Origin: Gaiellaceae bacterium
GTDB taxonomy: Bacteria; Actinomycetota; Thermoleophilia; Gaiellales; Gaiellaceae
Assembly: GCA_036271235.1 (NCBI GenBank)
Contig: DATBBA010000002.1
Location: 802-64,801 of the forward strand
Length of the DNA: 64,000 nt
Direction: 5' to 3'
Every line of letters starts with the position of its first letter. The stretch's first letter is position 1. Below, piece by piece: positions 1 through 64,000 of the stretch. Both the position numbers and the translations under genes were made by a program. The notes below the pieces were generated by a model. The model saw only the letters and a list, made by a program, of their open reading frames with translations. It was not told the DNA's origin and did not search any database.

Positions 1-2345
1 CGCACGCCGGTGGCGTCGAAGATGGCGTTGCCGATTGCCGGCGGCACGACCGTCTCCAGCGACTCGCCGACGCCCCGGTAACGCGGACCGGGATAGGTGC
101 CGGCCGGCGAAAGATCGCCCGTGATCACCTCGTCCTGATGCGGAATAACGAGGGTCGTGACATCCGGGTGATCCTTGAATCGCAGGATCGGATAGGTGAC
201 CCAGTCGAGAGCCGTGACGCGCTGCTTCGAGAACGTGATCTCCTCGAAGAGGGTTCTGCTCGCGCCGCGTGTCAGCATTCCCACCATCTGGTTCTCGGCG
301 GATGCCGGGTTCACGATGAATCCCGAGTCTTGCGCCCCGTAGAGATGCTGGACCACGACCTTGCCGGACTTGCGATCCACCCGAACCTCTGCCGCGACTC
401 CGGAATAGACATCGCTGAAGGCATGGTTCTCACCACCGAACGCGATACCGCGCCCGGTGACGTACCGCCCGGCTGAGAGCTTCGAGGCCGAAACCCTCGT
501 CTGCCAGTTCGCCAGCTTGGCTGTGGCGTCGAGAAGCGGTCTCCACGCGTCGTGCGTCGTGTGGGCCTGCAGGAACGCCACCGCGTCCATGTTGGCGGCA
601 TGCGCCAACTCGTCCATGGCCGTCCCGAAAGCCCAGGCCGGTTGGATGACTCCGGGGCCGCGCAGGGCCGATGTCGAGAACCGACTCGCGATGGTCTTCG
701 AGATCGTCTGGCGATTCGGGACGTTGGGGAAGAACTGGTCGCCCGCGGTGAACGTCTCGAACCTCGTTCCACCCACTGCGTTCGCATTGTTCGTCGTCGG
801 AGCCAACCGGCTGGGCGCTCCCCGGACGGAGGCACGGCTCGAGAGTGTGTCGACCGGCACTGTCACGCCGATCTGAGCCGCCGCCGGCGTGACATTGGCT
901 CCGTTCTCGTACCACGATGTGTGTTTGAGCGCGACGAGCTTGCCGCTCGCATCGAGGCCGGCCTGGATGTCGGCGACGTTCGCGGGACCGTACGGCTCCC
1001 ACCCATGCATGTCCCACCGCATGTACTGCACCCGCACCGGTTTGCCGACTACCTGTGACATGACTGCCGCATCGGCGATCACCGGAACGTTCGGACTGGG
1101 ATTGAACGTGCTCGCACCCTCGAAGATCAGGACGCGGATGTTCTGGGCCGGAATCCCCGTGACCTGAGTCACGGCACTCTGGTAGCCCCAACCGTCCTGC
1201 TGTTGCGCGAACAACGTCACCCGGCCGCCGGATGTGACGTCCGCGATGGCACAGCAAGGCCCGAGCGGACTGTGCATCTGGTAGGGCCAGGTGTACGTCG
1301 CAGCGAGCGTGTGGGCGGCCGAAGCGAGAGCTGAATCCACGTTGCCGTAGCTCAGGACGACCGAATCGGGCGTGATCGTCGGCGCCGCTTTCGTGGCGGA
1401 GGGCAGGTTGCCCGAGCCGGGCAGCGTGTTCGACGCCGACCACACCACCTTCAGCTGCGCCGCAGCCTGGATCGCGTCGAACTCCTTCGGTGCCACCACC
1501 CCGACGAAGTCGCCCTTGCGCACGACCTGCACGTTCGGGATGTGGGCGATCGAGCTCTCGTCCACGCTCAGGACCTTGTAGTTGGCATAGCCGCCTTCGG
1601 GCGCCGCCGCCAGCACATTCGCCTGGCCGCGAGGCCGAACGGGCCGGCCATGCACCATGCCGGGGATGCGGACGTTCTGAAGGTAGGTGAACGCTCCGGT
1701 GACCTTGGCCGGGATGTCGAACCGCGGTACCCGTGTTCCGACCACCGTGTACTGGCTGACCGGCTTCAACGGCGCCAGGTTGTTCCCGGTGCCGATGGTC
1801 GTGTTGAAGAGCTTGCCCCCCACCAGGGAGCCGTAGGAGACGGTCTTGCCGCCGCTCGAGACGATCCCCTGAGAGACCGTCAGGCTGGACGCCGGCACGC
1901 CGAGCTGCGCGGCGGCCAGTGTCATCAGCGCCCGCCGGGCTTCGGCGGCGGCCTGACGCAGCACGGGGCCGCCGTTCGCTGTCCCGTTGCTTCCGGCCGT
2001 GCTTCCCTGATTCGGGAATGGATGGGCCGAGGCCGTATCGAACTGGGGAATGGAGATCGTCGTGACGGGCACGTCGAGCTCCTCGGCCGCGATCTGCCTG
2101 TAACCAGTCCAGGTGCCCTGACCGAACTCGTGATGGCCCGGATAGAGGGTGACCGTGCTGTCGGCGTTGATCGTCAGCCATGAATCGACCTGGGTGATGT
2201 CAGGAGCGATGTTCGGCAAGTTCGCTGCCTGTGCCCGGCCGGGAGTCAACCCGGCGCCAAGGAAGCTGAAGCCGACGACGAGGGCACCGCCGCCCTTCAG
2301 GAACGTCTTACGCGAGAAGTCCTTCTCGTGAAGGAAGCCTGTCAT
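1..2345 (-). CDS. xanthine-dehydrogenase-family molybdopterin-binding subunit (IorB / aldehyde oxidoreductase beta-like); C-terminus cut by window edge
   Basis: The frame stays open to position 1, so it is absent from the ORF track; I translated it by hand. N-terminus MTGFLHEKDFSRKTFLKGGGALVVGFSFLG is a Tat-type leader (S-R-K-x-F-L-K). Near position 1 it reads ...VVPPAIGNAIFDATGV, the conserved C-terminal motif of Mo-binding subunits. ATG 2345..2343 overlaps a TGA at 2344..2342. Confidence 0.85.
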   Translation of the reverse strand, partial: MTGFLHEKDFSRKTFLKGGGALVVGFSFLGAGLTPGRAQAANLPNIAPDITQVDSWLTINADSTVTLYPGHHEFGQGTWTGYRQIAAEELDVPVTTISIPQFDTASAHPFPNQGSTAGSNGTANGGPVLRQAAAEARRALMTLAAAQLGVPASSLTVSQGIVSSGGKTVSYGSLVGGKLFNTTIGTGNNLAPLKPVSQYTVVGTRVPRFDIPAKVTGAFTYLQNVRIPGMVHGRPVRPRGQANVLAAAPEGGYANYKVLSVDESSIAHIPNVQVVRKGDFVGVVAPKEFDAIQAAAQLKVVWSASNTLPGSGNLPSATKAAPTITPDSVVLSYGNVDSALASAAHTLAATYTWPYQMHSPLGPCCAIADVTSGGRVTLFAQQQDGWGYQSAVTQVTGIPAQNIRVLIFEGASTFNPSPNVPVIADAAVMSQVVGKPVRVQYMRWDMHGWEPYGPANVADIQAGLDASGKLVALKHTSWYENGANVTPAAAQIGVTVPVDTLSSRASVRGAPSRLAPTTNNANAVGGTRFETFTAGDQFFPNVPNRQTISKTIASRFSTSALRGPGVIQPAWAFGTAMDELAHAANMDAVAFLQAHTTHDAWRPLLDATAKLANWQTRVSASKLSAGRYVTGRGIAFGGENHAFSDVYSGVAAEVRVDRKSGKVVVQHLYGAQDSGFIVNPASAENQMVGMLTRGASRTLFEEITFSKQRVTALDWVTYPILRFKDHPDVTTLVIPHQDEVITGDLSPAGTYPGPRYRGVGESLETVVPPAIGNAIFDATGV

Positions 2346-2468
2346 CTCTGTGTACCTGTCTTTGCCATGACCTTGGCCGCGTGCTGGATCGCGGTCAGGA
2401 TCCGTGGATAGGCTTGCGTTCACGCCATGCGTGAGCCCGTTCACCTTGATCCTCAAGCTATTCGCCAT
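2342..2468 (-). pseudogene. remnant of the (2Fe-2S)-binding small subunit (IorA-like); only N- and C-terminal fragments remain
   Basis: GGAGG-N7-ATG (2468) starts MANSLRIKVNGLTHGVNA, a typical IorA N-terminus. A +1-shifted frame reads ..AYPRILTAIQHAAKVMAKTGTQR* (typical IorA C-terminus), with its TGA overlapping the large-subunit ATG. About 110 codons, including all Cys ligands, are missing between the two fragments. Confidence 0.55.
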
Positions 2469-2560
2469 ATCCTTGCCTCCAATCGAAACGGGCCTCAATG
2501 GGCGCGATCGTTCTCTCAACGAGTCGAGGCGTCAGGCGATCTCGACGTCCCAACGACGTC

Positions 2561-2587
2561 AAAAGGGGACACTATTCCGATTGTCCC
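2561..2587 (-). terminator. candidate intrinsic terminator after the 2610..3875 gene
   Basis: On the minus strand: GGGACA-N10-TGTCCC hairpin (2566..2587) followed by CTTTTG. Confidence 0.4.
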
Positions 2588-2609
2588 GTTTGCGCAACGG
2601 GGATTTGAC

Positions 2610-3875
2610 TCAGGCCGGAGGCCCGCCCTCGGCACCTGAATCCCTCGAGCCCGGCGGCGCGCCGCCGGCGCCGCCTCCGCCGTCCGAGCTCGGAGGTGCG
2701 CCTCCGGCCCCCGACGCGCCGGAGCCGGACGGTGGTGCGCCTCCGCCACCGGGGTCGTTCGAGCTGTTCGGAGCCTCGCTGCTCGACGGTCCCGTCTGTG
2801 AGGGATCGATCGATTGCCCGCCGGGCTCGTCTGCGCCCGCGTCCGCATCCACGCCGGGCGGCGGTTCGGTGCCGGGCGGCTGCGGAGGAGGCGTCGGAGG
2901 CACCGTGACCTCCGGGACCGACGCCATCGAGTCGAGGTAACCGCTCCACCAGATCGCGTCGTTCCCGTCGCGGTCCTTGATGACGATGTTCCGGACGGGC
3001 CCCGAGAAGTACTTGTAGCTCTTGAGCACGAAGACGTACTCCTCGCGGGTCCCGTAGATGAGCGCCGCCAGCAGTGCCGGCCCGCCGTTGGGCCCGGTTG
3101 CGAGACGGTGGAGCAGGCCGATCGCGCCGTCCTCGAGTGTCTTGAACGCGGCATAGAACGCCGTCTTCGGCACCTTCTCGCCCGAGGCCTGGCCCTCGCC
3201 TGCCGTGCGCTTGCGGTAGTCGCTGTCGGGTGCGACGGGTTTCCCGTCGGGGCCCGTCTGCAGGGTGAGGTTCCCGAGGTTGAAATCCGCGATTCCGAGC
3301 TTCCCGCCCTCCGCCTTCCACTGCCCGACGAGCGTGCCGAGCGCGTGCCCCGGAATCGGAACCGAGAAGACCGAGCTCCAGGCGCTCGTGAACGCATCCC
3401 GCACGTCCTGCTCGGTGATCGTCGCGTACTTGGGGGCGGAGGCTTTCGTGACGTCCTCGGGGATGTGGTCGGCCTTGTTCTTCGCCCAGTCCGACTTCAT
3501 CCCGCCGATCAGGCTTGTCGCCTTCGCGTCGTACTTGGCCCGCGCCGCCGAGACGAGCGGCGTGTGCTTGGCGGTGTCGGCCCGGACGCCTGCCTCGCCG
3601 CGCTGCTTCTCGTCGGGCGTCGGCGGCTGCTTCACGAACTGCTGTTTCCGCTGGAGCAGCCGTCCAGCCGCGGCGTTTCCGAGGCCCCTGAGCGCTGCGC
3701 GAGCGAGCGGGGCCGTCATCCCGCCGCCGCCGTTCAGGCGCCTGATCCGAGCGACGCCGCCCGACTGCCCGCCGAAGGCACCGAGCGCGAGCCCCGGGGT
3801 ATCGAAGAGAACAGTCTGCTCGGCCGCTTCGCTGACGGCGGTCTCCGGGACGACTGCCGCCTCGTGTTCCGACAC
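2610..3875 (-). CDS. hypothetical protein: N-terminal ..LRGLGNAAAGRLLQRK leader-like motif, central possible glucosaminidase/lysozyme-like domain, Pro/Gly-rich C-terminal tail
   Basis: 421-aa ORF with a GTG start and high third-position GC. No Sec signal. The central segment TLVGQWKAEGGKLG..NLGNLTL..FYAAFKTLEDGAIGLLHRL resembles the FlgJ/GH73 pattern by eye. The tail is GGAPP/GSG low complexity. Confidence 0.7.
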   Translation of the reverse strand: MSEHEAAVVPETAVSEAAEQTVLFDTPGLALGAFGGQSGGVARIRRLNGGGGMTAPLARAALRGLGNAAAGRLLQRKQQFVKQPPTPDEKQRGEAGVRADTAKHTPLVSAARAKYDAKATSLIGGMKSDWAKNKADHIPEDVTKASAPKYATITEQDVRDAFTSAWSSVFSVPIPGHALGTLVGQWKAEGGKLGIADFNLGNLTLQTGPDGKPVAPDSDYRKRTAGEGQASGEKVPKTAFYAAFKTLEDGAIGLLHRLATGPNGGPALLAALIYGTREEYVFVLKSYKYFSGPVRNIVIKDRDGNDAIWWSGYLDSMASVPEVTVPPTPPPQPPGTEPPPGVDADAGADEPGGQSIDPSQTGPSSSEAPNSSNDPGGGGAPPSGSGASGAGGAPPSSDGGGGAGGAPPGSRDSGAEGGPPA

Positions 3876-3961
3876 GGCCGAAGCCTACGCCCGTTCGCGA
3901 CGCTACGCCGATGACGACGGGGAGGCGTAGGGTTCGTGCCTCCGGCCGTCCGAGAGGAGCG

Positions 3962-4642
3962 ATGACCGAGCAACGGGTTGTTCTCGCCGTCGACGTCGGC
4001 GGCTCGCATATCAAGGTGCTCGCGAGCGGCCAGACCGAGCGCCGCCGCGTCCCGTCAGGGCCGTCGCTGACGCCGCAGGAGATGGTCGCCTCGGCGCTCG
4101 AGGCAGCGGAAGGATGGCGGTTCGACGTCGTCACCGTCGGCGTTCCCGCGCCCGTTCACAACGGGCGGGTCGTCACGGAGCCCTTCAACCTCGGCGACGG
4201 CTGGGTCGGGTTCGACTTCGAGGCTGCCTTCGGCGTGCCGACGAAGGTCATGAACGACGCCGCGATGCAGGCGCTCGGGAGCTACGAGAGCGGGTCGATG
4301 CTGTTCCTCGGCCTCGGGACGGGGCTCGGCTCGGCACTCGTGACCGACGGCGTCGTCCAGCCGATGGAGCTCGCGCACCTGCCGTTCAAGAAGCGGACCT
4401 TCGAGGACTACGTCGGCGAGCGAGGTCGCAAGGAGTTCGGGCGCAAGAAGTGGCAGGAGCTCGTCTTCGAGGCGGTCGAGTCGCTCACCGCCGCGCTCGA
4501 GCCGGACTCGGTCGTGCTCGGCGGCGGCAACGCCACGAAGCTGGACGAGCTCCCGCCGAACGCGACGCTCGGCAGCAACTCGAATGCGTTCGTCGGCGGG
4601 TTCCGCGCGTGGGACGATCACGCGCCCCCGCACGTCAGTTGA
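3962..4642 (+). CDS. ROK-family sugar kinase (polyphosphate-glucokinase-like, no HTH)
   Basis: LAVDVGGSHIK, VMNDAAMQALG, LGLGTGLGSAL and VLGGGNA motifs. I prefer ATG 3962 over the upstream track start at 3911. Confidence 0.8.
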   Translation: MTEQRVVLAVDVGGSHIKVLASGQTERRRVPSGPSLTPQEMVASALEAAEGWRFDVVTVGVPAPVHNGRVVTEPFNLGDGWVGFDFEAAFGVPTKVMNDAAMQALGSYESGSMLFLGLGTGLGSALVTDGVVQPMELAHLPFKKRTFEDYVGERGRKEFGRKKWQELVFEAVESLTAALEPDSVVLGGGNATKLDELPPNATLGSNSNAFVGGFRAWDDHAPPHVS

Positions 4643-6740
4643 CGCCGGCCCGGACCGGCGTCTTCGCCGCGCGAGCAGGCCACCACGACCGCTCGCCGAG
4701 AAGCCAAGTCCCGGCGGGCACGAGGACCGATCGCACGACGAACGTGTCGAGCAGGACGCCGACGCCGACCGTCACGCCGATCTCGAACAAGTCGTAGACC
4801 GGCAGCACCGCGAGCACCGAGAACGTGCCGGCGAGGATCAGGCCGGCGCTCGTGATCACGGGACCGGTGGCCGTGAGGGCGCGCAGCATCCCGTCGGCGG
4901 TGCCGTGCGTCGCGGCCTCTTCACGCACACGGCTCATCAGGAAGATGTTGTAGTCGGAGCCGAGCGCGACCAGGAAGATGAAAACGATCAGCGGCAGCAC
5001 GGGATCGAACGCATGCTGGTCGAAGCCGTACCTGAAGAGCACGAGACACAGGCCGCACGTGGCGAGGAACGAGAGGATCACCGTCGCGATCAGGAAGAGC
5101 GGCATCACGAGCGCCCGGAGCAGGACGATCAGCGTCACGAACACGAGGGCGAGCACGAGCGGGGCGACCACCTTCAGGTCGCGGCTCGCTCCGTCCTCGA
5201 GGTCGACGCGCGCTGCGGTGCCGTCGCCCGTCAGTGCCCGCAGTCCCGGTGGAAGCTGCGCAAGGCGGGTGCGGATCAGGCGCAGGCGGTCGAGAGCCGC
5301 GGCGGCATAGGGGTCGTCGGCGAAGGCGAGCGAGAACGTCGCCGCGCGGCCGTCGGTGGAGCGGCGGCTGACCGGGGTGACCTCGGCGACGCCGGGGACG
5401 GCACGGATGCGCCGGGCGACGAGCGCGACGTCGGCCGGGCGGAGTGGCCCGTTCGTGCGGTCGACCAGAACGGTCGAGGGGCCGAGCACGCCGGGCGGGA
5501 ACCCGGTCAGGAGGGCGGTTGCGCCACGGGTCGCGTCGGTCTGCGAGCGAAAGACGTGGAGGATGTCGGCGTTCGCGTGGTAGGCGGTGAGCCCGAGCGC
5601 GCAGACGACGAGTGCCGTCACGACGCCGCCGAGGTAGAGCCCGCTCCTCGCCCGGATCCGGCGGCCGACCCGTCCCCAGACGGCGTGCTCGTCCTCTTCG
5701 CTGAGCTCGCTGTCCCGGCGCCACGAGCGTGGCGGCCCGGCCACTGCAAGAAGCGCGGGCAGCAGCGTCAGGCTCGCGACGAGCACGATGACGATCCCGA
5801 TCGCGTTCACCGGCCCGAGCGCGCGGTAGATGCCCGAGACGCCGGCGAGCATCGCGAGCAGGGCGCCCGTCACGGTCAGCGCGCTCGCGATCATCGCCGG
5901 GGCCGCCAGCGGCAGCGCGGCCGCGAGCGCGGACCGCGGTACGGGGTCGGTCCGCAGCGAACTGCGGTACCGCGCGACGAGCAACAGGCAGTAGTCCGTT
6001 CCGGCACCGAACATCAGCACCGGCAGCAGCGAGGTCGAGGTGCTGTCGATCGTCAGCCCGGCCCGTGCCAGCAGATCGATGACGCCCGAGGCGACGACGA
6101 ACGCGATCGCGACGTTCGCGAGCGGCATCAACGCGAGCTTGAGCGAGCGGTAGACCACGAGGAGCAGCCCGAGCACGAGCAGCCCGGTCGCGACGAGGAG
6201 CTTGCCGTCGGCGCTCTTCACCGCGGTGTCGAAGTCGCTGCTGAATGCCGGGGTTCCCGTGACGTGGACCTCGAGCCCGCCGCCGCTTCTCGCGATCTCG
6301 CGGAGCGCGTCGATCGACGGCGTCACGCGGTACACGCCGCGCGGGGTGAGCGCGACGATCGTCACCGCGACGTCGCCGTGGGCGGAGACGAGCCCGGAGC
6401 GAGGGCCGGGCCCGAAGGGTGCGAGGGCGGTGAACGCGAGCGGGACGTAGGCCGCCCGGCGCGCGTCGGCGACGATGCGTGAGCGGTCTGCAGCGGTGAG
6501 CCCGCCCGGCCGGCGGTACACGAGAAGCGCCGGCTGCAGGTCGCCGCCGGGGAAGCGCTCACGCAGGATGTCGCTCACCTGGACCGACTGCGAGCCCCCG
6601 GGCAGCAGGAACGCCTGGCTCGTCTCGTCGGCGAGCTTCAGCCCGAACGGTCCAAGCGCCACCGCGAGGAGCCCCCAGGCGCCGATCACGACCCACGCTG
6701 CGCGGCGTCCTGTCACGACCGCCCCGAGCGCTTCGAGCAT
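4635..6740 (-). CDS. MMPL-family (RND superfamily) membrane transporter
   Basis: 701 aa with two blocks of multiple TM helices separated by soluble loops. Typical MMPL N-terminus, and GGAGTAGGA SD before ATG 6740. Confidence 0.9.
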   Translation of the reverse strand: MLEALGAVVTGRRAAWVVIGAWGLLAVALGPFGLKLADETSQAFLLPGGSQSVQVSDILRERFPGGDLQPALLVYRRPGGLTAADRSRIVADARRAAYVPLAFTALAPFGPGPRSGLVSAHGDVAVTIVALTPRGVYRVTPSIDALREIARSGGGLEVHVTGTPAFSSDFDTAVKSADGKLLVATGLLVLGLLLVVYRSLKLALMPLANVAIAFVVASGVIDLLARAGLTIDSTSTSLLPVLMFGAGTDYCLLLVARYRSSLRTDPVPRSALAAALPLAAPAMIASALTVTGALLAMLAGVSGIYRALGPVNAIGIVIVLVASLTLLPALLAVAGPPRSWRRDSELSEEDEHAVWGRVGRRIRARSGLYLGGVVTALVVCALGLTAYHANADILHVFRSQTDATRGATALLTGFPPGVLGPSTVLVDRTNGPLRPADVALVARRIRAVPGVAEVTPVSRRSTDGRAATFSLAFADDPYAAAALDRLRLIRTRLAQLPPGLRALTGDGTAARVDLEDGASRDLKVVAPLVLALVFVTLIVLLRALVMPLFLIATVILSFLATCGLCLVLFRYGFDQHAFDPVLPLIVFIFLVALGSDYNIFLMSRVREEAATHGTADGMLRALTATGPVITSAGLILAGTFSVLAVLPVYDLFEIGVTVGVGVLLDTFVVRSVLVPAGTWLLGERSWWPARAAKTPVRAGVN

Positions 6741-6747
6741 TCGGTTC

Positions 6748-7119
6748 CTACTCCGGGTGCAGATCCGTCGTCAGCGCGAAGAAGAGCTCGGTCGACATCG
6801 CGAGCGCCTGCGGTGCCCAGTAGTTCCACCCCTTACGCCACGAGCCGAACACCCAGGGGGAGAGGCCGACCGAGAGCGCGAGCACCGCGTCGACCCTCAC
6901 GTGGGTCTTCATCGAGAGCACGCGGGCGCTCCCGAAACCGTTGTCCGAGCCATAGTCGGTGAGCATGCTGAGGAGCACGACCGAAGGCCCCATGACCTGC
7001 GCCGGCAGGGTCGAGGCAGGCGCATTCTTGACGCGGAAGATGTCTCCACCGGCGATGAAGACCCCGACCGTCATGAAGTCGAGAATCCCGTGGAGCTTTG
7101 CCGGAACGAACCGTTGCAT
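6748..7119 (-). CDS. small integral membrane protein with SPW-type motif
   Basis: Strong SD (AAAGGGGGGTGAG) before ATG 7119. Hydrophobic helices and an LSVGLSPWVFG motif. The stop lies 7 nt before the MMPL start. Confidence 0.65.
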   Translation of the reverse strand: MQRFVPAKLHGILDFMTVGVFIAGGDIFRVKNAPASTLPAQVMGPSVVLLSMLTDYGSDNGFGSARVLSMKTHVRVDAVLALSVGLSPWVFGSWRKGWNYWAPQALAMSTELFFALTTDLHPE

Positions 7120-7191
7120 CTCACCCCCCTTTCGGCGACTGAAGACGACGGCGCCTACTGTACGAGGAACGCGGCGGCCGCACAAGCCAGC

Positions 7192-8811
7192 TCAGGCCTC
7201 GACCTCGAACGACGCCGTCCGGGCCCGGAGCCGGCCTGCGGAGGCGAGCAGATCGTGGAGCTTCTCGGCCTGGTCCTCCCGGAGCGAGAGGGTCCGCACG
7301 CGCGTCACGGCTCGCGCCTCGTCGGCCGGATGGAGCTCGAGGACCTTCCGCCCGAAGTGGCTGCCGGCATTGAGCGCGCCGACCACCTCGTCGTTGCGGA
7401 CGAGCTCGACGTCGCCCTCGAGGATCACGTGGATGTAGCGGACGGGCCGCTCCACGTGGGCGAGCGTCTCGCCGGCGTCGAAGACCTCGTGCCTGACCTC
7501 GTAGTCGCTGCGCGGCGCATGCTCGAGCTCGACGATGTCGCGCCCGACGAGCGGCCAGATCACCCAGTCCGCGAGCAGGCGAAGCCGCCGGTCCCAGGTC
7601 GGCAGGAAGTACACGAGGATCGCCCGCCAGAGGATCCAGCCTGCCTTGCCTCTCAGCGGGATGCCGCGCACCTCGCCGACCGCGTTTCTGCCGCCGATCG
7701 AGATGCCCGCGGCGAAGGCCGAGTAGTCGTACGGCTCGAGCTCGAGCCCGCCGGCCGCGCGCCGGATGTTGCTTCCGATCCGCGCCCCGTGCTTGAGCGC
7801 ATAGAGGCCGACCGGCGGGCAGGTGCCCCCGTGTGGATGCGCCACCGCCGCACAGTCGCCGCCGGCCCACACGTTCTCGAAGCCCTCGACTCGCAGGTAC
7901 CGGTCGGTCAGGACCCGCCCGTGCTCGTCGCTCGGGAGACCGAGTGCCTCGAGCACGGGCTGGGGGCGGGTCCCACACGTGGATACGATCGTCCGCGTCG
8001 GCACGTGCATCCCGTTCGAGAGGAAGACCTCGTTCGGCGTCGCCGCCGCGACGGACGTCTCCGTGAGGAGCTCGACTCCGAGTGCCCGCGCGTGCCTCGT
8101 CGCGTAGGCGACGAGCCGGGGATGCGCGCGCGCCCCACGCTCGTAGCTCGAGGTCCCGTGGAACTCGGGCATGATCGTCGCGCCGTGGTGGACGAGGACG
8201 ACGCGCCATTCGTCCGGGCCGATCCGCGAGTACTCCCGGCTCGTCAGGAGCCGCGCGAAATCGGCGAGCTCGCCCGCGAGCTCGGTGCCGGAATAGCCGC
8301 CGCCTGCGACGACGAAGGTGAGGAGCCGCCTCCGCTCCTCCGGGTCGCTCTCGATCTCTGCCAGCTCGAACATCTCGAGCAGGTGGTTGCGCAGGCGAAG
8401 GCAGTCGGCGTAGGCCTTGAGCTTGAACGCGTGCTCGGCGAGGCCGGGATAGATCTCGAGGTTCTCGGTGGTACCGAGCCCGATCACGAGGTGGTCGTAC
8501 TCGAGCGTCGTCCTCACGCCGTCGAGGTGACGGCTCGTCACGACGCGGTTGCCGGTGAGGTCGATCTCCTCGATCTCGGCGACATGGACCGCGCAGGGCG
8601 GGAAGATCCGCCTCGCCGGGCTGAGCATGTTCCCGGGACCGATCCGGCCGGTGACCATCTCGCCGACGAAGCCGTGGAAGGCGTGGAAGTTCTCGCGGCT
8701 GACCACGGTCCCGCATAGCTCGCCGCGGCGGATGGGCTCGCGGAGCGCCCGCGACAGCGTGATCGCGACGTAGCCGCCGCCGAGCTGGAGGACGTGCGGG
8801 GTGCCCGCCAT
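7192..8811 (-). CDS. type II NADH dehydrogenase-like flavoprotein with C-terminal cyclic-nucleotide-binding-like domain
   Basis: Two dinucleotide-binding motifs (LGGGYVA, VVAGGGYSGTELAGEL), GGDCA, and a C-terminal membrane-anchor helix pair. This is followed by a beta-roll, FDAGETL..ILEGDVELV..GSHFGRKVLEL..EARAVT. Confidence 0.85.
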   Translation of the reverse strand: MAGTPHVLQLGGGYVAITLSRALREPIRRGELCGTVVSRENFHAFHGFVGEMVTGRIGPGNMLSPARRIFPPCAVHVAEIEEIDLTGNRVVTSRHLDGVRTTLEYDHLVIGLGTTENLEIYPGLAEHAFKLKAYADCLRLRNHLLEMFELAEIESDPEERRRLLTFVVAGGGYSGTELAGELADFARLLTSREYSRIGPDEWRVVLVHHGATIMPEFHGTSSYERGARAHPRLVAYATRHARALGVELLTETSVAAATPNEVFLSNGMHVPTRTIVSTCGTRPQPVLEALGLPSDEHGRVLTDRYLRVEGFENVWAGGDCAAVAHPHGGTCPPVGLYALKHGARIGSNIRRAAGGLELEPYDYSAFAAGISIGGRNAVGEVRGIPLRGKAGWILWRAILVYFLPTWDRRLRLLADWVIWPLVGRDIVELEHAPRSDYEVRHEVFDAGETLAHVERPVRYIHVILEGDVELVRNDEVVGALNAGSHFGRKVLELHPADEARAVTRVRTLSLREDQAEKLHDLLASAGRLRARTASFEVEA

Positions 8812-8870
8812 CCGCCCGATCGTAGACCGATTTGCGCCCGCCGGCCGGATCGCGAACAATCTCGACGGTC

Positions 8871-9626
8871 ATGCGCGTGTGGATCACCGACGGCTCGCTC
8901 CCCGTGTTCTCGGACACGATCCGGCTGAACGCGTCGCACAAGGCCCTGTTCGGGATCCCGACGCGGTACGAGGGCTTCGTCGACCCCGCTGTCGAGCGCG
9001 GCTCGGCCACGATCGCCGCCGAGCGGGAAGACGACGCGCTCGTGGTCGAGGCCGAGTGGGCACTCGAGTTCCCGGACGGCATCCCGGCCGAGGTCGACCC
9101 GAGCACGCCCGTGGTCGTCCAGGGGCTCGCCGAGGGGAAGTGGCTGAACCGCCTCCTCGGGACGAGGGAGTGGCAGCCGGCGAGCCTCGGCAACAACATG
9201 CTGGCGGAAGGGCCCGGGATCCGGTCGTCGCTCGGGGCCCTGGAGCTCGGCCGTCCGGGCACGGTCCGGCTCTCGTACGAGCGCGCCGACGGCGGCATCC
9301 AGGAGCATTCCTCGCCGCTCGAGGCGATCCGCGGAAACCACATGCTCGGGCTCGTGCGCGAGGTGCTGCGCGTGGCCTCGGAGAACGGCGGGATCGATGC
9401 GATCGACCTCGGCGCCCTCGGCGAGCTCGCCGCCGTCGTGAACGAGCCGGCGCGGATCAAGGCCAGCGCACGCCCGCTTCCGATCCCCCACCGTGCCAAG
9501 GAGCGCCTGGTGCGGAAGGCGATTGCCGACCGGGTCTCGGTGCCGCCCGGGGCGACGGTGAGCCTGCAGGTCCTGAACGGCGCCGGCGCGGTCGTCGGCG
9601 AGGGCGCGCTGAGGCTAGCCGGCTGA
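8871..9626 (+). CDS. hypothetical protein
   Basis: High third-position GC throughout. ATG 8871 is in frame with the TTG at 8832. I recognised no motifs. Confidence 0.6.
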   Translation: MRVWITDGSLPVFSDTIRLNASHKALFGIPTRYEGFVDPAVERGSATIAAEREDDALVVEAEWALEFPDGIPAEVDPSTPVVVQGLAEGKWLNRLLGTREWQPASLGNNMLAEGPGIRSSLGALELGRPGTVRLSYERADGGIQEHSSPLEAIRGNHMLGLVREVLRVASENGGIDAIDLGALGELAAVVNEPARIKASARPLPIPHRAKERLVRKAIADRVSVPPGATVSLQVLNGAGAVVGEGALRLAG

Positions 9627-10079
9627 GGTCAGAGCCCGCGCCAGCTCCTCCTCGAGCCGCCGGATGCGGCTGTTCAGGATCGGCAGGAGCGCCAGCGCGA
9701 TCTCGGGATCCTCGCGCAGCTCACGCTGGAAGTCGGCCTTGACGAGTAGAGCGCACTCGGTCGGCTCGTCGGCGATCACCGTGCGCTCGCGCTCCGTGTC
9801 GTCGATCAGCCCCAGCTCGCCGAAGAACGTCCCGGGGCCGCCCTCGATCGCATCGACCTGGACGTTGCCGTCACCCTCGCGGACGAAACGGACCTTCCCC
9901 GCGAGCACCATGTAGAAGGACATGCTCGTGTCGCCCTGCTTCACGATCGTCGCGCCGGCGGGGTAGGCGCGCCGCGTCGAATGGCGCGCGATGTCCTCGC
10001 GATGATCCTGGCTGAGCCCGCGGAAGAGCGGCACGCGCGCGATCGCCTCCGCGACGGCCTCGACCTCGACGTCAGCCAT
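9615..10079 (-). CDS. stand-alone cyclic-nucleotide-binding domain protein
   Basis: VPLFRGLS...GDTSMSFYMVLAGKV...FFGELGLIDDTERERTVIA is a complete CNB beta-roll with a phosphate-binding cassette. The ATG overlaps the GH3 stop by 8 nt. Confidence 0.85.
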   Translation of the reverse strand: MADVEVEAVAEAIARVPLFRGLSQDHREDIARHSTRRAYPAGATIVKQGDTSMSFYMVLAGKVRFVREGDGNVQVDAIEGGPGTFFGELGLIDDTERERTVIADEPTECALLVKADFQRELREDPEIALALLPILNSRIRRLEEELARALTSAG

Positions 10080-11766
10080 CGAACCCCACCTCCTCGATCA
10101 CGTTCAGATCCTTGCCGAACTCCATGTTGGGCGAGAGCTGCGGGAGCTTCACCTGCGCCTCGGGCGCCCCCTCTGCGACGCGCTTCTGGCGCATCGCCTG
10201 GTAGGTGCCGGGCGCGACGCGCTTCAGCACCGGGGGCCCGAGCCGGAGCGACTCGCGCTTTGCCGCGTACTCGATGTTCCGGTCCGAGATCTTCTTGTCC
10301 ATCGACCTGAGGAAGGCCCGCTCGCGGTCGGGTGTCATCCCGTCGCCGAGCTCGGCGTAGAACGCATAGTGCGGCGGGTCGGCCCACTCGACGGCGGCCG
10401 TGAAGTGCTCGACCTCGTAGCCGGAGTCGTCGACCGACTCGCAGAGCGCGCCCGTCACCTGCGACTCGGTCAGCTTCTCGCCGGTGATCGAGGTCATGCC
10501 CTGGCCCTTGCGCACGAACTGCACGACCGGGGCGTGCCGGTACCAGTCGACGACGCGGACGACGTCGTTGATGTCGTAGCGGTACAGCCCCGCCGAGGTC
10601 GTGAAGTGGACGTAGTACTCGCGGTTCGGCTCGAGCTCGTCGCACGTGAGGAACGTCGCGTTCGGGTTGTCGCGGTCGGCCTCGGGCAGGAACTCGTAGA
10701 AGTGGCTGGTGACGTTGAGCACGCCCGCCGCGCCCGAGTTCGCGAGCGGGGTCGAGCCGCGGCCCTCGCTCGCCATGTAGCCGAGATCCCGCACCGGGGT
10801 GTCGCCGTAGAACTCCGGCAGCTTCCGCAGGTAGAGCGGCATCGTGCCGCCCTTCCAGCACGAGAGCAGCTGCAGGTTCGGCCACACCTCGATCGGGAGC
10901 AGCGTGCCGGTCGAGCGCAGGAGCGAGGCGAGCTCCGCCGCGCGGCGCGGATCGGGCTCGAGCCCTTCAGTCAGCTCCGGCGGCGAGCCTTCCGGGAGGT
11001 ACTTCGGGTCGATCGTGCCGTTCCGGACGTCCTCGATCAGCTCGTCGGCGTGCTGGGCGAGCTTCTCGCCGAGGAGAACCATGCTCGAGGGGTTCGGCAT
11101 CATGATCAGCCGGATGTCCGACATCAGCGCGTGCCGCAGTGTGAGGTAGTACTTGGCCTCGACGTCCTTCACCTTGCAGAGCTCGTAGGGGAGCGCGTAG
11201 TAGCGCTTGATCGCACCGGGCTGCTGGCGGGCCAGGTAGCCGGAGATCGCGCCGTAGGGGAGGCCTCCCTCGGAGTGGCCCTCGACGTCGTTCGAGGTCG
11301 GGACGAGGAACTTGCCGTCCATCAGGTGCCCGAAGTCTCCGAGGATGCGGTAGAGGTGGACGTGGACGCCGTGGCTGTATTCATGCATGTAGCTCGACGT
11401 CACGGGGATGTACTTCGCCTTGCCGGTCGTGCCGCTCGTCGTCGCGAACATCAGCGGATCGTCTGCGGTGAGGACGTGCTTCTCGCCGCGAAGGGTCCGC
11501 TCGACATACGGCTCGAGCGACTCGTAGGAGTTCGGGGGCACGGCCGTCCGGAAGTCCTCGATCGAGCGGATCTTCCCGAAGTCGTGCTCCCGCCCGTACG
11601 CGGTGTCGGCATTCCGTTTGGCGAGACCGAGCAGGTAGCGCTCCTGTACCGCGCGTGCGTCCCGCGTCCCCTCGTCGAACCGATGCGCGTCGCTGAAGTC
11701 GAGCCATGTCCGGAGCAGGCGCTGGGCGGCCGACGTGCCCCTTTCCCTCTGCGGCGAAACCGACAT
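10072..11766 (-). CDS. GH3-family adenylating acyl-acid amido synthetase
   Basis: TTSGTTGKAKYIP, LGYMASEGRGS and LYRYDINDVVRVV..FVRKGQG motifs. GAGGTGAGGTG SD before ATG 11766. Confidence 0.85.
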   Translation of the reverse strand: MSVSPQRERGTSAAQRLLRTWLDFSDAHRFDEGTRDARAVQERYLLGLAKRNADTAYGREHDFGKIRSIEDFRTAVPPNSYESLEPYVERTLRGEKHVLTADDPLMFATTSGTTGKAKYIPVTSSYMHEYSHGVHVHLYRILGDFGHLMDGKFLVPTSNDVEGHSEGGLPYGAISGYLARQQPGAIKRYYALPYELCKVKDVEAKYYLTLRHALMSDIRLIMMPNPSSMVLLGEKLAQHADELIEDVRNGTIDPKYLPEGSPPELTEGLEPDPRRAAELASLLRSTGTLLPIEVWPNLQLLSCWKGGTMPLYLRKLPEFYGDTPVRDLGYMASEGRGSTPLANSGAAGVLNVTSHFYEFLPEADRDNPNATFLTCDELEPNREYYVHFTTSAGLYRYDINDVVRVVDWYRHAPVVQFVRKGQGMTSITGEKLTESQVTGALCESVDDSGYEVEHFTAAVEWADPPHYAFYAELGDGMTPDRERAFLRSMDKKISDRNIEYAAKRESLRLGPPVLKRVAPGTYQAMRQKRVAEGAPEAQVKLPQLSPNMEFGKDLNVIEEVGFDG

Positions 11767-11770
11767 CACC

Positions 11771-13831
11771 TCACCTCTTCTTCTTGGGTTTTGGGAGCTT
11801 CTCGAGTGTCCGCGTCGAGCTCGTATGGCGCTCGAGCACGTCGGTCCTGACATGCACGCCGAGCCCCGGCCCGTCGGGCGTGCGGGCCCAGCCGCCGTAT
11901 CCGGGAAGCACCCGCTCTGCGGTCAGGTCCTCCTTGAGGAGCAGGCTGCCGCCCGAGCCCTCCACGTAGCGGGGCTGCCCGATCGCGGCGGCGAGGTGGC
12001 GGCCGGCAGCGGAGAGCAGGCCGCTCTCTCCGACCTGCGCGCCGACGACGATGTCGAGCCCCGCCGCCTGTGCGATCCGGGCGATCCTCATCGAGGCGAG
12101 GAGGCCGCCGCACTTGGAGACGCGGATGTTGAAGGCGTTGCAGGCGCCCGCCTCGACGATCTTCTCGGCGTCTGCGACGGTCCGCAGCGACTCGTCGACG
12201 ACGATCGACTCGGGCACCTCCGCGGTCAGCCGCGCGAGGCCCTCGAGGTCGTCGGCCGCGAGCGGCTGCTCGACCGCGCTCAGCTTGTAGGCGCGCATCC
12301 GCTCGATCGCTTCCAGCGCCTCCTCGACCGTCCAGCCGCAGTTCGCGTCGACACGGAGGTCGACCGTTGGGCCGAGCAGGCGGCGCAGGATCGCGAGTGT
12401 CTCGAGCTCCCGCTCGAGGTCGTCGCCGACCTTCACCTTCACCTGTGAGACGCCGTATGCCTTGATCACGCGGGCGAGGATCGCGACCTTGCGCGGGCTC
12501 GAGAAGGGAAGGACCGCGTCGTAGCGGACCTGCCGAGCGGCCTCGCCACCAAGCCACGCCTGCACCGAGAGCCCGAGCCAGCGGCCGAACGCATCGAGGA
12601 GCCCCAGCTCGAGCGCGCAGCGCGCAGCGGTCTCGAGCCGGCCGTCCGGGCCGACCGGCGGCGCCGCCTCGTCGATCGCCGCTCCGAGCTCGTCGGCCGA
12701 GCCGGGGTCGAGGCCGAGCAGGGCCGGAACCTGACGTTCGGCGAGCGCGGCGAGGGCGCCGTCGGTGGTCTCGCCGGTGACGTAGTCGCGCGGCACGCTC
12801 TCGCCGTAGCCGACCGTGCCGTCCTCGAGCACGACCCGGGCGACGACGTTCGTCGACGAGCTTCGGGTCGCAAGGGCATGCCCGAACGAGAAGCGGAACG
12901 GCAGCTCGACTGCGAGCAGGTCGATCGCCGCGATCGAGGCGCGCCGCGGGCCGGCCCGGCGCGCGACGGGCGATTCGGAGACGACCCTGTCGAGCCAGCC
13001 TGCGAGATCGTCCCGGTAGCGATCGCGTTCGGGCTCGAAGTCGAGGATGTGGCCGAAGTCCGGATAGCGGATGTACTGCTTCGCCGGCGCGCTGAGCTGC
13101 TCGAACCAGCGCCTGACGCTCTCGCCGTCGACGATCGGATCGCGGCCGGCCTGGAGCAGGAGCACGGGCATTGCCAGCTTGGTTGTCGCGAGGAGCTTCC
13201 GGTCCCAGAAGAACTGCTCGAAGTAGAAGCGGGCGGTCACCTCGTGGAGCGAGAGCGGGTCCTCACGGATGAAGTCGAGGTATGGCGGGTTCGAGGTGAA
13301 CATCTCGGCCTCGAGCGGGATCCGGATCCGCCGCTCCGGCTCCCGGAGCCGCCCGCGGAACACGGCCAGCTTCTCGGCCGGCTCCAGGTCGACCTTCGCC
13401 TTCAGGGCCGGGCCGATCAGCCCAAGCGCGGCGAGCTCGTAGGGATGGTCGAGCGCGTACTGGAGAGCCGTCCGGGCGCCCCAGCAGCCACCCACGAGCA
13501 CGACAGGCGCATCCGGGTGCTCGCGGCGGGCGAGCTTCACGAAGCGGTGGACGTCGGCGACGAGCTGCGCGGGCCCGTCGAAGTCGCCACGCGGCGCGAG
13601 GCTCTCCCCGGAGCCGCGCCGGTCGGGCAGGTACACGGCGTAGCCGCGCCGCGCGAGCTCCGCGGCCGTCTCGATATACCAGCCGCCATGACTCTGGATT
13701 CCGTGCAGGTAGACGAGAGAGCCGCGAGCGGCGCCGTCGGGCACGAAGGCGCGGTAGTGGAGCTCGAGCCCGTCGTCGGCGTAGATCTCGAGGGGCGGAT
13801 CCGACGCGAGAACGGGAGCGGCGAGGCTCAC
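11771..13831 (-). CDS. fusion protein: alpha/beta-hydrolase (monoacylglycerol-lipase/Hydrolase_4-like, Cys at nucleophile position) + enolase-superfamily MLE-subgroup racemase/epimerase
   Basis: The GTG at 13831 overlaps the patatin TGA (GTGA). N-terminal half: HGIQSHGGWY, LVGGCWGA, GRDPIVD, DFGH. C-terminal half: VKVKVG (KxK), RVDANCGW, VEQP, VVDES, VSKCGG. A single uninterrupted frame. Confidence 0.8.
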   Translation of the reverse strand: MSLAAPVLASDPPLEIYADDGLELHYRAFVPDGAARGSLVYLHGIQSHGGWYIETAAELARRGYAVYLPDRRGSGESLAPRGDFDGPAQLVADVHRFVKLARREHPDAPVVLVGGCWGARTALQYALDHPYELAALGLIGPALKAKVDLEPAEKLAVFRGRLREPERRIRIPLEAEMFTSNPPYLDFIREDPLSLHEVTARFYFEQFFWDRKLLATTKLAMPVLLLQAGRDPIVDGESVRRWFEQLSAPAKQYIRYPDFGHILDFEPERDRYRDDLAGWLDRVVSESPVARRAGPRRASIAAIDLLAVELPFRFSFGHALATRSSSTNVVARVVLEDGTVGYGESVPRDYVTGETTDGALAALAERQVPALLGLDPGSADELGAAIDEAAPPVGPDGRLETAARCALELGLLDAFGRWLGLSVQAWLGGEAARQVRYDAVLPFSSPRKVAILARVIKAYGVSQVKVKVGDDLERELETLAILRRLLGPTVDLRVDANCGWTVEEALEAIERMRAYKLSAVEQPLAADDLEGLARLTAEVPESIVVDESLRTVADAEKIVEAGACNAFNIRVSKCGGLLASMRIARIAQAAGLDIVVGAQVGESGLLSAAGRHLAAAIGQPRYVEGSGGSLLLKEDLTAERVLPGYGGWARTPDGPGLGVHVRTDVLERHTSSTRTLEKLPKPKKKR

Positions 13832-15579
13832 GGGCGCAGCGACGGTAGCGAGGCCGCGATCCGGGGCATGGCCGCCTGGACTGCCTCGAGACCGGTGTCG
13901 TAGTAGCGGCGGCCGTCTCCGAAGTGGCGCAGCTTCGCCGCCGGCATGTTCTCGAACTTCGGGATGATCGCGACCGTCGAGACGCCCGGCGCCTCGTGCG
14001 GCATGTGCGATTGCATGATGTCGATCGAGCTCATGATCACCGCGACCGCGGAGGGAGGGCGGCCCGCAGCCGGCATCGCTTCGAGGGCGTGGCCCATGGC
14101 GTCGCGCGGGCTGACGAGCCTCACGGCGAGCACGATGTCGGCTCCCATCTGTGCAGCAACGGATGACGGCACCGGGTTCACGACCCCACCGTCGACGAGG
14201 GTGTACTCGCCCATGCGTTGTGCCGCATAGATGCCGGGTATCGAGATGCTCGCGAGCACGGCCTGCCACAGGAGCCCGCGCCGGATCACGACCTCGGCGT
14301 GGCTGTCGACGTCGGCTGCGACGATCGCGAGCGGCGTCTTCAGGTCCTGGATCTGGACGTCGCCGGCCGTCTTGCGGAGCAGGTTGCGGATGCCGGTGTT
14401 CGAGAGCAGGCCGCGTCCGGGGAGCGTCATGCGGAACATGCGCTCGGCGAACTGGTCGAGGATCTCGAGGCCTTCTTCCGGCGTCTTCCCCATCGCGTGC
14501 AGGGCCGCCGCGGCCGAGCCGACGCTGGCGCCGGCGGCGTAGTCGATCTCGATCCCGGCCTGCTGGAGCCCCTTCAGCACGCCGAAATGCGCGTAGCCGC
14601 GCATGCTCCCGGAGCCGAGCGCGATCCCGACGGTCAGCTTCGTCAGGCGCCTGGCGAGCCGGCCGGCGGCCTTCCCTGCGGGCGTCTGCGCGGGCAGGAG
14701 CCCGTCCCGGATCATCGAGGTGTCCTGCGTCCCGAGCGGGGCCAGGTCGTAGACGCCGTCCCGGCCGGTTTCGCCGTCCGCGCCGTCCACCCAGGCGCGG
14801 AGCGCGGGTACCGCCTCGTCCGGGCGTGACGTGCCTGCCGGGATCAGATCGACCGGTGCGGCCGCGGGAAGGAGCGATTGGCCGGGGCTATCGAGGACGA
14901 TGACCGTGGCCAGGCGTTCGAAGAGCGCTTCCAGCGCCTCGCCGACTTCCCCCTCCTCTTCGGGATCTTCGAATCTCAACTCGACCCGGCCGGGCGCCCC
15001 GCTGGCGGGTGCGATGCCCTCGAGCTCGCGGTACCGGGTGCGGTCGCGGGCGAGGAGGACGACGTTCTCCCGGGTGTGCCAGGCGATGCTGCACGCGAGC
15101 GCCCAGGCCGCGAGCGGCGGCCCACCGTGGTCGCGGAGATGGATGAGCACACCCGGCGCGTCGCCGGCGGCGAGGCGGTCGGCGCTCGCGAGCTTGTCCG
15201 CGAGGATCCGGCCGAGGTTGCGGTAGACGAGCGGGTACCTGGTGGCGATGCGCTCGAACTCGTCGGGCTCGATCACCGCCGCCTCTACCTCGGTCGCCGC
15301 GCGAACCGTGCACGCCGCAGGTTCGTTCCGCAGGAGTGCCATCTCGCCCAGGACGGACCCCGTGTCGGCACTGCCGACGAGGTGCTCGACGCCATGGCGG
15401 TCGGCGACGAAGACCTCCGCCAACCCGTGCTCGACGAGGAACAGGAGATGCGATCGGTCGCCGGCGGAAATGATGACCTCGCCAGGGGCGAACTTTCTGC
15501 GCTCGAGCCGGTCGAGCACCCCGCTACGCTCGTCCGGAGGGACGCCATCGAAAACCGACAGTCCCCCGACAGCCTGCAT
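13828..15579 (-). CDS. cyclic-nucleotide-binding domain / patatin-like phospholipase (NTE-family)
   Basis: N-terminal CNB roll (GEVIISAGD..LGEMALL). Patatin motifs GSGSMRG, GASVGS (GxSxG) and VDGG. Confidence 0.9.
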   Translation of the reverse strand: MQAVGGLSVFDGVPPDERSGVLDRLERRKFAPGEVIISAGDRSHLLFLVEHGLAEVFVADRHGVEHLVGSADTGSVLGEMALLRNEPAACTVRAATEVEAAVIEPDEFERIATRYPLVYRNLGRILADKLASADRLAAGDAPGVLIHLRDHGGPPLAAWALACSIAWHTRENVVLLARDRTRYRELEGIAPASGAPGRVELRFEDPEEEGEVGEALEALFERLATVIVLDSPGQSLLPAAAPVDLIPAGTSRPDEAVPALRAWVDGADGETGRDGVYDLAPLGTQDTSMIRDGLLPAQTPAGKAAGRLARRLTKLTVGIALGSGSMRGYAHFGVLKGLQQAGIEIDYAAGASVGSAAAALHAMGKTPEEGLEILDQFAERMFRMTLPGRGLLSNTGIRNLLRKTAGDVQIQDLKTPLAIVAADVDSHAEVVIRRGLLWQAVLASISIPGIYAAQRMGEYTLVDGGVVNPVPSSVAAQMGADIVLAVRLVSPRDAMGHALEAMPAAGRPPSAVAVIMSSIDIMQSHMPHEAPGVSTVAIIPKFENMPAAKLRHFGDGRRYYDTGLEAVQAAMPRIAASLPSLRP

Positions 15580-15721
15580 CGCCCGAGGGTACCGCGCGTT
15601 TGCCTACGCGGCAAATCCGGTTTCCGGTCTCGACGGCCGGCCTCGACGGCGCCCGAATAGGATGGGGGAATGAGGCACACCTGCCGTTGAGCGGCGTCGT
15701 TGCCGGGGTCTCGGCGCCCTG

Positions 15722-16918
15722 ATGGACCCGCGGTTCGCGCCTCTTGCCGAGCTCGCCGTCTGGGGGGTGAACCTCCAGCCGGACCAGGTGCTCGTGATCA
15801 CTGCCGAGCACGGTGAGGCCGAAGCGGCACGCGCAGTCGCGGCGGCCGCCTACCGGCGGGGCGCGCGTTTCGTCCAGGTCAACTACTTCGACCCCCACGT
15901 CAAGCGCGCCCGGATCGAGTACGCGCGGGCCGAGACGCTCGAGTTCGTGCCAGCCTGGCTTGAAGAGGCTGCGCTCGCCCATGCCGAGGGGCACGGAGCG
16001 CGGATCGTCTTCGCCGGGATGACCGAACCGAACATCTTCGAAGGCCTCGACCCCGAACGGCTCGGAAAGGATCAGCTGCCGAGGTTGTCGGTCAATGCGC
16101 GAATCGTCAGCGAGCGCCTCTCGAACTGGTGTGGGATCGCGGCCCCTCATCCGGCCTGGGCCACCGTCGTCTTTCCCGCACCCGAGCCGGCAGAGGCGTA
16201 CGAGCGGCTCTGGGCTGAGATCGAGCACGTGCTCCGCCTCGACGAGCCGGATCCGGTCGCCGCCTGGGAGGCTCGGCTGGCCGAGCTCCGGGAGCATGCC
16301 CGCATCCTCTCGGAGCGGCGCTTCGATGCGATCCACCTCCAGGGGCCCGGCACGGATCTCACGATCGGCCTCTTGCCGTCGGCGCGATGGTGGGCGGCCG
16401 ACTTCACGACCGCCGAGGGCCTGCGGCATGTCCCGAACCTGCCGACCGAGGAGGTGTTCACGACGCCGGACCCGGCGCGCGCCGACGGCTTCGTCACCTC
16501 CACGAAGCCCCTCGCGCTGATGGGTGGCGCGACGGTTCGCGGCCTTCGCGTCCGGTTCGAGGGCGGCCGCGCCGTCGAGATCGACGCGGACGAGAACGGC
16601 GACCTCCTGCGCCGCCGCCTCGAGCTCGACAGCGGCGGCGAACGTCTCGGAGAGCTCGCGCTCGTGGATGGAAGCGGACGGATCGGCCCGCTCGAGACGA
16701 CGTTCTTCCACACGCTCCTCGACGAGAACGCGGCGAGCCACATCGCGCTCGGGAACGGCTTCCCGTTCCTGATCGACGACGAGCTCGACCGCTCACGTGT
16801 GAACGTCAGCTCGGTGCACGTCGACTTCATGGTCGGCTCGCCGGAGGTCGAGGTCACCGGGATCACGGCCGCCGGCGACCGGGTCGCGGTGCTCCGCGGC
16901 GGCGCCTGGGCCTTCTGA
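15722..16918 (+). CDS. aminopeptidase, M29 (AmpS/PepS) family
   Basis: 398 aa. Family-typical ..EEVFTTP.., ..ENAASHIALGNG.. and ..VHVDFM.. motifs. Confidence 0.88.
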   Translation: MDPRFAPLAELAVWGVNLQPDQVLVITAEHGEAEAARAVAAAAYRRGARFVQVNYFDPHVKRARIEYARAETLEFVPAWLEEAALAHAEGHGARIVFAGMTEPNIFEGLDPERLGKDQLPRLSVNARIVSERLSNWCGIAAPHPAWATVVFPAPEPAEAYERLWAEIEHVLRLDEPDPVAAWEARLAELREHARILSERRFDAIHLQGPGTDLTIGLLPSARWWAADFTTAEGLRHVPNLPTEEVFTTPDPARADGFVTSTKPLALMGGATVRGLRVRFEGGRAVEIDADENGDLLRRRLELDSGGERLGELALVDGSGRIGPLETTFFHTLLDENAASHIALGNGFPFLIDDELDRSRVNVSSVHVDFMVGSPEVEVTGITAAGDRVAVLRGGAWAF

Positions 16919-16956
16919 GCCTCGCCCGGGAACCGCGCTTCAGCAATCCTCCGCTG

Positions 16957-17637
16957 ATGGCCGCTTCGGGAGAGAGGGAACGCGAGGGCGAGGACGACGG
17001 GCTCGCCGCTCTGAACCGCGCCTACGCGGCGATCGTGAACGAGGCTCGCGCCGAGGTCGCCGCCGGCCGGGAACCGGCAGTCGGTGAGCTCGAAGAACGA
17101 GTACGCGCGGCCAGGAGCGACGTGCTGTCGGCGAGCACCGACGGCGCGCACCCCGCGGTCGAGAAGGCCGAGCGCAGGGCGCTCGAGCAGCTCGCGCGCA
17201 TCACAACGATCTACCGTGCCCGCAGCCTCCTCGCCCGCGAGATCGAGCCGGCCGCCGAGCCACCCCCGCCTGCTCGAACAGCCACCTCGCTCCGGTCTCG
17301 ACTCCGGATCAGGCCGACGATCACCGGCAACCTGGACGTACAGCGGGGTACCGAGGGCGACCGGCTGACGCTTGCCTGGGAGCCCGTGCCGGCCGTCGCG
17401 GAGTGGGAGGTTCGATTCAGCGAGCGTCCCGATCCACGCGGCAGCTACGTCCTGCTCGAGAGCTCGATCCTGCCGCCCGGACAGTCGACGGTCGACGTGC
17501 CGATCGGAGACCATCTCTTCCGCGTGAACATCCTCGGCCGCACCCGCGACGGGCGGCCGCTGCGGCGCGCACTCATCTCTTCGCTCACCCGCGAGACCTG
17601 GAGCGATCGCTGGGAACGCCGCGCGAGCGCGTCCTGA
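16957..17637 (+). CDS. hypothetical protein with C-terminal fibronectin-III-like segment
   Basis: ATG 16957 lies in the frame of track ORF 16387..17637, downstream of the M29 stop. The C-terminus LTLAWEPVPAVAEWEVRF...LPPGQSTVDVP resembles FN3. Confidence 0.55.
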   Translation: MAASGEREREGEDDGLAALNRAYAAIVNEARAEVAAGREPAVGELEERVRAARSDVLSASTDGAHPAVEKAERRALEQLARITTIYRARSLLAREIEPAAEPPPPARTATSLRSRLRIRPTITGNLDVQRGTEGDRLTLAWEPVPAVAEWEVRFSERPDPRGSYVLLESSILPPGQSTVDVPIGDHLFRVNILGRTRDGRPLRRALISSLTRETWSDRWERRASAS

Positions 17638-17647
17638 CCGGTCTCGC

Positions 17648-17677
17648 TTGACTTCCCTCGCCGCCGACGCGCAGAAT
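17648..17677 (+). promoter_or_regulatory. candidate promoter of the sedolisin gene
   Basis: TTGACT-18 nt-CAGAAT, about 30 nt upstream of a GGGGGG SD and ATG 17710. Confidence 0.3.
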
Positions 17678-17709
17678 CCTCGCTTCAGTCAAATCCTCGG
17701 GGGGTCAGG

Positions 17710-20700
17710 ATGGCAGTTTTGAGACGGCGCTCGGTCCGATTTGGTCTTCCGGTCGTGTTCTCGCTCGTTGCTGCGACCGCCGTCGCGGTCGGGCTTCCCG
17801 GGTCGGGAAGCACACGCCAGAGCTCGCAGAAGCCGTCGCCGCTCGTCGCGAGCGATACGACGATCGCAGGCGACACTCCGCTCGCGGTCAGCGGCCACCA
17901 GGCGAAGCTCGTCGGCCGGCATTCGGCCGGCTCGGTGCTGTCGCTCAACTTCACGCTGCCGCTCTCTCACCCGGCTGAGCTCAACGCGCTCATCGCGCAG
18001 GAGTCGAAAAGCCACCAGTACCTGACGCGCAGCGAGCTCTATGCCCGGTTCTCGCCCACCAGGGAACAACTCCTCCACGTCGACAACTGGCTTCGGTCGA
18101 GCGGCTTCCGGATCACCCACGTCGGCGCGGACCGCCTGTCGCTGACCGCGAGCGCGTCGACGGCGAAGGTCGAGAAGGCGCTCCACGTCCGGATCGACGA
18201 CTACGTCAAGCCCGCTTCTACGTTCGAGAAGGTCAGGGTTCACCCGTACGTCTTCTACGCGAACACGTCCGACCCGACAGTTCCCGCCGGCCTCGGCCTG
18301 CAGAGCATCTCCGGGCTCTCCGACGTCGACCGCTTCTTCACGGCGGCTCAGCTCGCGAGTGCGGCCGCCGGCTGCGGCGACGACGATTCCGGCTCGACGA
18401 ATCCGCAGTGCGTCCTCGTTCGGAGCGGCGGCTACTTCCCCTCCGACCTGCGCTCGCTCTACGACGTCAGCGGGCACGGATACGACGGCACCGGCCAGAC
18501 GATCGGCTTCACGCTCTGGACGGTTCCGGAACGCCAGTCGGCGATGGACCTGTTCGCGAGCACGACCAGCGACACGGCCATCACCGTCGACCCCTCGTGC
18601 ACGGCGACGGGCAACTCGCCCACGACGCCGAGCACCTGCTCGACGCAGACGGTGGCGTCGAATCATCTGATGACGATCCTCGAGAACGGCAACAGCGACA
18701 CGCTGAACAACTTCGGCTCGAACGTCGAGACGGCTCTCGACATCGAGATCGCTCACGGAATGGCCCCCGGCGTCGCGATGAAGTACTACGCCTCGGAGTG
18801 CTCGTCGACGACGGACGCGGGCTCGGGCCTCGCGAACGCCGGCTGTAACGGCACCGATGTAGGGCTGGAGGACGCGGTCGAGGATGCTGCGAGCGACCCG
18901 ACGCTGCACAGTGTCTCGAACAGCTGGGGCTACGGCGGCGATCCCGAGTGGGGCCCCACGGACCCGTTCATGACGGCGATCTCCAACAGCCTGGCGCTTG
19001 CCGCTGCGGCGGGCACGACCTTCTACTTCTCGACCGGCGACTCCGGTACCTATCAGTCCGGATTCCCCTCGGACAGCCCGTACGTCGTCTCGGTCGGCGG
19101 CACGAGCGACTGGTCGACGTCGTCGACGACGACGCGGAGCACCTCGACCACCTGGAGCGCCGGCGGCAGCTGGTGCTCGAACATCATCGCGCGCCCCTCG
19201 TGGCAGACCGGGGCCGGCGTCACCGCGAACGCGCCCTGCCCGGGCCGCGTCAGCCCGGACGTCTCGGCGATCGCCGACACCTCGACCCCCGTGCGCTTCG
19301 TGTCGAGCACGGACCTGTCCGGCGGCACCGAGAGCGGTTCGGTCGGCGGCACGAGCGTCGCGGCGCCCGCCATGAACGGGCTCGAGGCCGACACCGAGAA
19401 CTTCGTCTCGGCGCAGACCTACCCCGGTTCGGCTCCCGCGCTCGGGTTCGTGGCGCCGGTGCTCTACCAGCTCGGAAACGGCGGCAACTACGACAGCTAT
19501 TTCCACGACATCCAGTGCGGCAATACGGCCAGCCCGACGAGCGCGCCCGACGGCGATGCCGCACAGCCCGGATGGGATGCGGCCACCGGCTGGGGCGAGC
19601 CGGATTGGTTCAACTTCGCGACCGGCTATGCGCTGTCGCTGGGTGCCACCAACCTCAGCGTGCCGTCGAGCCTGGCCCAGGGCTTCAACTGGACCTGCGC
19701 GAAGACGCCGAGCAACTCGACCGAGCGAGGCATCTCGTGCCCGTCCTCGACGGTCTGTTACGCGGTGGGGAGCGCCTCCGGCGGCACCCCCTGGCCCGCC
19801 AAGTTCCTGCCGTCCGGTAGCTGGGGTGCGGCGAACACGTTCTTCGAGTCCACGGACGGCGGCCAGACCTGGTTCCCGTCGAACAGCGACATGCTCTCGA
19901 TCGCCTGCACGGGTGGAGCGTCCTGTATCGAGGTGGGCGACGGCGGGCGTGCCCGGGAGACGACCGACGGCGGCGGCACCTGGACCGACGTGGCGACCGG
20001 CTTCGACAAGGCGCTCACTCAGGTCAACTGCCCGTCGAGCTCGATCTGTTACGCGGTCGGCGACCGAGGGACGGCGCTCAAGTCGAGCGACGGCGGCCAG
20101 TCCTGGTCGTACCTGCAGAGCACCGACGGGAACCCGCTCTACGGGCTCTCGTGCCCCTCGACCACGGTCTGTTACGCGACAGACATCTACGCTCACCTTC
20201 TGAAGACGGCCGACGGCGGCGCGAGCTGGACGTGGCAGTCGACGCCGGTGACGACACCCGGGGTCGATGTGGCACAGTCGGGCGGGCCGAACCCGTTCGC
20301 GGGCCTGATCGCGATCGCCTGCACCGACGTGAGCACGTGTGTGGCGTCGGGCCTCTACGCCAACGTCTCAGGCCAGACCCTCCCGAGCACGGACCCGCCG
20401 ATCGTCACGACAACCGACGGCGGGACCACGTGGACGCTGCAGACGAGCAACGCCGGTAGCGGGAACTATCTCCACGCGATCGCATGCCTGCCCGGTACGA
20501 CCACCTGCTACGCGGTCGGGCGCGGAGGGACGATCGTCTCGACGACCAACCTCACGACCTGGACGGCGATGACCTCCGGAACGACGAACCTCCTCGACAG
20601 CATCTATTGCCCGGGTGGATCGGCGTTCTGTATCGCGGTCGGCCAGAACGGCACCGTCGATACCTTCGACGGAACCAACTGGACGGCAACCTCCGGCAAC

Positions 20701-23181
20701 GGCGGGAACGGCACCCTCGCCGACGTCGCCTGCCAGGGCAACCTCGTCTGCTACGCGACCGGCAAGCAGGGGATCACGCTCCTGACGACGACCGGCGGAA
20801 CGGGCTGGGTGCAGCAGGCGGGCGGCGGCACGACGCAGCAGATGAACGCCGTCTCGTGCCCGGACACCTCGACGTGCTACGCCGCCGGGAATGCCGGCAC
20901 GATTCTCAAGACGTCGAACGGCGGTCAGACGTGGACGGCGCAGACAAGCGGCGTGACCTCGAACCTGGCCGGCATCTCGTGCTCGTCGGATAGCGGCTGC
21001 GCCGCGGTCGGAGCGAACGCCGGCAACCCGACCACGCTCTCGGCGGCCGCGGCCGTCGGCGACACGAACATCAAGGTCGCGAGCGTGACCAACTACGAGG
21101 CCGGCCTGACGATTGCGATCGATACCGGAGCGAGCCAGGAGCAGGCCACGGTGGCGAGCGTCGGGACGTCCGGCGCGGGCGGGACAGGCATCACGCTCAC
21201 CGCGCCGCTCACGCAAGCGCACGCCTCCGGTGCCGCCGTTGCCGGGATCGCAGGTGCCCTCCACACGAGCGACGGGTCGACCTGGAGCATGGCCTCGGGT
21301 CAGGGCTTCAGCGCGCTGAACGGCGTCTCGTGTGCCTCGGCGAGCTCGTGCACCGCGGTCGGCGCGTCGGGGGCGATCGTCGCCTCGGGCGACGGCGGAG
21401 CGACCTGGTCGCCGAAGTCGAGCGGGATCACCGCAACCCTGAGTGCGGTCGCCTGCCCGGGCTCGACGACGTGCTTCGCGACGGGGTCCGCGACCAGCGG
21501 CACCGCCCTCATGCTGCGCACGACGGACGGCACCACCTGGTCGCCGCAGACGATCGGAGGCGGACAGAACCTCACCGGTCTCGCCTGTCTCGACACGTCG
21601 AACTGCTTCGCGGCGGGCGCAGCAGGCACCGTCATCACGACCACGGACTCCGGTGCGACCTGGACGCAGCAGGGCAACCCGCTCAGCGGTCCCGTCAGCG
21701 CCCTGAACGTATCGAACCTCGCAATCAACGCGGCCGCTTGCAACAGCGCGAACTGCGTTCTCGGGGCCGGGGCGCAGGCGGACATCGTGCTGTCGCCGCT
21801 GCTCACGGTGACCGTGAACACGTCGAGCGGGTTCGGCTCGACGCCGCCTGTAACCGGGATCGCGGCGAGCTCGCCGTCACTCACGTTCTCACCCTCGGGC
21901 GAGGCGGCCAACGTCACCGGCACGCTCACGTGCTCCACCACGGCGACCACCGCGAGCCCGGTCGGGAGCTACCCGATCTCGGCCTGCAACGGCCTCACCG
22001 ATCCCGGCTACAGCGTCGTCTACGCCTACGCCGGAAGTGCAGCGCAGATCACCGCCGCAACGCAGACGATCACGTTCCCCGACCCGGGCTCGAAGACCTT
22101 CGGCGATCCGGACTTCACCGTCGCGCCGACCGCTAGCTCAGGTCTCACGGTGTCGGTGTCGGTCGGCGGCTCCAGCACCTGCACGGCGAGCGGCTCCACG
22201 ATTCATCTGACGGGCGCAGGCTCGTGCGCGATCACCGCCGCACAGGCGGGGAACGGCAACGTCGGCGCCGCGGCCAGCGTGACCCGGACGATCGCGATCG
22301 GCATGGCCAACCAGACGCTCACGTTCCAGGCCATCGCCGACCACACGTTCGGCGACGCGGACTTCGGGATCTCGGCGAGTGCGAGCTCAGGGCTCGCCCC
22401 ATCCTTCGCGGTCGGGGCCGGGTCCGCCTGCACCTTGAGCGGAACGACCGTCCATCTCACGGGCTCCGGCTCGTGCTCGATCACCGCATCGCAGGGCGGC
22501 AACGCCAACTACAACGCCGCCGGCGCAGTGACGCGCTCGTTCGCGATCGCGCCCGTGCCCGTGGTCGCGGTCACGAAGACATCGCAGTCGATCAGGTTCG
22601 TTGCGATCAGGAACACCGTGTTCGGCACTCCTGACTTCAAGGTCTCGGCGACGGCAAGCTCATCGCTGCGGGTCGGGTTCGCCGCGTCCGGCAAGTGCAC
22701 CGTTCGCCCGGGCTCCGCCGGGTTCGCGCTCGTCCACCTGACCGCTGCCGGCTCGTGCACGATCACGGCCTCGCAGGCCGGGGACGCGAGCAGGCTTGCG
22801 GCAACGCCGGTGGCCCGTACGTTCAAGATCGCGGCGTTCAGCCGCGGGAAGGCCGCGGGCACCGCGCTCGCGACCGGGAACGGCGGCACGGCGAGCTTCG
22901 GCGTCAACGGCACCGGGCGGAAGCTCACGGGCAGCCTGAGCTGGCATCGCAAGACAGTCCAGTTCGACGCGAAGAAAATCACCGGCTTCGCGCTCGCCGC
23001 CGGCGGGAAGGCCGCCTGGATCTACGGCGTCGGCAAGGACGGACGGAAGTTCGAGCTCTACGTCTCGGACAACGGGACGCAGTCGAAGCGAGGGGGCGAT
23101 CCGGACGTGTTCAAGCTCTGGATCGCGGGCAAGCTCGCCGCCGGCGGCAAGCTCACGCACGGCAACGTGAAGGTCTCGTAA
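17710..23181 (+). CDS. secreted multidomain protein: signal peptide, pro-kumamolisin activation domain, sedolisin (S53) peptidase, 13-14 BNR/Ycf48-like propeller blades, 3 Ig-like repeats, conserved C-terminal module
   Basis: Signal peptide MAVLRRRSVRFGLPVVFSLVAATAVAVG. Prodomain ..YLTRSELYARFSP..VDNWL... S53 motifs ETALDIEIAHGMAPG and GGTSVAAP (Ser codon 19354..19356). Repeated SxDGGxTW motifs. Confidence 0.9.
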   Translation: MAVLRRRSVRFGLPVVFSLVAATAVAVGLPGSGSTRQSSQKPSPLVASDTTIAGDTPLAVSGHQAKLVGRHSAGSVLSLNFTLPLSHPAELNALIAQESKSHQYLTRSELYARFSPTREQLLHVDNWLRSSGFRITHVGADRLSLTASASTAKVEKALHVRIDDYVKPASTFEKVRVHPYVFYANTSDPTVPAGLGLQSISGLSDVDRFFTAAQLASAAAGCGDDDSGSTNPQCVLVRSGGYFPSDLRSLYDVSGHGYDGTGQTIGFTLWTVPERQSAMDLFASTTSDTAITVDPSCTATGNSPTTPSTCSTQTVASNHLMTILENGNSDTLNNFGSNVETALDIEIAHGMAPGVAMKYYASECSSTTDAGSGLANAGCNGTDVGLEDAVEDAASDPTLHSVSNSWGYGGDPEWGPTDPFMTAISNSLALAAAAGTTFYFSTGDSGTYQSGFPSDSPYVVSVGGTSDWSTSSTTTRSTSTTWSAGGSWCSNIIARPSWQTGAGVTANAPCPGRVSPDVSAIADTSTPVRFVSSTDLSGGTESGSVGGTSVAAPAMNGLEADTENFVSAQTYPGSAPALGFVAPVLYQLGNGGNYDSYFHDIQCGNTASPTSAPDGDAAQPGWDAATGWGEPDWFNFATGYALSLGATNLSVPSSLAQGFNWTCAKTPSNSTERGISCPSSTVCYAVGSASGGTPWPAKFLPSGSWGAANTFFESTDGGQTWFPSNSDMLSIACTGGASCIEVGDGGRARETTDGGGTWTDVATGFDKALTQVNCPSSSICYAVGDRGTALKSSDGGQSWSYLQSTDGNPLYGLSCPSTTVCYATDIYAHLLKTADGGASWTWQSTPVTTPGVDVAQSGGPNPFAGLIAIACTDVSTCVASGLYANVSGQTLPSTDPPIVTTTDGGTTWTLQTSNAGSGNYLHAIACLPGTTTCYAVGRGGTIVSTTNLTTWTAMTSGTTNLLDSIYCPGGSAFCIAVGQNGTVDTFDGTNWTATSGNGGNGTLADVACQGNLVCYATGKQGITLLTTTGGTGWVQQAGGGTTQQMNAVSCPDTSTCYAAGNAGTILKTSNGGQTWTAQTSGVTSNLAGISCSSDSGCAAVGANAGNPTTLSAAAAVGDTNIKVASVTNYEAGLTIAIDTGASQEQATVASVGTSGAGGTGITLTAPLTQAHASGAAVAGIAGALHTSDGSTWSMASGQGFSALNGVSCASASSCTAVGASGAIVASGDGGATWSPKSSGITATLSAVACPGSTTCFATGSATSGTALMLRTTDGTTWSPQTIGGGQNLTGLACLDTSNCFAAGAAGTVITTTDSGATWTQQGNPLSGPVSALNVSNLAINAAACNSANCVLGAGAQADIVLSPLLTVTVNTSSGFGSTPPVTGIAASSPSLTFSPSGEAANVTGTLTCSTTATTASPVGSYPISACNGLTDPGYSVVYAYAGSAAQITAATQTITFPDPGSKTFGDPDFTVAPTASSGLTVSVSVGGSSTCTASGSTIHLTGAGSCAITAAQAGNGNVGAAASVTRTIAIGMANQTLTFQAIADHTFGDADFGISASASSGLAPSFAVGAGSACTLSGTTVHLTGSGSCSITASQGGNANYNAAGAVTRSFAIAPVPVVAVTKTSQSIRFVAIRNTVFGTPDFKVSATASSSLRVGFAASGKCTVRPGSAGFALVHLTAAGSCTITASQAGDASRLAATPVARTFKIAAFSRGKAAGTALATGNGGTASFGVNGTGRKLTGSLSWHRKTVQFDAKKITGFALAAGGKAAWIYGVGKDGRKFELYVSDNGTQSKRGGDPDVFKLWIAGKLAAGGKLTHGNVKVS
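19681..21798 (+). repeat. 13-14 tandem propeller-blade repeats (BNR/Asp-box S-x-D-G-G-x-[TS]-W) each preceded by a C-x(4-6)-C-[YFV]-A-x-G motif
   Basis: Examples: ISCPSSTVCYAVG..STDGGQTW, VNCPSSSICYAVG..SSDGGQSW, VSCPDTSTCYAAG..TSNGGQTW, LACLDTSNCFAAG..TTDSGATW. Confidence 0.8.
22063..22836 (+). repeat. three tandem ~86-aa Ig-like repeats
   Basis: Shared pattern Q-x-I-x-F..FG.PDF......ASS.L.....G..C......V.LTG.GSC.ITA.Q.G......A..V.R.F.I, seen three times. Confidence 0.75.
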
Positions 23182-23195
23182 CCCGGAACCGCCTC

Positions 23196-23229
23196 GGCGC
23201 CCCGGCTTGCGTGCGCAAGCCGGGGCGCC
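23196..23229. terminator. bidirectional terminator hairpin between convergent genes
   Basis: GGCGCCCCGGCTTGCG / CGCAAGCCGGGGCGCC near-perfect inverted repeat, between stops at 23181 (+) and 23235 (-). Confidence 0.6.
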
Positions 23230-23234
23230 GGCGT

Positions 23235-24008
23235 TCATCGCGTGACGACGCGGCGGTAGCGCCAGATCGCGAGTGCCGCTGAGACGGCGGCGATGCCGAC
23301 CGACCACGCGACGGCCAGCCACACGTCGTTCCCCACCGGGGTGCCGAGAAAGAGGCCGCGGACGGCGTTGACCATGATCGTGAACGGGTTGTTCTCGGCG
23401 ACCGGCTGCAGCCAGCTCGGCATCGAGGCGACCGGCACGAAGGCCGAGGAGACGAACGTCAGCGGGAAGATGATCGTGAAGCCGTAGGCGTTCGCCGACT
23501 CCGGAGACGATGCCGCGAGGCCGACGAAGGCGAAGACCCACGAGAACGAGTAGCCGATCAGGAGCAGGAGCGCGATCCCCGCGACGACGTCCGGGACGCC
23601 CGTCTTGAAGTCGAAGCCGACGAGCAGCCCGACCCCGAGCACCACGACGAGCTGGACCACGTTCGTGCTCACGTCGGCGAGGGTGCGGCCCGTCAACACG
23701 GCCGAGCGCGACATCGGCAGCGAGCGGAACCGGTCCATCAATCCCTTCTTCAGATCCTCGGACAGGCCGAGCGCGGTCACGAACCCGCCGAACGCCATCG
23801 TCTGCACGACGATTCCGGGGATCAGGAAGTCGACGTAGCTGAGCCCGGGCGTGGAGATCGCGCCGCCGAAGACATAGACGAACAGCAGCACGAACATCAG
23901 CGGCTGCACCGTGAAGCCGATCAGCAGGTCGGGCTGGCGAGGGATCCGCTTGGCATTTCGAACGGCGAGCACCCACATGTCGCTCAGCCCGTAGGTGAGT
24001 GCCTTCAT
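23235..24008 (-). CDS. ABC-2 type exporter permease (DrrB-like)
   Basis: 257 aa with six hydrophobic helices and a family-typical N-terminus. ATGA overlap with the upstream ATPase gene. Confidence 0.85.
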   Translation of the reverse strand: MKALTYGLSDMWVLAVRNAKRIPRQPDLLIGFTVQPLMFVLLFVYVFGGAISTPGLSYVDFLIPGIVVQTMAFGGFVTALGLSEDLKKGLMDRFRSLPMSRSAVLTGRTLADVSTNVVQLVVVLGVGLLVGFDFKTGVPDVVAGIALLLLIGYSFSWVFAFVGLAASSPESANAYGFTIIFPLTFVSSAFVPVASMPSWLQPVAENNPFTIMVNAVRGLFLGTPVGNDVWLAVAWSVGIAAVSAALAIWRYRRVVTR

Positions 24009-24961
24009 TCTTCCTCGTCCGCCGCGGTCGTCCGCCCGGTCAGCGTCAGGAACACGTCGTCGAGCGTGGGGCGCTGCGTCGCGATGTCGTCGACGGCGAT
24101 GCCGGACTCGTCGAGGCGGCGGACGGCGGTCGTCACGGCCCCATGCGCGCTCACGATCGGGACCGAGACGGTGCCGTCGAGGACGACCGGCGGGCCGGAG
24201 CCGACGTCAGCGAGCACCTCGGCGGCGGCGGGAGACTGGGCCGGGTCCGCCAGCCGGATCTCGAGCCGGTCGCCGCCGACCTGGTCCTTCAGCTCCGCGG
24301 AGGTCCCTTCCGCGATCACGAGCCCGTGGTTGACGACTGCGATCCGATCGGCGAGGCGGTCGGCCTCCTCGAGGTACTGCGTCGTGAGCAGCACCGTCGT
24401 GCCGCGGGCCGTGAGCGCCTCGATCGAGTCCCAGAGCGCCTGCCGGCTGCGAATGTCGAGGCCGGTCGTCGGCTCGTCGAGAAAGAGGATTGGAGGCCGG
24501 GCGACGAGCGATGCCCCCAGGTCGAGCCGGCGGCGCATTCCACCGGAGTAGGTACGGACGAGCCGGGTCGCCGCATCCGTGAGCCCGAACTCCTCGAGGA
24601 GCTCGGTGGCCCGCTGCGCCGAGGCGCGCCGCCCCAGGTGGTAGAGCCGCCCGACCATCTCGAGGTTCTCGTGGCCGGTGAGATTCTCGTCGACGGCCGC
24701 GTACTGCCCGGCCAGCCCGATCTGGCGGCGGACCCGCGACGGATCGCGGACGACATCGACGCCTGCGACGCGCACCGTGCCACTGTCCGGCTCGAGCAGC
24801 GTCGTGAGGATCCGGACCGCGGTCGTCTTGCCGGCCCCGTTCGGGCCGAGCAGCCCGAGGACGGTGCCCGGGGCTGCGGCCAGGTCGATGCCGCGGAGAG
24901 CCTCGACCTCGCCGTAGCGCTTGCGGAGGTCGACCGCCTCGATCGCCAGCTGCTCGGACAC
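24005..24961 (-). CDS. ABC transporter ATP-binding protein (DrrA-like)
   Basis: Walker A GPNGAGKTT, signature YSGGMRRRL, Walker B ILFLDEPTTGLD. Confidence 0.9.
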   Translation of the reverse strand: MSEQLAIEAVDLRKRYGEVEALRGIDLAAAPGTVLGLLGPNGAGKTTAVRILTTLLEPDSGTVRVAGVDVVRDPSRVRRQIGLAGQYAAVDENLTGHENLEMVGRLYHLGRRASAQRATELLEEFGLTDAATRLVRTYSGGMRRRLDLGASLVARPPILFLDEPTTGLDIRSRQALWDSIEALTARGTTVLLTTQYLEEADRLADRIAVVNHGLVIAEGTSAELKDQVGGDRLEIRLADPAQSPAAAEVLADVGSGPPVVLDGTVSVPIVSAHGAVTTAVRRLDESGIAVDDIATQRPTLDDVFLTLTGRTTAADEEE

Positions 24962-25055
24962 GCCGTGAGTATCACGTCCCCGCCCGTGCTGCCGTCGCGC
25001 CCGCGGCAGTCAAGCGGCGGAGCCCGAACGGGCAAAGATCACCCGACCGGTTGAG

Positions 25056-25084
25056 TTGCCGGCGGCGACTCCCGGATCTAAGGT
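25056..25084 (+). promoter_or_regulatory. candidate promoter of the 25100 gene
   Basis: TTGCCG-17 nt-TAAGGT, ending 15 nt before ATG 25100. Confidence 0.3.
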
Positions 25085-25099
25085 TCATGTGCGAACGAG

Positions 25100-26977
25100 A
25101 TGGACGCACCTCGAGTCCGACGGCGAGCAAGACACGAGAGCGATGGGCGTAAGGGGACGCCGTCCGCCGGCGTGAACGGGCCGTCAGGGCTGATCATCCG
25201 CCTCCAGCAAGGCGCCGGGAATGCGTCTGTCAGCCGCCTTCTCCATCCGTCGCCGCAGCGGGCGCTCTCGCGGTTCGTCGGCCCCGAGCACGAGGCGCTC
25301 GGGAATACGACGGGTGCCTCGATCGATCTCGGCAACGGGATCGTCCTCACGTGGGGCGAGATCGTTGCGCTCGCCGGAGACGAGTACAAGTCGCTCGACG
25401 ACCTCCTCGCCGACACGAAGGACGACGCGGGCAAGGCGCGCCTGCGGGCCGCGCTCGAGCACGACGAGATCCCGGGAGCGATCGCGGCGACCCTGCCGGA
25501 GCCGACCGCCGCGCAGAAGAGCGAGCACGAGGCGAAGTACATCCAGCTCGCGATGCACAACGTCGAGCATTTCCCGGACCACGGTGCGGCACTGGGCGCC
25601 TGGGGCAACTACCACGCGGCGGCGATCGAGCTCGCCGTCCAGGCGGGGCTCTCGAACGATCCGGCCGGGATGAACCTCGCCTACGCGAACGAGGCCTTCG
25701 GCGAGCATTTCCTCACCGACTGCTACTCGGGCGGCCACATCCGCACGCCGCGCACGGAGATCGTCGACTTCTACTCGGTGTTCGGAGCGCATGTGGCGGA
25801 GGCGATGGTCGACAACATCCGAGCCCGCCTGATCGAGGCGCTCGTCGTGGAAGCCTCACCACAGACATCGGTGCCGGACTCCTGGCTGCGCCACAAGATC
25901 AGCGGCCGGGTCACCCCGGGCATCGACAACGCCATCGCCACTGCAGGAGGGATGGCGAAGCTCGGCGAGTTCATCGGCCTCGGAATCGGAGGAGCGATCA
26001 GCGGCGCGATGCACGACGAAGAGGGCAAGAACGGCGTGCAGGTCGCGAGCGACGACCATCCAGAGACGTGGACGGCATTCGGTGACGGCAACCTCGATCG
26101 GAGCCCGGTGAGCAGGGAGCAGGCGACGAGGGCGATTGCGGAGGCGAAGGCGCAGGTGGACGAGGCGTTCGTGATCGGTGCGAGCGAGGGAGCGACGCGG
26201 GACACCGCCGTTGCCGTGCGCGACCCGCCCGCGGTGGTCCACTTCGGGTTCGACTCGGACGCGCTCACGGGCGAGGGTCTCAGCGCTGCTGACACCGCCG
26301 CCGCCTACATGACGTACCGACCGGAGACGGTCGTCCACATCGTCGGCCATACCGACCCGGTCGGGACCGAGACCTACAACCAGGGTCTTGGCCAGCGACG
26401 CGCCGATTCGCTCGCTGCGGCGCTTACGAGTCGCGGGGTCGAGGCGGGCCGCGTCCACGCCGACTCGATGGGCGAAGGAGCGCCGATCACGCAGGAGCCG
26501 AAGCAATACAGCCGCAACCGGCGAGCCGAGATCGGGTGGGGGTCGGGCTCGTCGTCCGGAGGATCAGGCTCGTCCGAGCCGGACCCGCAGCAGCTCGCCA
26601 CGACGCGCGCGATGGCGAAGGCGCAGGCGCGCGCCGACACCGGGCTCGTGCTGCGGTTCGTCCCTCGCCCGGTCGAGGAGCGTGAGCAGGCGAGCGTCCC
26701 CGGCGGCAACACGGATCTGCCCGAGTGGCGTTGGGGCAGCATGGACCACACGTTCCGCGACACGGTAGACACCTGGATTCGCGCCGAGGTCGGCACGAAG
26801 CTCGAGGACGCGCTCGACAAGGTGCCCGAGCTCGACGAGCAGACCGAGACGGTGCCGGTGACCGGAACGGTGATCCGTGTGCATCCGCGCGACCGCGCGA
26901 AAGAGCTCGTCAGAGCGCTCCTTGCGAATCCGACCGAGGAGCTCGGGAACCTCATGGGCGACCCTCCGGGCCCGTAG
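25100..26977 (+). CDS. hypothetical protein: N-terminal LQQGAGNASVSRLL leader motif, His-rich central domain, OmpA/MotB-type peptidoglycan-binding domain
   Basis: OmpA_C-like VVHFGFDSDAL..IVGHTDPVGTETYNQGLGQRRADSL..NRRAEI (about 26230..26540). Central NVEHFPDHG and GEHFLTDCYSGGHIRTP. No Sec signal. Confidence 0.8.
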   Translation: MDAPRVRRRARHESDGRKGTPSAGVNGPSGLIIRLQQGAGNASVSRLLHPSPQRALSRFVGPEHEALGNTTGASIDLGNGIVLTWGEIVALAGDEYKSLDDLLADTKDDAGKARLRAALEHDEIPGAIAATLPEPTAAQKSEHEAKYIQLAMHNVEHFPDHGAALGAWGNYHAAAIELAVQAGLSNDPAGMNLAYANEAFGEHFLTDCYSGGHIRTPRTEIVDFYSVFGAHVAEAMVDNIRARLIEALVVEASPQTSVPDSWLRHKISGRVTPGIDNAIATAGGMAKLGEFIGLGIGGAISGAMHDEEGKNGVQVASDDHPETWTAFGDGNLDRSPVSREQATRAIAEAKAQVDEAFVIGASEGATRDTAVAVRDPPAVVHFGFDSDALTGEGLSAADTAAAYMTYRPETVVHIVGHTDPVGTETYNQGLGQRRADSLAAALTSRGVEAGRVHADSMGEGAPITQEPKQYSRNRRAEIGWGSGSSSGGSGSSEPDPQQLATTRAMAKAQARADTGLVLRFVPRPVEEREQASVPGGNTDLPEWRWGSMDHTFRDTVDTWIRAEVGTKLEDALDKVPELDEQTETVPVTGTVIRVHPRDRAKELVRALLANPTEELGNLMGDPPGP

Positions 26978-27037
26978 CTACTTCCCCGGGCGGGGCCGTT
27001 CCGAGCTTCCGTTCACGTTTGTGCGGAGGAAGTAGCT

Positions 27038-27697
27038 TCAGTCGCCGTCGCTCTGCTCGAGATAGGCGAGCACGGCAAGCACGCGGCGGTGGTCGGAGTC
27101 GGACGGTCCGAGCCGGAGCTTCTGGAAGATGCTCGCGACGTGCTTCTCGACCGCGCTCACGGTGAGGAAGAGCGCCTTGGCGATCCCGCCGTTCGAGCGG
27201 CCCTCGGCCATCAGCTCGAGCACCTCGCGTTCACGCGGGGTGAGCGCGTCGACCGGGCTCGCGCCGCGGTGGCCGAGGAGCTGAGCGACCACCTCGGGGT
27301 CGAGCGCCGCGCCGCCGTTCCCGACGCGCCGCACGGCCTCGACGAAGTCGGCGACATCGAGGACGCGGTCCTTCAGCAGGTATCCGATTCCGCCCGCCGA
27401 GCCCGCCCCGGCGAGGAGCTCGCTCGCGTAGGTGCGCTCGACGTACTGCGAGACGACGAGGATTGCGACCTCCGGCATCGTCCGCCGCAGCTCGAGCGCG
27501 GCGCGCAGGCCCTCGTCGCGGAAGGTCGGGGGAAGGCGGATGTCGACGATCGCGATCTCGGGCCGTTCGCTCCGCACCGCGTGGACGAGCGCATCCGCGT
27601 CGGCAACGGCCGCGACGACCTCGAAGTCGTTCGCCTCGAGAAGCCGGACCATGCCGTCGCGCAGCAGCGCGAGATCCTCGGCGATCACGACCCGCAC
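27038..27697 (-). CDS. two-component response regulator, NarL/LuxR family
   Basis: Receiver domain (VVIAEDLALLRDG..IVDIRLPP) plus a C-terminal LuxR HTH (LTPREREVLELMAEGRSNGGIAKALFLTVSAVEKH). Confidence 0.9.
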   Translation of the reverse strand: MRVVIAEDLALLRDGMVRLLEANDFEVVAAVADADALVHAVRSERPEIAIVDIRLPPTFRDEGLRAALELRRTMPEVAILVVSQYVERTYASELLAGAGSAGGIGYLLKDRVLDVADFVEAVRRVGNGGAALDPEVVAQLLGHRGASPVDALTPREREVLELMAEGRSNGGIAKALFLTVSAVEKHVASIFQKLRLGPSDSDHRRVLAVLAYLEQSDGD

Positions 27698-29307
27698 GGC
27701 AGCTCCACACGAACGGTTGTCGGGCCACCCTCGGGGCTCACGACGGCGAACCTCCCGTCGAGCGCCTCGACGCGCCGCCGCAGGCCGATGAGGCCGCTGC
27801 CTCCGGGGTCGGCACCGCCGTGCCCGTCGTCCCCGATCTCCACCGACAGCAGCTTGCCGGTAAGGCGCACGTCGACCTCGATGCGGTTCGCGCCGGAGTG
27901 CTTCGACGCGTTGGCGATCGACTCAGCGACGACGAAGTAGGCCGCCGACTCGACCGCCGGCGGGAGCCGCCTGTCGAGCTCGACGGCCACGTCGACCGGC
28001 ACCACGCTGCGGTCCGCGAGCGTCGTGAGCGCCGCCCCGAGCCCACGGTCGGCCAGTACGGGCGGGTGGATCCCGCGGGCCAGGTCGCGGAGCTCCTGCA
28101 AGGCCTCTCCGACCCCGACGCGGGCCTCGGCGACGAGCTGCTGTGCGCTCTCCGGGTCGGACGCGAACCTCTGCTCGGCCATCCCCAGGCTCATCCCGAG
28201 GGCGACGAGCCGTGCCTGAGCGCCGTCATGGAGGTCACGCTCGATCCGCCGAAGCTCGGCGTCCTGCGCATCGACCGCACCCGACCTCGTCGCCTCGAGC
28301 ACGCCGACACGGCGTTCGAGGCGGCTCCCGCGCGCGACGTAGTTGAAGGTTGCGTGCGTCCCGAGAAGGACTGCAGCTGCGAGCATCGGCCAGATGGGCC
28401 AGAAGTACCCGGCCCCCGTGAGTGCCCAGACCGCAACGAAAAAGACGAGGAGCACCCCCAGGATGCCGGCGTGGACGGCGAAGCCACGCGTCAGTATCTG
28501 GCCGCTCCGGAGGCCCGGCCGCTCGTCGACGAGCTCGACGACGCCGTGGATCCCGACGATGAGGGCGAGGGGCAGGATCGCCCACTCGGGCCAGTAGTAG
28601 CCGCCGCCGGTCAGCGCCCAGATCAGCGTCAGGAGGGCCGAGATCGCAAGCCCGATCGCGGCGTCGAAGGCAAGGGCCCGGCGGCGCGCTGTCCGACTCG
28701 GCGCCGCCGGGACAGCGCTGCCCGTGTCGGACAGGAGACGGGCCACGATCCGGCCCGAGAGGGTGCCGAGCGCCCCGACCAGGTGCACCGTGCCGAGCAG
28801 GACGAGCGCGCCCGCGACGGCGAGGAGGAGCGATCGGCTGAGCCTATCCGCATGCCACGACCCGAGCTCGGGCGCGGACCAGCGGTACCAGACCGGACAG
28901 GTCAGGGCCATGAGGCTCGCGGCGAGCAGCGAGACCGTCGCCACCGCGATCGCGAACCCGAACGTCATCCGGAACGCGAGATACACCTGCTGCTTCCAGA
29001 ACCGAGCGTCGAAGAGCACCGCCTTCCCGCGGCCCCAGAACCAGCGCCCGCCCGACGAGAGCGACGGATGCGTTTCGACGCGAAGCAGGGCCCTCGCAAG
29101 GGCGGCATCGACACGCGAGAGCAGGCCGGCCGCACCGCGGAAGCCGACGAGCACCGGGATCACGAGCGGGGTGATCGCGAGCACGACGGTCGTCGTCCAG
29201 CCGGCGATGAAGAGCGCGAGCGCGGCCGCTGCCATGGGGACGGCCGCGATCAGGAAGGCGAGTGCACGGTAGGTGTCGCCTCGGAGAAAGGGCTTCAGGA
29301 GTCTCAT
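27685..29307 (-). CDS. sensor histidine kinase (HisKA_3 / NarX-DesK type) with polytopic N-terminal sensor
   Basis: H-box RIERDLHDGAQARL and an HATPase_c C-terminus. Repeated LTGGGYYWPEW / LTGAGYFWPIW two-TM units. I prefer ATG 29307 (MRLLKPF..). 13-nt overlap with the regulator gene. Confidence 0.85.
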   Translation of the reverse strand: MRLLKPFLRGDTYRALAFLIAAVPMAAAALALFIAGWTTTVVLAITPLVIPVLVGFRGAAGLLSRVDAALARALLRVETHPSLSSGGRWFWGRGKAVLFDARFWKQQVYLAFRMTFGFAIAVATVSLLAASLMALTCPVWYRWSAPELGSWHADRLSRSLLLAVAGALVLLGTVHLVGALGTLSGRIVARLLSDTGSAVPAAPSRTARRRALAFDAAIGLAISALLTLIWALTGGGYYWPEWAILPLALIVGIHGVVELVDERPGLRSGQILTRGFAVHAGILGVLLVFFVAVWALTGAGYFWPIWPMLAAAVLLGTHATFNYVARGSRLERRVGVLEATRSGAVDAQDAELRRIERDLHDGAQARLVALGMSLGMAEQRFASDPESAQQLVAEARVGVGEALQELRDLARGIHPPVLADRGLGAALTTLADRSVVPVDVAVELDRRLPPAVESAAYFVVAESIANASKHSGANRIEVDVRLTGKLLSVEIGDDGHGGADPGGSGLIGLRRRVEALDGRFAVVSPEGGPTTVRVELPCGS

Positions 29308-29599
29308 CGCACGGCCTCGCTTCCGTCGGGATTGTCGCACCCACGGTGCCCGCCACCGGGCCGGCTCACAACGGGGCCACCTGGCCTCAGGGGGTGGGGC
29401 TGTCCGCAGCGGAGCTTGGGGCTGTGCAGCAATCGATGCCCGACGCCGCAAGTTCGGGAAGCTCAGCGTGGTCGATCCGTGGATGGCGGGCGCCGCACCC
29501 GGGCGGTGTCAATCGCGGGCCCATCGCAAGCTCGGGGATGGTGTCTGACGCTGCGGAGCGGCCGCATCAGCCTTGCGGTCATTTGCGGCGCAGCAACCG

Positions 29600-30163
29600 T
29601 TACGGAGGGCCGGTCGAGACGCCGGCGTCCGGCGCGAGCTGGGTTCCCGGACAGGCACCCCAGAGCCCTTTGCGCGCTGCGCGTGCGGTGCCCGCGTCGC
29701 GGTCGAGGACGTCGGCGTACTCGCCGCGGACGCCTTCGAAGAAGTAGGGCGCCGCCGCGCCGTCGGCCACGAGCCGGAGATTCACGTCGAGCCCGTCCGG
29801 GCGCACGACGTAGCGCAGCAGCCTGCCGTAGACATCCGTCGCGTCGGTCGCAGGATCCCGGATCAGCTTCACGAGCGATCCCTTCGGAAGCAGCCGCTTC
29901 GTCTCGGCGCTTGCCTGCTCTCCGAAGCACTCGGCCTGGAAGTAGACCTCGGGCGTGTCGATCTGGACGAGTCTCACGGTCTCGCCTCCCCGGACGACGA
30001 TCGTGTCGCCGTCGGCAACGTGGTCGACGACCTGCCAGCCCGCCGTGCTGGACGAGCCGCGGGAATGCCGGAGTACGACGAGGAGCCCGATCCCGGCCGC
30101 AACGGCCACGAGCAGCACGGCAAACAGGGTCGGGAATCGCTTTGCGGGGGAGGGATGCTGCAT
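29600..30163 (-). CDS. membrane-anchored thermonuclease (staphylococcal nuclease-like)
   Basis: N-terminal TM helix FPTLFAVLLVAVAAGIGLLVVL followed by DGDTIVV..VRLVQIDTPE..YGRLLRYV..GLW SNase motifs. Confidence 0.8.
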   Translation of the reverse strand: MQHPSPAKRFPTLFAVLLVAVAAGIGLLVVLRHSRGSSSTAGWQVVDHVADGDTIVVRGGETVRLVQIDTPEVYFQAECFGEQASAETKRLLPKGSLVKLIRDPATDATDVYGRLLRYVVRPDGLDVNLRLVADGAAAPYFFEGVRGEYADVLDRDAGTARAARKGLWGACPGTQLAPDAGVSTGPP

Positions 30164-30588
30164 CGTTTCCGACGATAGAGACAGATCCCTCGTTGCGTAA
30201 GTCGCTCTTTCGGACAGCACCTTCGGTTGCCGGCTACGACCTCACGATTCCGGGGAAGCATCCGGCCGCGACCGGGTTCAGCGGAGCCCAGGTCACGTTC
30301 GGCGCCCGGTGCGTGGCGGGCGGAGCGTGTTCAACGAGGGTTCGACATCCTCGATGCCCTACACGGTCGTTGGCACGAACACGGGCACGGCCGATGCACC
30401 TGCCGAGACCGTGACCGATCTTCAGCCCGCGAATGTCGCTTCGTTCGCGTGGATCGCCACGACTTCGGGTGGCGCAGCCGTTGCTTCGAGCTTCGGTCCC
30501 GGATCGATCCCGCCGGCGATGCGACGCCCGTGAACAACACGACGCCGGACACGGATTTCGTCGTCGTCTTCTGAGGCCCAGTCAGGGT

Positions 30589-30620
30589 CTTGCGGTCCGG
30601 TTGGTGTGCCGGACCGCAAG
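30589..30620. terminator. perfect 12-bp stem hairpin
   Basis: CTTGCGGTCCGG-ttggtgtg-CCGGACCGCAAG, in a 440-bp gene-poor gap. Confidence 0.5.
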
Positions 30621-30625
30621 TTCCG

Positions 30626-30647
30626 GCCGGCTGCGAAGAAAGCCGGC
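30626..30647. terminator. second hairpin, just downstream of the minus-strand anti-sigma stop
   Basis: GCCGGCT-gcgaagaa-AGCCGGC, 13 nt from the TAG at 30660..30662. Confidence 0.4.
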
Positions 30648-30659
30648 GCCTGCAGGTTT

Positions 30660-31499
30660 CTAGGCGCCGCTGCCCGAGGTTCCCGCCGCCGGCGGAGCCG
30701 GAGCGAGCGGCAGGGCCGTCGTTCCGACCGTCGCGCCCGAAGCCGACTGCTCGACGATCGAGGCTCCGCCGGAGGTCGCACCGGCGGGGAGCGTGAGCAG
30801 GAACCAGCCCTCGTCGGTCGCTGCGTGGCCGATCACCGCGCCGGTCGAGTCCACGACCTCGATGCTCGCCACGCTGCTTCGCACCTGCCCGAACACCGTC
30901 GCGGCGCCGCTTGCGTCGAGCTCGGCCTGCATGCTCCCGCCGCCTGGGAGGGGGCCGCTGCCCATCGACATCGACCCACCGGCGGGCGCCGAGGCGGACC
31001 CTCCTCCGCCGCTCGCGACGCCCATGCGGCCACCGCCGGGGAGGCTGACCTCGCAGCTGATCGGCCCGGAGTCGGCCGGTGCGCCGGTCGCGTCGAGATG
31101 GCGTAGGTACGCGCACGTTCCGCCGCCGGTTGTCGGCGCCGTCCACAGCTCCACGGTGCCGCCGCCGGACGTCGGCGCCGACGTCCGCTCGATTGCCTGG
31201 TCGATCTGCGGGGTGAGGGCTGCGTCCGGCGTGTGAGCGGCGGCGAGGCCGAGTGCCTGCTGGACATCGTCGGGGATCAACCCGGTGGCGCCCGCCGTTC
31301 CCACTGCGACGACGAGGGCGAAGGCGATCCCGAGCACCACGGCGCGGGGTCGCCGTAGACGCGGCAGCTTGCGGGGGGCGCCGGTTGGTGCCTGAGCGAG
31401 TGTTGCCATGAATGAGGTCCTTTCCTGGAGCTGAAGGGCGTCGGTCGGACCGGCGGCCTCCGGCCGGAAGGAGCGGAGTGAGTCGAGCTCGTCGTTCAT
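30660..31499 (-). CDS. putative anti-sigma factor / single-pass membrane protein
   Basis: ATG 31499 overlaps the sigma-factor TGA (ATGA). One TM helix (AVVLGIAFALVVAVGTAGATG) and a Gly/Ser-rich extracytoplasmic part. Confidence 0.6.
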   Translation of the reverse strand: MNDELDSLRSFRPEAAGPTDALQLQERTSFMATLAQAPTGAPRKLPRLRRPRAVVLGIAFALVVAVGTAGATGLIPDDVQQALGLAAAHTPDAALTPQIDQAIERTSAPTSGGGTVELWTAPTTGGGTCAYLRHLDATGAPADSGPISCEVSLPGGGRMGVASGGGGSASAPAGGSMSMGSGPLPGGGSMQAELDASGAATVFGQVRSSVASIEVVDSTGAVIGHAATDEGWFLLTLPAGATSGGASIVEQSASGATVGTTALPLAPAPPAAGTSGSGA

Positions 31500-32107
31500 G
31501 TCGATGTGGCCTCCTTCGGGATCGGAATGTGCCGGTCGTCGAGGGTTCTCCCGTTCGGATCGAGAAGTTCCCGGAGGCGCGCCTTCGCGCGGTGGAGCTT
31601 GGAGCGAACGGTGCCGAGCGGCAGCTCGAGCACTGCCGCCGCCTCCTCGTAGGAGAGCCCGTCCCACGCGACGAGCAGGAGGAGCTCCCTGTCGGTGTCC
31701 GACAGCGTCAGGAGCGCCGCGCGCATCTTCGCCCAGTCGGCGGGCGCGTCGAGCCTCCTGTCGGCCTGGTGGAGATCGCGTTCGTGATCCGCCGTGCGGA
31801 CGTCCGCCGAGACTCGCTCGACGGCCGCGAGATACCGCACGAACCGGCGCCGCTCGTGAAGGATCAGCTTCGACGCGATCCCGTACAGCCACGGGAGCGC
31901 ATCGATCGCTTCGGCCCGGAAGGATCGACGTTTGGCAAACGCCCGCGCGAACGTCTCGGACGCAACCTCCGCCGCCTGGTCGTGCCCGACTCGCCGCTCG
32001 GCGAAGCGGAACACGGTTGCGAAGTGCCGGTCGAAGATCTCGGCGAACCGCTCGGGCTCGGCCAGAGAGCTCGCGATCACCGACGCGTCGTCTGTGGCAT
32101 GCGCCAT
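31496..32107 (-). CDS. ECF (group 4) RNA polymerase sigma factor
   Basis: Region 2 (FDRHFATVFRFAERRV..) and region 4 (LLLLVAWDGLSYEEAAAVLELPLGTVRSKLHRAKARL). The start is ambiguous: ATG 32107 or ATG 32143. Confidence 0.85.
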   Translation of the reverse strand: MAHATDDASVIASSLAEPERFAEIFDRHFATVFRFAERRVGHDQAAEVASETFARAFAKRRSFRAEAIDALPWLYGIASKLILHERRRFVRYLAAVERVSADVRTADHERDLHQADRRLDAPADWAKMRAALLTLSDTDRELLLLVAWDGLSYEEAAAVLELPLGTVRSKLHRAKARLRELLDPNGRTLDDRHIPIPKEATST

Positions 32108-32226
32108 CGAGAGCTCTTTGCCGGTGCGGCCAAAAAGTTCCATCTCGAGATCGTGCCGGTCAGGAGGCGCTGTCGCCTCCCACCACCCTCGGCGCCGGCT
32201 CGGCGTTCGTGACGAGAATCCGGCGC

Positions 32227-32916
32227 ATGGGGAATGTCGAGGCTCTGGCCCGGGTCGAGCGGGACATCGTCGAGTGCAGGCGCTGCCCGCGGCTTGTCGC
32301 GTATCGGGAGGCGGTCGCGGCCGCACCGCGAGCGTCCTACGCGGGTGAGCGCTACTGGGGCCGCCCGATACCGGGATTCGGCGACCCGCAGGCGCGGGTG
32401 CTCCTGCTCGGGTTGGCGCCGGCGGCCCACGGAGGCAACCGCACCGGCCGCGTCTTCACCGGCGATCGTTCCGGCGACTTCCTCTTCGCGGCCCTCCATC
32501 GTGCGGGATTCGCCTCGCAGCCGACGTCGGTCTCCCGTGACGACGGGTTGGAGCTCAGCGGCTGTTTCATCTCGGCTGCTGTGCGCTGTGCGCCGCCGGC
32601 GAATCGCCCGACGCCGGCCGAGCGCGACAACTGCCTCCCGTGGGCGTCGGCCGAGCTCGCGCTGCTCGAGCGCCTGCGGGTCGTGGTCTGCCTCGGCGGG
32701 TTCGCGTGGGACGCGGCGCTCCGTCTGCTTGTAGTGGACGGGCACGAACTGCCGCGCCCGCGCCCACGGTTCGGCCACGGAAGCGAATGGGCCGGGGAGC
32801 GCTTGACGCTCCTCGGCAGCTACCACCCGAGCCAGCAGAACACGTTCACGGGAAGGCTCACGCCGACGATGATCGACGCCGTGCTCGCACGGTCGCGAAC
32901 GCTTGCGGAGCGATAG
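32227..32916 (+). CDS. uracil-DNA glycosylase superfamily protein, family 4/5 (UdgB-like, Fe-S type)
   Basis: CRRCPRL Cys cluster and motif A LLLGLAPAAHGGNRTGRVFTGDRSG. C-terminal SYHPSQQN. Confidence 0.8.
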   Translation: MGNVEALARVERDIVECRRCPRLVAYREAVAAAPRASYAGERYWGRPIPGFGDPQARVLLLGLAPAAHGGNRTGRVFTGDRSGDFLFAALHRAGFASQPTSVSRDDGLELSGCFISAAVRCAPPANRPTPAERDNCLPWASAELALLERLRVVVCLGGFAWDAALRLLVVDGHELPRPRPRFGHGSEWAGERLTLLGSYHPSQQNTFTGRLTPTMIDAVLARSRTLAER

Positions 32917-32931
32917 CCACCCGTTCTGTGC

Positions 32932-32960
32932 TTGACGGCCCGATGGTCTGGCCGTAGCCT
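32932..32960 (+). promoter_or_regulatory. candidate promoter upstream of rsgA leader
   Basis: TTGACG-17 nt-TAGCCT. Confidence 0.4.
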
Positions 32961-33115
32961 TCGATCGTCCGGTTCCCGCGAAGAGGAGGTTCACAACGTG
33001 ACTGTGCTCGCAGCCTCCTTGGTCTTCTCGACCGACTAGCCGCGCGACGGACGTAGCTCCCTTTCGGAGACGGCCGCCGCGCCGTCCCGTCTTCTCATCC
33101 CGAAAGGAGCATCTC

Positions 33116-34141
33116 TTGTCCGAGTTCGATCTCGGTGCGCTCGGGTGGACACCGGAGCTCGCCGACAACTTGCAGACCGGTCTCGTGCCGGGTCGCGTGG
33201 TCGCGGCCCATCGCGCTGCGTTCGACGTGCAGACGTCTGAGGGGATCGTCCGCACCCGTCTGCCGGGGCGGCTGATGCACGAGAGCGTCGAGGTTGCGGT
33301 GGGCGACTGGGTGGGGCTCGGAGACGGGCTCGTGCGGGCCGTGCTTCCACGTCGTAGCGCGATCGTCAGGAAGGCCGCCGGACAGACCTCGGCACCCCAG
33401 ACCCTTGCCGCGAACGTCGATCTCGCGTTCATCGTCTCGTCGCTCGGCCCGGATCTCGAGCCTCGCCGGATCGAGCGCTATCTCGTCACCATCTGGGAGA
33501 GCGGCGCGTTGCCCGAGATCGTGCTGACGAAGGCCGACCGCTTCGACGATCCGTCGGAGCTGGTGGCGTCCGTCGAGGCGGTCGCGGTCGGCGTTCCCGT
33601 ACACGTGGTCTCGTCGGTGACCGGGTACGGCGTCGAGGAGCTGAGCGCCCGCGTGAGAGCCGGCGGCACAGCCGTGCTGATCGGTTCCAGCGGCGTTGGC
33701 AAGTCGACGCTCGTCAATCGCTGGGTCGGCAGTGAGCTGATGGCGACGAGCGAGACGCGCGAGGACGACGACGAGGGCCGTCACACGACGAGCCATCGCG
33801 AGCTGATCGTGCTCCCGGGCGGCGGCGTCGTGATCGATACGCCCGGGATCCGCGAGCTCCAGCTGTGGGACGGGGGCGTCGAAGAGGCCTTCGCCGACGT
33901 CGAAGACCTGGCGCTGCTCTGCCAGTTCAGCGACTGCTCGCACAACACCGAGCCCGGCTGTGCCGTGAAGGCGGCGCTCGCCTCCGGTGAGCTGTCGCAC
34001 GAACGCCATGCGAGCTGGCTGAAGCTCCAACGCGAGCTCAGGGCGATCGCCGTCCGCGCGGACGCGCAGCTCCGGCGCGAGGAGAAACAGAAGTGGCAGC
34101 TGAGAACCCGCGATGCCCGGGCCCGCACCCGGCATCGATGA
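33116..34141 (+). CDS. rsgA: ribosome small-subunit-dependent GTPase A
   Basis: Circularly permuted GTPase motifs (LTKADR.., GSSGVGKSTLVN, DTPG), N-terminal OB fold, C-terminal zinc knuckle CQFSDCSHNTEPGC. TTG start with GAAAGGAG SD. Confidence 0.9.
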   Translation: MSEFDLGALGWTPELADNLQTGLVPGRVVAAHRAAFDVQTSEGIVRTRLPGRLMHESVEVAVGDWVGLGDGLVRAVLPRRSAIVRKAAGQTSAPQTLAANVDLAFIVSSLGPDLEPRRIERYLVTIWESGALPEIVLTKADRFDDPSELVASVEAVAVGVPVHVVSSVTGYGVEELSARVRAGGTAVLIGSSGVGKSTLVNRWVGSELMATSETREDDDEGRHTTSHRELIVLPGGGVVIDTPGIRELQLWDGGVEEAFADVEDLALLCQFSDCSHNTEPGCAVKAALASGELSHERHASWLKLQRELRAIAVRADAQLRREEKQKWQLRTRDARARTRHR

Positions 34142-34323
34142 GCGCGGTCGCTGCGTTCGGCATCGCCGTCGCGATCGTCCGGTAGTCGAGGTCGCCGGAG
34201 TACCGAAGGACGAGCTCCAAGCGCTGCCGCTCGGCCAGGTCCGGGGGCAGCCGTGCCGCCTCGCCACCGGTCGAGAGGCTCTCCGGTGGTGTGGTCTCGC
34301 TTCAGTGGACGGTCGCCCGCGCG

Positions 34324-34827
34324 CTAGGACACCTTGTGCGAGGTCTTCTTCCGGTGAACGGCGTCGAAGTCGCGCACCTGCCACGTCTCTGCGGCGCCGT
34401 CGAGCTTGTAGCCCTTGATGTGGGAGTTCGTGATCTCGATCGCGAGGGAGCCGAGATCGAGCTCCTGCCCGGACTTGTTCGCCGCCGCCACCGTGAGCGT
34501 GAGCGAGTCGACCCGCGCGTGCTCGGTGGACAGGCGTTCCAGCTCGGCCGAGTGGGGCCCTTTCTGGGAGGTGACATCGAGGGTGTCGGGAACGTCGCTG
34601 GCCGCCCAGGCCGCGATGTTGCCGGCCGCCACGTCGATCAGCAGCTTGCCGAGCTGGATGGTCGCGCCCTTCGACGCCGGTGCTGCCTCGCGGGCGAGTA
34701 TCTGTCCGACGGCCCGGTTGCCGGCCACCTGCTGAAGCGCGAGGACGGGGTGGGCAGCGCGATCGCCCGGACGAGCCGGCGTGTCCTGGGGCCGCTTGCC
34801 TGGCGCGCGCTCACGATCGCGGGACAT
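34324..34827 (-). CDS. small protein: N-terminal LQQVAGNRAVGQIL leader motif + possible Hcp-like beta-barrel domain
   Basis: High third-position GC and no Sec signal. The C-terminal pattern ..SAELERL..VDSLTLTV..ELDLGSLAIEITNSHIKGYKL..ETWQVRDFDAV resembles the second half of Hcp by eye. The start could also be TTG 34848. Confidence 0.65.
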   Translation of the reverse strand: MSRDRERAPGKRPQDTPARPGDRAAHPVLALQQVAGNRAVGQILAREAAPASKGATIQLGKLLIDVAAGNIAAWAASDVPDTLDVTSQKGPHSAELERLSTEHARVDSLTLTVAAANKSGQELDLGSLAIEITNSHIKGYKLDGAAETWQVRDFDAVHRKKTSHKVS

Positions 34828-34957
34828 GACGAACCGACCGTATCGCAATCGGACGGCGGTTCGTGGGTGCCGTGTATGCGGGATCTATGCGCGTCGCCGG
34901 AAGAGTGGAGGCGAGCGGGCCGGACCGGTCGCTCGCTGACACTCCAAGGAGGTAACG

Positions 34958-35632
34958 ATGCATCGCACCAGGCTCGACCTGCGGGGGCAGAGCCCCTCGA
35001 ACTCGGCGTTGATCGCGGTGACGGCGGTAGTCGCGGCTCTTGCGGTCGCGGCTGCCGGTTCGGCGGCGGGCGCCGCCGGTTGCTCGTTCTGCGGCAAGAA
35101 TCTCGTCGTCAACCCCGGCGCCGAATCCGGCAAAGGCGTGACGGCGGCAGGGGCGAACGGAGCGGTGCCTCACTGGACGATCGCTGCGGGTCAGTTCGGG
35201 GCCGCCGCGTATACCGGCTTCGGCGTCGGCTGGTTCTCGTCGACCTCGAAGGGGCCGGCGGACCGGGGCAAGAACTACTTCTTCGGCGGCACGACGACGG
35301 CAGCGACCTCGGCGAAGGCCAGCATCGGCAGTCAGACGATCAAGCTTCCGTCGGGGGCCGCCGGCCACAAGGCCACCCTCAGCGGTTGGCTCGGGAACTA
35401 CGGCTCGAACACCGCGAGCGTCCGCGCGACGTTCGCGGACGCGTCGGGCAAGACGCTCACCGGGATCCGGATCGGCCCCGACTCGACGCTCGGAGGCGGC
35501 GACATGGGGCTTCGCTCCCGCACGGGCAGCGTTCCGGCCGGCGCCGCGAGCGTGGTCGTCACGATCACCTTCACTGACCACGCGAACTACAACCTCGCCG
35601 GCGCCGACGACGTCTCGCTCGTGCTGGGTTGA
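34958..35632 (+). CDS. secreted (possibly lipo-) protein with galactose-binding/CBM-like jelly-roll domain
   Basis: AAGGAGG SD. Signal peptide ending AAGC (lipobox-like). Also NLVVNPGAESG..HW.., ..IKLPSGAAG.. and ..AGADDVSLVL. Confidence 0.7.
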   Translation: MHRTRLDLRGQSPSNSALIAVTAVVAALAVAAAGSAAGAAGCSFCGKNLVVNPGAESGKGVTAAGANGAVPHWTIAAGQFGAAAYTGFGVGWFSSTSKGPADRGKNYFFGGTTTAATSAKASIGSQTIKLPSGAAGHKATLSGWLGNYGSNTASVRATFADASGKTLTGIRIGPDSTLGGGDMGLRSRTGSVPAGAASVVVTITFTDHANYNLAGADDVSLVLG

Positions 35633-35655
35633 GGTGCGCCGGTCGCACCGGCCGG

Positions 35656-38454
35656 TCAGAGCGAGCCCGCGAGGGCAAGCGCCTCGGCGTCCGCCAGTAC
35701 CCGCCCCGCACCCAGGAGGCCTTCGAGCTCGCGATCGTCGAGCGCCTTCCGGAGCCCCGCAAGAGTCCGGTCGTAGAGGAGTTGCTCGGCCGGCTTGATC
35801 GCGGCGCCGATCCGGTTGAGGAATGCGTCTGCGAAGCCGAGGACGACGGATGCGTCCTCGGCTTTCCCGGTCCGGGCGCCGATTGCGGCGAGCGCGATCA
35901 GGCACCAGGCCATGTCCTCCTTGTCGTTGACGCTCGCGGACAGTTCGAGCGCTTCGAGCAGGAGCGGCTGGGCGAGCTCGAGCCGGCCGCGCTCGATCTC
36001 GACCGCGCCGAGGTTGTACAGCGAGCGCGCGACGTTTGCCACGTCGTTCGCCTGGCGAAGCAGCGCAAGGCTCTGCTCGAACTGGTCCGCGGCGATCTCG
36101 AGCTCCCCCTGGGAGAGGGCGACGTCGCCGCGGTTGTTCCGTGCGAGCGCGATCAGGCGATCCTCGCCGAGCGCCTCGGCAGCCTCGATGCATTCGTCGA
36201 GGGTCTCTGCGGCGCGCTCGAGCTCGCCGAGACCGAGCAGGATCGCCCCGAGATTGCTGAGCGAGCGGACGATTCCTGTGTCGTCGCCGACCTCGCGGTA
36301 CAGGGCGAGCGCGCTCTCGGCGAGCGTGCGCGCACGAAGGTAGTCGCCCTGGAGGACCGCCAGCGCCGACGCGGTCCGCAGCGCCTTCGCGACCAGCGCC
36401 GGGTCCGCCGCCGCCGCCCCGTCGACGGCCTCCGCGAGTCGCTCCAGCCCCTCGCTGAGATGGCCGCGGATGTACCAGAAGCGCGCAAGCGAGGCGGCCA
36501 GCCGAAGTCTCGCCTCAGCCTCGCCCCGTTCTCCCAGCCAGTCGAGCGCACCGCGAAGATCGTCGTGAACGGCTTCGAGCTGCTCGAGCCAGAGGCCCTG
36601 CTCCGGACCGCTCAGCTCGGACTCGGCGCGTTCGGCCCAGCGAACGAAGTAGGCCGCGTGCAGGTCGTGTCCGTGCGCGTCGGCTGAGGGAAGTTCGAGC
36701 CCGTACCCGCGGACGACCTCGAGCAGCCCGTAGCTCGAACCGAAGCGGCGGACGATGCTCGCAGCGACCAGCGCATCGAGGGCCTTGTCGCCGTCCTCGG
36801 TTCCTTCCACGGCCCTCGCCGCCTCGAGAGTGAATCTGTTCCGGAAGATCGTCACCCTGCCGAAGAGATGCCGGGCCGCCGGATCGAGCAGCTCGAAGCT
36901 CCAGTCGATCGCGGCCCGCATCGTACGATGGCGCTCCGGTGCATCGCGAGCGCCTGCCGGGAGCGCATCGAGGCGGGAGTCGAGCAGCCGGACGAGATCC
37001 GACGGCGAGCGCGAGCGGAGCCACGGGGCGGCAAGCTCGATCGCGAGTGGGATTCCGTCCAGGCGCTCGCACACCTCGGCGAATCCCGGCGCTTCCGGGT
37101 CGATGTCGACTCCCGAGGCGGCGGCTCGGCTTGCGAGCAGCTCGCGGGCGGCATCTGTATCGAGCGGATGCAGCTCGACGACCCGCTCGGCCGAGAGTCG
37201 AAGGACGCTCCTGCTCGTGGCGAGCAGGGTCAGTCGCGGCGCGGCCGTGAGGATCGGCGGGAGCTCACCGGCCGCTTCCACGACGTGCTCGAAGTTGTCG
37301 AGGACGACGAGGAGCTCGCGGCCCGCGAGCTCCGCCGCCATCGTCTCGAGCCAGTCTCCGGGCTCACCTTCGCGAAGGCCGAGCGCCCTCGCGATCGCCG
37401 GAACGACCTGCTCGGCTCTGGAGAGCGGCGCAAGGTCGACGACGAGCGCCCCGTCGGCGAAGCGCTCGCCGAGCTCGGCGGCGAGCTCGATCGCGAGCCG
37501 GGTCTTGCCGATGCCGCCGAGCCCGACAAGGGAGACGAGCCGTGTCCGCGAGTCGAGGACGAGCTCGCGCAACGTCGCGAGCTCGATGTCCCGGCCGATG
37601 AGTCGTGTCGACGGAGGCACGACACGGCGAGCGGAGTGCGGCGCGAGGCTCGCTCCCTCGAGGGCCGGATCGTGGACGAGGATCCTCCGCTCGAGCTCAC
37701 GAAGCTCGGGCCCCGGCTCGAGTCCCAGCTCGGCGTCGAGATACGCACGACCCTCCCGGTAGCAGGCAAGCGCGTCTGCCTGCCTGCCCGCCCTGTAGAG
37801 CGCAGTCATGAGGTGGGCCCGCAAGCGCTCGCGCAGCGGAAACTCGGCCACGAGCCTTTCGAGGCCGGGGATGAGCTCGTCGTGCCGGCCGAGTCGCAAC
37901 CCGGCCTCGAAGCGTCCTTCGAGCGCCTGCAGGCGGAGCTCTTCCAGCCGCGCCGTCTCCTCGAGCGCGAACTGCTCGCCGTTCAACTCGACGAGCGCCT
38001 GGCCCCTCCAGAGCTCGAGCGCTCGCGTGAAGAGCGACTCGGCGAGACGGTCGTTGGTATCCGCGAGTGCCTCCCGGCCGTCGACAAGCAGGTTCTCGAA
38101 ACGCTCGGCATCGAGTTCGCCCTCCGCCACCACCAGCCGGTATCGGGCGCGCTCGGTGACGAGGCGGCCGGGCGGAAGGCTGCGTCGAAGCTGCGCGATG
38201 TAGACGCGCAGGACACTGGGCGCGGACGCCGGCGGCGCCCCGTTCCAGATCGCCTCGATCAGTGTCTCGGCGCTGAGCGCCTCGCCGGCGCGCAGCGCCA
38301 TTGCCGCCAGAAGGCGCTCCGGCATCGGGGCAAGCTGGAACGGCGAACCTCCTACCCGTAGCTCGAACGGGCCGAGCACTCGAAGCTCGATCCGATTCTC
38401 GAGCTCCTCGCGCAGCCGGGACTCCGGCTCTGCAGCTGGGTCATTCGACGGCAA
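35656..38454 (-). CDS. SARP/AfsR-family transcriptional regulator (OmpR-type DNA-binding + BTAD + NB-ARC ATPase + TPR)
   Basis: N-terminal winged helix and BTAD (ELWRGQAL..LEELRLQALE..), Walker A GLGGIGKTRLA, and long TPR-like C-terminal repeats. Confidence 0.9.
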   Translation of the reverse strand: MPSNDPAAEPESRLREELENRIELRVLGPFELRVGGSPFQLAPMPERLLAAMALRAGEALSAETLIEAIWNGAPPASAPSVLRVYIAQLRRSLPPGRLVTERARYRLVVAEGELDAERFENLLVDGREALADTNDRLAESLFTRALELWRGQALVELNGEQFALEETARLEELRLQALEGRFEAGLRLGRHDELIPGLERLVAEFPLRERLRAHLMTALYRAGRQADALACYREGRAYLDAELGLEPGPELRELERRILVHDPALEGASLAPHSARRVVPPSTRLIGRDIELATLRELVLDSRTRLVSLVGLGGIGKTRLAIELAAELGERFADGALVVDLAPLSRAEQVVPAIARALGLREGEPGDWLETMAAELAGRELLVVLDNFEHVVEAAGELPPILTAAPRLTLLATSRSVLRLSAERVVELHPLDTDAARELLASRAAASGVDIDPEAPGFAEVCERLDGIPLAIELAAPWLRSRSPSDLVRLLDSRLDALPAGARDAPERHRTMRAAIDWSFELLDPAARHLFGRVTIFRNRFTLEAARAVEGTEDGDKALDALVAASIVRRFGSSYGLLEVVRGYGLELPSADAHGHDLHAAYFVRWAERAESELSGPEQGLWLEQLEAVHDDLRGALDWLGERGEAEARLRLAASLARFWYIRGHLSEGLERLAEAVDGAAAADPALVAKALRTASALAVLQGDYLRARTLAESALALYREVGDDTGIVRSLSNLGAILLGLGELERAAETLDECIEAAEALGEDRLIALARNNRGDVALSQGELEIAADQFEQSLALLRQANDVANVARSLYNLGAVEIERGRLELAQPLLLEALELSASVNDKEDMAWCLIALAAIGARTGKAEDASVVLGFADAFLNRIGAAIKPAEQLLYDRTLAGLRKALDDRELEGLLGAGRVLADAEALALAGSL

Positions 38455-38776
38455 TGCTCAATCTCCCCGACTCAAACTGGCAGCCTTCCGCGAACTTCGA
38501 CCTCGACCGGAACGCTAGCGAGGTATCGGGTGATCCCCCACGTTGTCCGCGCTTGCGCGTCGATTCTTTGCGGAGTCCCTCGAAGAGCCGCGGGGCTCGC
38601 CGCGTCGAGATCCGCGGGTGTAGTCGGCCGGCCGCCCAGGTTATAGTCGCGTTCGAGCCCGAATCGATGATGCCGCTGCGGTTGATCCACGCGCGAAAGC
38701 GCGCGCTTCGCGGGGCGATGTCAGTACCGCGATCACAGGGCCATGCCCAACTCGAACCAACCGACGAAAGGCCATC

Positions 38777-39250
38777 GTGTACAAGGCTCTCAATCGCGCA
38801 CTCGCAGTCGTCGTGGTCGTGTTCTCTGTCGGCGCCGCGTCCGCAGCAGCGGCCTCGCCGTCGATCCACACGGGGCAAACGACGGCGTCGTGCTCCCAGT
38901 GGGGCATCACCGGCACCTGGGGCTCGACCGCCTCGAACAACTACCACGTCTCGTACCGCTTCACCCAGCACGGGACGACGCTCACCGGCCGCGCGACGAT
39001 CCCTCCAGCGGAGGCGAAGCTCGCCGGCTTTTCGACCGGAACGCTCGCCGGCACGTTGAAGGGCAGCCAGCTCCGTTTCATCGTCACGTGGGCGCCGCGG
39101 GCAAGCGATCACGTCCGTCTCCGCGGCCTCTACGTGGGCGCGGTCACAAACGGTCACGCTACGGGCCATGCCCAGGACCTGACGACGAAGCCCAAGCAAC
39201 CACAGGCGGCATGGACGGCCACCGGACCGACGAGCTGCACCCGGAAGTGA
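38777..39250 (+). CDS. small secreted protein, possibly avidin-like beta-barrel
   Basis: GTG start with GAAAGG SD and a signal peptide. Mature part WGITGTWGS..TLTGRA..RFIVTW..LRGLYVGA parallels streptavidin strands by eye. Two Cys residues. Confidence 0.6.
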   Translation: MYKALNRALAVVVVVFSVGAASAAAASPSIHTGQTTASCSQWGITGTWGSTASNNYHVSYRFTQHGTTLTGRATIPPAEAKLAGFSTGTLAGTLKGSQLRFIVTWAPRASDHVRLRGLYVGAVTNGHATGHAQDLTTKPKQPQAAWTATGPTSCTRK

Positions 39251-39414
39251 CCCGGGTGGAGACAGCGATCCGAAGCGGGCGCTGTTCCGAGAGTCGACTT
39301 CGCGTGTCGAGGTGTGCAACCGATGAGTCCGGCCCGCCGTTGATGTCTCACCAAGGCGACATCGACAAGTCGCGGAGTTCCGAGGCATCTGAAACACAAG
39401 GAGGCGGTCGCGTC

Positions 39415-40185
39415 ATGGGGAGCTACGTCGATCTCGGCGGGGTACGGACGTGGTACGACGAACGAGGCTCCGGTGAGCCGCTCGTTCTCCTTCATCCCGG
39501 TGGCGCCGGTGTGGACTCGAGGGCGTTCGGGCCGAACCTCGACGGGCTGTCGTCGCGGTTCCGCACGTTCACTCCGGAACGGCGCGCCCACGGCCGGACA
39601 CCCGACGTCGAAGGCCCGATCAGCTTCGAACTGATGGCCGCCGACACGATCGGCTTCCTGGAACAGGTGGTAGGGGGCCCGGCCAGGATCCTCGGTGTGA
39701 GCGACGGGGCGATCGTCGGGCTGCTAGTCGCCCTCCGCCGGCCCGATCTCGTGACGCGGCTCGTGTTCGCAGCCGGCGTGTTCCACCACGACGGGTGGTG
39801 GCCGCAGGTGATCGGCTCCGACGGCGAGCCGCCCGAGTTTCTCGCAGCGAGCTACGCCGAGCTCTCTCCCGACGGTGCTCCCCACTATCGCGTGGTGGTG
39901 GACAAGCTCGCCGGCATGCACCGGATCGAGCCGACGTTGACCACGGACGACCTGGCCGGGATACCGTGCCGGACGCTGGTCATGCTGGGTGACGACGACG
40001 AGGTCGTCCTCGAGCACGGAATCGCTCTGTATCGCGCCCTGCCGGACGCGGAGCTCGCCGTCGTCCCCGGCACATCGCACGGTCTGCTCGTCGAGAAGCC
40101 CGAGCTCTGCAACACGATGATCCTCGACTTCCTGGCCAACGACCCGGTGCCGACTTTCGCGCCGATCCGCCGGGCTCCGGGATGA
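39415..40185 (+). CDS. alpha/beta-fold hydrolase
   Basis: AAGGAGG SD. LVLLHPGGAG, nucleophile elbow GVSDGA, and C-terminal GTSHG. Confidence 0.85.
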   Translation: MGSYVDLGGVRTWYDERGSGEPLVLLHPGGAGVDSRAFGPNLDGLSSRFRTFTPERRAHGRTPDVEGPISFELMAADTIGFLEQVVGGPARILGVSDGAIVGLLVALRRPDLVTRLVFAAGVFHHDGWWPQVIGSDGEPPEFLAASYAELSPDGAPHYRVVVDKLAGMHRIEPTLTTDDLAGIPCRTLVMLGDDDEVVLEHGIALYRALPDAELAVVPGTSHGLLVEKPELCNTMILDFLANDPVPTFAPIRRAPG

Positions 40186-40291
40186 CTCCCAACCGTGTCC
40201 AGGGCCCGGGGGAGGTCGACCTCCTTCGCCGGCGAGCCTCCGACCGCGCGCTACCCGGCAGGATGGGCGGAGCGATCGAGGAAGGAGGCTG

Positions 40292-40732
40292 ATGAAGGCT
40301 CGAATCGATGTGATCACCCTTGCTGTCGGCGATCTCGAGCGGGCACTTCGCTTCTATCGCGACGGTCTCGGGCTCGCGAGCTCAGGCATCACGGGAACCG
40401 ACTACAAGGGTGACGAGTCAACGCCCGCCGGCGACGTCGTGATGTTCGAGCTGTCCGGTGGCCTCCTGCTGTCTCTCTATCCTCGATCGGAGCTCGCGAA
40501 GGACGCGAACATCGCGTTCGGGCCACCGAAGGCCGGCGAGTTCAGTCTCGGCCACATCGTCCCTCGGAGAGCCGATGTGGATGCGGTGCTCGAGCGGGCG
40601 GTCGCAGCGGGCGCGACGCTGACCGAGGAGCCTCACGACCGGGCCTGGAAGATCTACTCGGGCTACTTCCGTGACCCGGACGGCCATCTGTGGGAGATCA
40701 TCTGGAACGCCCGAACCGGCACCGACAGCTAG
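40292..40732 (+). CDS. VOC/glyoxalase-family protein
   Basis: IDVITLAVGDLERALRFYRDGLGL ... FRDPDGHLWEI. Confidence 0.85.
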   Translation: MKARIDVITLAVGDLERALRFYRDGLGLASSGITGTDYKGDESTPAGDVVMFELSGGLLLSLYPRSELAKDANIAFGPPKAGEFSLGHIVPRRADVDAVLERAVAAGATLTEEPHDRAWKIYSGYFRDPDGHLWEIIWNARTGTDS

Positions 40733-40890
40733 GCCATGACGCTCGCAACGAGCACATCGAAGCGAGGGCCGGAAGGCCGCTGATCCCGGCGGGCCACACC
40801 GGGCCGAGCGAGCGGGCCGGACGCTGGGCGCCGCACCTACGGCTTCCGGGACCGGCTCATAGGGTCACCAGAACTGCGGCCATCGAACGT

Positions 40891-40920
40891 TTGACGCGCA
40901 CCTGACGGCCATGATATGTC
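40891..40920 (+). promoter_or_regulatory. candidate promoter in an AT-rich island; would give a leaderless or near-leaderless mRNA for the 40926 gene
   Basis: TTGACG-18 nt-TATGTC, ending 5 nt before ATG 40926. Local GC is far below its surroundings. Confidence 0.3.
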
Positions 40921-40925
40921 TATAG

Positions 40926-42275
40926 ATGTTCATGTACGTAACTGGACGTAACCCTGTGCTCCGCCCCCACACGGCCGACGTGGACCGCCCGATGCGGCTC
41001 GATGCGGGCGCGTTCCTCAAGCGGTGCCATCATCTCGAGGCGGCGTTGGTGCGGACATGCGCCGGCTGGATACCGTCGGTGCACGCAATCGAGACGAAGG
41101 CGTTGCTCGCGAAGCTGAGCTGGGAATCGGCGCTCACGGCCGGTGCGTTGCGAGAGCGCGTCTTCGAGATGCGGTTCCCGAGCCGGCTCATGGACGTAGG
41201 AGTGGATGAACCGCTCGTCGCAGTCTTCCGAGCCTCCGCGCATGCGCCGTCGTCGACGGCCCTGCTCGAGGCGCTGGCTCGAACGTACTTCCCGACCCTC
41301 ATCAAGGCGCACGGCGAGTACCTCGAGGCGACCGACGCCCTTGCGGATGCTCCCTCACGGCGCTTCCTCGAGCAGTCGATCCGAGAGAAGACGCGCGCGA
41401 TCAGCGACCTCGAGGATGCGCTCGCAGACGAGTTGCTGGCTACCGGGCCGGATCACGAAGGCTCTGCCTCCGCATGGCTCCAGGCAATCGACGCCGCGCT
41501 TGCCGAGGTGGGCGGCGTCGGGCCCGATGAGCCGCCGGAGCTCTCGATGCCCGCTGTTCTCCCTCCGGGCCGGTCGTACGCGATTCCGGTCGATCCCGCG
41601 CGGGACGGTCGATACCTTCCGTGCACCTTCTACTGGCCCGACACGCTCGACCCCGAGTACGGGTACGGATCCGGGATTCGCCTCCAGTTGCGAAGTGCGG
41701 TGAGCCACCTCAACGAGGTCTGGGCGGTCGAGGTCGCCGGGGCGGCGCTGTACGAGCTGAGCGATGTCCTCGGCTGGGAGTTCACGGCCGACGCCGCACG
41801 CTGGACCTACGACGAGTCACGTCATATGCTGATGGGGCAGCGGCGGCTCGCCGCGTGGGGCCTCGATCCGGCGGAGATTCCGCTCGGCCGCTACATCTAT
41901 GACGCGAGCGCCGCCGGCGGCGACCCGATCTACCGGATCGGGATGCTCGGCTTCTTCGAGACGAAGAACATCGGGAAGAAGAAGACGAGGGCCCGCGCGT
42001 TCGGCTCGATGGGTGATCCGATGAGCCAGCGCGACATGCAGTTCGACTGGGCCGACGAGACGATCCATGCCGAGTACGGCCGGCGGTGGCTGAAGCGTCT
42101 GCTCGAGGCCCAGGGCCGCTCCGCCGACGACTATTCGGCGATCCTCGACGAATGCGAGGCGCTCGTGAGCGAATGCAAGACGGGCGTCTCACCCGAAGAG
42201 CTCGCGACCGTCGTGGCCTGCGCCGAACGCCTCGTCAGCCGGTCGGAGCAACTTGCGGCCGACTCCGGCGAGTGA
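40926..42275 (+). CDS. ferritin-like di-iron-carboxylate protein (tandem four-helix-bundle halves)
   Basis: The C-terminal half carries E...ExxH twice (NEVWAVEVAG, YDESRHMLMG, FFETKN, WADETIHAEYG). The N-terminal half keeps the helix pattern (IETKALLAK) but not the His ligands. The start could be ATG 40992. Confidence 0.7.
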   Translation: MFMYVTGRNPVLRPHTADVDRPMRLDAGAFLKRCHHLEAALVRTCAGWIPSVHAIETKALLAKLSWESALTAGALRERVFEMRFPSRLMDVGVDEPLVAVFRASAHAPSSTALLEALARTYFPTLIKAHGEYLEATDALADAPSRRFLEQSIREKTRAISDLEDALADELLATGPDHEGSASAWLQAIDAALAEVGGVGPDEPPELSMPAVLPPGRSYAIPVDPARDGRYLPCTFYWPDTLDPEYGYGSGIRLQLRSAVSHLNEVWAVEVAGAALYELSDVLGWEFTADAARWTYDESRHMLMGQRRLAAWGLDPAEIPLGRYIYDASAAGGDPIYRIGMLGFFETKNIGKKKTRARAFGSMGDPMSQRDMQFDWADETIHAEYGRRWLKRLLEAQGRSADDYSAILDECEALVSECKTGVSPEELATVVACAERLVSRSEQLAADSGE

Positions 42276-43351
42276 CCGCGGCCGAAGCGCTCGAGGCGCA
42301 CGCAGTCGTGCTCGACGCACACGGCGGCAGGCCGAGATGCGCCGAGGTTCGCGTCGAACCACCCGGCGCCGGGGAGGCGCGAGTCCGCATGCTCGCCGCC
42401 GGCGTTTGCCACACGGATCTCGCGGCGGTGAGGGATGCACGAACTGTCCCGGTCGTGCTCGGGCATGAAGGCGTCGGCGTCGTGGAAAGCGTCGGCCCGG
42501 GGGGCGACAACGAGCTCGTCGGAACGCGGGTGCTCCTCTCGTGGAAGACGCCCTGCGGGCGCTGTCGCCGCTGCCTGAAGGGGGCCGGGCACCTCTGCGA
42601 GGCGACCATCGGTGTAGCGGCTCCGCGCGTTTCTCTCCGGGGAGCACCTCTCGCCGTCATGCTCGACGTCGGGTGCTTCTGTACCTACGCCGTCGTTCCG
42701 GAGCAGGCACTGATCGCCGTGCCGCCGGGCCTTCCGGATGCCCATGCTGCGCTTGTCGGCTGCGCAGTCGCGACCGGGATCGGGGCAGCAGAGCTCACTG
42801 CGAAGATCGAGCCGGGGGCGTTCGTCGGTGTCTGGGGGGTGGGTGGAGTCGGCGCGAACATCGTCGTCGGAGCAAAGCTCGCGCTGGCCGAGGTGATCGT
42901 CGCCGTCGATCCCGACTGCGACCGGCGCGCCGCGGCCAGAGCCCGCGGCGCGACGGTGGCGTGTGCACCCGAAGACGCTGCGGCGGTCGTCGCCGAAGCT
43001 ACGGGAGGACACGGGGTCGACACCGCCTTCGAAGTGGTCGGACGCCCCGAGGTGATGTCGGAGGCTCTCGAGTGCCTCGGTGTCGGTGGGCGGCTCGTCC
43101 TCGTCGGAGCAGCAGCGCGGGACGCCCAACTCCTCTTCGAGCCCCGGCGCTTCATGAGTCGTCAGCAGGCGATCATCGGCTGCATCTACGGCTCGATCAG
43201 ACCGCGGTTCGATCTCGAGCGGCTGCTACGTCTGTGTGCCGACGGAACGGTCCCGGTTGCCGACCTGATCGGGCGGACAGTCGGCCTCCGTGACGTGCCG
43301 GAGCTCTTCGGCCGCCCGACGGAGGGCCTGCGAACGGTCATCGCGTTTTGA
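42272..43351 (+). CDS. zinc-dependent alcohol dehydrogenase (MDR family)
   Basis: GVCHTDL, GHEGVGVVESVG, CGRCRRC and GVGGVG motifs. The GTG start overlaps the upstream TGA (GTGA). Confidence 0.85.
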   Translation: MTAAEALEAHAVVLDAHGGRPRCAEVRVEPPGAGEARVRMLAAGVCHTDLAAVRDARTVPVVLGHEGVGVVESVGPGGDNELVGTRVLLSWKTPCGRCRRCLKGAGHLCEATIGVAAPRVSLRGAPLAVMLDVGCFCTYAVVPEQALIAVPPGLPDAHAALVGCAVATGIGAAELTAKIEPGAFVGVWGVGGVGANIVVGAKLALAEVIVAVDPDCDRRAAARARGATVACAPEDAAAVVAEATGGHGVDTAFEVVGRPEVMSEALECLGVGGRLVLVGAAARDAQLLFEPRRFMSRQQAIIGCIYGSIRPRFDLERLLRLCADGTVPVADLIGRTVGLRDVPELFGRPTEGLRTVIAF

Positions 43352-44229
43352 GGGCAGCGCTCGAAGCTCCTGTTCGCCTTGCCGAGCTTGCACCCCATGC
43401 CCTCGAGGAGCGACTCGAATCGTGTCCGGCACTCCTGCTTCCGATCGGCACGATCGAATATCACGGCGACCACCTTCCGCTCGGTCTCGACGGACTGAAG
43501 GCGGAGGCGATCGCCGGCGACGCCGCTCGGCGTAGCGGCGCCATCCTCGGTCCGCTCAGCTGGTGGGCTGCGGACGGTGTCGACCGCCCGTACACGTTGA
43601 GACTCGATGCGGGCCTGATCGAGCCGATGCTCGTCGAGGGGCTCGTGCAACTCGCGGGGATGGGATTCCGCGCGATCGTTCTCGTCAACGGGCACTTCGG
43701 GCTCGAGAACTCGAGGCTGCTTCGCAGGGTGGCGCTGGCGGTGATGGAGCGGTGCGAGGCAGTGGTCTGGCCGGTTGCCGAGTACGAGATCCTGCTCGAC
43801 CTCGGCGATCGCGGCGACCATGCAGGGCTCTGGGAGACCTCGCTCCTACTCGGCGTCCGTCCCGAGCTCGTCAATCTGGAGAGCCTGGTGCCGGGCGTAG
43901 CCGCGCGAGGCGTGATCGGAGCGGATCCTCGGGGAGCCTCGAGGCGTCAGGGCGAGGACGGCGTGGCCCAGGCGGGCACCCGGATCGCAGTCGCGGTCGA
44001 GCGGCTGCTCTCACTCGTTGACGCAGAACGAGGAGTGCTCGTCGAATCGCTCACCTCGGCCCTGGGGGCGCTCGATGTTCTTGCCGGGCTTCGCGCGCAG
44101 ATGCCCCGCGAGCAGGTGCCGCCCGTGCTCACTCCCGCCTGGGAGCGCCATCTGCGTGCTCTCGACGCGGGTGAGTTCGAGCTTGCCCGGCGCGCGGCCG
44201 AGGAGAAGCGCGCCGATCCTGCGGCCTGA
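43348..44229 (+). CDS. creatininase-family amidohydrolase
   Basis: PIGTIEYHGDHLPLGLD, VNGHFG and GDHAG motifs. The TTG start overlaps the upstream TGA. Confidence 0.8.
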   Translation: MRAALEAPVRLAELAPHALEERLESCPALLLPIGTIEYHGDHLPLGLDGLKAEAIAGDAARRSGAILGPLSWWAADGVDRPYTLRLDAGLIEPMLVEGLVQLAGMGFRAIVLVNGHFGLENSRLLRRVALAVMERCEAVVWPVAEYEILLDLGDRGDHAGLWETSLLLGVRPELVNLESLVPGVAARGVIGADPRGASRRQGEDGVAQAGTRIAVAVERLLSLVDAERGVLVESLTSALGALDVLAGLRAQMPREQVPPVLTPAWERHLRALDAGEFELARRAAEEKRADPAA

Positions 44230-44233
44230 GGGC

Positions 44234-45055
44234 CTACGTCGTCGTGGCGGCGGGGCGGGACAGCACGGAGGTCAGCTTCAGCCTGTCCCCGCGGATCCAG
44301 ACGTCCGAGTACTCGAGCGGCTGGCCGTCGTCGAGATAGGTCAACTGCTCCAGATAGAGCACCGGTGCCCCAAACGAGACGTCCAGTGCCTCGGCGATCT
44401 CGCGCGATGCCGCCTGGGCCTCGAATGTCCTCCGGCCGGACGCAATCCGGAGGCCGTAGACTCGCTCGAGCAGCCCGAACATCGTCTCGCGGCGGAAGTC
44501 GTTCGCTTCGATCCCCGGGCAGAAGCGGCGCCGGACGAAGTTGTGCAGCACCGCAACCGGAGCTCCGTCGATCAGCCGCCTGCGCTTGATCTCGAAGACC
44601 TCCTCGCTCTCGCCGAGCTCGAGGAGTGCCGCGATCGGGGCAGGCGGCGATCCGATCGAGGCGCCCTGAACCTCGGTCTCGAACGCGATCCCCTCGCGGG
44701 CGAGGCCCTCGGCGAGCGAGAGCAACTCCTGCCCGATCGGCTGCTCGATCGAGATCGAGCCGACAAAGGTCCCGCGCCCACGCACCTGGACGAGCAGGCT
44801 GTCTTCGATCAGCGTGCGGAGCGAACGACGGATCGTTCCCCGGCTGACCTGAAGCGCATCGGCAAGGTCGGGCTCCGCTGGAAGCCGCATGTGCGCGGGC
44901 CACGCGCCTCGAACGATCTGGCGGCGGATCGCGGCCGAGATCTGCTCGTGCAGCGGAGTCGGGGCCTCTCGCTCCAACTCGAGCGCGAGATCCAGAGGCG
45001 CTGTCGCGGCGAATCCGCGACCATCCGTGTCACCCAACGCAGAGGTGGTCGCCAT
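44234..45055 (-). CDS. GntR-family transcriptional regulator, HutC/UTRA subfamily
   Basis: wHTH (PLHEQISAAIRRQIVRGAW..LPAEPDLADALQVSRGTIRRSLRTL) plus a UTRA-like C-terminal domain. I prefer ATG 45055. Confidence 0.85.
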   Translation of the reverse strand: MATTSALGDTDGRGFAATAPLDLALELEREAPTPLHEQISAAIRRQIVRGAWPAHMRLPAEPDLADALQVSRGTIRRSLRTLIEDSLLVQVRGRGTFVGSISIEQPIGQELLSLAEGLAREGIAFETEVQGASIGSPPAPIAALLELGESEEVFEIKRRRLIDGAPVAVLHNFVRRRFCPGIEANDFRRETMFGLLERVYGLRIASGRRTFEAQAASREIAEALDVSFGAPVLYLEQLTYLDDGQPLEYSDVWIRGDRLKLTSVLSRPAATTT

Positions 45056-45126
45056 GTCCAACGACAAGCATAGACATTCCTGGACGCATGCCCTCTCGCG
45101 CCGCTCAATGCTTGAATTCACGGCAC

Positions 45127-45155
45127 TTGACTTCGTTCCAAAATGTGTCTAGTGT
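45127..45155 (+). promoter_or_regulatory. candidate promoter of the ribose operon
   Basis: TTGACT-17 nt-TAGTGT. An imperfect palindrome TGTCTA-N10-TGGACA (45146..45167) overlaps the -10. Confidence 0.45.
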
Positions 45156-45180
45156 CGCTTGTGGACATATATGAACAACC

Positions 45181-46128
45181 ATGCAAGAGAATCGCGTGAG
45201 TAGCTACGGGTCGTCTATCTCGGTCGTCGGAGGCTGCGGTATCGGCATGACGATGAAGATGGAGCGCGTACCCGGGGCCGGCGAGACCGTCTCCGGGGCG
45301 TCATTCGCCACGGGCCCGGGTGGCAAGGGCTCGAATCAGGCGATCGCAGCTCGCAGGCTCGGAGCCGAGGTTGCACTCTTCTCGATCGTCGGGCCCGACG
45401 ACCATGGGCGCATGCTCCGTGCGCTCTGGCGGAGCGAAGGCGTCGACGACGCCTCGGTGCTGATCGGATCGGCGCCCACGATGGTCGGTTCGATCCTCGT
45501 GGATGCGAACGGCGAGAACCGGGTCATCGTCGCCCCCGGGGCTCTGGCGGAGCTCACTGCCAGCTCGATCTCGAGCTTCGCACCGCGGATCGAGGCTGGA
45601 GCAGCGTTGCTCGTCAGCCTCGAGGTGCCGGTCGAGACCGCCGCCGCTGCCCTTGCCTGCGCTCGTGCCGCGGGCGTGGCGACCGTTCTGAACGCCGCCC
45701 CCGCCACAGCGCTCCCGGCGGAGGCGCGAGCTCAGACGGACCACCTGATTCCGAACCGCTCGGAGGCAGCACTTCTCACCGGGCGGGATCCCGCCGAACC
45801 GGGCGACGCGCTCGTCGACGCCCTGCGAGCCGAGTTTTCCGGCACGATCGTGATGACGATCGGCAGTGAGGGCGTCCTCGTCGACGATGGTTCGAACCGG
45901 GAGCACGTTGCGGCCGTCGAGGTCGAAACCGTCGTCGACTCGACCGGGGCCGGCGACGCGTTCTGCGCGGCCTACACAACCGCTCTCGTCGAAGGTGCCG
46001 AGCCGATCGAGGCGGCTCGGTTTGCAACACACGCCGGCGCCTTCGCCGTCACCGTCGACGAGGTGGTGCCCGCTCTTCCCCACCGGGTCGATCTGCCTCG
46101 CCTTGCTGCCGCAACGGGACGCCTGTGA
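45181..46128 (+). CDS. rbsK: ribokinase / PfkB-family carbohydrate kinase
   Basis: GGKGSNQAIAA and DSTGAGDAF motifs. It heads an operon with ribose ABC components and RbsD. Confidence 0.8.
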   Translation: MQENRVSSYGSSISVVGGCGIGMTMKMERVPGAGETVSGASFATGPGGKGSNQAIAARRLGAEVALFSIVGPDDHGRMLRALWRSEGVDDASVLIGSAPTMVGSILVDANGENRVIVAPGALAELTASSISSFAPRIEAGAALLVSLEVPVETAAAALACARAAGVATVLNAAPATALPAEARAQTDHLIPNRSEAALLTGRDPAEPGDALVDALRAEFSGTIVMTIGSEGVLVDDGSNREHVAAVEVETVVDSTGAGDAFCAAYTTALVEGAEPIEAARFATHAGAFAVTVDEVVPALPHRVDLPRLAAATGRL

Positions 46129-46216
46129 CCCCGCACCCATCCGCCTCCAGGCCCGGTCGTTCCAGCTGACCAGGCGATCCAACTCCAAAAAACTCATATC
46201 CAAGGAGGACAAGAAC

Positions 46217-47236
46217 ATGCGTCGTCGTCTGAGCCCGAAGCTTTTCGCGGGCCTCGCCCTGCTGACCTTCGGCCTGGTCGGCGTCTCCGCTCAGGCGGCA
46301 GTCGCCGGTCACTCGTCCAGTCCGCTCAAGGGATTCAAGCTCGCTTCGTACATCCAGAACGACGTCAGTTCGGGCAAGAAGCTGAACTTCGTCTACATCA
46401 CAAACGACCTGGCAAGCTCGTACACCGCCGCTCAGAAGGCCGGAGTCGTGAAGGCGGCCAAGGTCCTCGGCGTCGACGCGACGCTTCAGGGCCCCCCGAC
46501 GGGAGCGGCGCAGGATCAGGTCAACCTGATCCAGACGCTCGTCACCCAGCAGAAGGTCGACGGCATCGTCGTCGCCGCCGTGAACGTCGACTCGCTCAAG
46601 CCGGTGATCCAGGCAGCATTCAGCGCCGGCATTCCGCTGATCTCGGCCTTCACGGACCAGCCCGGCTCCAAGCAGCTCGCGTTCATCGGTGAGGACAATC
46701 ATGCGTTCGGGGTCTACGAGGGCAAGCTCCTCGCCAAGCGCCTCGCCGGGAAGTCGGGCAAGGTCGTCCTGCTCTCGGTCGACACCGCCGCAGGCTGGTC
46801 GACGGCGCGGATCTCGGGGCTCCAACAGGGTTTGAAGGCCAACCCCCACCTGACCACGGTCGGCCCCATCAACACCTCGATCGAGCCGGCCCAGATGTTC
46901 AACGCGATCCAGAGCGCGATGCAGGCGAACTCGGACGCGATCGCCATCGCCTCCGTCGATTGCTGCAGCATCGACGGGGCGGCGAAGTGGGTTCAGACGA
47001 ACGGGAAGACCGGCAAGATCCCGGTCATCGGCACGGACGCCCTTCAGCAGACGCTCAACTACATCAAGGGCGGCCAGGTGATCTTCTCGATCAGCCAGAA
47101 TCCGGTCGGCCAGGTGTTCGACTCGATTCAGGAGCTGAAGGCGTTCGTGACCAAGGGCACGCCCCCGAAGACGGTAATCCTTCCGCCGCTGCTCGTGACG
47201 AAGAGCAACGCGGCCACGGTCACGCCGGAGGGATGA
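46217..47236 (+). CDS. rbsB: sugar (ribose-type) ABC transporter substrate-binding protein
   Basis: AAGGAGGA SD, signal peptide, and a periplasmic-binding-protein type I pattern. No Cys in the signal region. Confidence 0.8.
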   Translation: MRRRLSPKLFAGLALLTFGLVGVSAQAAVAGHSSSPLKGFKLASYIQNDVSSGKKLNFVYITNDLASSYTAAQKAGVVKAAKVLGVDATLQGPPTGAAQDQVNLIQTLVTQQKVDGIVVAAVNVDSLKPVIQAAFSAGIPLISAFTDQPGSKQLAFIGEDNHAFGVYEGKLLAKRLAGKSGKVVLLSVDTAAGWSTARISGLQQGLKANPHLTTVGPINTSIEPAQMFNAIQSAMQANSDAIAIASVDCCSIDGAAKWVQTNGKTGKIPVIGTDALQQTLNYIKGGQVIFSISQNPVGQVFDSIQELKAFVTKGTPPKTVILPPLLVTKSNAATVTPEG

Positions 47237-48744
47237 GCTCGAGCACGACCTTGCCGGGGAGCCCGTTCGCAGCAAGTGTGAGCGGGCTCTCCAAGCATTT
47301 TCCGGGCGTGACCGCGCTCGACGGCGTCAGCATGGGCTTCCTTCGGGGGAAGGTCACGGCCGTCGTCGGAGAGAACGGCGCGGGGAAGTCGACCTTGATG
47401 ACGATCCTCGCGGGGCTGCAGCGCCCGGACGCGGGCTCGGTCACGATCGGGACGAACGAGGTGAAGGTGTTCGCTCCCCAGAACCTGCTCGGAGAGCACG
47501 CGGTCGCGCTCGTCCCGCAAGAGATTGCGCTCTGCCGCGACAGGACCGTGGCGCAGAACGTCATGCTCGGCCGCGAGCAGGGGCTCGTCCCCTCGCGGCG
47601 GCGGATGGTCGCCGAGACGGCCTCGCTCCTTGGGAGCATCGACGCCGCGATCGATCCGCTCCGTCGGGTCGGCTCCCTCTCGATTGCCGAACAGCAGCTC
47701 GTCCTGATCGCGAGGGCGCTCGCGCGCGAATGCGAGATCCTGATCCTCGACGAACCGACCACGTCGCTGACGACGGAGGAAGTCGACCGGCTCTTCGTTC
47801 TGCTCCGCCGTCTCCGAGAATCCGGGACGACGATCGTCTATGTGTCGCATCGGCTTCCGGAGATCGTGTCGATTTCGGACGCGATCCACGTGCTCCGCGA
47901 CGGATCGCTGGTCGGCACCTTCGACAGGGGTGACGTCGATCCGGGGATTCTGGTTCGGACGATGGTCGGCCGTGCGCTCGTCGAGCGGGCCGAAGCCGAG
48001 GATCGCGTGACGGGCTCGCTCGTCCTCCAGGCGAGAGGCCTCACCGGAAAGGGGTTCGAGGACGTCGCGCTCGAGATCTCGGCGGGAGAGATCGTCGGCC
48101 TGGCCGGGCTTCCCGATGCGGGCCGGACGCAGGTGCTGGCGGCGCTCTTCGGTGCGCTCGCGGCGGCGGGAACGATCGAGCTGGACGGTTCGCCGCTCCG
48201 GCTTCACACCCCTCGCGACGCGATCAGGGCGGGGATCGGCTACGTGCCGGCCGAGAGACGCTCCGAGGGCATCTTCCCGGCGCTGGACGTCGCGACGAAC
48301 CTCGCAATGCTCGAGCTCGGCTCCGTGTCGCGCTTTGGCGTCGTGCGACGCTCGGCCATCGCGCGCCTCGCGGAGGAGCGCCTCGAAACGGGCGGGATCC
48401 GCGGGCGCGCCCGGGGGCGCATCACCCAGCTTTCAGGTGGCAACCAGCAGAAGGTCATCCTCAGCCGCTGGCTTGCGCGCAATCCGCGCGTGCTGCTCCT
48501 CGACGAGCCGACTCGCGGGATCGACGTCGGCGCCAAGTCGGACATCCACGAACGGCTCCGGGCGAGCGCGCGGCAAGGCGCAGCGATCCTGATGTCGTCG
48601 TCCGACCTTCCGGAGCTGCTTCGCGCCTGCGATCGGATCGTCGTGATGGCGCACGGTCGCGTCGTCGCCTCGGTCGATGCGCTGACAGCGACCGAGGACA
48701 GCGTGATGGCGCTGGCGACCGGAGTCGAACAGCGGGCCGCGTGA
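47233..48744 (+). CDS. rbsA: sugar ABC transporter ATP-binding protein (duplicated ATPase)
   Basis: Walker A GENGAGKST, LSIAEQQ, ILDEPT, and second-half LSGGNQQKV / LLDEPTRGID. ATGA overlap. Confidence 0.85.
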   Translation: MSSSTTLPGSPFAASVSGLSKHFPGVTALDGVSMGFLRGKVTAVVGENGAGKSTLMTILAGLQRPDAGSVTIGTNEVKVFAPQNLLGEHAVALVPQEIALCRDRTVAQNVMLGREQGLVPSRRRMVAETASLLGSIDAAIDPLRRVGSLSIAEQQLVLIARALARECEILILDEPTTSLTTEEVDRLFVLLRRLRESGTTIVYVSHRLPEIVSISDAIHVLRDGSLVGTFDRGDVDPGILVRTMVGRALVERAEAEDRVTGSLVLQARGLTGKGFEDVALEISAGEIVGLAGLPDAGRTQVLAALFGALAAAGTIELDGSPLRLHTPRDAIRAGIGYVPAERRSEGIFPALDVATNLAMLELGSVSRFGVVRRSAIARLAEERLETGGIRGRARGRITQLSGGNQQKVILSRWLARNPRVLLLDEPTRGIDVGAKSDIHERLRASARQGAAILMSSSDLPELLRACDRIVVMAHGRVVASVDALTATEDSVMALATGVEQRAA

Positions 48745-49781
48745 CGAACCTCGAGGAAACGGCAGTCGTGCCCCCGGTGCGCGAGCTGACGACCCGTCCG
48801 GCCCAGCCGTCCGGTTACTCGCGCGTCCTCCGGAGGCTCGTTCTCCAGCGTGAGATCGGGGTGATCATCGCCCTCGGCGCTCTCTGTGCGTACGGCGCGA
48901 TCGCGACATCGGGATTCGCGCGCAAGGAGAACCTGCTCAACGTCGGTCAACAGGTCTCGCTGATCGGGATGATGGCCGTTGGGATGACGTTCGTGATCAT
49001 CACGGGCGAGATCGACCTGAGCGTCGGCTCCATCTACGCGCTCGCGAGCATGGTCACGGCTCTCATGCTCAGCCACGGGGTGTACTGGGGCTTCGCGATC
49101 CTCGGCGGCCTCGGCGTCGGCGCAGGCTGCGGGCTCGTGAACGGGTTTCTCACCGTTCTCTTCCGGATCCCGAGCTTCATCGTCACCCTCGGAACCCTCA
49201 GTGTCTTCGAGGGAATGGCGTTGCTGATCACGAACGCAGCCCCGATCAGCCTCGACCAGACCAAGCACAACATCGCGCAGTTCTCCTATCTCGGCGAGGG
49301 CAAACCGTTCGGGATCCCGATGCAACTGCTGCTGATGCTGGCCGTCGTCCTCGTCGGCGGCTTCGTCCTCCGCTTCACCAAGTTCGGGTACCACGTCTAC
49401 GCCGTCGGCGGAAGCCGCGAGGCCGCGCGGCTCTGCGGGATCCCCGTCGATCGGATCCGCATCCTCTCCTTCGTGATCGTCGGTGTGCTGAGCGCCCTCG
49501 CAGGGATCGCCGGGCTGTCGTTCCTGCTCTACGTCTCGGGCGACACGGGAACGGGGCTGGAGCTTCTCGTGATCACCGCCGTGATCATCGGCGGGACAGC
49601 GCTCTTCGGCGGTTCGGGGACGATGCTCGGAACGCTCGTCGGGGTGTTCCTGATCGGCGCGCTCCAGAACGTGCTCATCCTCGCCCAGGTGGCGTCCTTC
49701 TGGCAGACGGTGGTCGTCGGCGTCGTGATCGTGGCGGCCGTTGCCTTCGACAGCTGGCTCAGGCGCCGGAGCGACTCGTGA
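48741..49781 (+). CDS. rbsC: sugar ABC transporter permease
   Basis: 346 aa, polytopic, with a GEIDLSVGS motif. GTGA overlap. Confidence 0.85.
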   Translation: MTNLEETAVVPPVRELTTRPAQPSGYSRVLRRLVLQREIGVIIALGALCAYGAIATSGFARKENLLNVGQQVSLIGMMAVGMTFVIITGEIDLSVGSIYALASMVTALMLSHGVYWGFAILGGLGVGAGCGLVNGFLTVLFRIPSFIVTLGTLSVFEGMALLITNAAPISLDQTKHNIAQFSYLGEGKPFGIPMQLLLMLAVVLVGGFVLRFTKFGYHVYAVGGSREAARLCGIPVDRIRILSFVIVGVLSALAGIAGLSFLLYVSGDTGTGLELLVITAVIIGGTALFGGSGTMLGTLVGVFLIGALQNVLILAQVASFWQTVVVGVVIVAAVAFDSWLRRRSDS

Positions 49782-50245
49782 AGCGCAGCGGGATCCTGAA
49801 CCCGGGCCTGTGTCGCGCGATCGCCTCTCTCGGCCACGGCGACGTCCTGATGGTCGTCGACGCCGGCTTCCCGATTCCGGCGTCGGTCGATCGGATCGAT
49901 CTGGCAATCGCCCAGGATTTCCCCGACCTGCGGTCAGTTCTCTCGCTCGTACACAGCGAGTTCATCGCCGAGAACGTGACGTTCGCGGCGGAGATGGCCG
50001 AGAACAATCCCCTCCTGCACGCGTGGCTTCTCGACGAGTTCGCCGACACCGAGTTCGAGGCCGTGCCGCACACGGAGATGCTGACGACTATGGCTGCCTC
50101 GGCCAGGACGGTCGTCCGCACCGGGGCATTCGATCCGTGGGGCAATATCGCGCTCCGGTCGGGCGTCGACGTGCCCCGGTGGTTCACGAAGGACGGCGTC
50201 CGGGTTCCCGAGTACTACCGCGAACGCATGACGGCCGGGGGTTGA
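49778..50245 (+). CDS. rbsD: D-ribose pyranase (RbsD/FucU family)
   Basis: GILNPGLCRAIASLGHGDVLMVVDAGFPIP. GTGA overlap. Confidence 0.75.
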   Translation: MKRSGILNPGLCRAIASLGHGDVLMVVDAGFPIPASVDRIDLAIAQDFPDLRSVLSLVHSEFIAENVTFAAEMAENNPLLHAWLLDEFADTEFEAVPHTEMLTTMAASARTVVRTGAFDPWGNIALRSGVDVPRWFTKDGVRVPEYYRERMTAGG

Positions 50246-50249
50246 TGCG

Positions 50250-51206
50250 GTGACACTCCACGCACAATCCCGCGCCTTCCTCGATGCCTGCGAACGGGAC
50301 AGTCTCCCGATGCCATGGGAAGCGGCCACGGCCGCGGACGCCCGTCGCTCGCTCGCCGATCTGTTCGTCGCCCCAGAGGAGCCGATCCCTGTCGGGGCGG
50401 TGCAGGAGCGCGACGTCCCGATCGACGGGACGAGAGTCCGGACGCGAATCTTCACACCCGAGGGTGAAGGCACGTTCCCGATCCTGCTCTGGTTTCACGG
50501 GGGAGGCTGGGTCGTCGGCAGCCTCGAGGAGTCGGACACCGTCTGCCGCTCGCTCTGTGCCAGGACGGGGGCGATCGTCGTGTGCCCGGACTACCGGATG
50601 GCGCCCGAGCACCGCTTCCCGGTGGCGGTAGAGGACTGCTACGCGCTCACCGCCTGGGCCGCCGAGGCGGGACCATCGTTCGGAGGCGATCCGAGCCGGA
50701 TCGCCGTTGCCGGAGACAGCGCCGGCGGAAACCTTGCCGCGGCCGTCGCGCTGATGGCCCGCGACCGCTCCGGCCCCCGGCTCGTCTTCCAGGCGCTCGT
50801 CTACCCGGTGCTGGGCATGCCGGACGACGGGCGTCCCTCGTACGACGCGTTCGCCGAGGGGCTCTTCCTCACCCGGCACGGAATGGAATGGTTTGCAGAG
50901 CAATACCTCGGCGGTCCGGTGGACGCTCGAAACCCGTATCTCGTCCCGCTTCGGGCGGAAGACCTCGCCGGGCTCCCGCCGGCCCTCATCTTGACGGCCG
51001 AGTACGACCCACTCAGAGACGAGGGTGAGGAGTACGCACGCCGCCTCGAGGCGGACGGCACACCGTGCACGCTCAGCCGTTACGCCGGGATGATCCACGC
51101 GTTCTTCGTCCTGCCCGATCAGTTCGACGATGCGGTCAGAGCGCATGAACAGGTAGCGGGCGCGCTTCGTGAGGCCTTCGCGGCCCCGGCGCGCGTCACC
51201 GCCTGA
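50250..51206 (+). CDS. alpha/beta-hydrolase esterase/lipase, hormone-sensitive-lipase family
   Basis: HGGGW oxyanion motif, GDSAGGNLA nucleophile elbow, and C-terminal DPLRDEG..H. Confidence 0.85.
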   Translation: MTLHAQSRAFLDACERDSLPMPWEAATAADARRSLADLFVAPEEPIPVGAVQERDVPIDGTRVRTRIFTPEGEGTFPILLWFHGGGWVVGSLEESDTVCRSLCARTGAIVVCPDYRMAPEHRFPVAVEDCYALTAWAAEAGPSFGGDPSRIAVAGDSAGGNLAAAVALMARDRSGPRLVFQALVYPVLGMPDDGRPSYDAFAEGLFLTRHGMEWFAEQYLGGPVDARNPYLVPLRAEDLAGLPPALILTAEYDPLRDEGEEYARRLEADGTPCTLSRYAGMIHAFFVLPDQFDDAVRAHEQVAGALREAFAAPARVTA

Positions 51207-51266
51207 TCCTGTCAGGAGCCGTGCGGCCGCGGGTGATGATCCAACCGCCGGCGCCTGGCAGGACGA

Positions 51267-51292
51267 GAGAGGGCCCGTCGCCGGGCCCTCTC
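51267..51292. terminator. bidirectional terminator hairpin between convergent genes
   Basis: GAGAGGGCCCG-tcgc-CGGGCCCTCTC, a perfect 11-bp stem. Confidence 0.6.
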
Positions 51293-51314
51293 ACGGTTGC
51301 TTCCCCGCCGAGGT

Positions 51315-53807
51315 TCAGTGGTGTGGCGGCGGTGGCGGCGGTGGCGGTGGCGGTGGCGGCGGTGGCGGCGGTGGTGGTGGCGGCTTCGGAACGTTGATGT
51401 TCACGTCGCCGTTACTCAGGCTCCCGTCGCCCGGGGTCTGGAGCACCCCGTTGATCCAGAGCTCGAAGACATCCGGATCGACCGCTGGATGGCCGGGGCC
51501 GGGAGCACCGGGGCCCGGCTTGCCGTTGTCCTCGACGTACACGAGGAACGACGAGCCGTCCTTCCCGGTACCTGCGAACCACGCGGAGGTGCCGTTGGCC
51601 TCGATCCCGAACGCCGTGATCGTCTTCGCCTCGTAGTGGAACGGCGGGGGCGGAGGCGGTCCCGGCTTGCCGCCCCTGGGCGGTGGCGGAGGCGGTGGGC
51701 TCGGGGGTCCGTCGAGGGTCAGGGTCCCGTTCGGCGAGCCGTTGTGCGCATCGACGTGGAAATCGGCGTGCGCTCCGCCCGGGAGCTGGAGCCCGCCGCC
51801 GTCGGCGGTACCGCTCGCCGAGTTGCCGACCGCGAACGTCTGGACGACCGGGGTCGCGGCGATCCAGTCCGAGTCGCCGCCCTGGGTCGCCGTGATCGCG
51901 CAGCTTCCGGCGCCCGTCAACGTCACGGTGCCGGGTGAGGTCGCCGTGACGGTGCAGGTGCCGGTCGCAGCGAGCGATACCGTGAGGCTGGAGGAGGCCG
52001 TCGGGTCGATCGTGAACGGCACGCCCGTGAAGACCATGTTCGGGATCGAGCCGAACGTGATCGACTGAGGCGCCTGGGCGACCGTGTAGCTGCCCATGCC
52101 CTGGGCGGCATTGCCGGCGATGTCGGAGGCTTCGCACGTCACGTGCTTCGGGCCTGCCGAGCTCGAATCGACCGAGCCGCAGGACACGGTCGCGTCGTCG
52201 AGGCCGGACTGCGGTGGCGAGGGATCGTCGGCCGCGTTGGCGTCCACTGTCGCGGTGCCGTGCAGCGCGACCGGATCCGGGCTCACCGTCGGCGCCACCG
52301 TGGGCGGCGTCTGGTCGACCTCGAACTCCACAGGCATCGCGGGCGAACCGCCGGCCGCACCCGTGTTGCCCTGTCCGTCCGTGGCGGTGCACGAAATGCC
52401 GTGCGTGCCGTCGTGCAGGGTGAACGAGCCGCTGGCTGCGGCCACGTCGAGCACGGTGTTCGACCCGTCGTTGCAGGTCAGGTGCGTCACCCCGGAGGCG
52501 TCGCTCGCGCTGACGTCGACCTCGACTCCATCCGTGCCGCTCGATGCGACGTTGTACCAGCCACTCGGAGCGACGGAGTCGCTCGGGCCGGCCGCGATCG
52601 TGATCACCGGCGGGCTCTCGTCGGTCGTGTTCAGCAGCACCGCGACGTGGCCGACGGGATTCTTCCCCGGCGTGAAGCTGTCGACGACGGCGATGTCCTG
52701 CTCGCCGTCACCGTTCAGATCCCCCAGGGCGATCGTGTTCAGATCCTGCCCCGCGCTGAAGGCGAGCGAGCTCTGGAAGGTGCCGTCGCCGTTTCCGAGC
52801 AGCACCGAGACATCGCCCGATGTGTTGTTGGCGACCGCGATGTCGAGCTTGCCGTCGCCGTTCAGATCTCCGAGCGCCACCGAAGACGGTCGCGGCTCGG
52901 GAGCCTGGGACTCGCTCGGGTAGTCGACGGCAGTATGGAAGGTGCCGTCGCCGTTTCCGAGCAGCACCGAGACATCTTCCGACAGGTTGTTTGCGACCAC
53001 CAGGTCGGGCTTGCCGTCCCCGTTCAGATCGCCGACCGCGACCGAAGAGGGAATGTCGCCGGCGTCGTAGTTCACGGCCGCCTGGAAAGTGCCGTCGCCG
53101 TTCGCGAGCAGCACTGAGGCTCCGCTTTCATCGACGACTACAAGGTCTGGCTTGCCGTCCCCGTTCAGGTCCGCCGCCTTCACCGAAGCCGGCTGGCTGC
53201 CGGTCACGTAGCTGGTGGCCGTCGTGAAGGTCCCGTCGCCGTTGCCGAGCAGCACCGAGACGGTGTTCGCCTCGATGTTCGCCACGGCGAGATCCGGCTT
53301 GCCGTCTCCGTTCAGATCCGCGATCGCCACGGAGTCCGGGCTGTCGCCGACGCTGTAGTTCAGGGCCGTCTGGAAGGTGCCGTCGCCGTTGCCGAGCAGC
53401 ACCGACACATCGTCCGTTCCCTCGTCGGCGACCGCGAGGTCCAGCCTGCCGTCGCCGTTCAGATCCCCGACCGCGATCGCGCGCGCCTCGAAGCCGACGG
53501 AGTAGTCGACCGCCGCCTGAAACGTGCCGTCGCCGTTACCGAGCAGCACCGAAACGCGGCTGTCCGTATCGCCGACGACGAGGTCGCGCCTTCCGTCTCC
53601 GTTCAGATCGGCGATCGCGACCCCTACCGGCGTCGGACCAACCGGGTACTCGACCGACGCACCAAAGCTGACCCCACTCGCCGCAGCCGACGAGCCCGCC
53701 AGTCCCAGCGCCAGCACAGCGCACGCTGCCACCACGAACAGCACGTACATAGAGCGACCACGCGACATCCCCGAGGCCGCACTCCCGCGTCGCTTGTTGC
53801 GAATCAC
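51315..53807 (-). CDS. secreted FG-GAP/VCBS seven-bladed propeller protein with Ig-like domains, conserved C-terminal module and poly-proline tail
   Basis: Signal peptide. Seven DLNGDG..VSVLLGNGDGTF repeats. The C-terminal region is homologous to that of the 17710 gene. Ends (P)20-HH. Confidence 0.9.
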   Translation of the reverse strand: MIRNKRRGSAASGMSRGRSMYVLFVVAACAVLALGLAGSSAAASGVSFGASVEYPVGPTPVGVAIADLNGDGRRDLVVGDTDSRVSVLLGNGDGTFQAAVDYSVGFEARAIAVGDLNGDGRLDLAVADEGTDDVSVLLGNGDGTFQTALNYSVGDSPDSVAIADLNGDGKPDLAVANIEANTVSVLLGNGDGTFTTATSYVTGSQPASVKAADLNGDGKPDLVVVDESGASVLLANGDGTFQAAVNYDAGDIPSSVAVGDLNGDGKPDLVVANNLSEDVSVLLGNGDGTFHTAVDYPSESQAPEPRPSSVALGDLNGDGKLDIAVANNTSGDVSVLLGNGDGTFQSSLAFSAGQDLNTIALGDLNGDGEQDIAVVDSFTPGKNPVGHVAVLLNTTDESPPVITIAAGPSDSVAPSGWYNVASSGTDGVEVDVSASDASGVTHLTCNDGSNTVLDVAAASGSFTLHDGTHGISCTATDGQGNTGAAGGSPAMPVEFEVDQTPPTVAPTVSPDPVALHGTATVDANAADDPSPPQSGLDDATVSCGSVDSSSAGPKHVTCEASDIAGNAAQGMGSYTVAQAPQSITFGSIPNMVFTGVPFTIDPTASSSLTVSLAATGTCTVTATSPGTVTLTGAGSCAITATQGGDSDWIAATPVVQTFAVGNSASGTADGGGLQLPGGAHADFHVDAHNGSPNGTLTLDGPPSPPPPPPPRGGKPGPPPPPPFHYEAKTITAFGIEANGTSAWFAGTGKDGSSFLVYVEDNGKPGPGAPGPGHPAVDPDVFELWINGVLQTPGDGSLSNGDVNINVPKPPPPPPPPPPPPPPPPPPPPHH
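51324..51383 (-). repeat. trinucleotide (CCN) tract encoding 20 consecutive prolines
   Basis: On the + strand: (TGG/CGG)x20, immediately before two His codons and the stop. Confidence 0.95.
52623..53672 (-). repeat. seven tandem ~47-57-aa FG-GAP blades (about 150-bp DNA repeats, in frame)
   Basis: Repeated GDLNGDGKPDL[AV]VAN...VSVLLGNGDGTFQ. Residues counted by hand (aa 46-395). Confidence 0.85.
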
Positions 53808-53931
53808 GATCCCCCCTTGTTTCTGCCGAGACCCCTGTCAAGAGAAGATCCTAATCAGCTACGAGCCAGGATTCACGGCGTTCATCCGGTGATTGTCCGT
53901 CCAGAAAACCGAGACACTCGAGCGATTCGCG

Positions 53932-54801
53932 TCATGTCGAGGATCCGAGCGCCGCGGCGTCCGACGGGTTCGGGCGGGTGGAGCCTGCAAGGAGGACGAT
54001 TCCGGCGACCGCGACGAGAAGCCCGACGACTGCGGCCCCCCGGTGTGCTCCCCCGCTTCTTGCAATCGTCTCGCCGTAGACGGCAGAGCCAAGGACGACG
54101 CTGGTGAACAGCGTGACCGAGTTGCTGGAAGCCATCGCGGGAGCAAGGACCCCCGTCTTCAGCGCAGATTGCTGGAGCCCAAACCCGAGCAAGGCGGTGA
54201 CGAGGAGCACGTAGCTCGACCACGTGCCGAGAAGCGCAAGCACACCTCCGCCGATCTCGGTGACGAACGTCTTCGTGACGGCAGCCTGCAGTCCGAAGGC
54301 AAGACCGGCGGCGACTCCGAGCGCGATCGCCTTCTCTGCGCCGGCCCGACGGCTTCCGATGGCGCCGGCAACGAGGACCAGCCCGAGCGTGATCGCGCAC
54401 GCGATCGTCCACGTCGCAGCACCTGGATGAGTGGTGCCGCCCCGAGGTTGTCCGGCAGAAAGGAAGCAGGCAATCCCGGTCAGCGTGAGCAGCGCCCCGC
54501 CGAGCTCACGCCGACCGATGTGCTGGTCGGTCAGCCAGCCGCCGAGGGGAAGAGCGATGACGAGGCTGAGCGAGACGAGCGACTGCGTCACTACGAGAGA
54601 CGTCCGATCGAGGGCCACGGCCTGCAGGATCCAGCCGACGATCTGAAACACCATCCCGGCCAGCCAGACAGGCTTGTGCAGGATCTCGATCAGGAACCCG
54701 GGGTCCTTCTCGCCGGCCTCGGTCGTCAGCGTGCCCTTCTGCTGCAACACGGTGCCCAGCGCGAAGGCCAGGGCCGCCAGGACTGCGAGGAGCTCACCCA
54801 T
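53932..54801 (-). CDS. DMT-superfamily integral membrane transporter
   Basis: 289 aa with about nine to ten TM helices in two similar halves. Confidence 0.75.
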   Translation of the reverse strand: MGELLAVLAALAFALGTVLQQKGTLTTEAGEKDPGFLIEILHKPVWLAGMVFQIVGWILQAVALDRTSLVVTQSLVSLSLVIALPLGGWLTDQHIGRRELGGALLTLTGIACFLSAGQPRGGTTHPGAATWTIACAITLGLVLVAGAIGSRRAGAEKAIALGVAAGLAFGLQAAVTKTFVTEIGGGVLALLGTWSSYVLLVTALLGFGLQQSALKTGVLAPAMASSNSVTLFTSVVLGSAVYGETIARSGGAHRGAAVVGLLVAVAGIVLLAGSTRPNPSDAAALGSST

Positions 54802-54894
54802 CGCTGTATTCGACCCCCACCGTTTCGGCGGCGGAGCAGACCTCGATCGCGATGCCCCGATTCATCGCTTGCCCAGGTCTGGGAGGTCTCTGCA

Positions 54895-55260
54895 TCACTC
54901 CTTTGGGAAGCCGCGCCGGACGATCGGGGCGAGGACAGCGGCATTGCTGTGCTCCGTGTCGCGGGCGGCGTAAACCAGCGTCAGGGTCCCGGTGCGGGCC
55001 CGACGGCGGAGTGACGAGACACCGTCGGCATGAGCTCGGAGCTCGTCCGTGTACCGGCGCTTGAACTCGTCGAACCGCTCGGGCCGGTGCGCGAACCAGC
55101 GGCGCAGCTCGTCGCTGGGAGCGAGTTCGTGCGCCCACTCGTCGATGCTCGCTCTCGTCTTCGCAACACCGCGCGGCCACAGCCGGTCGATGAGCACGCG
55201 GTAGCCGTCATCCGCGGACGGCGACTCGTAGGCCCGTTTCGTCCTGACGCTCAGAGCCAC
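54895..55260 (-). CDS. DUF488-family protein
   Basis: YRVLIDRLWPRGV..WAHELAPS..LRRWF motif set. GTG start. Confidence 0.75.
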   Translation of the reverse strand: MALSVRTKRAYESPSADDGYRVLIDRLWPRGVAKTRASIDEWAHELAPSDELRRWFAHRPERFDEFKRRYTDELRAHADGVSSLRRRARTGTLTLVYAARDTEHSNAAVLAPIVRRGFPKE

Positions 55261-55285
55261 ATTTGGACTCTAGGCCATGGATGGG

Positions 55286-56785
55286 CTAGGCCACGACCGC
55301 GTCGTCGACAGATACGGCTTCCTCGGTGGAGCGGGAGTCCGTCAGGGTCAGAGCACCCCATCCGGCGATGAAGCCGACGACGATCGCAAGCGCACCGTAG
55401 GTGATCCGTTCGCCGTGGAAGAACGAAGCGACGAGGTCGCTACTCCAGGCGCCGGCGGGGAGCTTGGTCGTGACGAGCGCTGCGATCGCGGTGCCGATCA
55501 CGGCAGTGCCGACGCTGGTGCCGACCTCCTGGGCGGTGTCGTTCAGCGCGGCGCCGATGGAGGTGCGGTTGCTCGGCATCGCGCCGATCAGCGCCACCGC
55601 GCAGATCGTCATCACGGTGCGCAGTCCGATGGACAGCAGCACCATGCAGACGGCGATCGCGGGATACCCGTGATCGACGGCCCACGAAAGCCCGACCAGA
55701 GAGCCCGTCAGGAAGATCGCCCCGATCAGGCAGGCAAAGCGCTGCCCGAGCCGCCGAACGAGCCACTCGGAGAACGGGCTGGCGGCGAGCATCGTCACGA
55801 TGATCGGAAGATTCGCCAGCCCGGCCTTCAAGGGGCTCCATCCGTAGGCGTACTGGAAGTGGAAGATGAGCCCGAACATCACGCTGGCCATCGCGATCGC
55901 CGTGCCGGTCTGCGCGATGGCCGCGCCACGCACCGTGCCGTCGGAGAAGACGCCGAGGTCGAGCATTGGTGCCGCGGTGCGGCGCTCGTGCCAGACGAAG
56001 CCAACGCCGGCCACGACAGCTCCGAGGATCGACGCCAGGGTGATCGCGGAGCCCCAGCCGTGCAGCACACCGCTCGTCAACGACCAGGAGGCGAGGCCGA
56101 TCGTGGTGATGCTCAGCGCTGCACCCGGCAGGTCGAGCGAGTCGTGGGTCAGGTCCTCGGATCGGTCGGCCGACACGCCGAGGCGGACGCCGATACAAGC
56201 GATCAGCGCGATCGGGGCGTTCACGACCAGCAGCCATTCCCAGCGCACGTGGGCTAGCGCGGTGCCGCCGAGCAGCGGCCCGAGGATGAAGCCGGACATG
56301 CCGACGACGATCATCACGGTGATCGCGCGCATGCGCGGCGCGTCGTCGTCGAAGAGACGGAACACCAGCGAGTTCGTGATCGGCGCCGTCGCTGCCGCGG
56401 CGATGCCGAGTGCGGCCCTGAGCGCGATCAGCTCGCCTGCCGTGGTGACGGCGATGACGCACAGGCTGAGCAGTCCGAACACGGCGAGTCCGATCAGCAG
56501 AACCCGCCGGCGTCCGAACCGGTCGGCAATCGATCCGGCGGTGAGCAGCAACCCGCCGAAGGTCAGCGCGTACGCGCCGCTGACCCACTGCAGCGCGGTC
56601 GTCCCGGCGCCGAGATCGCGCCCGATGGTCGCTAGCGCGATCGACATCAGGGAGTTGTCGACCATCTCGACGAAGAACGCCATGCAGAGGGCTGCCAGTG
56701 GAATCCATGCCGCCCGCAACGACGAGTACGTACGGGGGGTGGTTGCGTCGCTCATGCTCGTCCTCGACTCGGTCTGCTGCCGCAA
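55286..56785 (-). CDS. MFS transporter, DHA2 (14-TMS, EmrB/QacA-like)
   Basis: 499 aa. Motif A-like GSIADRFGRRRVLL, and 14 predicted helices. Confidence 0.88.
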   Translation of the reverse strand: MRQQTESRTSMSDATTPRTYSSLRAAWIPLAALCMAFFVEMVDNSLMSIALATIGRDLGAGTTALQWVSGAYALTFGGLLLTAGSIADRFGRRRVLLIGLAVFGLLSLCVIAVTTAGELIALRAALGIAAAATAPITNSLVFRLFDDDAPRMRAITVMIVVGMSGFILGPLLGGTALAHVRWEWLLVVNAPIALIACIGVRLGVSADRSEDLTHDSLDLPGAALSITTIGLASWSLTSGVLHGWGSAITLASILGAVVAGVGFVWHERRTAAPMLDLGVFSDGTVRGAAIAQTGTAIAMASVMFGLIFHFQYAYGWSPLKAGLANLPIIVTMLAASPFSEWLVRRLGQRFACLIGAIFLTGSLVGLSWAVDHGYPAIAVCMVLLSIGLRTVMTICAVALIGAMPSNRTSIGAALNDTAQEVGTSVGTAVIGTAIAALVTTKLPAGAWSSDLVASFFHGERITYGALAIVVGFIAGWGALTLTDSRSTEEAVSVDDAVVA

Positions 56786-56809
56786 CGGCCTTCTTGCCCT
56801 CGACCCCTG

Positions 56810-57298
56810 CTAGCCGCTCTCGTGCTGGGCACGCAACTCCTTGATCACGTCGAGCCGTTTGAGGCTCGCGTCCGGCCAGATCGTCCGTGAGTCGTAGTAG
56901 ATCTCGAACGCGGGTGCGCCGTCGGGAAGCTTCACCCACGGCACCTTCGACCTGGTGAAGATGTGCACATCGGGCGGGGCTGTCGACGGTTCGTCCAACG
57001 TCCCTCCACGCACGTACAGCAACTCGGGCCATCCGTACTCGCTGAACACGGCCACCTGGCAGGAGTGGCAACGGAACACTCTCTGCACACCACCGTCATC
57101 GCGGGCCACCTCGACCGGCCGCGGTTCGCCGTTCAGCACCTCTACCCGGTCGGCCTCGATCATCAGGTTGATCGCGAACGCGCTACCCGTCTGCCGCTGA
57201 CAGTTCAGACAGTGACAGCAATGAACGATCAGCGGTCCCGACGCAAGCCGGTAACGAACAAGCCCACATGCGCATCCGCCCTCGAGGCCGTCGATCAT
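56810..57298 (-). CDS. GFA-family (glutathione-dependent formaldehyde-activating / CENP-V-like) zinc protein
   Basis: GGCACGLVRY..HCCHCLNCQRQTGSAF..CHSC Cys pattern. I prefer ATG 57298. Confidence 0.8.
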   Translation of the reverse strand: MIDGLEGGCACGLVRYRLASGPLIVHCCHCLNCQRQTGSAFAINLMIEADRVEVLNGEPRPVEVARDDGGVQRVFRCHSCQVAVFSEYGWPELLYVRGGTLDEPSTAPPDVHIFTRSKVPWVKLPDGAPAFEIYYDSRTIWPDASLKRLDVIKELRAQHESG

Positions 57299-57353
57299 CG
57301 CCAAAGAAAAGCAAAACGATCCGAGTTCAACCGAGCGGCACCTAGCCGCCGGC

Positions 57354-57821
57354 GTGACGAGTGTCCTCACCGTGGCCCGGCGGTTAGCATCGCGATTGAT
57401 GCCAACCACAGCTGACGGACTTCTAAATGTGCTCACGCGGCTCAATCGGGCTCTCGCCTGGCAGCCCGGAAGGCCGGTCGAGCTCGCATCGCTCACGGCA
57501 GGTCAACTCGAGATCGTGCGAGTGTTCCGCAGAGGCGGGCCAACGTCCCTCAGCGACATTGCTGTAGAGCTCGGCGTCTCCGCCGCCTTCGTAAGCAGCG
57601 CAGTCGACGAGCTGCGGCATCAGGGCATCGTCGAGGAGTCCGGCGACAGGGTGGAGCTCGTTCCGGCGGTCCGGATGAGACTCGAGAAATGGCATGAACA
57701 TGGCGCTGCCGTCCTCTCTGACGCTATCGGCCGGCTCTCGGACACGGAGCGCAGCCACCTCGACGACGCCGTGCCTGTCCTCGTCTCCCTTGCCTCGAGC
57801 CTCCAGATAGACGGCAGGTGA
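57354..57821 (+). CDS. MarR-family transcriptional regulator
   Basis: wHTH LTAGQLEIVRVF..PTSLSDIAVELGVSAAFVSSAVDELRHQGIV. The start could be ATG 57399. Confidence 0.8.
   Translation: MTSVLTVARRLASRLMPTTADGLLNVLTRLNRALAWQPGRPVELASLTAGQLEIVRVFRRGGPTSLSDIAVELGVSAAFVSSAVDELRHQGIVEESGDRVELVPAVRMRLEKWHEHGAAVLSDAIGRLSDTERSHLDDAVPVLVSLASSLQIDGR
57384..57405. promoter_or_regulatory. candidate MarR operator palindrome
   Basis: TTAGCATC-gcgatt-GATGCCAA (7/8 complementary arms), in the GFA/MarR divergent region and overlapping ATG 57399. Confidence 0.3.
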
Positions 57822-57972
57822 CCGTTGTCATCGAGGAGTCCCTAGCCGGGTCCGGCGATCGGGTCGCGCTGCTCCTCGCAGCGAGCGGCGAGGGTGCGGC
57901 ACAGACCGCGGCCATCGATGCCGCCCTGGCCGTCCTCGACAGATGACACACCGACTAGCCCAAGGAGGATCC

Positions 57973-59559
57973 ATGTCCGTCGAACCAGGCGTCGAGCAGA
58001 TCATCGATGTCGCCTCCTCGCTCGGGTTCACGCTCACCGTGGACGAGGCCCAGATTTACCAGGCGGCAATCGTCACGCATCTCCATTCGGTCGACGCGTT
58101 TCTGAACGCAGAACTCGATGAAGACCGACCGCCCATGGTGTGCCCCGAGCGGGAACCCGGCCACGCGCCCGCGCCGGACGACGATCCGTATCGCGCGTGG
58201 ACGTGGAGGTGCCGTATCGGCAGCAACGACACGGGTCTCCTCTCGGGAAAGACCGTCAGCTTCAAGGATCACATAAGCGTGGCCGGCATTCCTCAACAGT
58301 TCAACTCGGGGCCGATGGCCGGATTCGTTCCGGACTTCGACGCGACCGTCGTGACGCGCGTGCTCGAATCCGGCGGAACCGTCGTCGGCAAGAACGTGAT
58401 GGATGGGTTCATGGGCGGTTCTCCCCGCCCGATCAACCCGCATGACCCGCAGCGCGTCGCCGGCGGCTCATCGTCTGGATCGGCAGTCGCCGTCGCTGCC
58501 GGCGAGGTCGACATCTCGTTCGGCGGCGACCAGGGAGGTTCGCTTCGTCACCCTGCCGCGTATTGTGGGATCGTGGGCCTCAAGCCCACGTTCGGGCTCG
58601 TGTCTCATTTCGGCGTGGGCTTCGGCGCAGAGGAGAGCGTCGACCACGTCGGGCCGCTGAGCCGGCGCGTCGAGGATGCGGCTATCGCTCTGGAGGCCGT
58701 GGCGGGCTTCGATCACCTCGACCCTCGACAGCGGCGCGATATCCCTGAACGCCTCGACGTCCTTCACACCCTCGAAGCCGGAGTGAGGGGCCTGAAGATC
58801 GGCATCCTGCACGAGGGCTTCGATGAGCCCATCGACTCCGATGTGCACGACACCGTCATGGCAGCGGTCGACGTGCTCGCCGGCGCAGGGGCCGAGGTCG
58901 AACACGTCTCCATCCCGGCACACCGTGAGATCGAGAGCGCGTTCAACCCGCTGATCTGGGGAGGAGCGAAGGCAATCTTCGGGACGTCGTTCTTCGGCAT
59001 GTGGTCGAAGACCTACTACCCGGCGGACGTCATCCAGAGGATCGGCCGGATGTGGGCCGAGCAAGCCGAGATGCTGCCGCCGATGACCAAGTGCAACTAT
59101 CTCGTCGCAGAGTTTTCACGGCGGATACACCACGGGGCGGCCTACGCGAAGGCCCAGAATGTTCGTTCGGCATTCGTGCGCGCGTACGACGAGGCTCTCG
59201 CCAGAGTGGATGTCCTCGTGCTTCCCACGTCGCGGCACGTCGCACCATCGATCGAGACTCCCTTGACCGACCCTCTGGCGGCGCTCGAAGCCAACCTGAC
59301 TCTGGGCCAGACGCTGCGAGCGGCAACGTACAACCTCCGATCCTCGAACTACACGGGGCACCCGGCGTTAGCCCTTCCGTGCGGAAAGGTGGACGGCCTG
59401 CCCGTGAGCATCCAACTGATCGGTCGGTTCCTGGAGGACCCGCTCCTGCTGCGAGTCGCGTACGCCTACCAGGAATCGGTGGACTGGGGCTCGATCTCCG
59501 GCATCGACGCGGTCCCAGGAGAAGGCCGACCGTTTCGGGGTCAGAATCCGGCGGCGTAG
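57973..59559 (+). CDS. amidase (amidase-signature family)
   Basis: AAGGAGGA SD. KDHISVAG and GGSSSGSAVAVAAG..GGDQGGSLRHPAAYCG signature. Confidence 0.9.
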   Translation: MSVEPGVEQIIDVASSLGFTLTVDEAQIYQAAIVTHLHSVDAFLNAELDEDRPPMVCPEREPGHAPAPDDDPYRAWTWRCRIGSNDTGLLSGKTVSFKDHISVAGIPQQFNSGPMAGFVPDFDATVVTRVLESGGTVVGKNVMDGFMGGSPRPINPHDPQRVAGGSSSGSAVAVAAGEVDISFGGDQGGSLRHPAAYCGIVGLKPTFGLVSHFGVGFGAEESVDHVGPLSRRVEDAAIALEAVAGFDHLDPRQRRDIPERLDVLHTLEAGVRGLKIGILHEGFDEPIDSDVHDTVMAAVDVLAGAGAEVEHVSIPAHREIESAFNPLIWGGAKAIFGTSFFGMWSKTYYPADVIQRIGRMWAEQAEMLPPMTKCNYLVAEFSRRIHHGAAYAKAQNVRSAFVRAYDEALARVDVLVLPTSRHVAPSIETPLTDPLAALEANLTLGQTLRAATYNLRSSNYTGHPALALPCGKVDGLPVSIQLIGRFLEDPLLLRVAYAYQESVDWGSISGIDAVPGEGRPFRGQNPAA

Positions 59560-60974
59560 CCGTCACGCCGCGCGTCAGAGCCCCCGACGAGCGCGTCCCC
59601 GGAGACCATGATCGCCTGCCCCGCGCCGAAGAGCGAGGAATCCGCCGAGAGGACAGGTGTCAGGCCCAGACCGTCGAGATCCCCGGCGTTCTCCCACAGT
59701 CCCTCCTCGAGCAAGACCTCCCCACCCTCGATCCGAAACCGGGGCCGATCGAGCGCCGACTGCGGGTCGCAACCGTCGTCGACGAGCGCCGAGACGAGTT
59801 GGAGGTGCGCCTGCGCCTGGATGAAGCCTCCCATCACACCGAAGGGCCCGAGGAGCTCGCCGTCTCTCAGAAGCATTCCGGGGATGATCGTGTGGTACGG
59901 CCGCCGGCCGGGCACGATGCGGCCGTTCACCGAGAAGCACGCCGCCCGATTGTTGAGGACGACCCCTGATCCCGGCGCGACCACACCGGAGCCGAAGTGC
60001 ATGAACAGGCTCTGAATGAACGAGACTGCCATCCTGTCCTCGTCGACGGCGCAGAGGTAGACCGTGCCGCCGTCGGGCATCGTCGGAGTCATCGCGCGCG
60101 CTTCCCGTCGGCGGTCGAGGAACCCCGTCTCGAGCAGCGAACGAACGTCCGCACCGTCGCGAACGTTCTCGAAAGCGTCTTCGAGCGCGAGCTGCATCGC
60201 ACGGACTCGAGAAGCGATGCCGGGCTCCATCCCCGAGTAGAGGCCGAGCCCTTCGAGCGCGGCGACCCCCTGGGTCGGCGGCGGCAGCTCCAGGACGTCG
60301 ATCTCCCGGTAGCGGATCGAGAGCGGCTCGACCCATTTCGGCGAGTAGCCTGCGAGGTCGGCTCCGTCGAGCTCCGAGGCGGCGCAGATCGACTCGGCGA
60401 TCCTGCCGCGATAGAACGCGTCGGGTCCTTCCGTTGCGATCAGCTCGAGGGTCTCGGCGAGGTCCGGCAGCGTGACCCGGTCGCCGAACGCGGGTATCGG
60501 CCCGAGCTCGGGCGGCACGACCGGCGCCTCACTCCATAGTCGAGAGGTGTGCCTTCCCACCGCAAATCCGCCTCGAGCGGCATCGATCGCGTCGCGAAGG
60601 CACGCGTCGAGGCCGAGCCGGCCATGCCGCTCGGCGAACGCCGCCCAGCCTGCCACGGCTCCCGGCACGTCGACGGAACGCGGCCCTTGCACCGGCGGCG
60701 TGTCGTCGTCGACGACGGCCGCGGCGGGCCCTGCCGCATCCAGGGCGGATACCTTGCCATGCTTGTAGACGAGGGCAAAGACATCCCCTCCGATGCCCGT
60801 CGACATCGGCTCGCAGACGGCGAGAACCGCTGCGGCTGCAAGCGCGGCATCGGCCGCGTTGCCGCCGCGCTCGAGCGCTCGTAGACCCGCACGAGTCGCA
60901 AGCGGCTGGCTCGTCGCGACCATCGCACGGAGGCCGATTGCCGGCGGGCGTGCCGGTCCGAGTCGCATCGACAT
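59541..60974 (-). CDS. ggt: gamma-glutamyltransferase family protein
   Basis: GGNAADAA..GIGGD, autoprocessing region DGGTVYLCAVD, and C-terminal GGSDARRDGYA. 19-nt convergent overlap with the amidase gene. Confidence 0.88.
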   Translation of the reverse strand: MSMRLGPARPPAIGLRAMVATSQPLATRAGLRALERGGNAADAALAAAAVLAVCEPMSTGIGGDVFALVYKHGKVSALDAAGPAAAVVDDDTPPVQGPRSVDVPGAVAGWAAFAERHGRLGLDACLRDAIDAARGGFAVGRHTSRLWSEAPVVPPELGPIPAFGDRVTLPDLAETLELIATEGPDAFYRGRIAESICAASELDGADLAGYSPKWVEPLSIRYREIDVLELPPPTQGVAALEGLGLYSGMEPGIASRVRAMQLALEDAFENVRDGADVRSLLETGFLDRRREARAMTPTMPDGGTVYLCAVDEDRMAVSFIQSLFMHFGSGVVAPGSGVVLNNRAACFSVNGRIVPGRRPYHTIIPGMLLRDGELLGPFGVMGGFIQAQAHLQLVSALVDDGCDPQSALDRPRFRIEGGEVLLEEGLWENAGDLDGLGLTPVLSADSSLFGAGQAIMVSGDALVGGSDARRDGYAAGF

Positions 60975-61060
60975 GGGCCGCAGGCTAGCCGCGTTTGCGC
61001 CTTCAGAGACGATTCGCGATGATGAGCTCCGATGAGCCAAGCGACGATTCAGGGGGAGCG

Positions 61061-61858
61061 ATGACGGAGAAGGTCCTGATGGAAGAGATGACATGGCCGG
61101 AGATCAAGGAGGCCATGGAGGCGGGAAGAACAACAGCTCTCCTGGCGTGTGGCGCCTCAGAACAGCACGGGCCGCATCTCCCGACCGGCACGGACACATA
61201 CCTCGGGTCGGCGATCGCCGAGCGGGCCGCACGGATCGCAGGTAACGCGCTTGTCGCCCCGACGCTCCGCCCTGGCCTCTCGGAGCACCACATGCACTTC
61301 CCCGGCTCCTTCTCGCTTCGCATCGAGACGTTCGTTGCGTTGCTCGAGGACTACTGTGAGAGCCTCGCCCGTCAAGGGTTCGAGCGGATCGTGCTCTTCC
61401 CGTCCCACGGCGGCAACTCCGACGTGATGCGAGCGTATGGCCCGACACTCGCGCGGGCGCAGCGAGGCAGGTGCGAGGTCATCGTCCGCGCCGGCGCAGA
61501 CTTCCAGAAGATGTTCGACCTCCTCGCCGGCCGGGGTGTCGGCATGGGCGCCGCCGGGGTGCACGCGGGCTACGCGGAGACCTCGGAAATGCTGGAATGC
61601 CAGCCGCACCTGGTGCACATGGATCGTGCCGTTCCGGGGCGCTGCGACGAAGACTTCTACAAGCCCGAGAACATCGGCCGCTCGCAGATGGAGTCATACC
61701 TCGAAGGCATCCAGACGCAGAGCCCGACCGGGGTTCTCGGCGACCCGACGGGAGCGACGGCCGAGGCAGGCGTCGAGATCCTCGAGCTCCTCGCCAGGGG
61801 AGTTGCGGCCGACGCGACTGCTTCGACCGAGCATGTCGCTCTGACACAGCCGACATAG
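61061..61858 (+). CDS. creatininase-family amidohydrolase (second copy in window)
   Basis: AGGGGGAG SD. ACGASEQHGPHLPTGTD, PSHGGN and HAGYAETS motifs. Confidence 0.8.
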   Translation: MTEKVLMEEMTWPEIKEAMEAGRTTALLACGASEQHGPHLPTGTDTYLGSAIAERAARIAGNALVAPTLRPGLSEHHMHFPGSFSLRIETFVALLEDYCESLARQGFERIVLFPSHGGNSDVMRAYGPTLARAQRGRCEVIVRAGADFQKMFDLLAGRGVGMGAAGVHAGYAETSEMLECQPHLVHMDRAVPGRCDEDFYKPENIGRSQMESYLEGIQTQSPTGVLGDPTGATAEAGVEILELLARGVAADATASTEHVALTQPT

Positions 61859-61879
61859 CCCACAGAACCCAGTTGTTCA

Positions 61880-61916
61880 CACGCGCGCGGCGCCCGAGTC
61901 GGCCCCGGCGCGCGTG
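61880..61916 (+). terminator. GC-rich hairpin after the creatininase-family gene
   Basis: CACGCGCGC ... GCGCGCGTG 9-bp stem, starting 22 nt after the stop. Confidence 0.4.
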
Positions 61917-61985
61917 ATGCTGCAACGGGATGGCATAGCTGCAGGGATTTGACGCGAGATCAGGCATTTGCCAGAGTGGTAGTAC

Positions 61986-63401
61986 GTGACATTGGACTGG
62001 CCACTTGGCGACATTTTTGAGACCGTCGACGACTCCTCCGAGGAGCTCGTCGGTGACCTCCGTCGCGTGCTGAGGCAGCCGAGCGTTACGGACAACGAGG
62101 CGGACTGCAAAGCCTGTGCGGAACTCGTTGCCGGACTGATTCGGGACTCGGGCTTCGAGGCGGAGCTGCTTCCGTCCTGGCACAACCCGCTCGTGTTCGG
62201 CCGGACAGAACAACGCGAGGGACGGCCGACGCTCCTCGTCACGGGGCACTACGACGTGGTACCGACCGGACCGGAAGCAGATTGGAGATACCCGCCGTTC
62301 TCGGCCGAGCTGGACGATCGTGGAACGATCTTCGCCCGTGGAGCGTGCGACCCGAAGGGCAACATCGTGGCCAGTATTGAGGCCGCACGGGTGCTCCAGC
62401 GAACGTTTGGCGACACAGCCGTCAACCTGAAATTCCTGTTCGAGGGCGACGACGAGGGCCCCGGCGAGCATCTGACGAAGATGACCTCGTTCGCAGAGGC
62501 ACACCGTGATCTCCTGTGCGCGGATGCCGTCCTTCTCGTGGACTCGGGATTCTCGAGAAGCGGCCACAGCGCGATCCATCTCGGCACCGCTGGTTCTCTC
62601 GCGCTGGAGCTCAAAGTGCGGACGGGAAGCAAGCCGCCGGCCTACATTCATACGCAGCTCGTTCCCGACGCCGCTTTCCGTCTCGTCTGGGCGATGGCGA
62701 GCTTGAAGTCGCCCGATGAACGCGTCACGGTCGAGGGGTTCTACGACGACGTCCGTGCTCCCTCACCTTCTGCGGACGCGTGGCTCGCCGAGGTGCCCTG
62801 GAACGACGAGGCCGAGCGCGCGTTCTGGGGAGTGAGCGAGCTCCTCACCGGCGTGAGCGGGCTCGACGCCGTACGCAGGATGGTGTACGCGCCGACCTGT
62901 TCGATTCATGGAATCGAGCCGGGGCTCGAACGGGCGAACTCCGACAGCATGGTTCCAAACGAGGCACGCGCCTGGATCAACTTCCATCTCGTCGCCGATC
63001 AAAATCCTGACGACATCTACCGGAAGGTGCGCCGACACCTCGACCTGCATGGGTTCGAGGACGTCGAGATCGAGACCGTTCGCAGCTTCGCTCCATTGGG
63101 CGGCGCCTCGCCGGATGCCCCGATCGGCCAGGCGGCGCTGAAGGCCTCAAGCCAAGCCGGCGTCGGGGCGTATCTCCTCCCTGACAGCTATGAGATCGGA
63201 GACAAGTGGTGCTGTCTCGCGGACAGGCTGGGCATCGACGGCGCGCTCTTCGGAATCGGTGACCCCGATCGAGCCGCTCACATGCCGAACGAGCACATTT
63301 CCGTCGACTACTTCCTGCAGGGAATCAAGTGGATTGCGGCGACCTACTGCGAGTTCGCCACGGCCGCGCATCCCTTGCAGCCGGCCCAGATCGGTGCTTG
63401 A
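61986..63401 (+). CDS. M20-family metallopeptidase (dipeptidase/ArgE-DapE-like)
   Basis: LLVTGHYDVVP, GACDPKGN, FEGDDEGPG, and C-terminal HMPNEH. GTG start. Confidence 0.85.
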   Translation: MTLDWPLGDIFETVDDSSEELVGDLRRVLRQPSVTDNEADCKACAELVAGLIRDSGFEAELLPSWHNPLVFGRTEQREGRPTLLVTGHYDVVPTGPEADWRYPPFSAELDDRGTIFARGACDPKGNIVASIEAARVLQRTFGDTAVNLKFLFEGDDEGPGEHLTKMTSFAEAHRDLLCADAVLLVDSGFSRSGHSAIHLGTAGSLALELKVRTGSKPPAYIHTQLVPDAAFRLVWAMASLKSPDERVTVEGFYDDVRAPSPSADAWLAEVPWNDEAERAFWGVSELLTGVSGLDAVRRMVYAPTCSIHGIEPGLERANSDSMVPNEARAWINFHLVADQNPDDIYRKVRRHLDLHGFEDVEIETVRSFAPLGGASPDAPIGQAALKASSQAGVGAYLLPDSYEIGDKWCCLADRLGIDGALFGIGDPDRAAHMPNEHISVDYFLQGIKWIAATYCEFATAAHPLQPAQIGA

Positions 63402-63426
63402 GCTCGGTCTGACCATCGAGAGCCCA

Positions 63427-64000
63427 ATGTCGATCACGTCCGACCCAGCTCCGACGACCTCACGACGGCCGGCAGCGCCGACCGTGCTCGCGGTCGAGGA
63501 CCTGAGCGTCGCCTACAGAAAATCGCGGGTCGGATCGCAGAGCGGCGGTGGAACGTTTCACGCCGTGCAGAACGTTTCGCTCGCGGTCCATGCGGGCGAG
63601 GTCGTCGCGCTCATCGGCGAATCGGGCTCGGGCAAGAGCTCGCTCGCGATGGCGATCGCACAGCTCGGGCGCATCAGCGGCGGCAGCGTCCGTCTCAACG
63701 GCGACGAGCTGACGGAGCTACGCGGCCGCGCCCTCCGGCGCCGGCGCCCTGACTTCCAGATGATCTTTCAGGACCCGCACGGGTCACTCGATCCACATCA
63801 GACGATGCGATCCGGGCTCGGCGAGCTACGCCGCGTCCACCCCGAGCGCTCCGGCTGGATCTCGAACGAAGACCTCCTCACCCGAGTCGGCCTTCAGCCC
63901 TCCATCCTCACCCGCCTCCCCGGAGAGATGAGCGGCGGCCAGGCCCAGCGTATGGTGATCGCCCGTACGTTGCTCCTGCGGCCGACGCTTCTCATCGCAG
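63427..64000 (+). CDS. peptide-type (Dpp/Opp-like) ABC transporter ATP-binding protein, truncated by window edge
   Basis: Walker A GESGSGKSS, MIFQDP, and signature MSGGQAQRM. The frame is open to position 64000. Confidence 0.85.
   Translation, partial: MSITSDPAPTTSRRPAAPTVLAVEDLSVAYRKSRVGSQSGGGTFHAVQNVSLAVHAGEVVALIGESGSGKSSLAMAIAQLGRISGGSVRLNGDELTELRGRALRRRRPDFQMIFQDPHGSLDPHQTMRSGLGELRRVHPERSGWISNEDLLTRVGLQPSILTRLPGEMSGGQAQRMVIARTLLLRPTLLIA

Follow-up and report, generated by a model that had tools for sequence, protein, structure and literature searches.

Closest described systems

In the contractile injection systems (CIS) PVC and AlgoCIS the loading of cargo depends on an AAA+ ATPase and requires a disordered sequence at the N-terminus, and these loading sequences are alike within one system but unlike between systems (bioRxiv 10.64898/2026.05.27.728243; PMC11297309). 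They have been reported to be without a conserved motif (PMC11297309; PROCIS preprint bioRxiv 10.64898/2026.05.27.728243). OmpA is among the passengers listed for PVC-type systems, as are all-alpha domains resembling phospholipase C/P1 (Zhang et al. 2012; Geller et al. 2021). The effectors of Streptomyces coelicolor have similar N-termini and fill the tube lumen (PMC10066040), and the group formed by Sco4256-4258, Sle1/Sle2 and Tme, of which Sle2 and Tme carry DUF4157, is encoded between the AAA ATPase gene and the sheath gene, has shared N-termini and fills the tube or associates with the spike complex (PMC10066040; PMC13277306).

In the 64-kb window analysed here, the whole stretch of 64,000 nucleotides from a Gaiellaceae bacterium, an actinobacterium of soil (GC content 69%), three proteins share an N-terminal leader: protein A (625 aa, 25100..26977, plus strand; leader, all-alpha domain, OmpA domain and C-terminal domain), protein B (167 aa, with the ATG at 34827; 34324..34827, minus strand; leader and Hcp-like body) and protein C (421 aa, 2610..3875, minus strand; acidic N-terminus, diverged leader, conserved body and a Pro/Gly/Ser-rich tail). 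The leader resembles that of eCIS cargo (Pdp1/Pnf of PVC, Afp18 and Cgo1/Cgo2 of AlgoCIS) in being N-terminal, hydrophilic, disordered and free of Sec or Tat signals, and in preceding an optional DUF4157 domain followed by a variable effector domain. Unlike the eCIS cargo sequences it is a 16-residue helix with an invariant GN, found in at least 1,896 protein clusters, and its role in loading is putative. [quoted passage not shown] A, B and C differ from these toxins in lacking eCIS_core and HExxH; the leader forms a module of its own, which precedes eCIS_core and is not covered by the Pfam PF13699 model.

When compared with Sco4256-4258, Sle1/Sle2 and Tme by their published descriptions, leader genes hold the same cluster positions in 10 loci, while the LQRxAGNxAV motif is not described for these proteins; nor was any description of it found in the searchable literature, CIS papers included. 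Unlike those of the Streptomyces CIS effectors, the genes of A, B and C have no CIS gene anywhere near them. A parallel exists in the MIX-type markers of T6SS effectors, short conserved N-terminal motifs common to polymorphic effectors that are not related in other respects and are in many cases encoded by orphan genes; such markers permit effector discovery by motif. MIX differs from the leader in motif, in machine (T6SS of Gram-negative bacteria) and in lineage. The reading that we favour, and hold to be fairly probable, regards the three proteins as orphans that serve a CIS as cargo or accessory proteins and bear an N-terminal loading leader shared throughout the lineage.

The leader motif in the window

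The first-pass annotation had placed the same short motif in three unrelated ORFs, and its coordinates and sequences proved exact. The motif is LQQGAGNASVSRLL in A (residues 35-48, 25202..25243, plus strand), LQQVAGNRAVGQIL in the 167-aa form of B (residues 31-44, 34696..34737, minus strand) and the diverged LRGLGNAAAGRLL, followed by QRK, from residue 62 onward in C (3654..3692, minus strand), each identified by pattern and HMM. Searches of all six frames with strict, intermediate and loose patterns, the loose one being GN..[VA]..[LIM]L, found it at exactly these three sites and nowhere else in the window. A leader HMM run against the 778 ORF translations of the window gave 35.9 bits for B, 35.1 for A and 23.3 for C, with 7.5 bits for the next-best ORF and at most 10.5 bits for shuffled ORFs, and an HMM built from 75 unrelated genomic loci only still placed B, A and C, in this order, ahead of all others. 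Alignments of orthologues showed the GN of the motif to be invariant across the families of all three proteins.

The 69% GC of the window and the richness of the motif in A, G, R and L could suggest that it merely mirrors the composition of a proteome of high GC in which Ala, Gly and Arg abound. This reading is virtually excluded, being refuted by the motif statistics: the observed counts lie far above those expected by chance (2 against 5e-6 for the strict pattern and 3 against 0.12 for the loose one), 200 shuffled sequences gave 0 matches to the strict and intermediate patterns, the GN is invariant in three families and the 1,896 significant profile matches show an N-terminal bias. What chance matches look like was seen in a DNA-pattern scan of viral contigs, where all 9 matches were chance, off-frame or internal.

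As the first-pass annotation had also claimed, no Sec, Tat or lipobox signal precedes the motif in A, B or C according to simple heuristics, by which neither a transmembrane segment, a twin-arginine motif (RR.[FGAVML][LITMVF]) nor a lipobox was seen; the maximum Kyte-Doolittle 15-residue mean is at most 1.55 and is located outside the leader. A search for type VII substrates gave no WXG100 or LXG Pfam family at E <= 1 in the three proteins, and there were no T7SS genes among the scanned neighbours in the window. The reported absence of sheath, tube and baseplate genes from the window was borne out by a scan that found no CIS gene, Pvc15 and Pvc16 included, and neither a tRNA nor an Rfam feature is present in the window. 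No DUF4157 gene adjoins A, B or C there.

Distribution of the leader among proteins

A search of 1.84 billion proteins with a 32-column leader profile revealed a widespread N-terminal module, matched by 1,896 protein clusters (50% identity) at E <= 1e-3 and spread over several actinobacterial orders. The GN lies at median residue 41.5 (5-95%: 20-86) in the best 150 of the 1,896 clusters and at median residue 44 in 80 genomic loci, defined as loci carrying LALQRSAGN. Passenger domains in the best 150 of the 1,896 comprise eCIS_core (10), T6SS_HCP (7), PG_binding_1 (3), ADP-ribosyltransferases (3), OmpA (2), EndoU (2), Zeta toxin and Gln deamidase, and those of the 80 genomic proteins eCIS_core (17), OmpA (5), Endonuclea_NS_2 (4), Gln_amidase (2), Ntox16, an APOBEC-like deaminase and CHAP. 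By their domain matches the passengers are typical polymorphic-toxin domains. The earlier description of the passengers as related to the cell envelope is borne out for A only, B being Hcp-like and C unclassified.

These passengers bear on whether the proteins could remain cytoplasmic, the leader then having no part in transport and serving as an inhibitory pro-peptide or as a helix for regulation or oligomerisation. There is no signal peptide in A, B or C. Nor does a role in a CIS demand export, given that those of Streptomyces reside in the cytoplasm and operate in regulated cell death (PMC10066040). However, passengers of the OmpA type, PG_binding_1 and CHAP would be hard to account for in the cytoplasm, and so constant a place at the N-terminus of hundreds of unrelated toxin domains is the hallmark of a trafficking module, which leaves a cytoplasmic role most improbable.

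The first-pass annotation had linked the motif to DUF4157-type proteins of CIS loci, and this link was confirmed: eCIS_core is present in 17 of the 80 leader proteins, 10 of the 80 loci lie within CIS clusters, and the leader precedes eCIS_core in 24 homologues of A (35-51% identity over ~91% of A), where eCIS_core is inserted between leader and body. About 80% of the 80 genomic leader proteins are without eCIS_core, and in A, B and C themselves PF13699 gave no match at E <= 1; its HExxH signature is not present in A.

Leader genes and CIS clusters

When the neighbours of the 80 leader loci were clustered and searched by phmmer with hallmark proteins (Pvc16_N, Pvc15-like AAA, Phage_sheath_1, Phage_T4_gp19 and DUF6760), 10 loci were found to have at least two CIS hallmark genes adjoining the leader gene. 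In all 10 the leader genes are situated between the Pvc15-like AAA ATPase/Pvc16 genes and the sheath/tube genes; the chance of such overlap is, by our own estimate for a random 20-kb window, a ~25-kb cluster and a 9-Mb genome, ~0.5%. Since these loci are related, mostly from Streptomyces, they do not represent 10 independent events. One of them (L087) has a gene for a leader and a glutamine-deamidase toxin immediately upstream of the sheath gene, and in another (L086) the gene upstream of the sheath gene encodes leader, eCIS_core and OmpA, with the motif at residue 62 and eCIS_core at residues 109-179. The small eCIS_core proteins of CIS clusters also bear the leader, whereas eCIS_core proteins without it exist in some clusters (L099; the CIS-cluster gene P0099 is without leader). 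The toxins and eCIS_core proteins encoded in the clusters thus bear the same motif as A, B and C, and because this tag is found on toxins and adaptors inside the CIS clusters of related bacteria, A, B and C are probably stray cargo.

The small leader-eCIS_core proteins in CIS clusters occupy the position of Sle2, a DUF4157 protein whose binding partners are proteins of the spike complex and the N-terminus of the effector with which it is paired (PMC13277306). This, together with the small leader-eCIS_core gene adjoining a leader-effector gene in CIS clusters and the leader lying ~40-100 residues upstream of eCIS_core in many proteins, would fit a leader to which DUF4157/eCIS_core proteins dock, or at which they carry out processing, whether in cis or in trans, rather than a loading signal read by an ATPase. 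The PVC-metallopeptidase has moreover been proposed to free toxins by autoproteolysis (Zhang et al. 2012). Against such a site stand the roughly four fifths of leader proteins lacking eCIS_core and the orphans without a DUF4157 neighbour, as well as AlgoCIS, in which the N-terminal region is needed for loading and DUF4157 is dispensable (bioRxiv 10.64898/2026.05.27.728243). Under this alternative, which we regard as rather doubtful, the partner of the helix would be either an adaptor like Sle2 or the spike/tube-initiator complex, or else the helix would mark the release point for the metallopeptidase.

Unbiased clustering of the neighbours of the 80 leader loci gave CIS genes, regulators and housekeeping enzymes as recurrent neighbours and no other recurrent secretion-type gene. 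Within the set of 80, all loci from Thermoleophilia, including those of Solirubrobacteraceae and related MAGs, are orphans, none being CIS-adjacent, and no CIS gene is located within 10 kb of the orthologues of the three proteins, which also occur in relatives with long-read data (ENA ERZ25039534 contigs 8451 and 5168; CAVXZC01). The same is true of the homologues of A that have eCIS_core; P0073, P0082 and P0083 are such homologues and are orphans. With no CIS gene in the window or beside the orthologues, and with orphan loci throughout Thermoleophilia, the link to a CIS in this organism is inferred, the presence of a CIS in this Gaiellaceae genome being presumed. eCIS operons are listed for Solirubrobacter soli DSM 22325 (Thermoleophilia) and Actinokineospora globicatena DSM 44256, and the only Gaiella genome in the same survey has no eCIS (Geller et al. 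2021). Both listed strains harbour orphan leader loci, with the eCIS operons on other scaffolds.

The orphan state of the loci in Solirubrobacteraceae and related MAGs, the lack of eCIS in Gaiella (Geller et al. 2021) and the OmpA domain of A, which needs peptidoglycan outside the membrane yet comes with no classical signal, could instead point to a leader that directs CIS-independent export or targeting in Thermoleophilia, by an unrecognised translocon or lysis-dependent release, in which case the module would merely be shared by CIS. We consider this very unlikely, as the 80 loci have no other secretion-type gene as recurrent neighbour, S. soli of the same class has eCIS (Geller et al. 2021) and the spectrum of passengers fits the known eCIS toxin repertoire. 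In a further-reaching form, given a small chance, the leader in Thermoleophilia (Gaiellales, Solirubrobacterales) would be the address tag of an unrecognised CIS-independent export or release route; it is just as improbable that by this route folded envelope enzymes, Hcp-like proteins and toxins cross the monoderm envelope and that Streptomyces CIS borrowed the tag.

Putative function of the leader

For orphan CIS cargo the following course may be proposed. The leader would consist of ~25-60 hydrophilic disordered residues, one amphipathic helix with the consensus (V)LxLQRxAGNxAVxRLL and a short flexible linker, and would be recognised by the assembly or loading machinery of the CIS. Its most likely reader would be a Pvc15/Cis15-type AAA+ ATPase, unfolding the cargo and threading it into the inner tube, possibly aided at the spike/tube-initiator complex by a small DUF4157 adaptor that itself bears the leader; the function as a loading signal and the identity of the component that reads it are both presumed. 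On contraction of the sheath the passenger would be expelled, and in the case of A the OmpA-type domain would hold the joined enzyme domain on peptidoglycan. Among the observations that go against CIS cargo, A is a large, well-folded protein of 625 aa that would need unfolding to enter a tube, eCIS_core is missing from A, B and C, and their genes are neither within nor adjoining a CIS operon.

In the CIS field, signal peptides of cargo are held to be without conserved sequence and recognisable by bulk properties, while the leader is a compact motif with an invariant GN, marking toxins and DUF4157 adaptors in actinobacterial CIS clusters as well as many orphan genes among its at least 1,896 clusters. 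It is conceivable, though we say so tentatively, that, for a whole class of CIS, the leader represents the first portable signal for cargo loading to be defined by sequence, exposing a large hidden repertoire of orphan effectors; this is more likely than the CIS-independent route in Thermoleophilia. If the leader is a true loading signal, CIS cargo could be located by a one-line rule wherever in a genome it is encoded, and proteins missed by DUF4157- or neighbourhood-based predictors, such as A, B and C, would be caught. The leader would also provide a defined peptide for the study of cargo selection by the AAA+ ATPase or the spike complex, and would be a candidate tag with which foreign proteins might be loaded into actinobacterial CIS.

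Protein A

Protein A is 100% identical to the "OmpA family protein [Gaiellaceae bacterium]" P0001. The NCBI version has 601 aa and starts 24 codons downstream; the ATG of the 625-aa form is backed by the orthologues P0002 and P0003, which have the same basic N-terminus. Exact look-ups of the 625-aa sequence and of P0091 matched no record, the annotated start of A being a different one. An AF2 model of the complete protein was obtained with a pLDDT of 89.6 and a pTM of 0.82. The leader region (residues 1-59, 25277 being the first position after it; 25100..25276, plus strand), delimited by AF2, charge and hydrophobicity, consists of basic, disordered residues 1-26 (pLDDT below 50), helices 28-39 and 41-48 carrying the motif, and a disordered linker at residues 49-59 (pLDDT below 50). 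The first 30 residues have a net charge of +4 and no hydrophobic segment. Among the 51 sequences of the family G40 and N41 are invariant and Q36 and V44 at least 90% conserved.

The central domain (residues 60-372, 25277..26215, plus strand), defined by invariant columns and AF2, is all-alpha and has the invariant residues E63, H64, D76, H157, H172, E198, H203, D207, H213, H305, D306, H320 and D329. Its His-rich strings, which contain H157, H203, D207 and H213, had led to the suggestion of a metal hydrolase, and the invariant His, Asp and Glu make this plausible. At E <= 5 no Pfam match covers the domain in any of the 51 family members, none was found in PHROGs, and comparison with Zn-phospholipase C by Foldseek and hhalign was not significant. 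As Foldseek of full-length A returned only OmpA matches, the central domain was modelled again alone (pLDDT 91.9), and the check by AlphaFold model proposed earlier recognised no known family. No structural or profile match of the domain was significant in Foldseek or hhalign; the best Foldseek E-value was 0.26 with TM <= 0.2, and ~14 of the 50 weak matches were PLC/alpha-toxin chains. Alignment by hhalign with Bacillus cereus PLC, for which an approximate sequence was used, gave a probability of 0.25% and a sole local segment placing HFLTD of A on HYLGD of PLC. H203-x3-D207-x5-H213 is invariant in the family, and H-x3-D-x5-H is what we take to be the spacing of the PLC metal ligands. An assignment to Zn-dependent phospholipase C, P1 nuclease or Het-C was nevertheless dropped as unproven, lacking any Pfam, profile or significant Foldseek match. 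The model indicates an apparently novel all-alpha His/Asp-rich domain, and the conserved residues that it is probably a metal-dependent enzyme.

The OmpA/Pal-type peptidoglycan-binding domain (residues 379-482, 26234..26545, plus strand), identified by Pfam, NCBIfam, PDB profile and Foldseek, had been named correctly by the first-pass annotation. PF00691 matches residues 382-474 (26243..26521) with 54.1 bits against a cut-off of 27.2 (E 2e-14) and is matched in 46 of the 51 family members. NCBIfam Pal_lipo is reached at E 6e-21, below its equivalog cut-off, as all NCBIfam equivalog cut-offs are missed, and in the PDB profile search of A this domain alone was matched, with 4g4v at E 1.8e-26. 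Foldseek against PDB gave TM 0.85-0.92 to Pal structures, those of 4g4v, 4g4w and 1oap with probability 1.00, target TM 0.89-0.92 and rmsd 1.2-1.9. The domain thus matches the Pal/OmpA C-terminal domain in sequence and predicted fold, but A has neither a lipoprotein signal nor a beta-barrel, and the domain is part of a multidomain leader protein of a monoderm actinobacterium. Outside this domain no homology was found to the leader-eCIS_core-OmpA protein encoded in a Streptomyces cluster, and A as its homologue was rejected.

The conserved C-terminal alpha/beta domain (residues 496-619, 26585..26956, plus strand), seen in AF2 and by its invariant residues, is unclassified; P522, W545 and P596 are invariant in the 51-member alignment, and a sub-threshold Ntox30 match (17.2 bits against 25) occurs in 1 of the 51 members. 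The putative enzyme domain together with the OmpA-type domain suggests that A is an envelope-directed effector, the enzymatic activity being presumed. The confidently predicted, apparently novel His/Asp-rich all-alpha domain fused to OmpA is an uncharacterised passenger of interest.

Proteins B and C

Protein C is 100% identical to VH063_00070 (P0229) and has 14 homologues, of which the orthologues P0237 and P0239 carry the canonical motifs LQSSAGNAAVVRLL and LALQRAAGNAAVARLL at the aligned position. Its body gave no match in Pfam, NCBIfam, PHROG or PDB; for all 13 members of the family Pfam returned only 5 weak "Bflower" matches, which were disregarded, and a glucosaminidase/lysozyme-like assignment was dropped since no tool supported it.

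Protein B is 100% identical to the hypothetical protein VH063_00190 (P0109) and has 160 homologues, with G36 and N37 invariant in 33 sequences of the family. B gave nothing in Pfam, PHROGs or a PDB sequence/profile search, PF05638 included at E <= 1. When the B family was aligned by hhalign with leader proteins that match T6SS_HCP, reaching PF05638 at up to E 1.8e-13, a probability of 99.2% (E 3.5e-19) was obtained over the full length and one of 95% (E 4e-8, 91 columns) for the bodies only. By this profile-profile alignment the body of B (residues about 52-167, 34327..34674, minus strand) is a divergent Hcp-like domain, different from canonical Hcp in its N-terminal leader and in having no PF05638 score. 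CIS tubes are gp19-type and Actinobacteria are not known to have a T6SS. A leader-tagged Hcp-like family in bacteria without type VI secretion is a further uncharacterised passenger of interest. An alternative upstream TTG at 34848 would give a B of 174 aa, with the motif at residues 38-51.

The N-terminal leader of proteins A, B and C

The three proteins are encoded by ORFs at 25100..26977 (+) (A, 625 aa), 34324..34827 (-) (B, 167 aa, or 174 aa from an upstream TTG at 34848) and 2610..3875 (-) (C, 421 aa). The GC content of the window is 69%, and the products are 100% identical to the database entries "OmpA family protein [Gaiellaceae bacterium]", hypothetical protein VH063_00190 and VH063_00070, respectively. 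The public (NCBI) start of A is a GTG 24 codons downstream of 25100, giving 601 aa and leaving out most of the basic disordered N-terminus (25100..25171, +); since the orthologues P0002 (82% identical) and P0003 have the same basic N-terminus, the ATG at 25100 is supported.

The three motif copies described in the first-pass annotation were all found at the reported positions, and a regex scan of the six reading frames with strict, intermediate and loose patterns gave matches at these three places only. The chance expectation from amino-acid composition is 5e-6 for the strict and 0.12 for the loose pattern, and neither the strict nor the intermediate pattern matched in 200 shuffles. When 778 window ORF translations were searched with a leader HMM, B, A and C scored 35.9, 35.1 and 23.3 bits, while the next-best ORF reached 7.5 bits and shuffled ORFs at most 10.5 bits; an HMM made solely from unrelated genomic loci also placed A, B and C as the top three. 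In the A family (51 sequences) G40/N41 do not vary and Q36/V44 reach at least 90% conservation, G36/N37 are invariant and the entire N-terminus conserved in the B family (33 sequences), and the diverged copy in C aligned to the canonical LALQRAAGNAAVARLL of the distant orthologues P0237 and P0239. By these alignments, the motif is under selection in each of the three families. A classical export signal had been described as lacking in all three proteins, and by heuristics only no hydrophobic segment, twin-arginine motif or lipobox was detected.

Distribution of the leader and its passengers

A leader profile of 32 columns was built with 39 leader segments; in a search of 1.84 billion representative proteins it retrieved 1,896 clusters at E <= 1e-3. 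Among the best 150 of these the GN core is located at a median residue of 41.5 (5–95%: 20–86), and tandem leaders (two or three copies) occur in 48. One of these 150 hits (P0243-P0392), P0251, has three copies of the leader helix in 97 aa, and P0255, an A-family member, has three copies followed by the QRxxGPEH start of the body. The Pfam domains in the best 150 were eCIS_core (10), T6SS_HCP (7), PG_binding_1 (3), ADP-ribosyltransferases (3), OmpA (2) and EndoU (2) together with Zeta toxin, glutamine deamidase and metallopeptidases.

Scanning species-representative genomes for LALQRSAGN gave 139 confirmed sites, and 80 of them were retained. Almost all belong to Actinomycetota (Solirubrobacteraceae, Streptomyces, Pseudonocardiaceae and others) and one to an Anaerolineaceae; several genomes contain more than one site, and the median motif position in the ORFs is 44. 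The 80 leader proteins contain eCIS_core (17), OmpA (5), Endonuclea_NS_2 (4), Gln_amidase (2), PG_binding_1 (2), Ntox16, an APOBEC-like deaminase and CHAP. The passengers represent a polymorphic-toxin spectrum, in particular the "PVC-type" toxins, a list that includes Tox-OmpA, Tox-HET-C and Tox-Glucosaminidase (Zhang et al. 2012). A second leader was seen in 8 of 1,082 neighbouring ORFs, and leader genes outside CIS clusters are often in adjacent pairs (L025, L048, L050, L068, L085 and L091).

Association with contractile injection systems

Clustering of the 1,082 ORFs neighbouring the 80 loci, without prior labels, revealed as recurrent families a Pvc15-like AAA ATPase (10 loci), Pvc16_N, sheath, gp19 tube, DUF6760 and small eCIS_core proteins, the identity of each being confirmed with Pfam. 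A phmmer search of six-frame ORFs with CIS hallmark proteins identified exactly 10 of the 80 loci, each with at least two CIS genes. The leader gene in these clusters is situated between the ATPase and sheath genes, its passenger being eCIS_core together with OmpA in four (L086, L034, L038 and L049), a glutamine-deamidase toxin in L087 and an unclassified body in the remainder, and the small eCIS_core proteins adjoining it are also leader-bearing. In 24 A homologues (35–51% identical over ~91% of A) eCIS_core is inserted between leader and body; these homologues and the ten clusters bear out the link of the motif to DUF4157 and CIS loci that had been noted in the first-pass annotation. The overlap corresponds to 12.5% of the leader loci against an estimated ~0.5% for a random 20-kb window, the ten clusters being related and not independent. 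In the Streptomyces CIS the published effector/adaptor pairs hold the same cluster positions as the leader genes, and Sco4256-4258, which have a common N-terminus, occupy the lumen of the tube (PMC10066040).

Some eCIS_core proteins are without the LQRxAGN leader. This is the case in a metagenomic CIS cluster (L099:2290-14512; Pvc16_N, AAA, gp25), where an eCIS_core and OmpA protein (P0099) is followed by an eCIS_core and Hint protein, both lacking it; the CIS clusters of more than one lineage thus contain OmpA-tagged DUF4157 proteins, and their N-termini differ.

In PVC and AlgoCIS, loading needs a disordered N-terminal sequence, able to carry foreign cargo, and the AAA+ ATPase of the cluster, DUF4157 being dispensable; CIS cargo leaders are alike within one system and unlike between systems, and no conserved sequence is known for them (bioRxiv 10.64898/2026.05.27.728243; PMC11297309). 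The leader described here fits this description, with the conserved helix as an additional feature, and is on these grounds proposed to be the system-specific loading signal of the actinobacterial CIS class. Its reader would be the Cis15-type ATPase; a close rival is that the DUF4157 adaptor/spike complex, and not the ATPase, reads it.

The motif, in several spellings, was not found in the literature searched, the coverage of which is incomplete and leaves room for earlier informal knowledge, nor was it mentioned in the CIS and polymorphic-toxin literature examined, and the leader is not modelled in Pfam (2025) or NCBIfam (2026). The kind of system is already known; what is new is the leader as defined by its sequence, together with the three passengers, as variants or members.

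Domain structure of protein A

AlphaFold2 modelling of A with the 51-sequence alignment (pLDDT 89.6, pTM 0.82) gave a basic, disordered N-terminus (residues 1–26), a helical region bearing the motif (28–48, pLDDT ~70), a disordered linker (49–59), an all-alpha domain (60–372), an OmpA fold (379–482) and an additional alpha/beta domain (496–619). The OmpA assignment, made already from the sequence, is solid (Pfam 54 bits with a cut-off of 27, PDB profile E 1.8e-26, Foldseek TM ~0.9 to Pal).

The central domain, modelled alone, reached a pLDDT of 91.9. Its proposed role as a metal hydrolase is made plausible by 13 invariant His/Asp/Glu residues, H203-x3-D207-x5-H213 among them, but not by database matches, as none of the 51 family members matches a Pfam model here and no significant neighbour was found in PDB (best E 0.26, TM <=0.2). 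Among the weak structural matches ~14 of 50 are Zn-phospholipase C (PLC) or alpha-toxin chains, and hhalign against B. cereus PLC yielded a sole local segment pairing HFLTD with HYLGD (probability 0.25%); neither is significant, and PLC membership was rejected as unproven. Taken together, the invariant residues, the missing Pfam and PDB matches and the weak PLC matches indicate that the domain is probably a metal-dependent enzyme whose fold is new or highly divergent. If the leader is a loading signal, protein A may be an envelope-directed effector, combining an enzyme domain with a peptidoglycan anchor.

Nine A-family variants of 483–548 aa (P0039, P0056, P0061, P0064, P0067, P0068, P0070, P0071 and P0085; query coverage 50–56%) retain both leader and central all-alpha domain and lack OmpA (no Pfam match), which makes the central domain family-defining and OmpA an optional add-on.

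Proteins B and C

All 160 close homologues of B are hypothetical proteins of 163–204 aa, and its body has no Pfam match. In profile-profile comparison the B family aligns with leader-bearing proteins that match T6SS_HCP at up to E 1.8e-13 (99.2% over the full length; 95%, E 4e-8, for the bodies alone), and because of this alignment B is read as a leader followed by a divergent Hcp-like domain. With its body at 34327..34674 (-), B is a divergent member of a family of small leader and Hcp proteins of ~155–220 aa (P0283, P0333, P0347, P0348, P0354, P0387 and P0391). Hcp is the type VI tube protein, here joined to a leader in B and its relatives; to our knowledge T6SS is absent from Actinobacteria, and CIS tubes are gp19-type.

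Protein C has 14 homologues, with a conserved body of ~190 residues and a Pro/Gly/Ser-rich tail; searches of Pfam, NCBIfam, PHROGs and PDB gave no match. The tail (2610..2915, -) is a low-complexity, Pro/Gly/Ser/Ala-rich stretch of ~100 residues that differs in length and sequence between orthologues.

Genomic neighbourhood

A scan of the neighbouring genes agreed with the earlier observation that the window contains no CIS gene; the neighbours include RsgA, ROK and MMPL as well as an ABC-2 transporter, a NarL-type two-component system and a BTAD/NB-ARC/TPR regulator. No CIS gene is alongside the orthologues of A, B and C or the A homologues with eCIS_core, which are thus orphans too, and within the set of 80 no Thermoleophilia locus is adjacent to CIS genes. 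That such proteins are orphan cargo of a distant CIS is favoured by Solirubrobacter soli DSM 22325, with four leader loci, and Actinokineospora globicatena DSM 44256, whose listed eCIS operons are on scaffolds other than those of the leader loci, whereas the sole Gaiella genome in the same survey, being without eCIS, counts against it (Geller et al. 2021).

The genes on either side of A (23235..24961, -, and 27038..29451, -) are a pair for an ABC-2 transporter and a pair for a GerE-type response regulator and a HisKA_3 kinase. In L096 genes for RR, HisKA_3, ABC2_membrane and ABC_tran are found directly downstream of the A homologue, and in L097 and L003 a HisKA_3 kinase is located at most 3 kb from it; as the similarity to the window genes is only moderate, conserved synteny is not proven. 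The same gene types flanking A homologues could reflect envelope-stress regulation. A 932-aa regulator with BTAD, NB-ARC/AAA and TPR (SARP/AfsR-like) is encoded ~0.8 kb from B (35656..38454, -), and large AAA_16/GerE or BTAD regulators recur by leader genes (clusters of 8, 5 and 4 loci, and L096); GerE and BTAD regulators also adjoin eCIS operons (Geller et al. 2021). A giant secreted protease of the sedolisin type is probably encoded at 17710..23181 (+); the 1,823-aa product contains a pro-kumamolisin activation domain, BNR/YCF48-like repeats, DUF6242 and an MBG domain. In L006:11439-13102 (ENA ERZ25039534 contig_5168) Amidase_2 (peptidoglycan amidase) and Glyco_hydro_3 genes come after the C orthologue, an order not found in the window; the ROK-family gene adjoining C is conserved.
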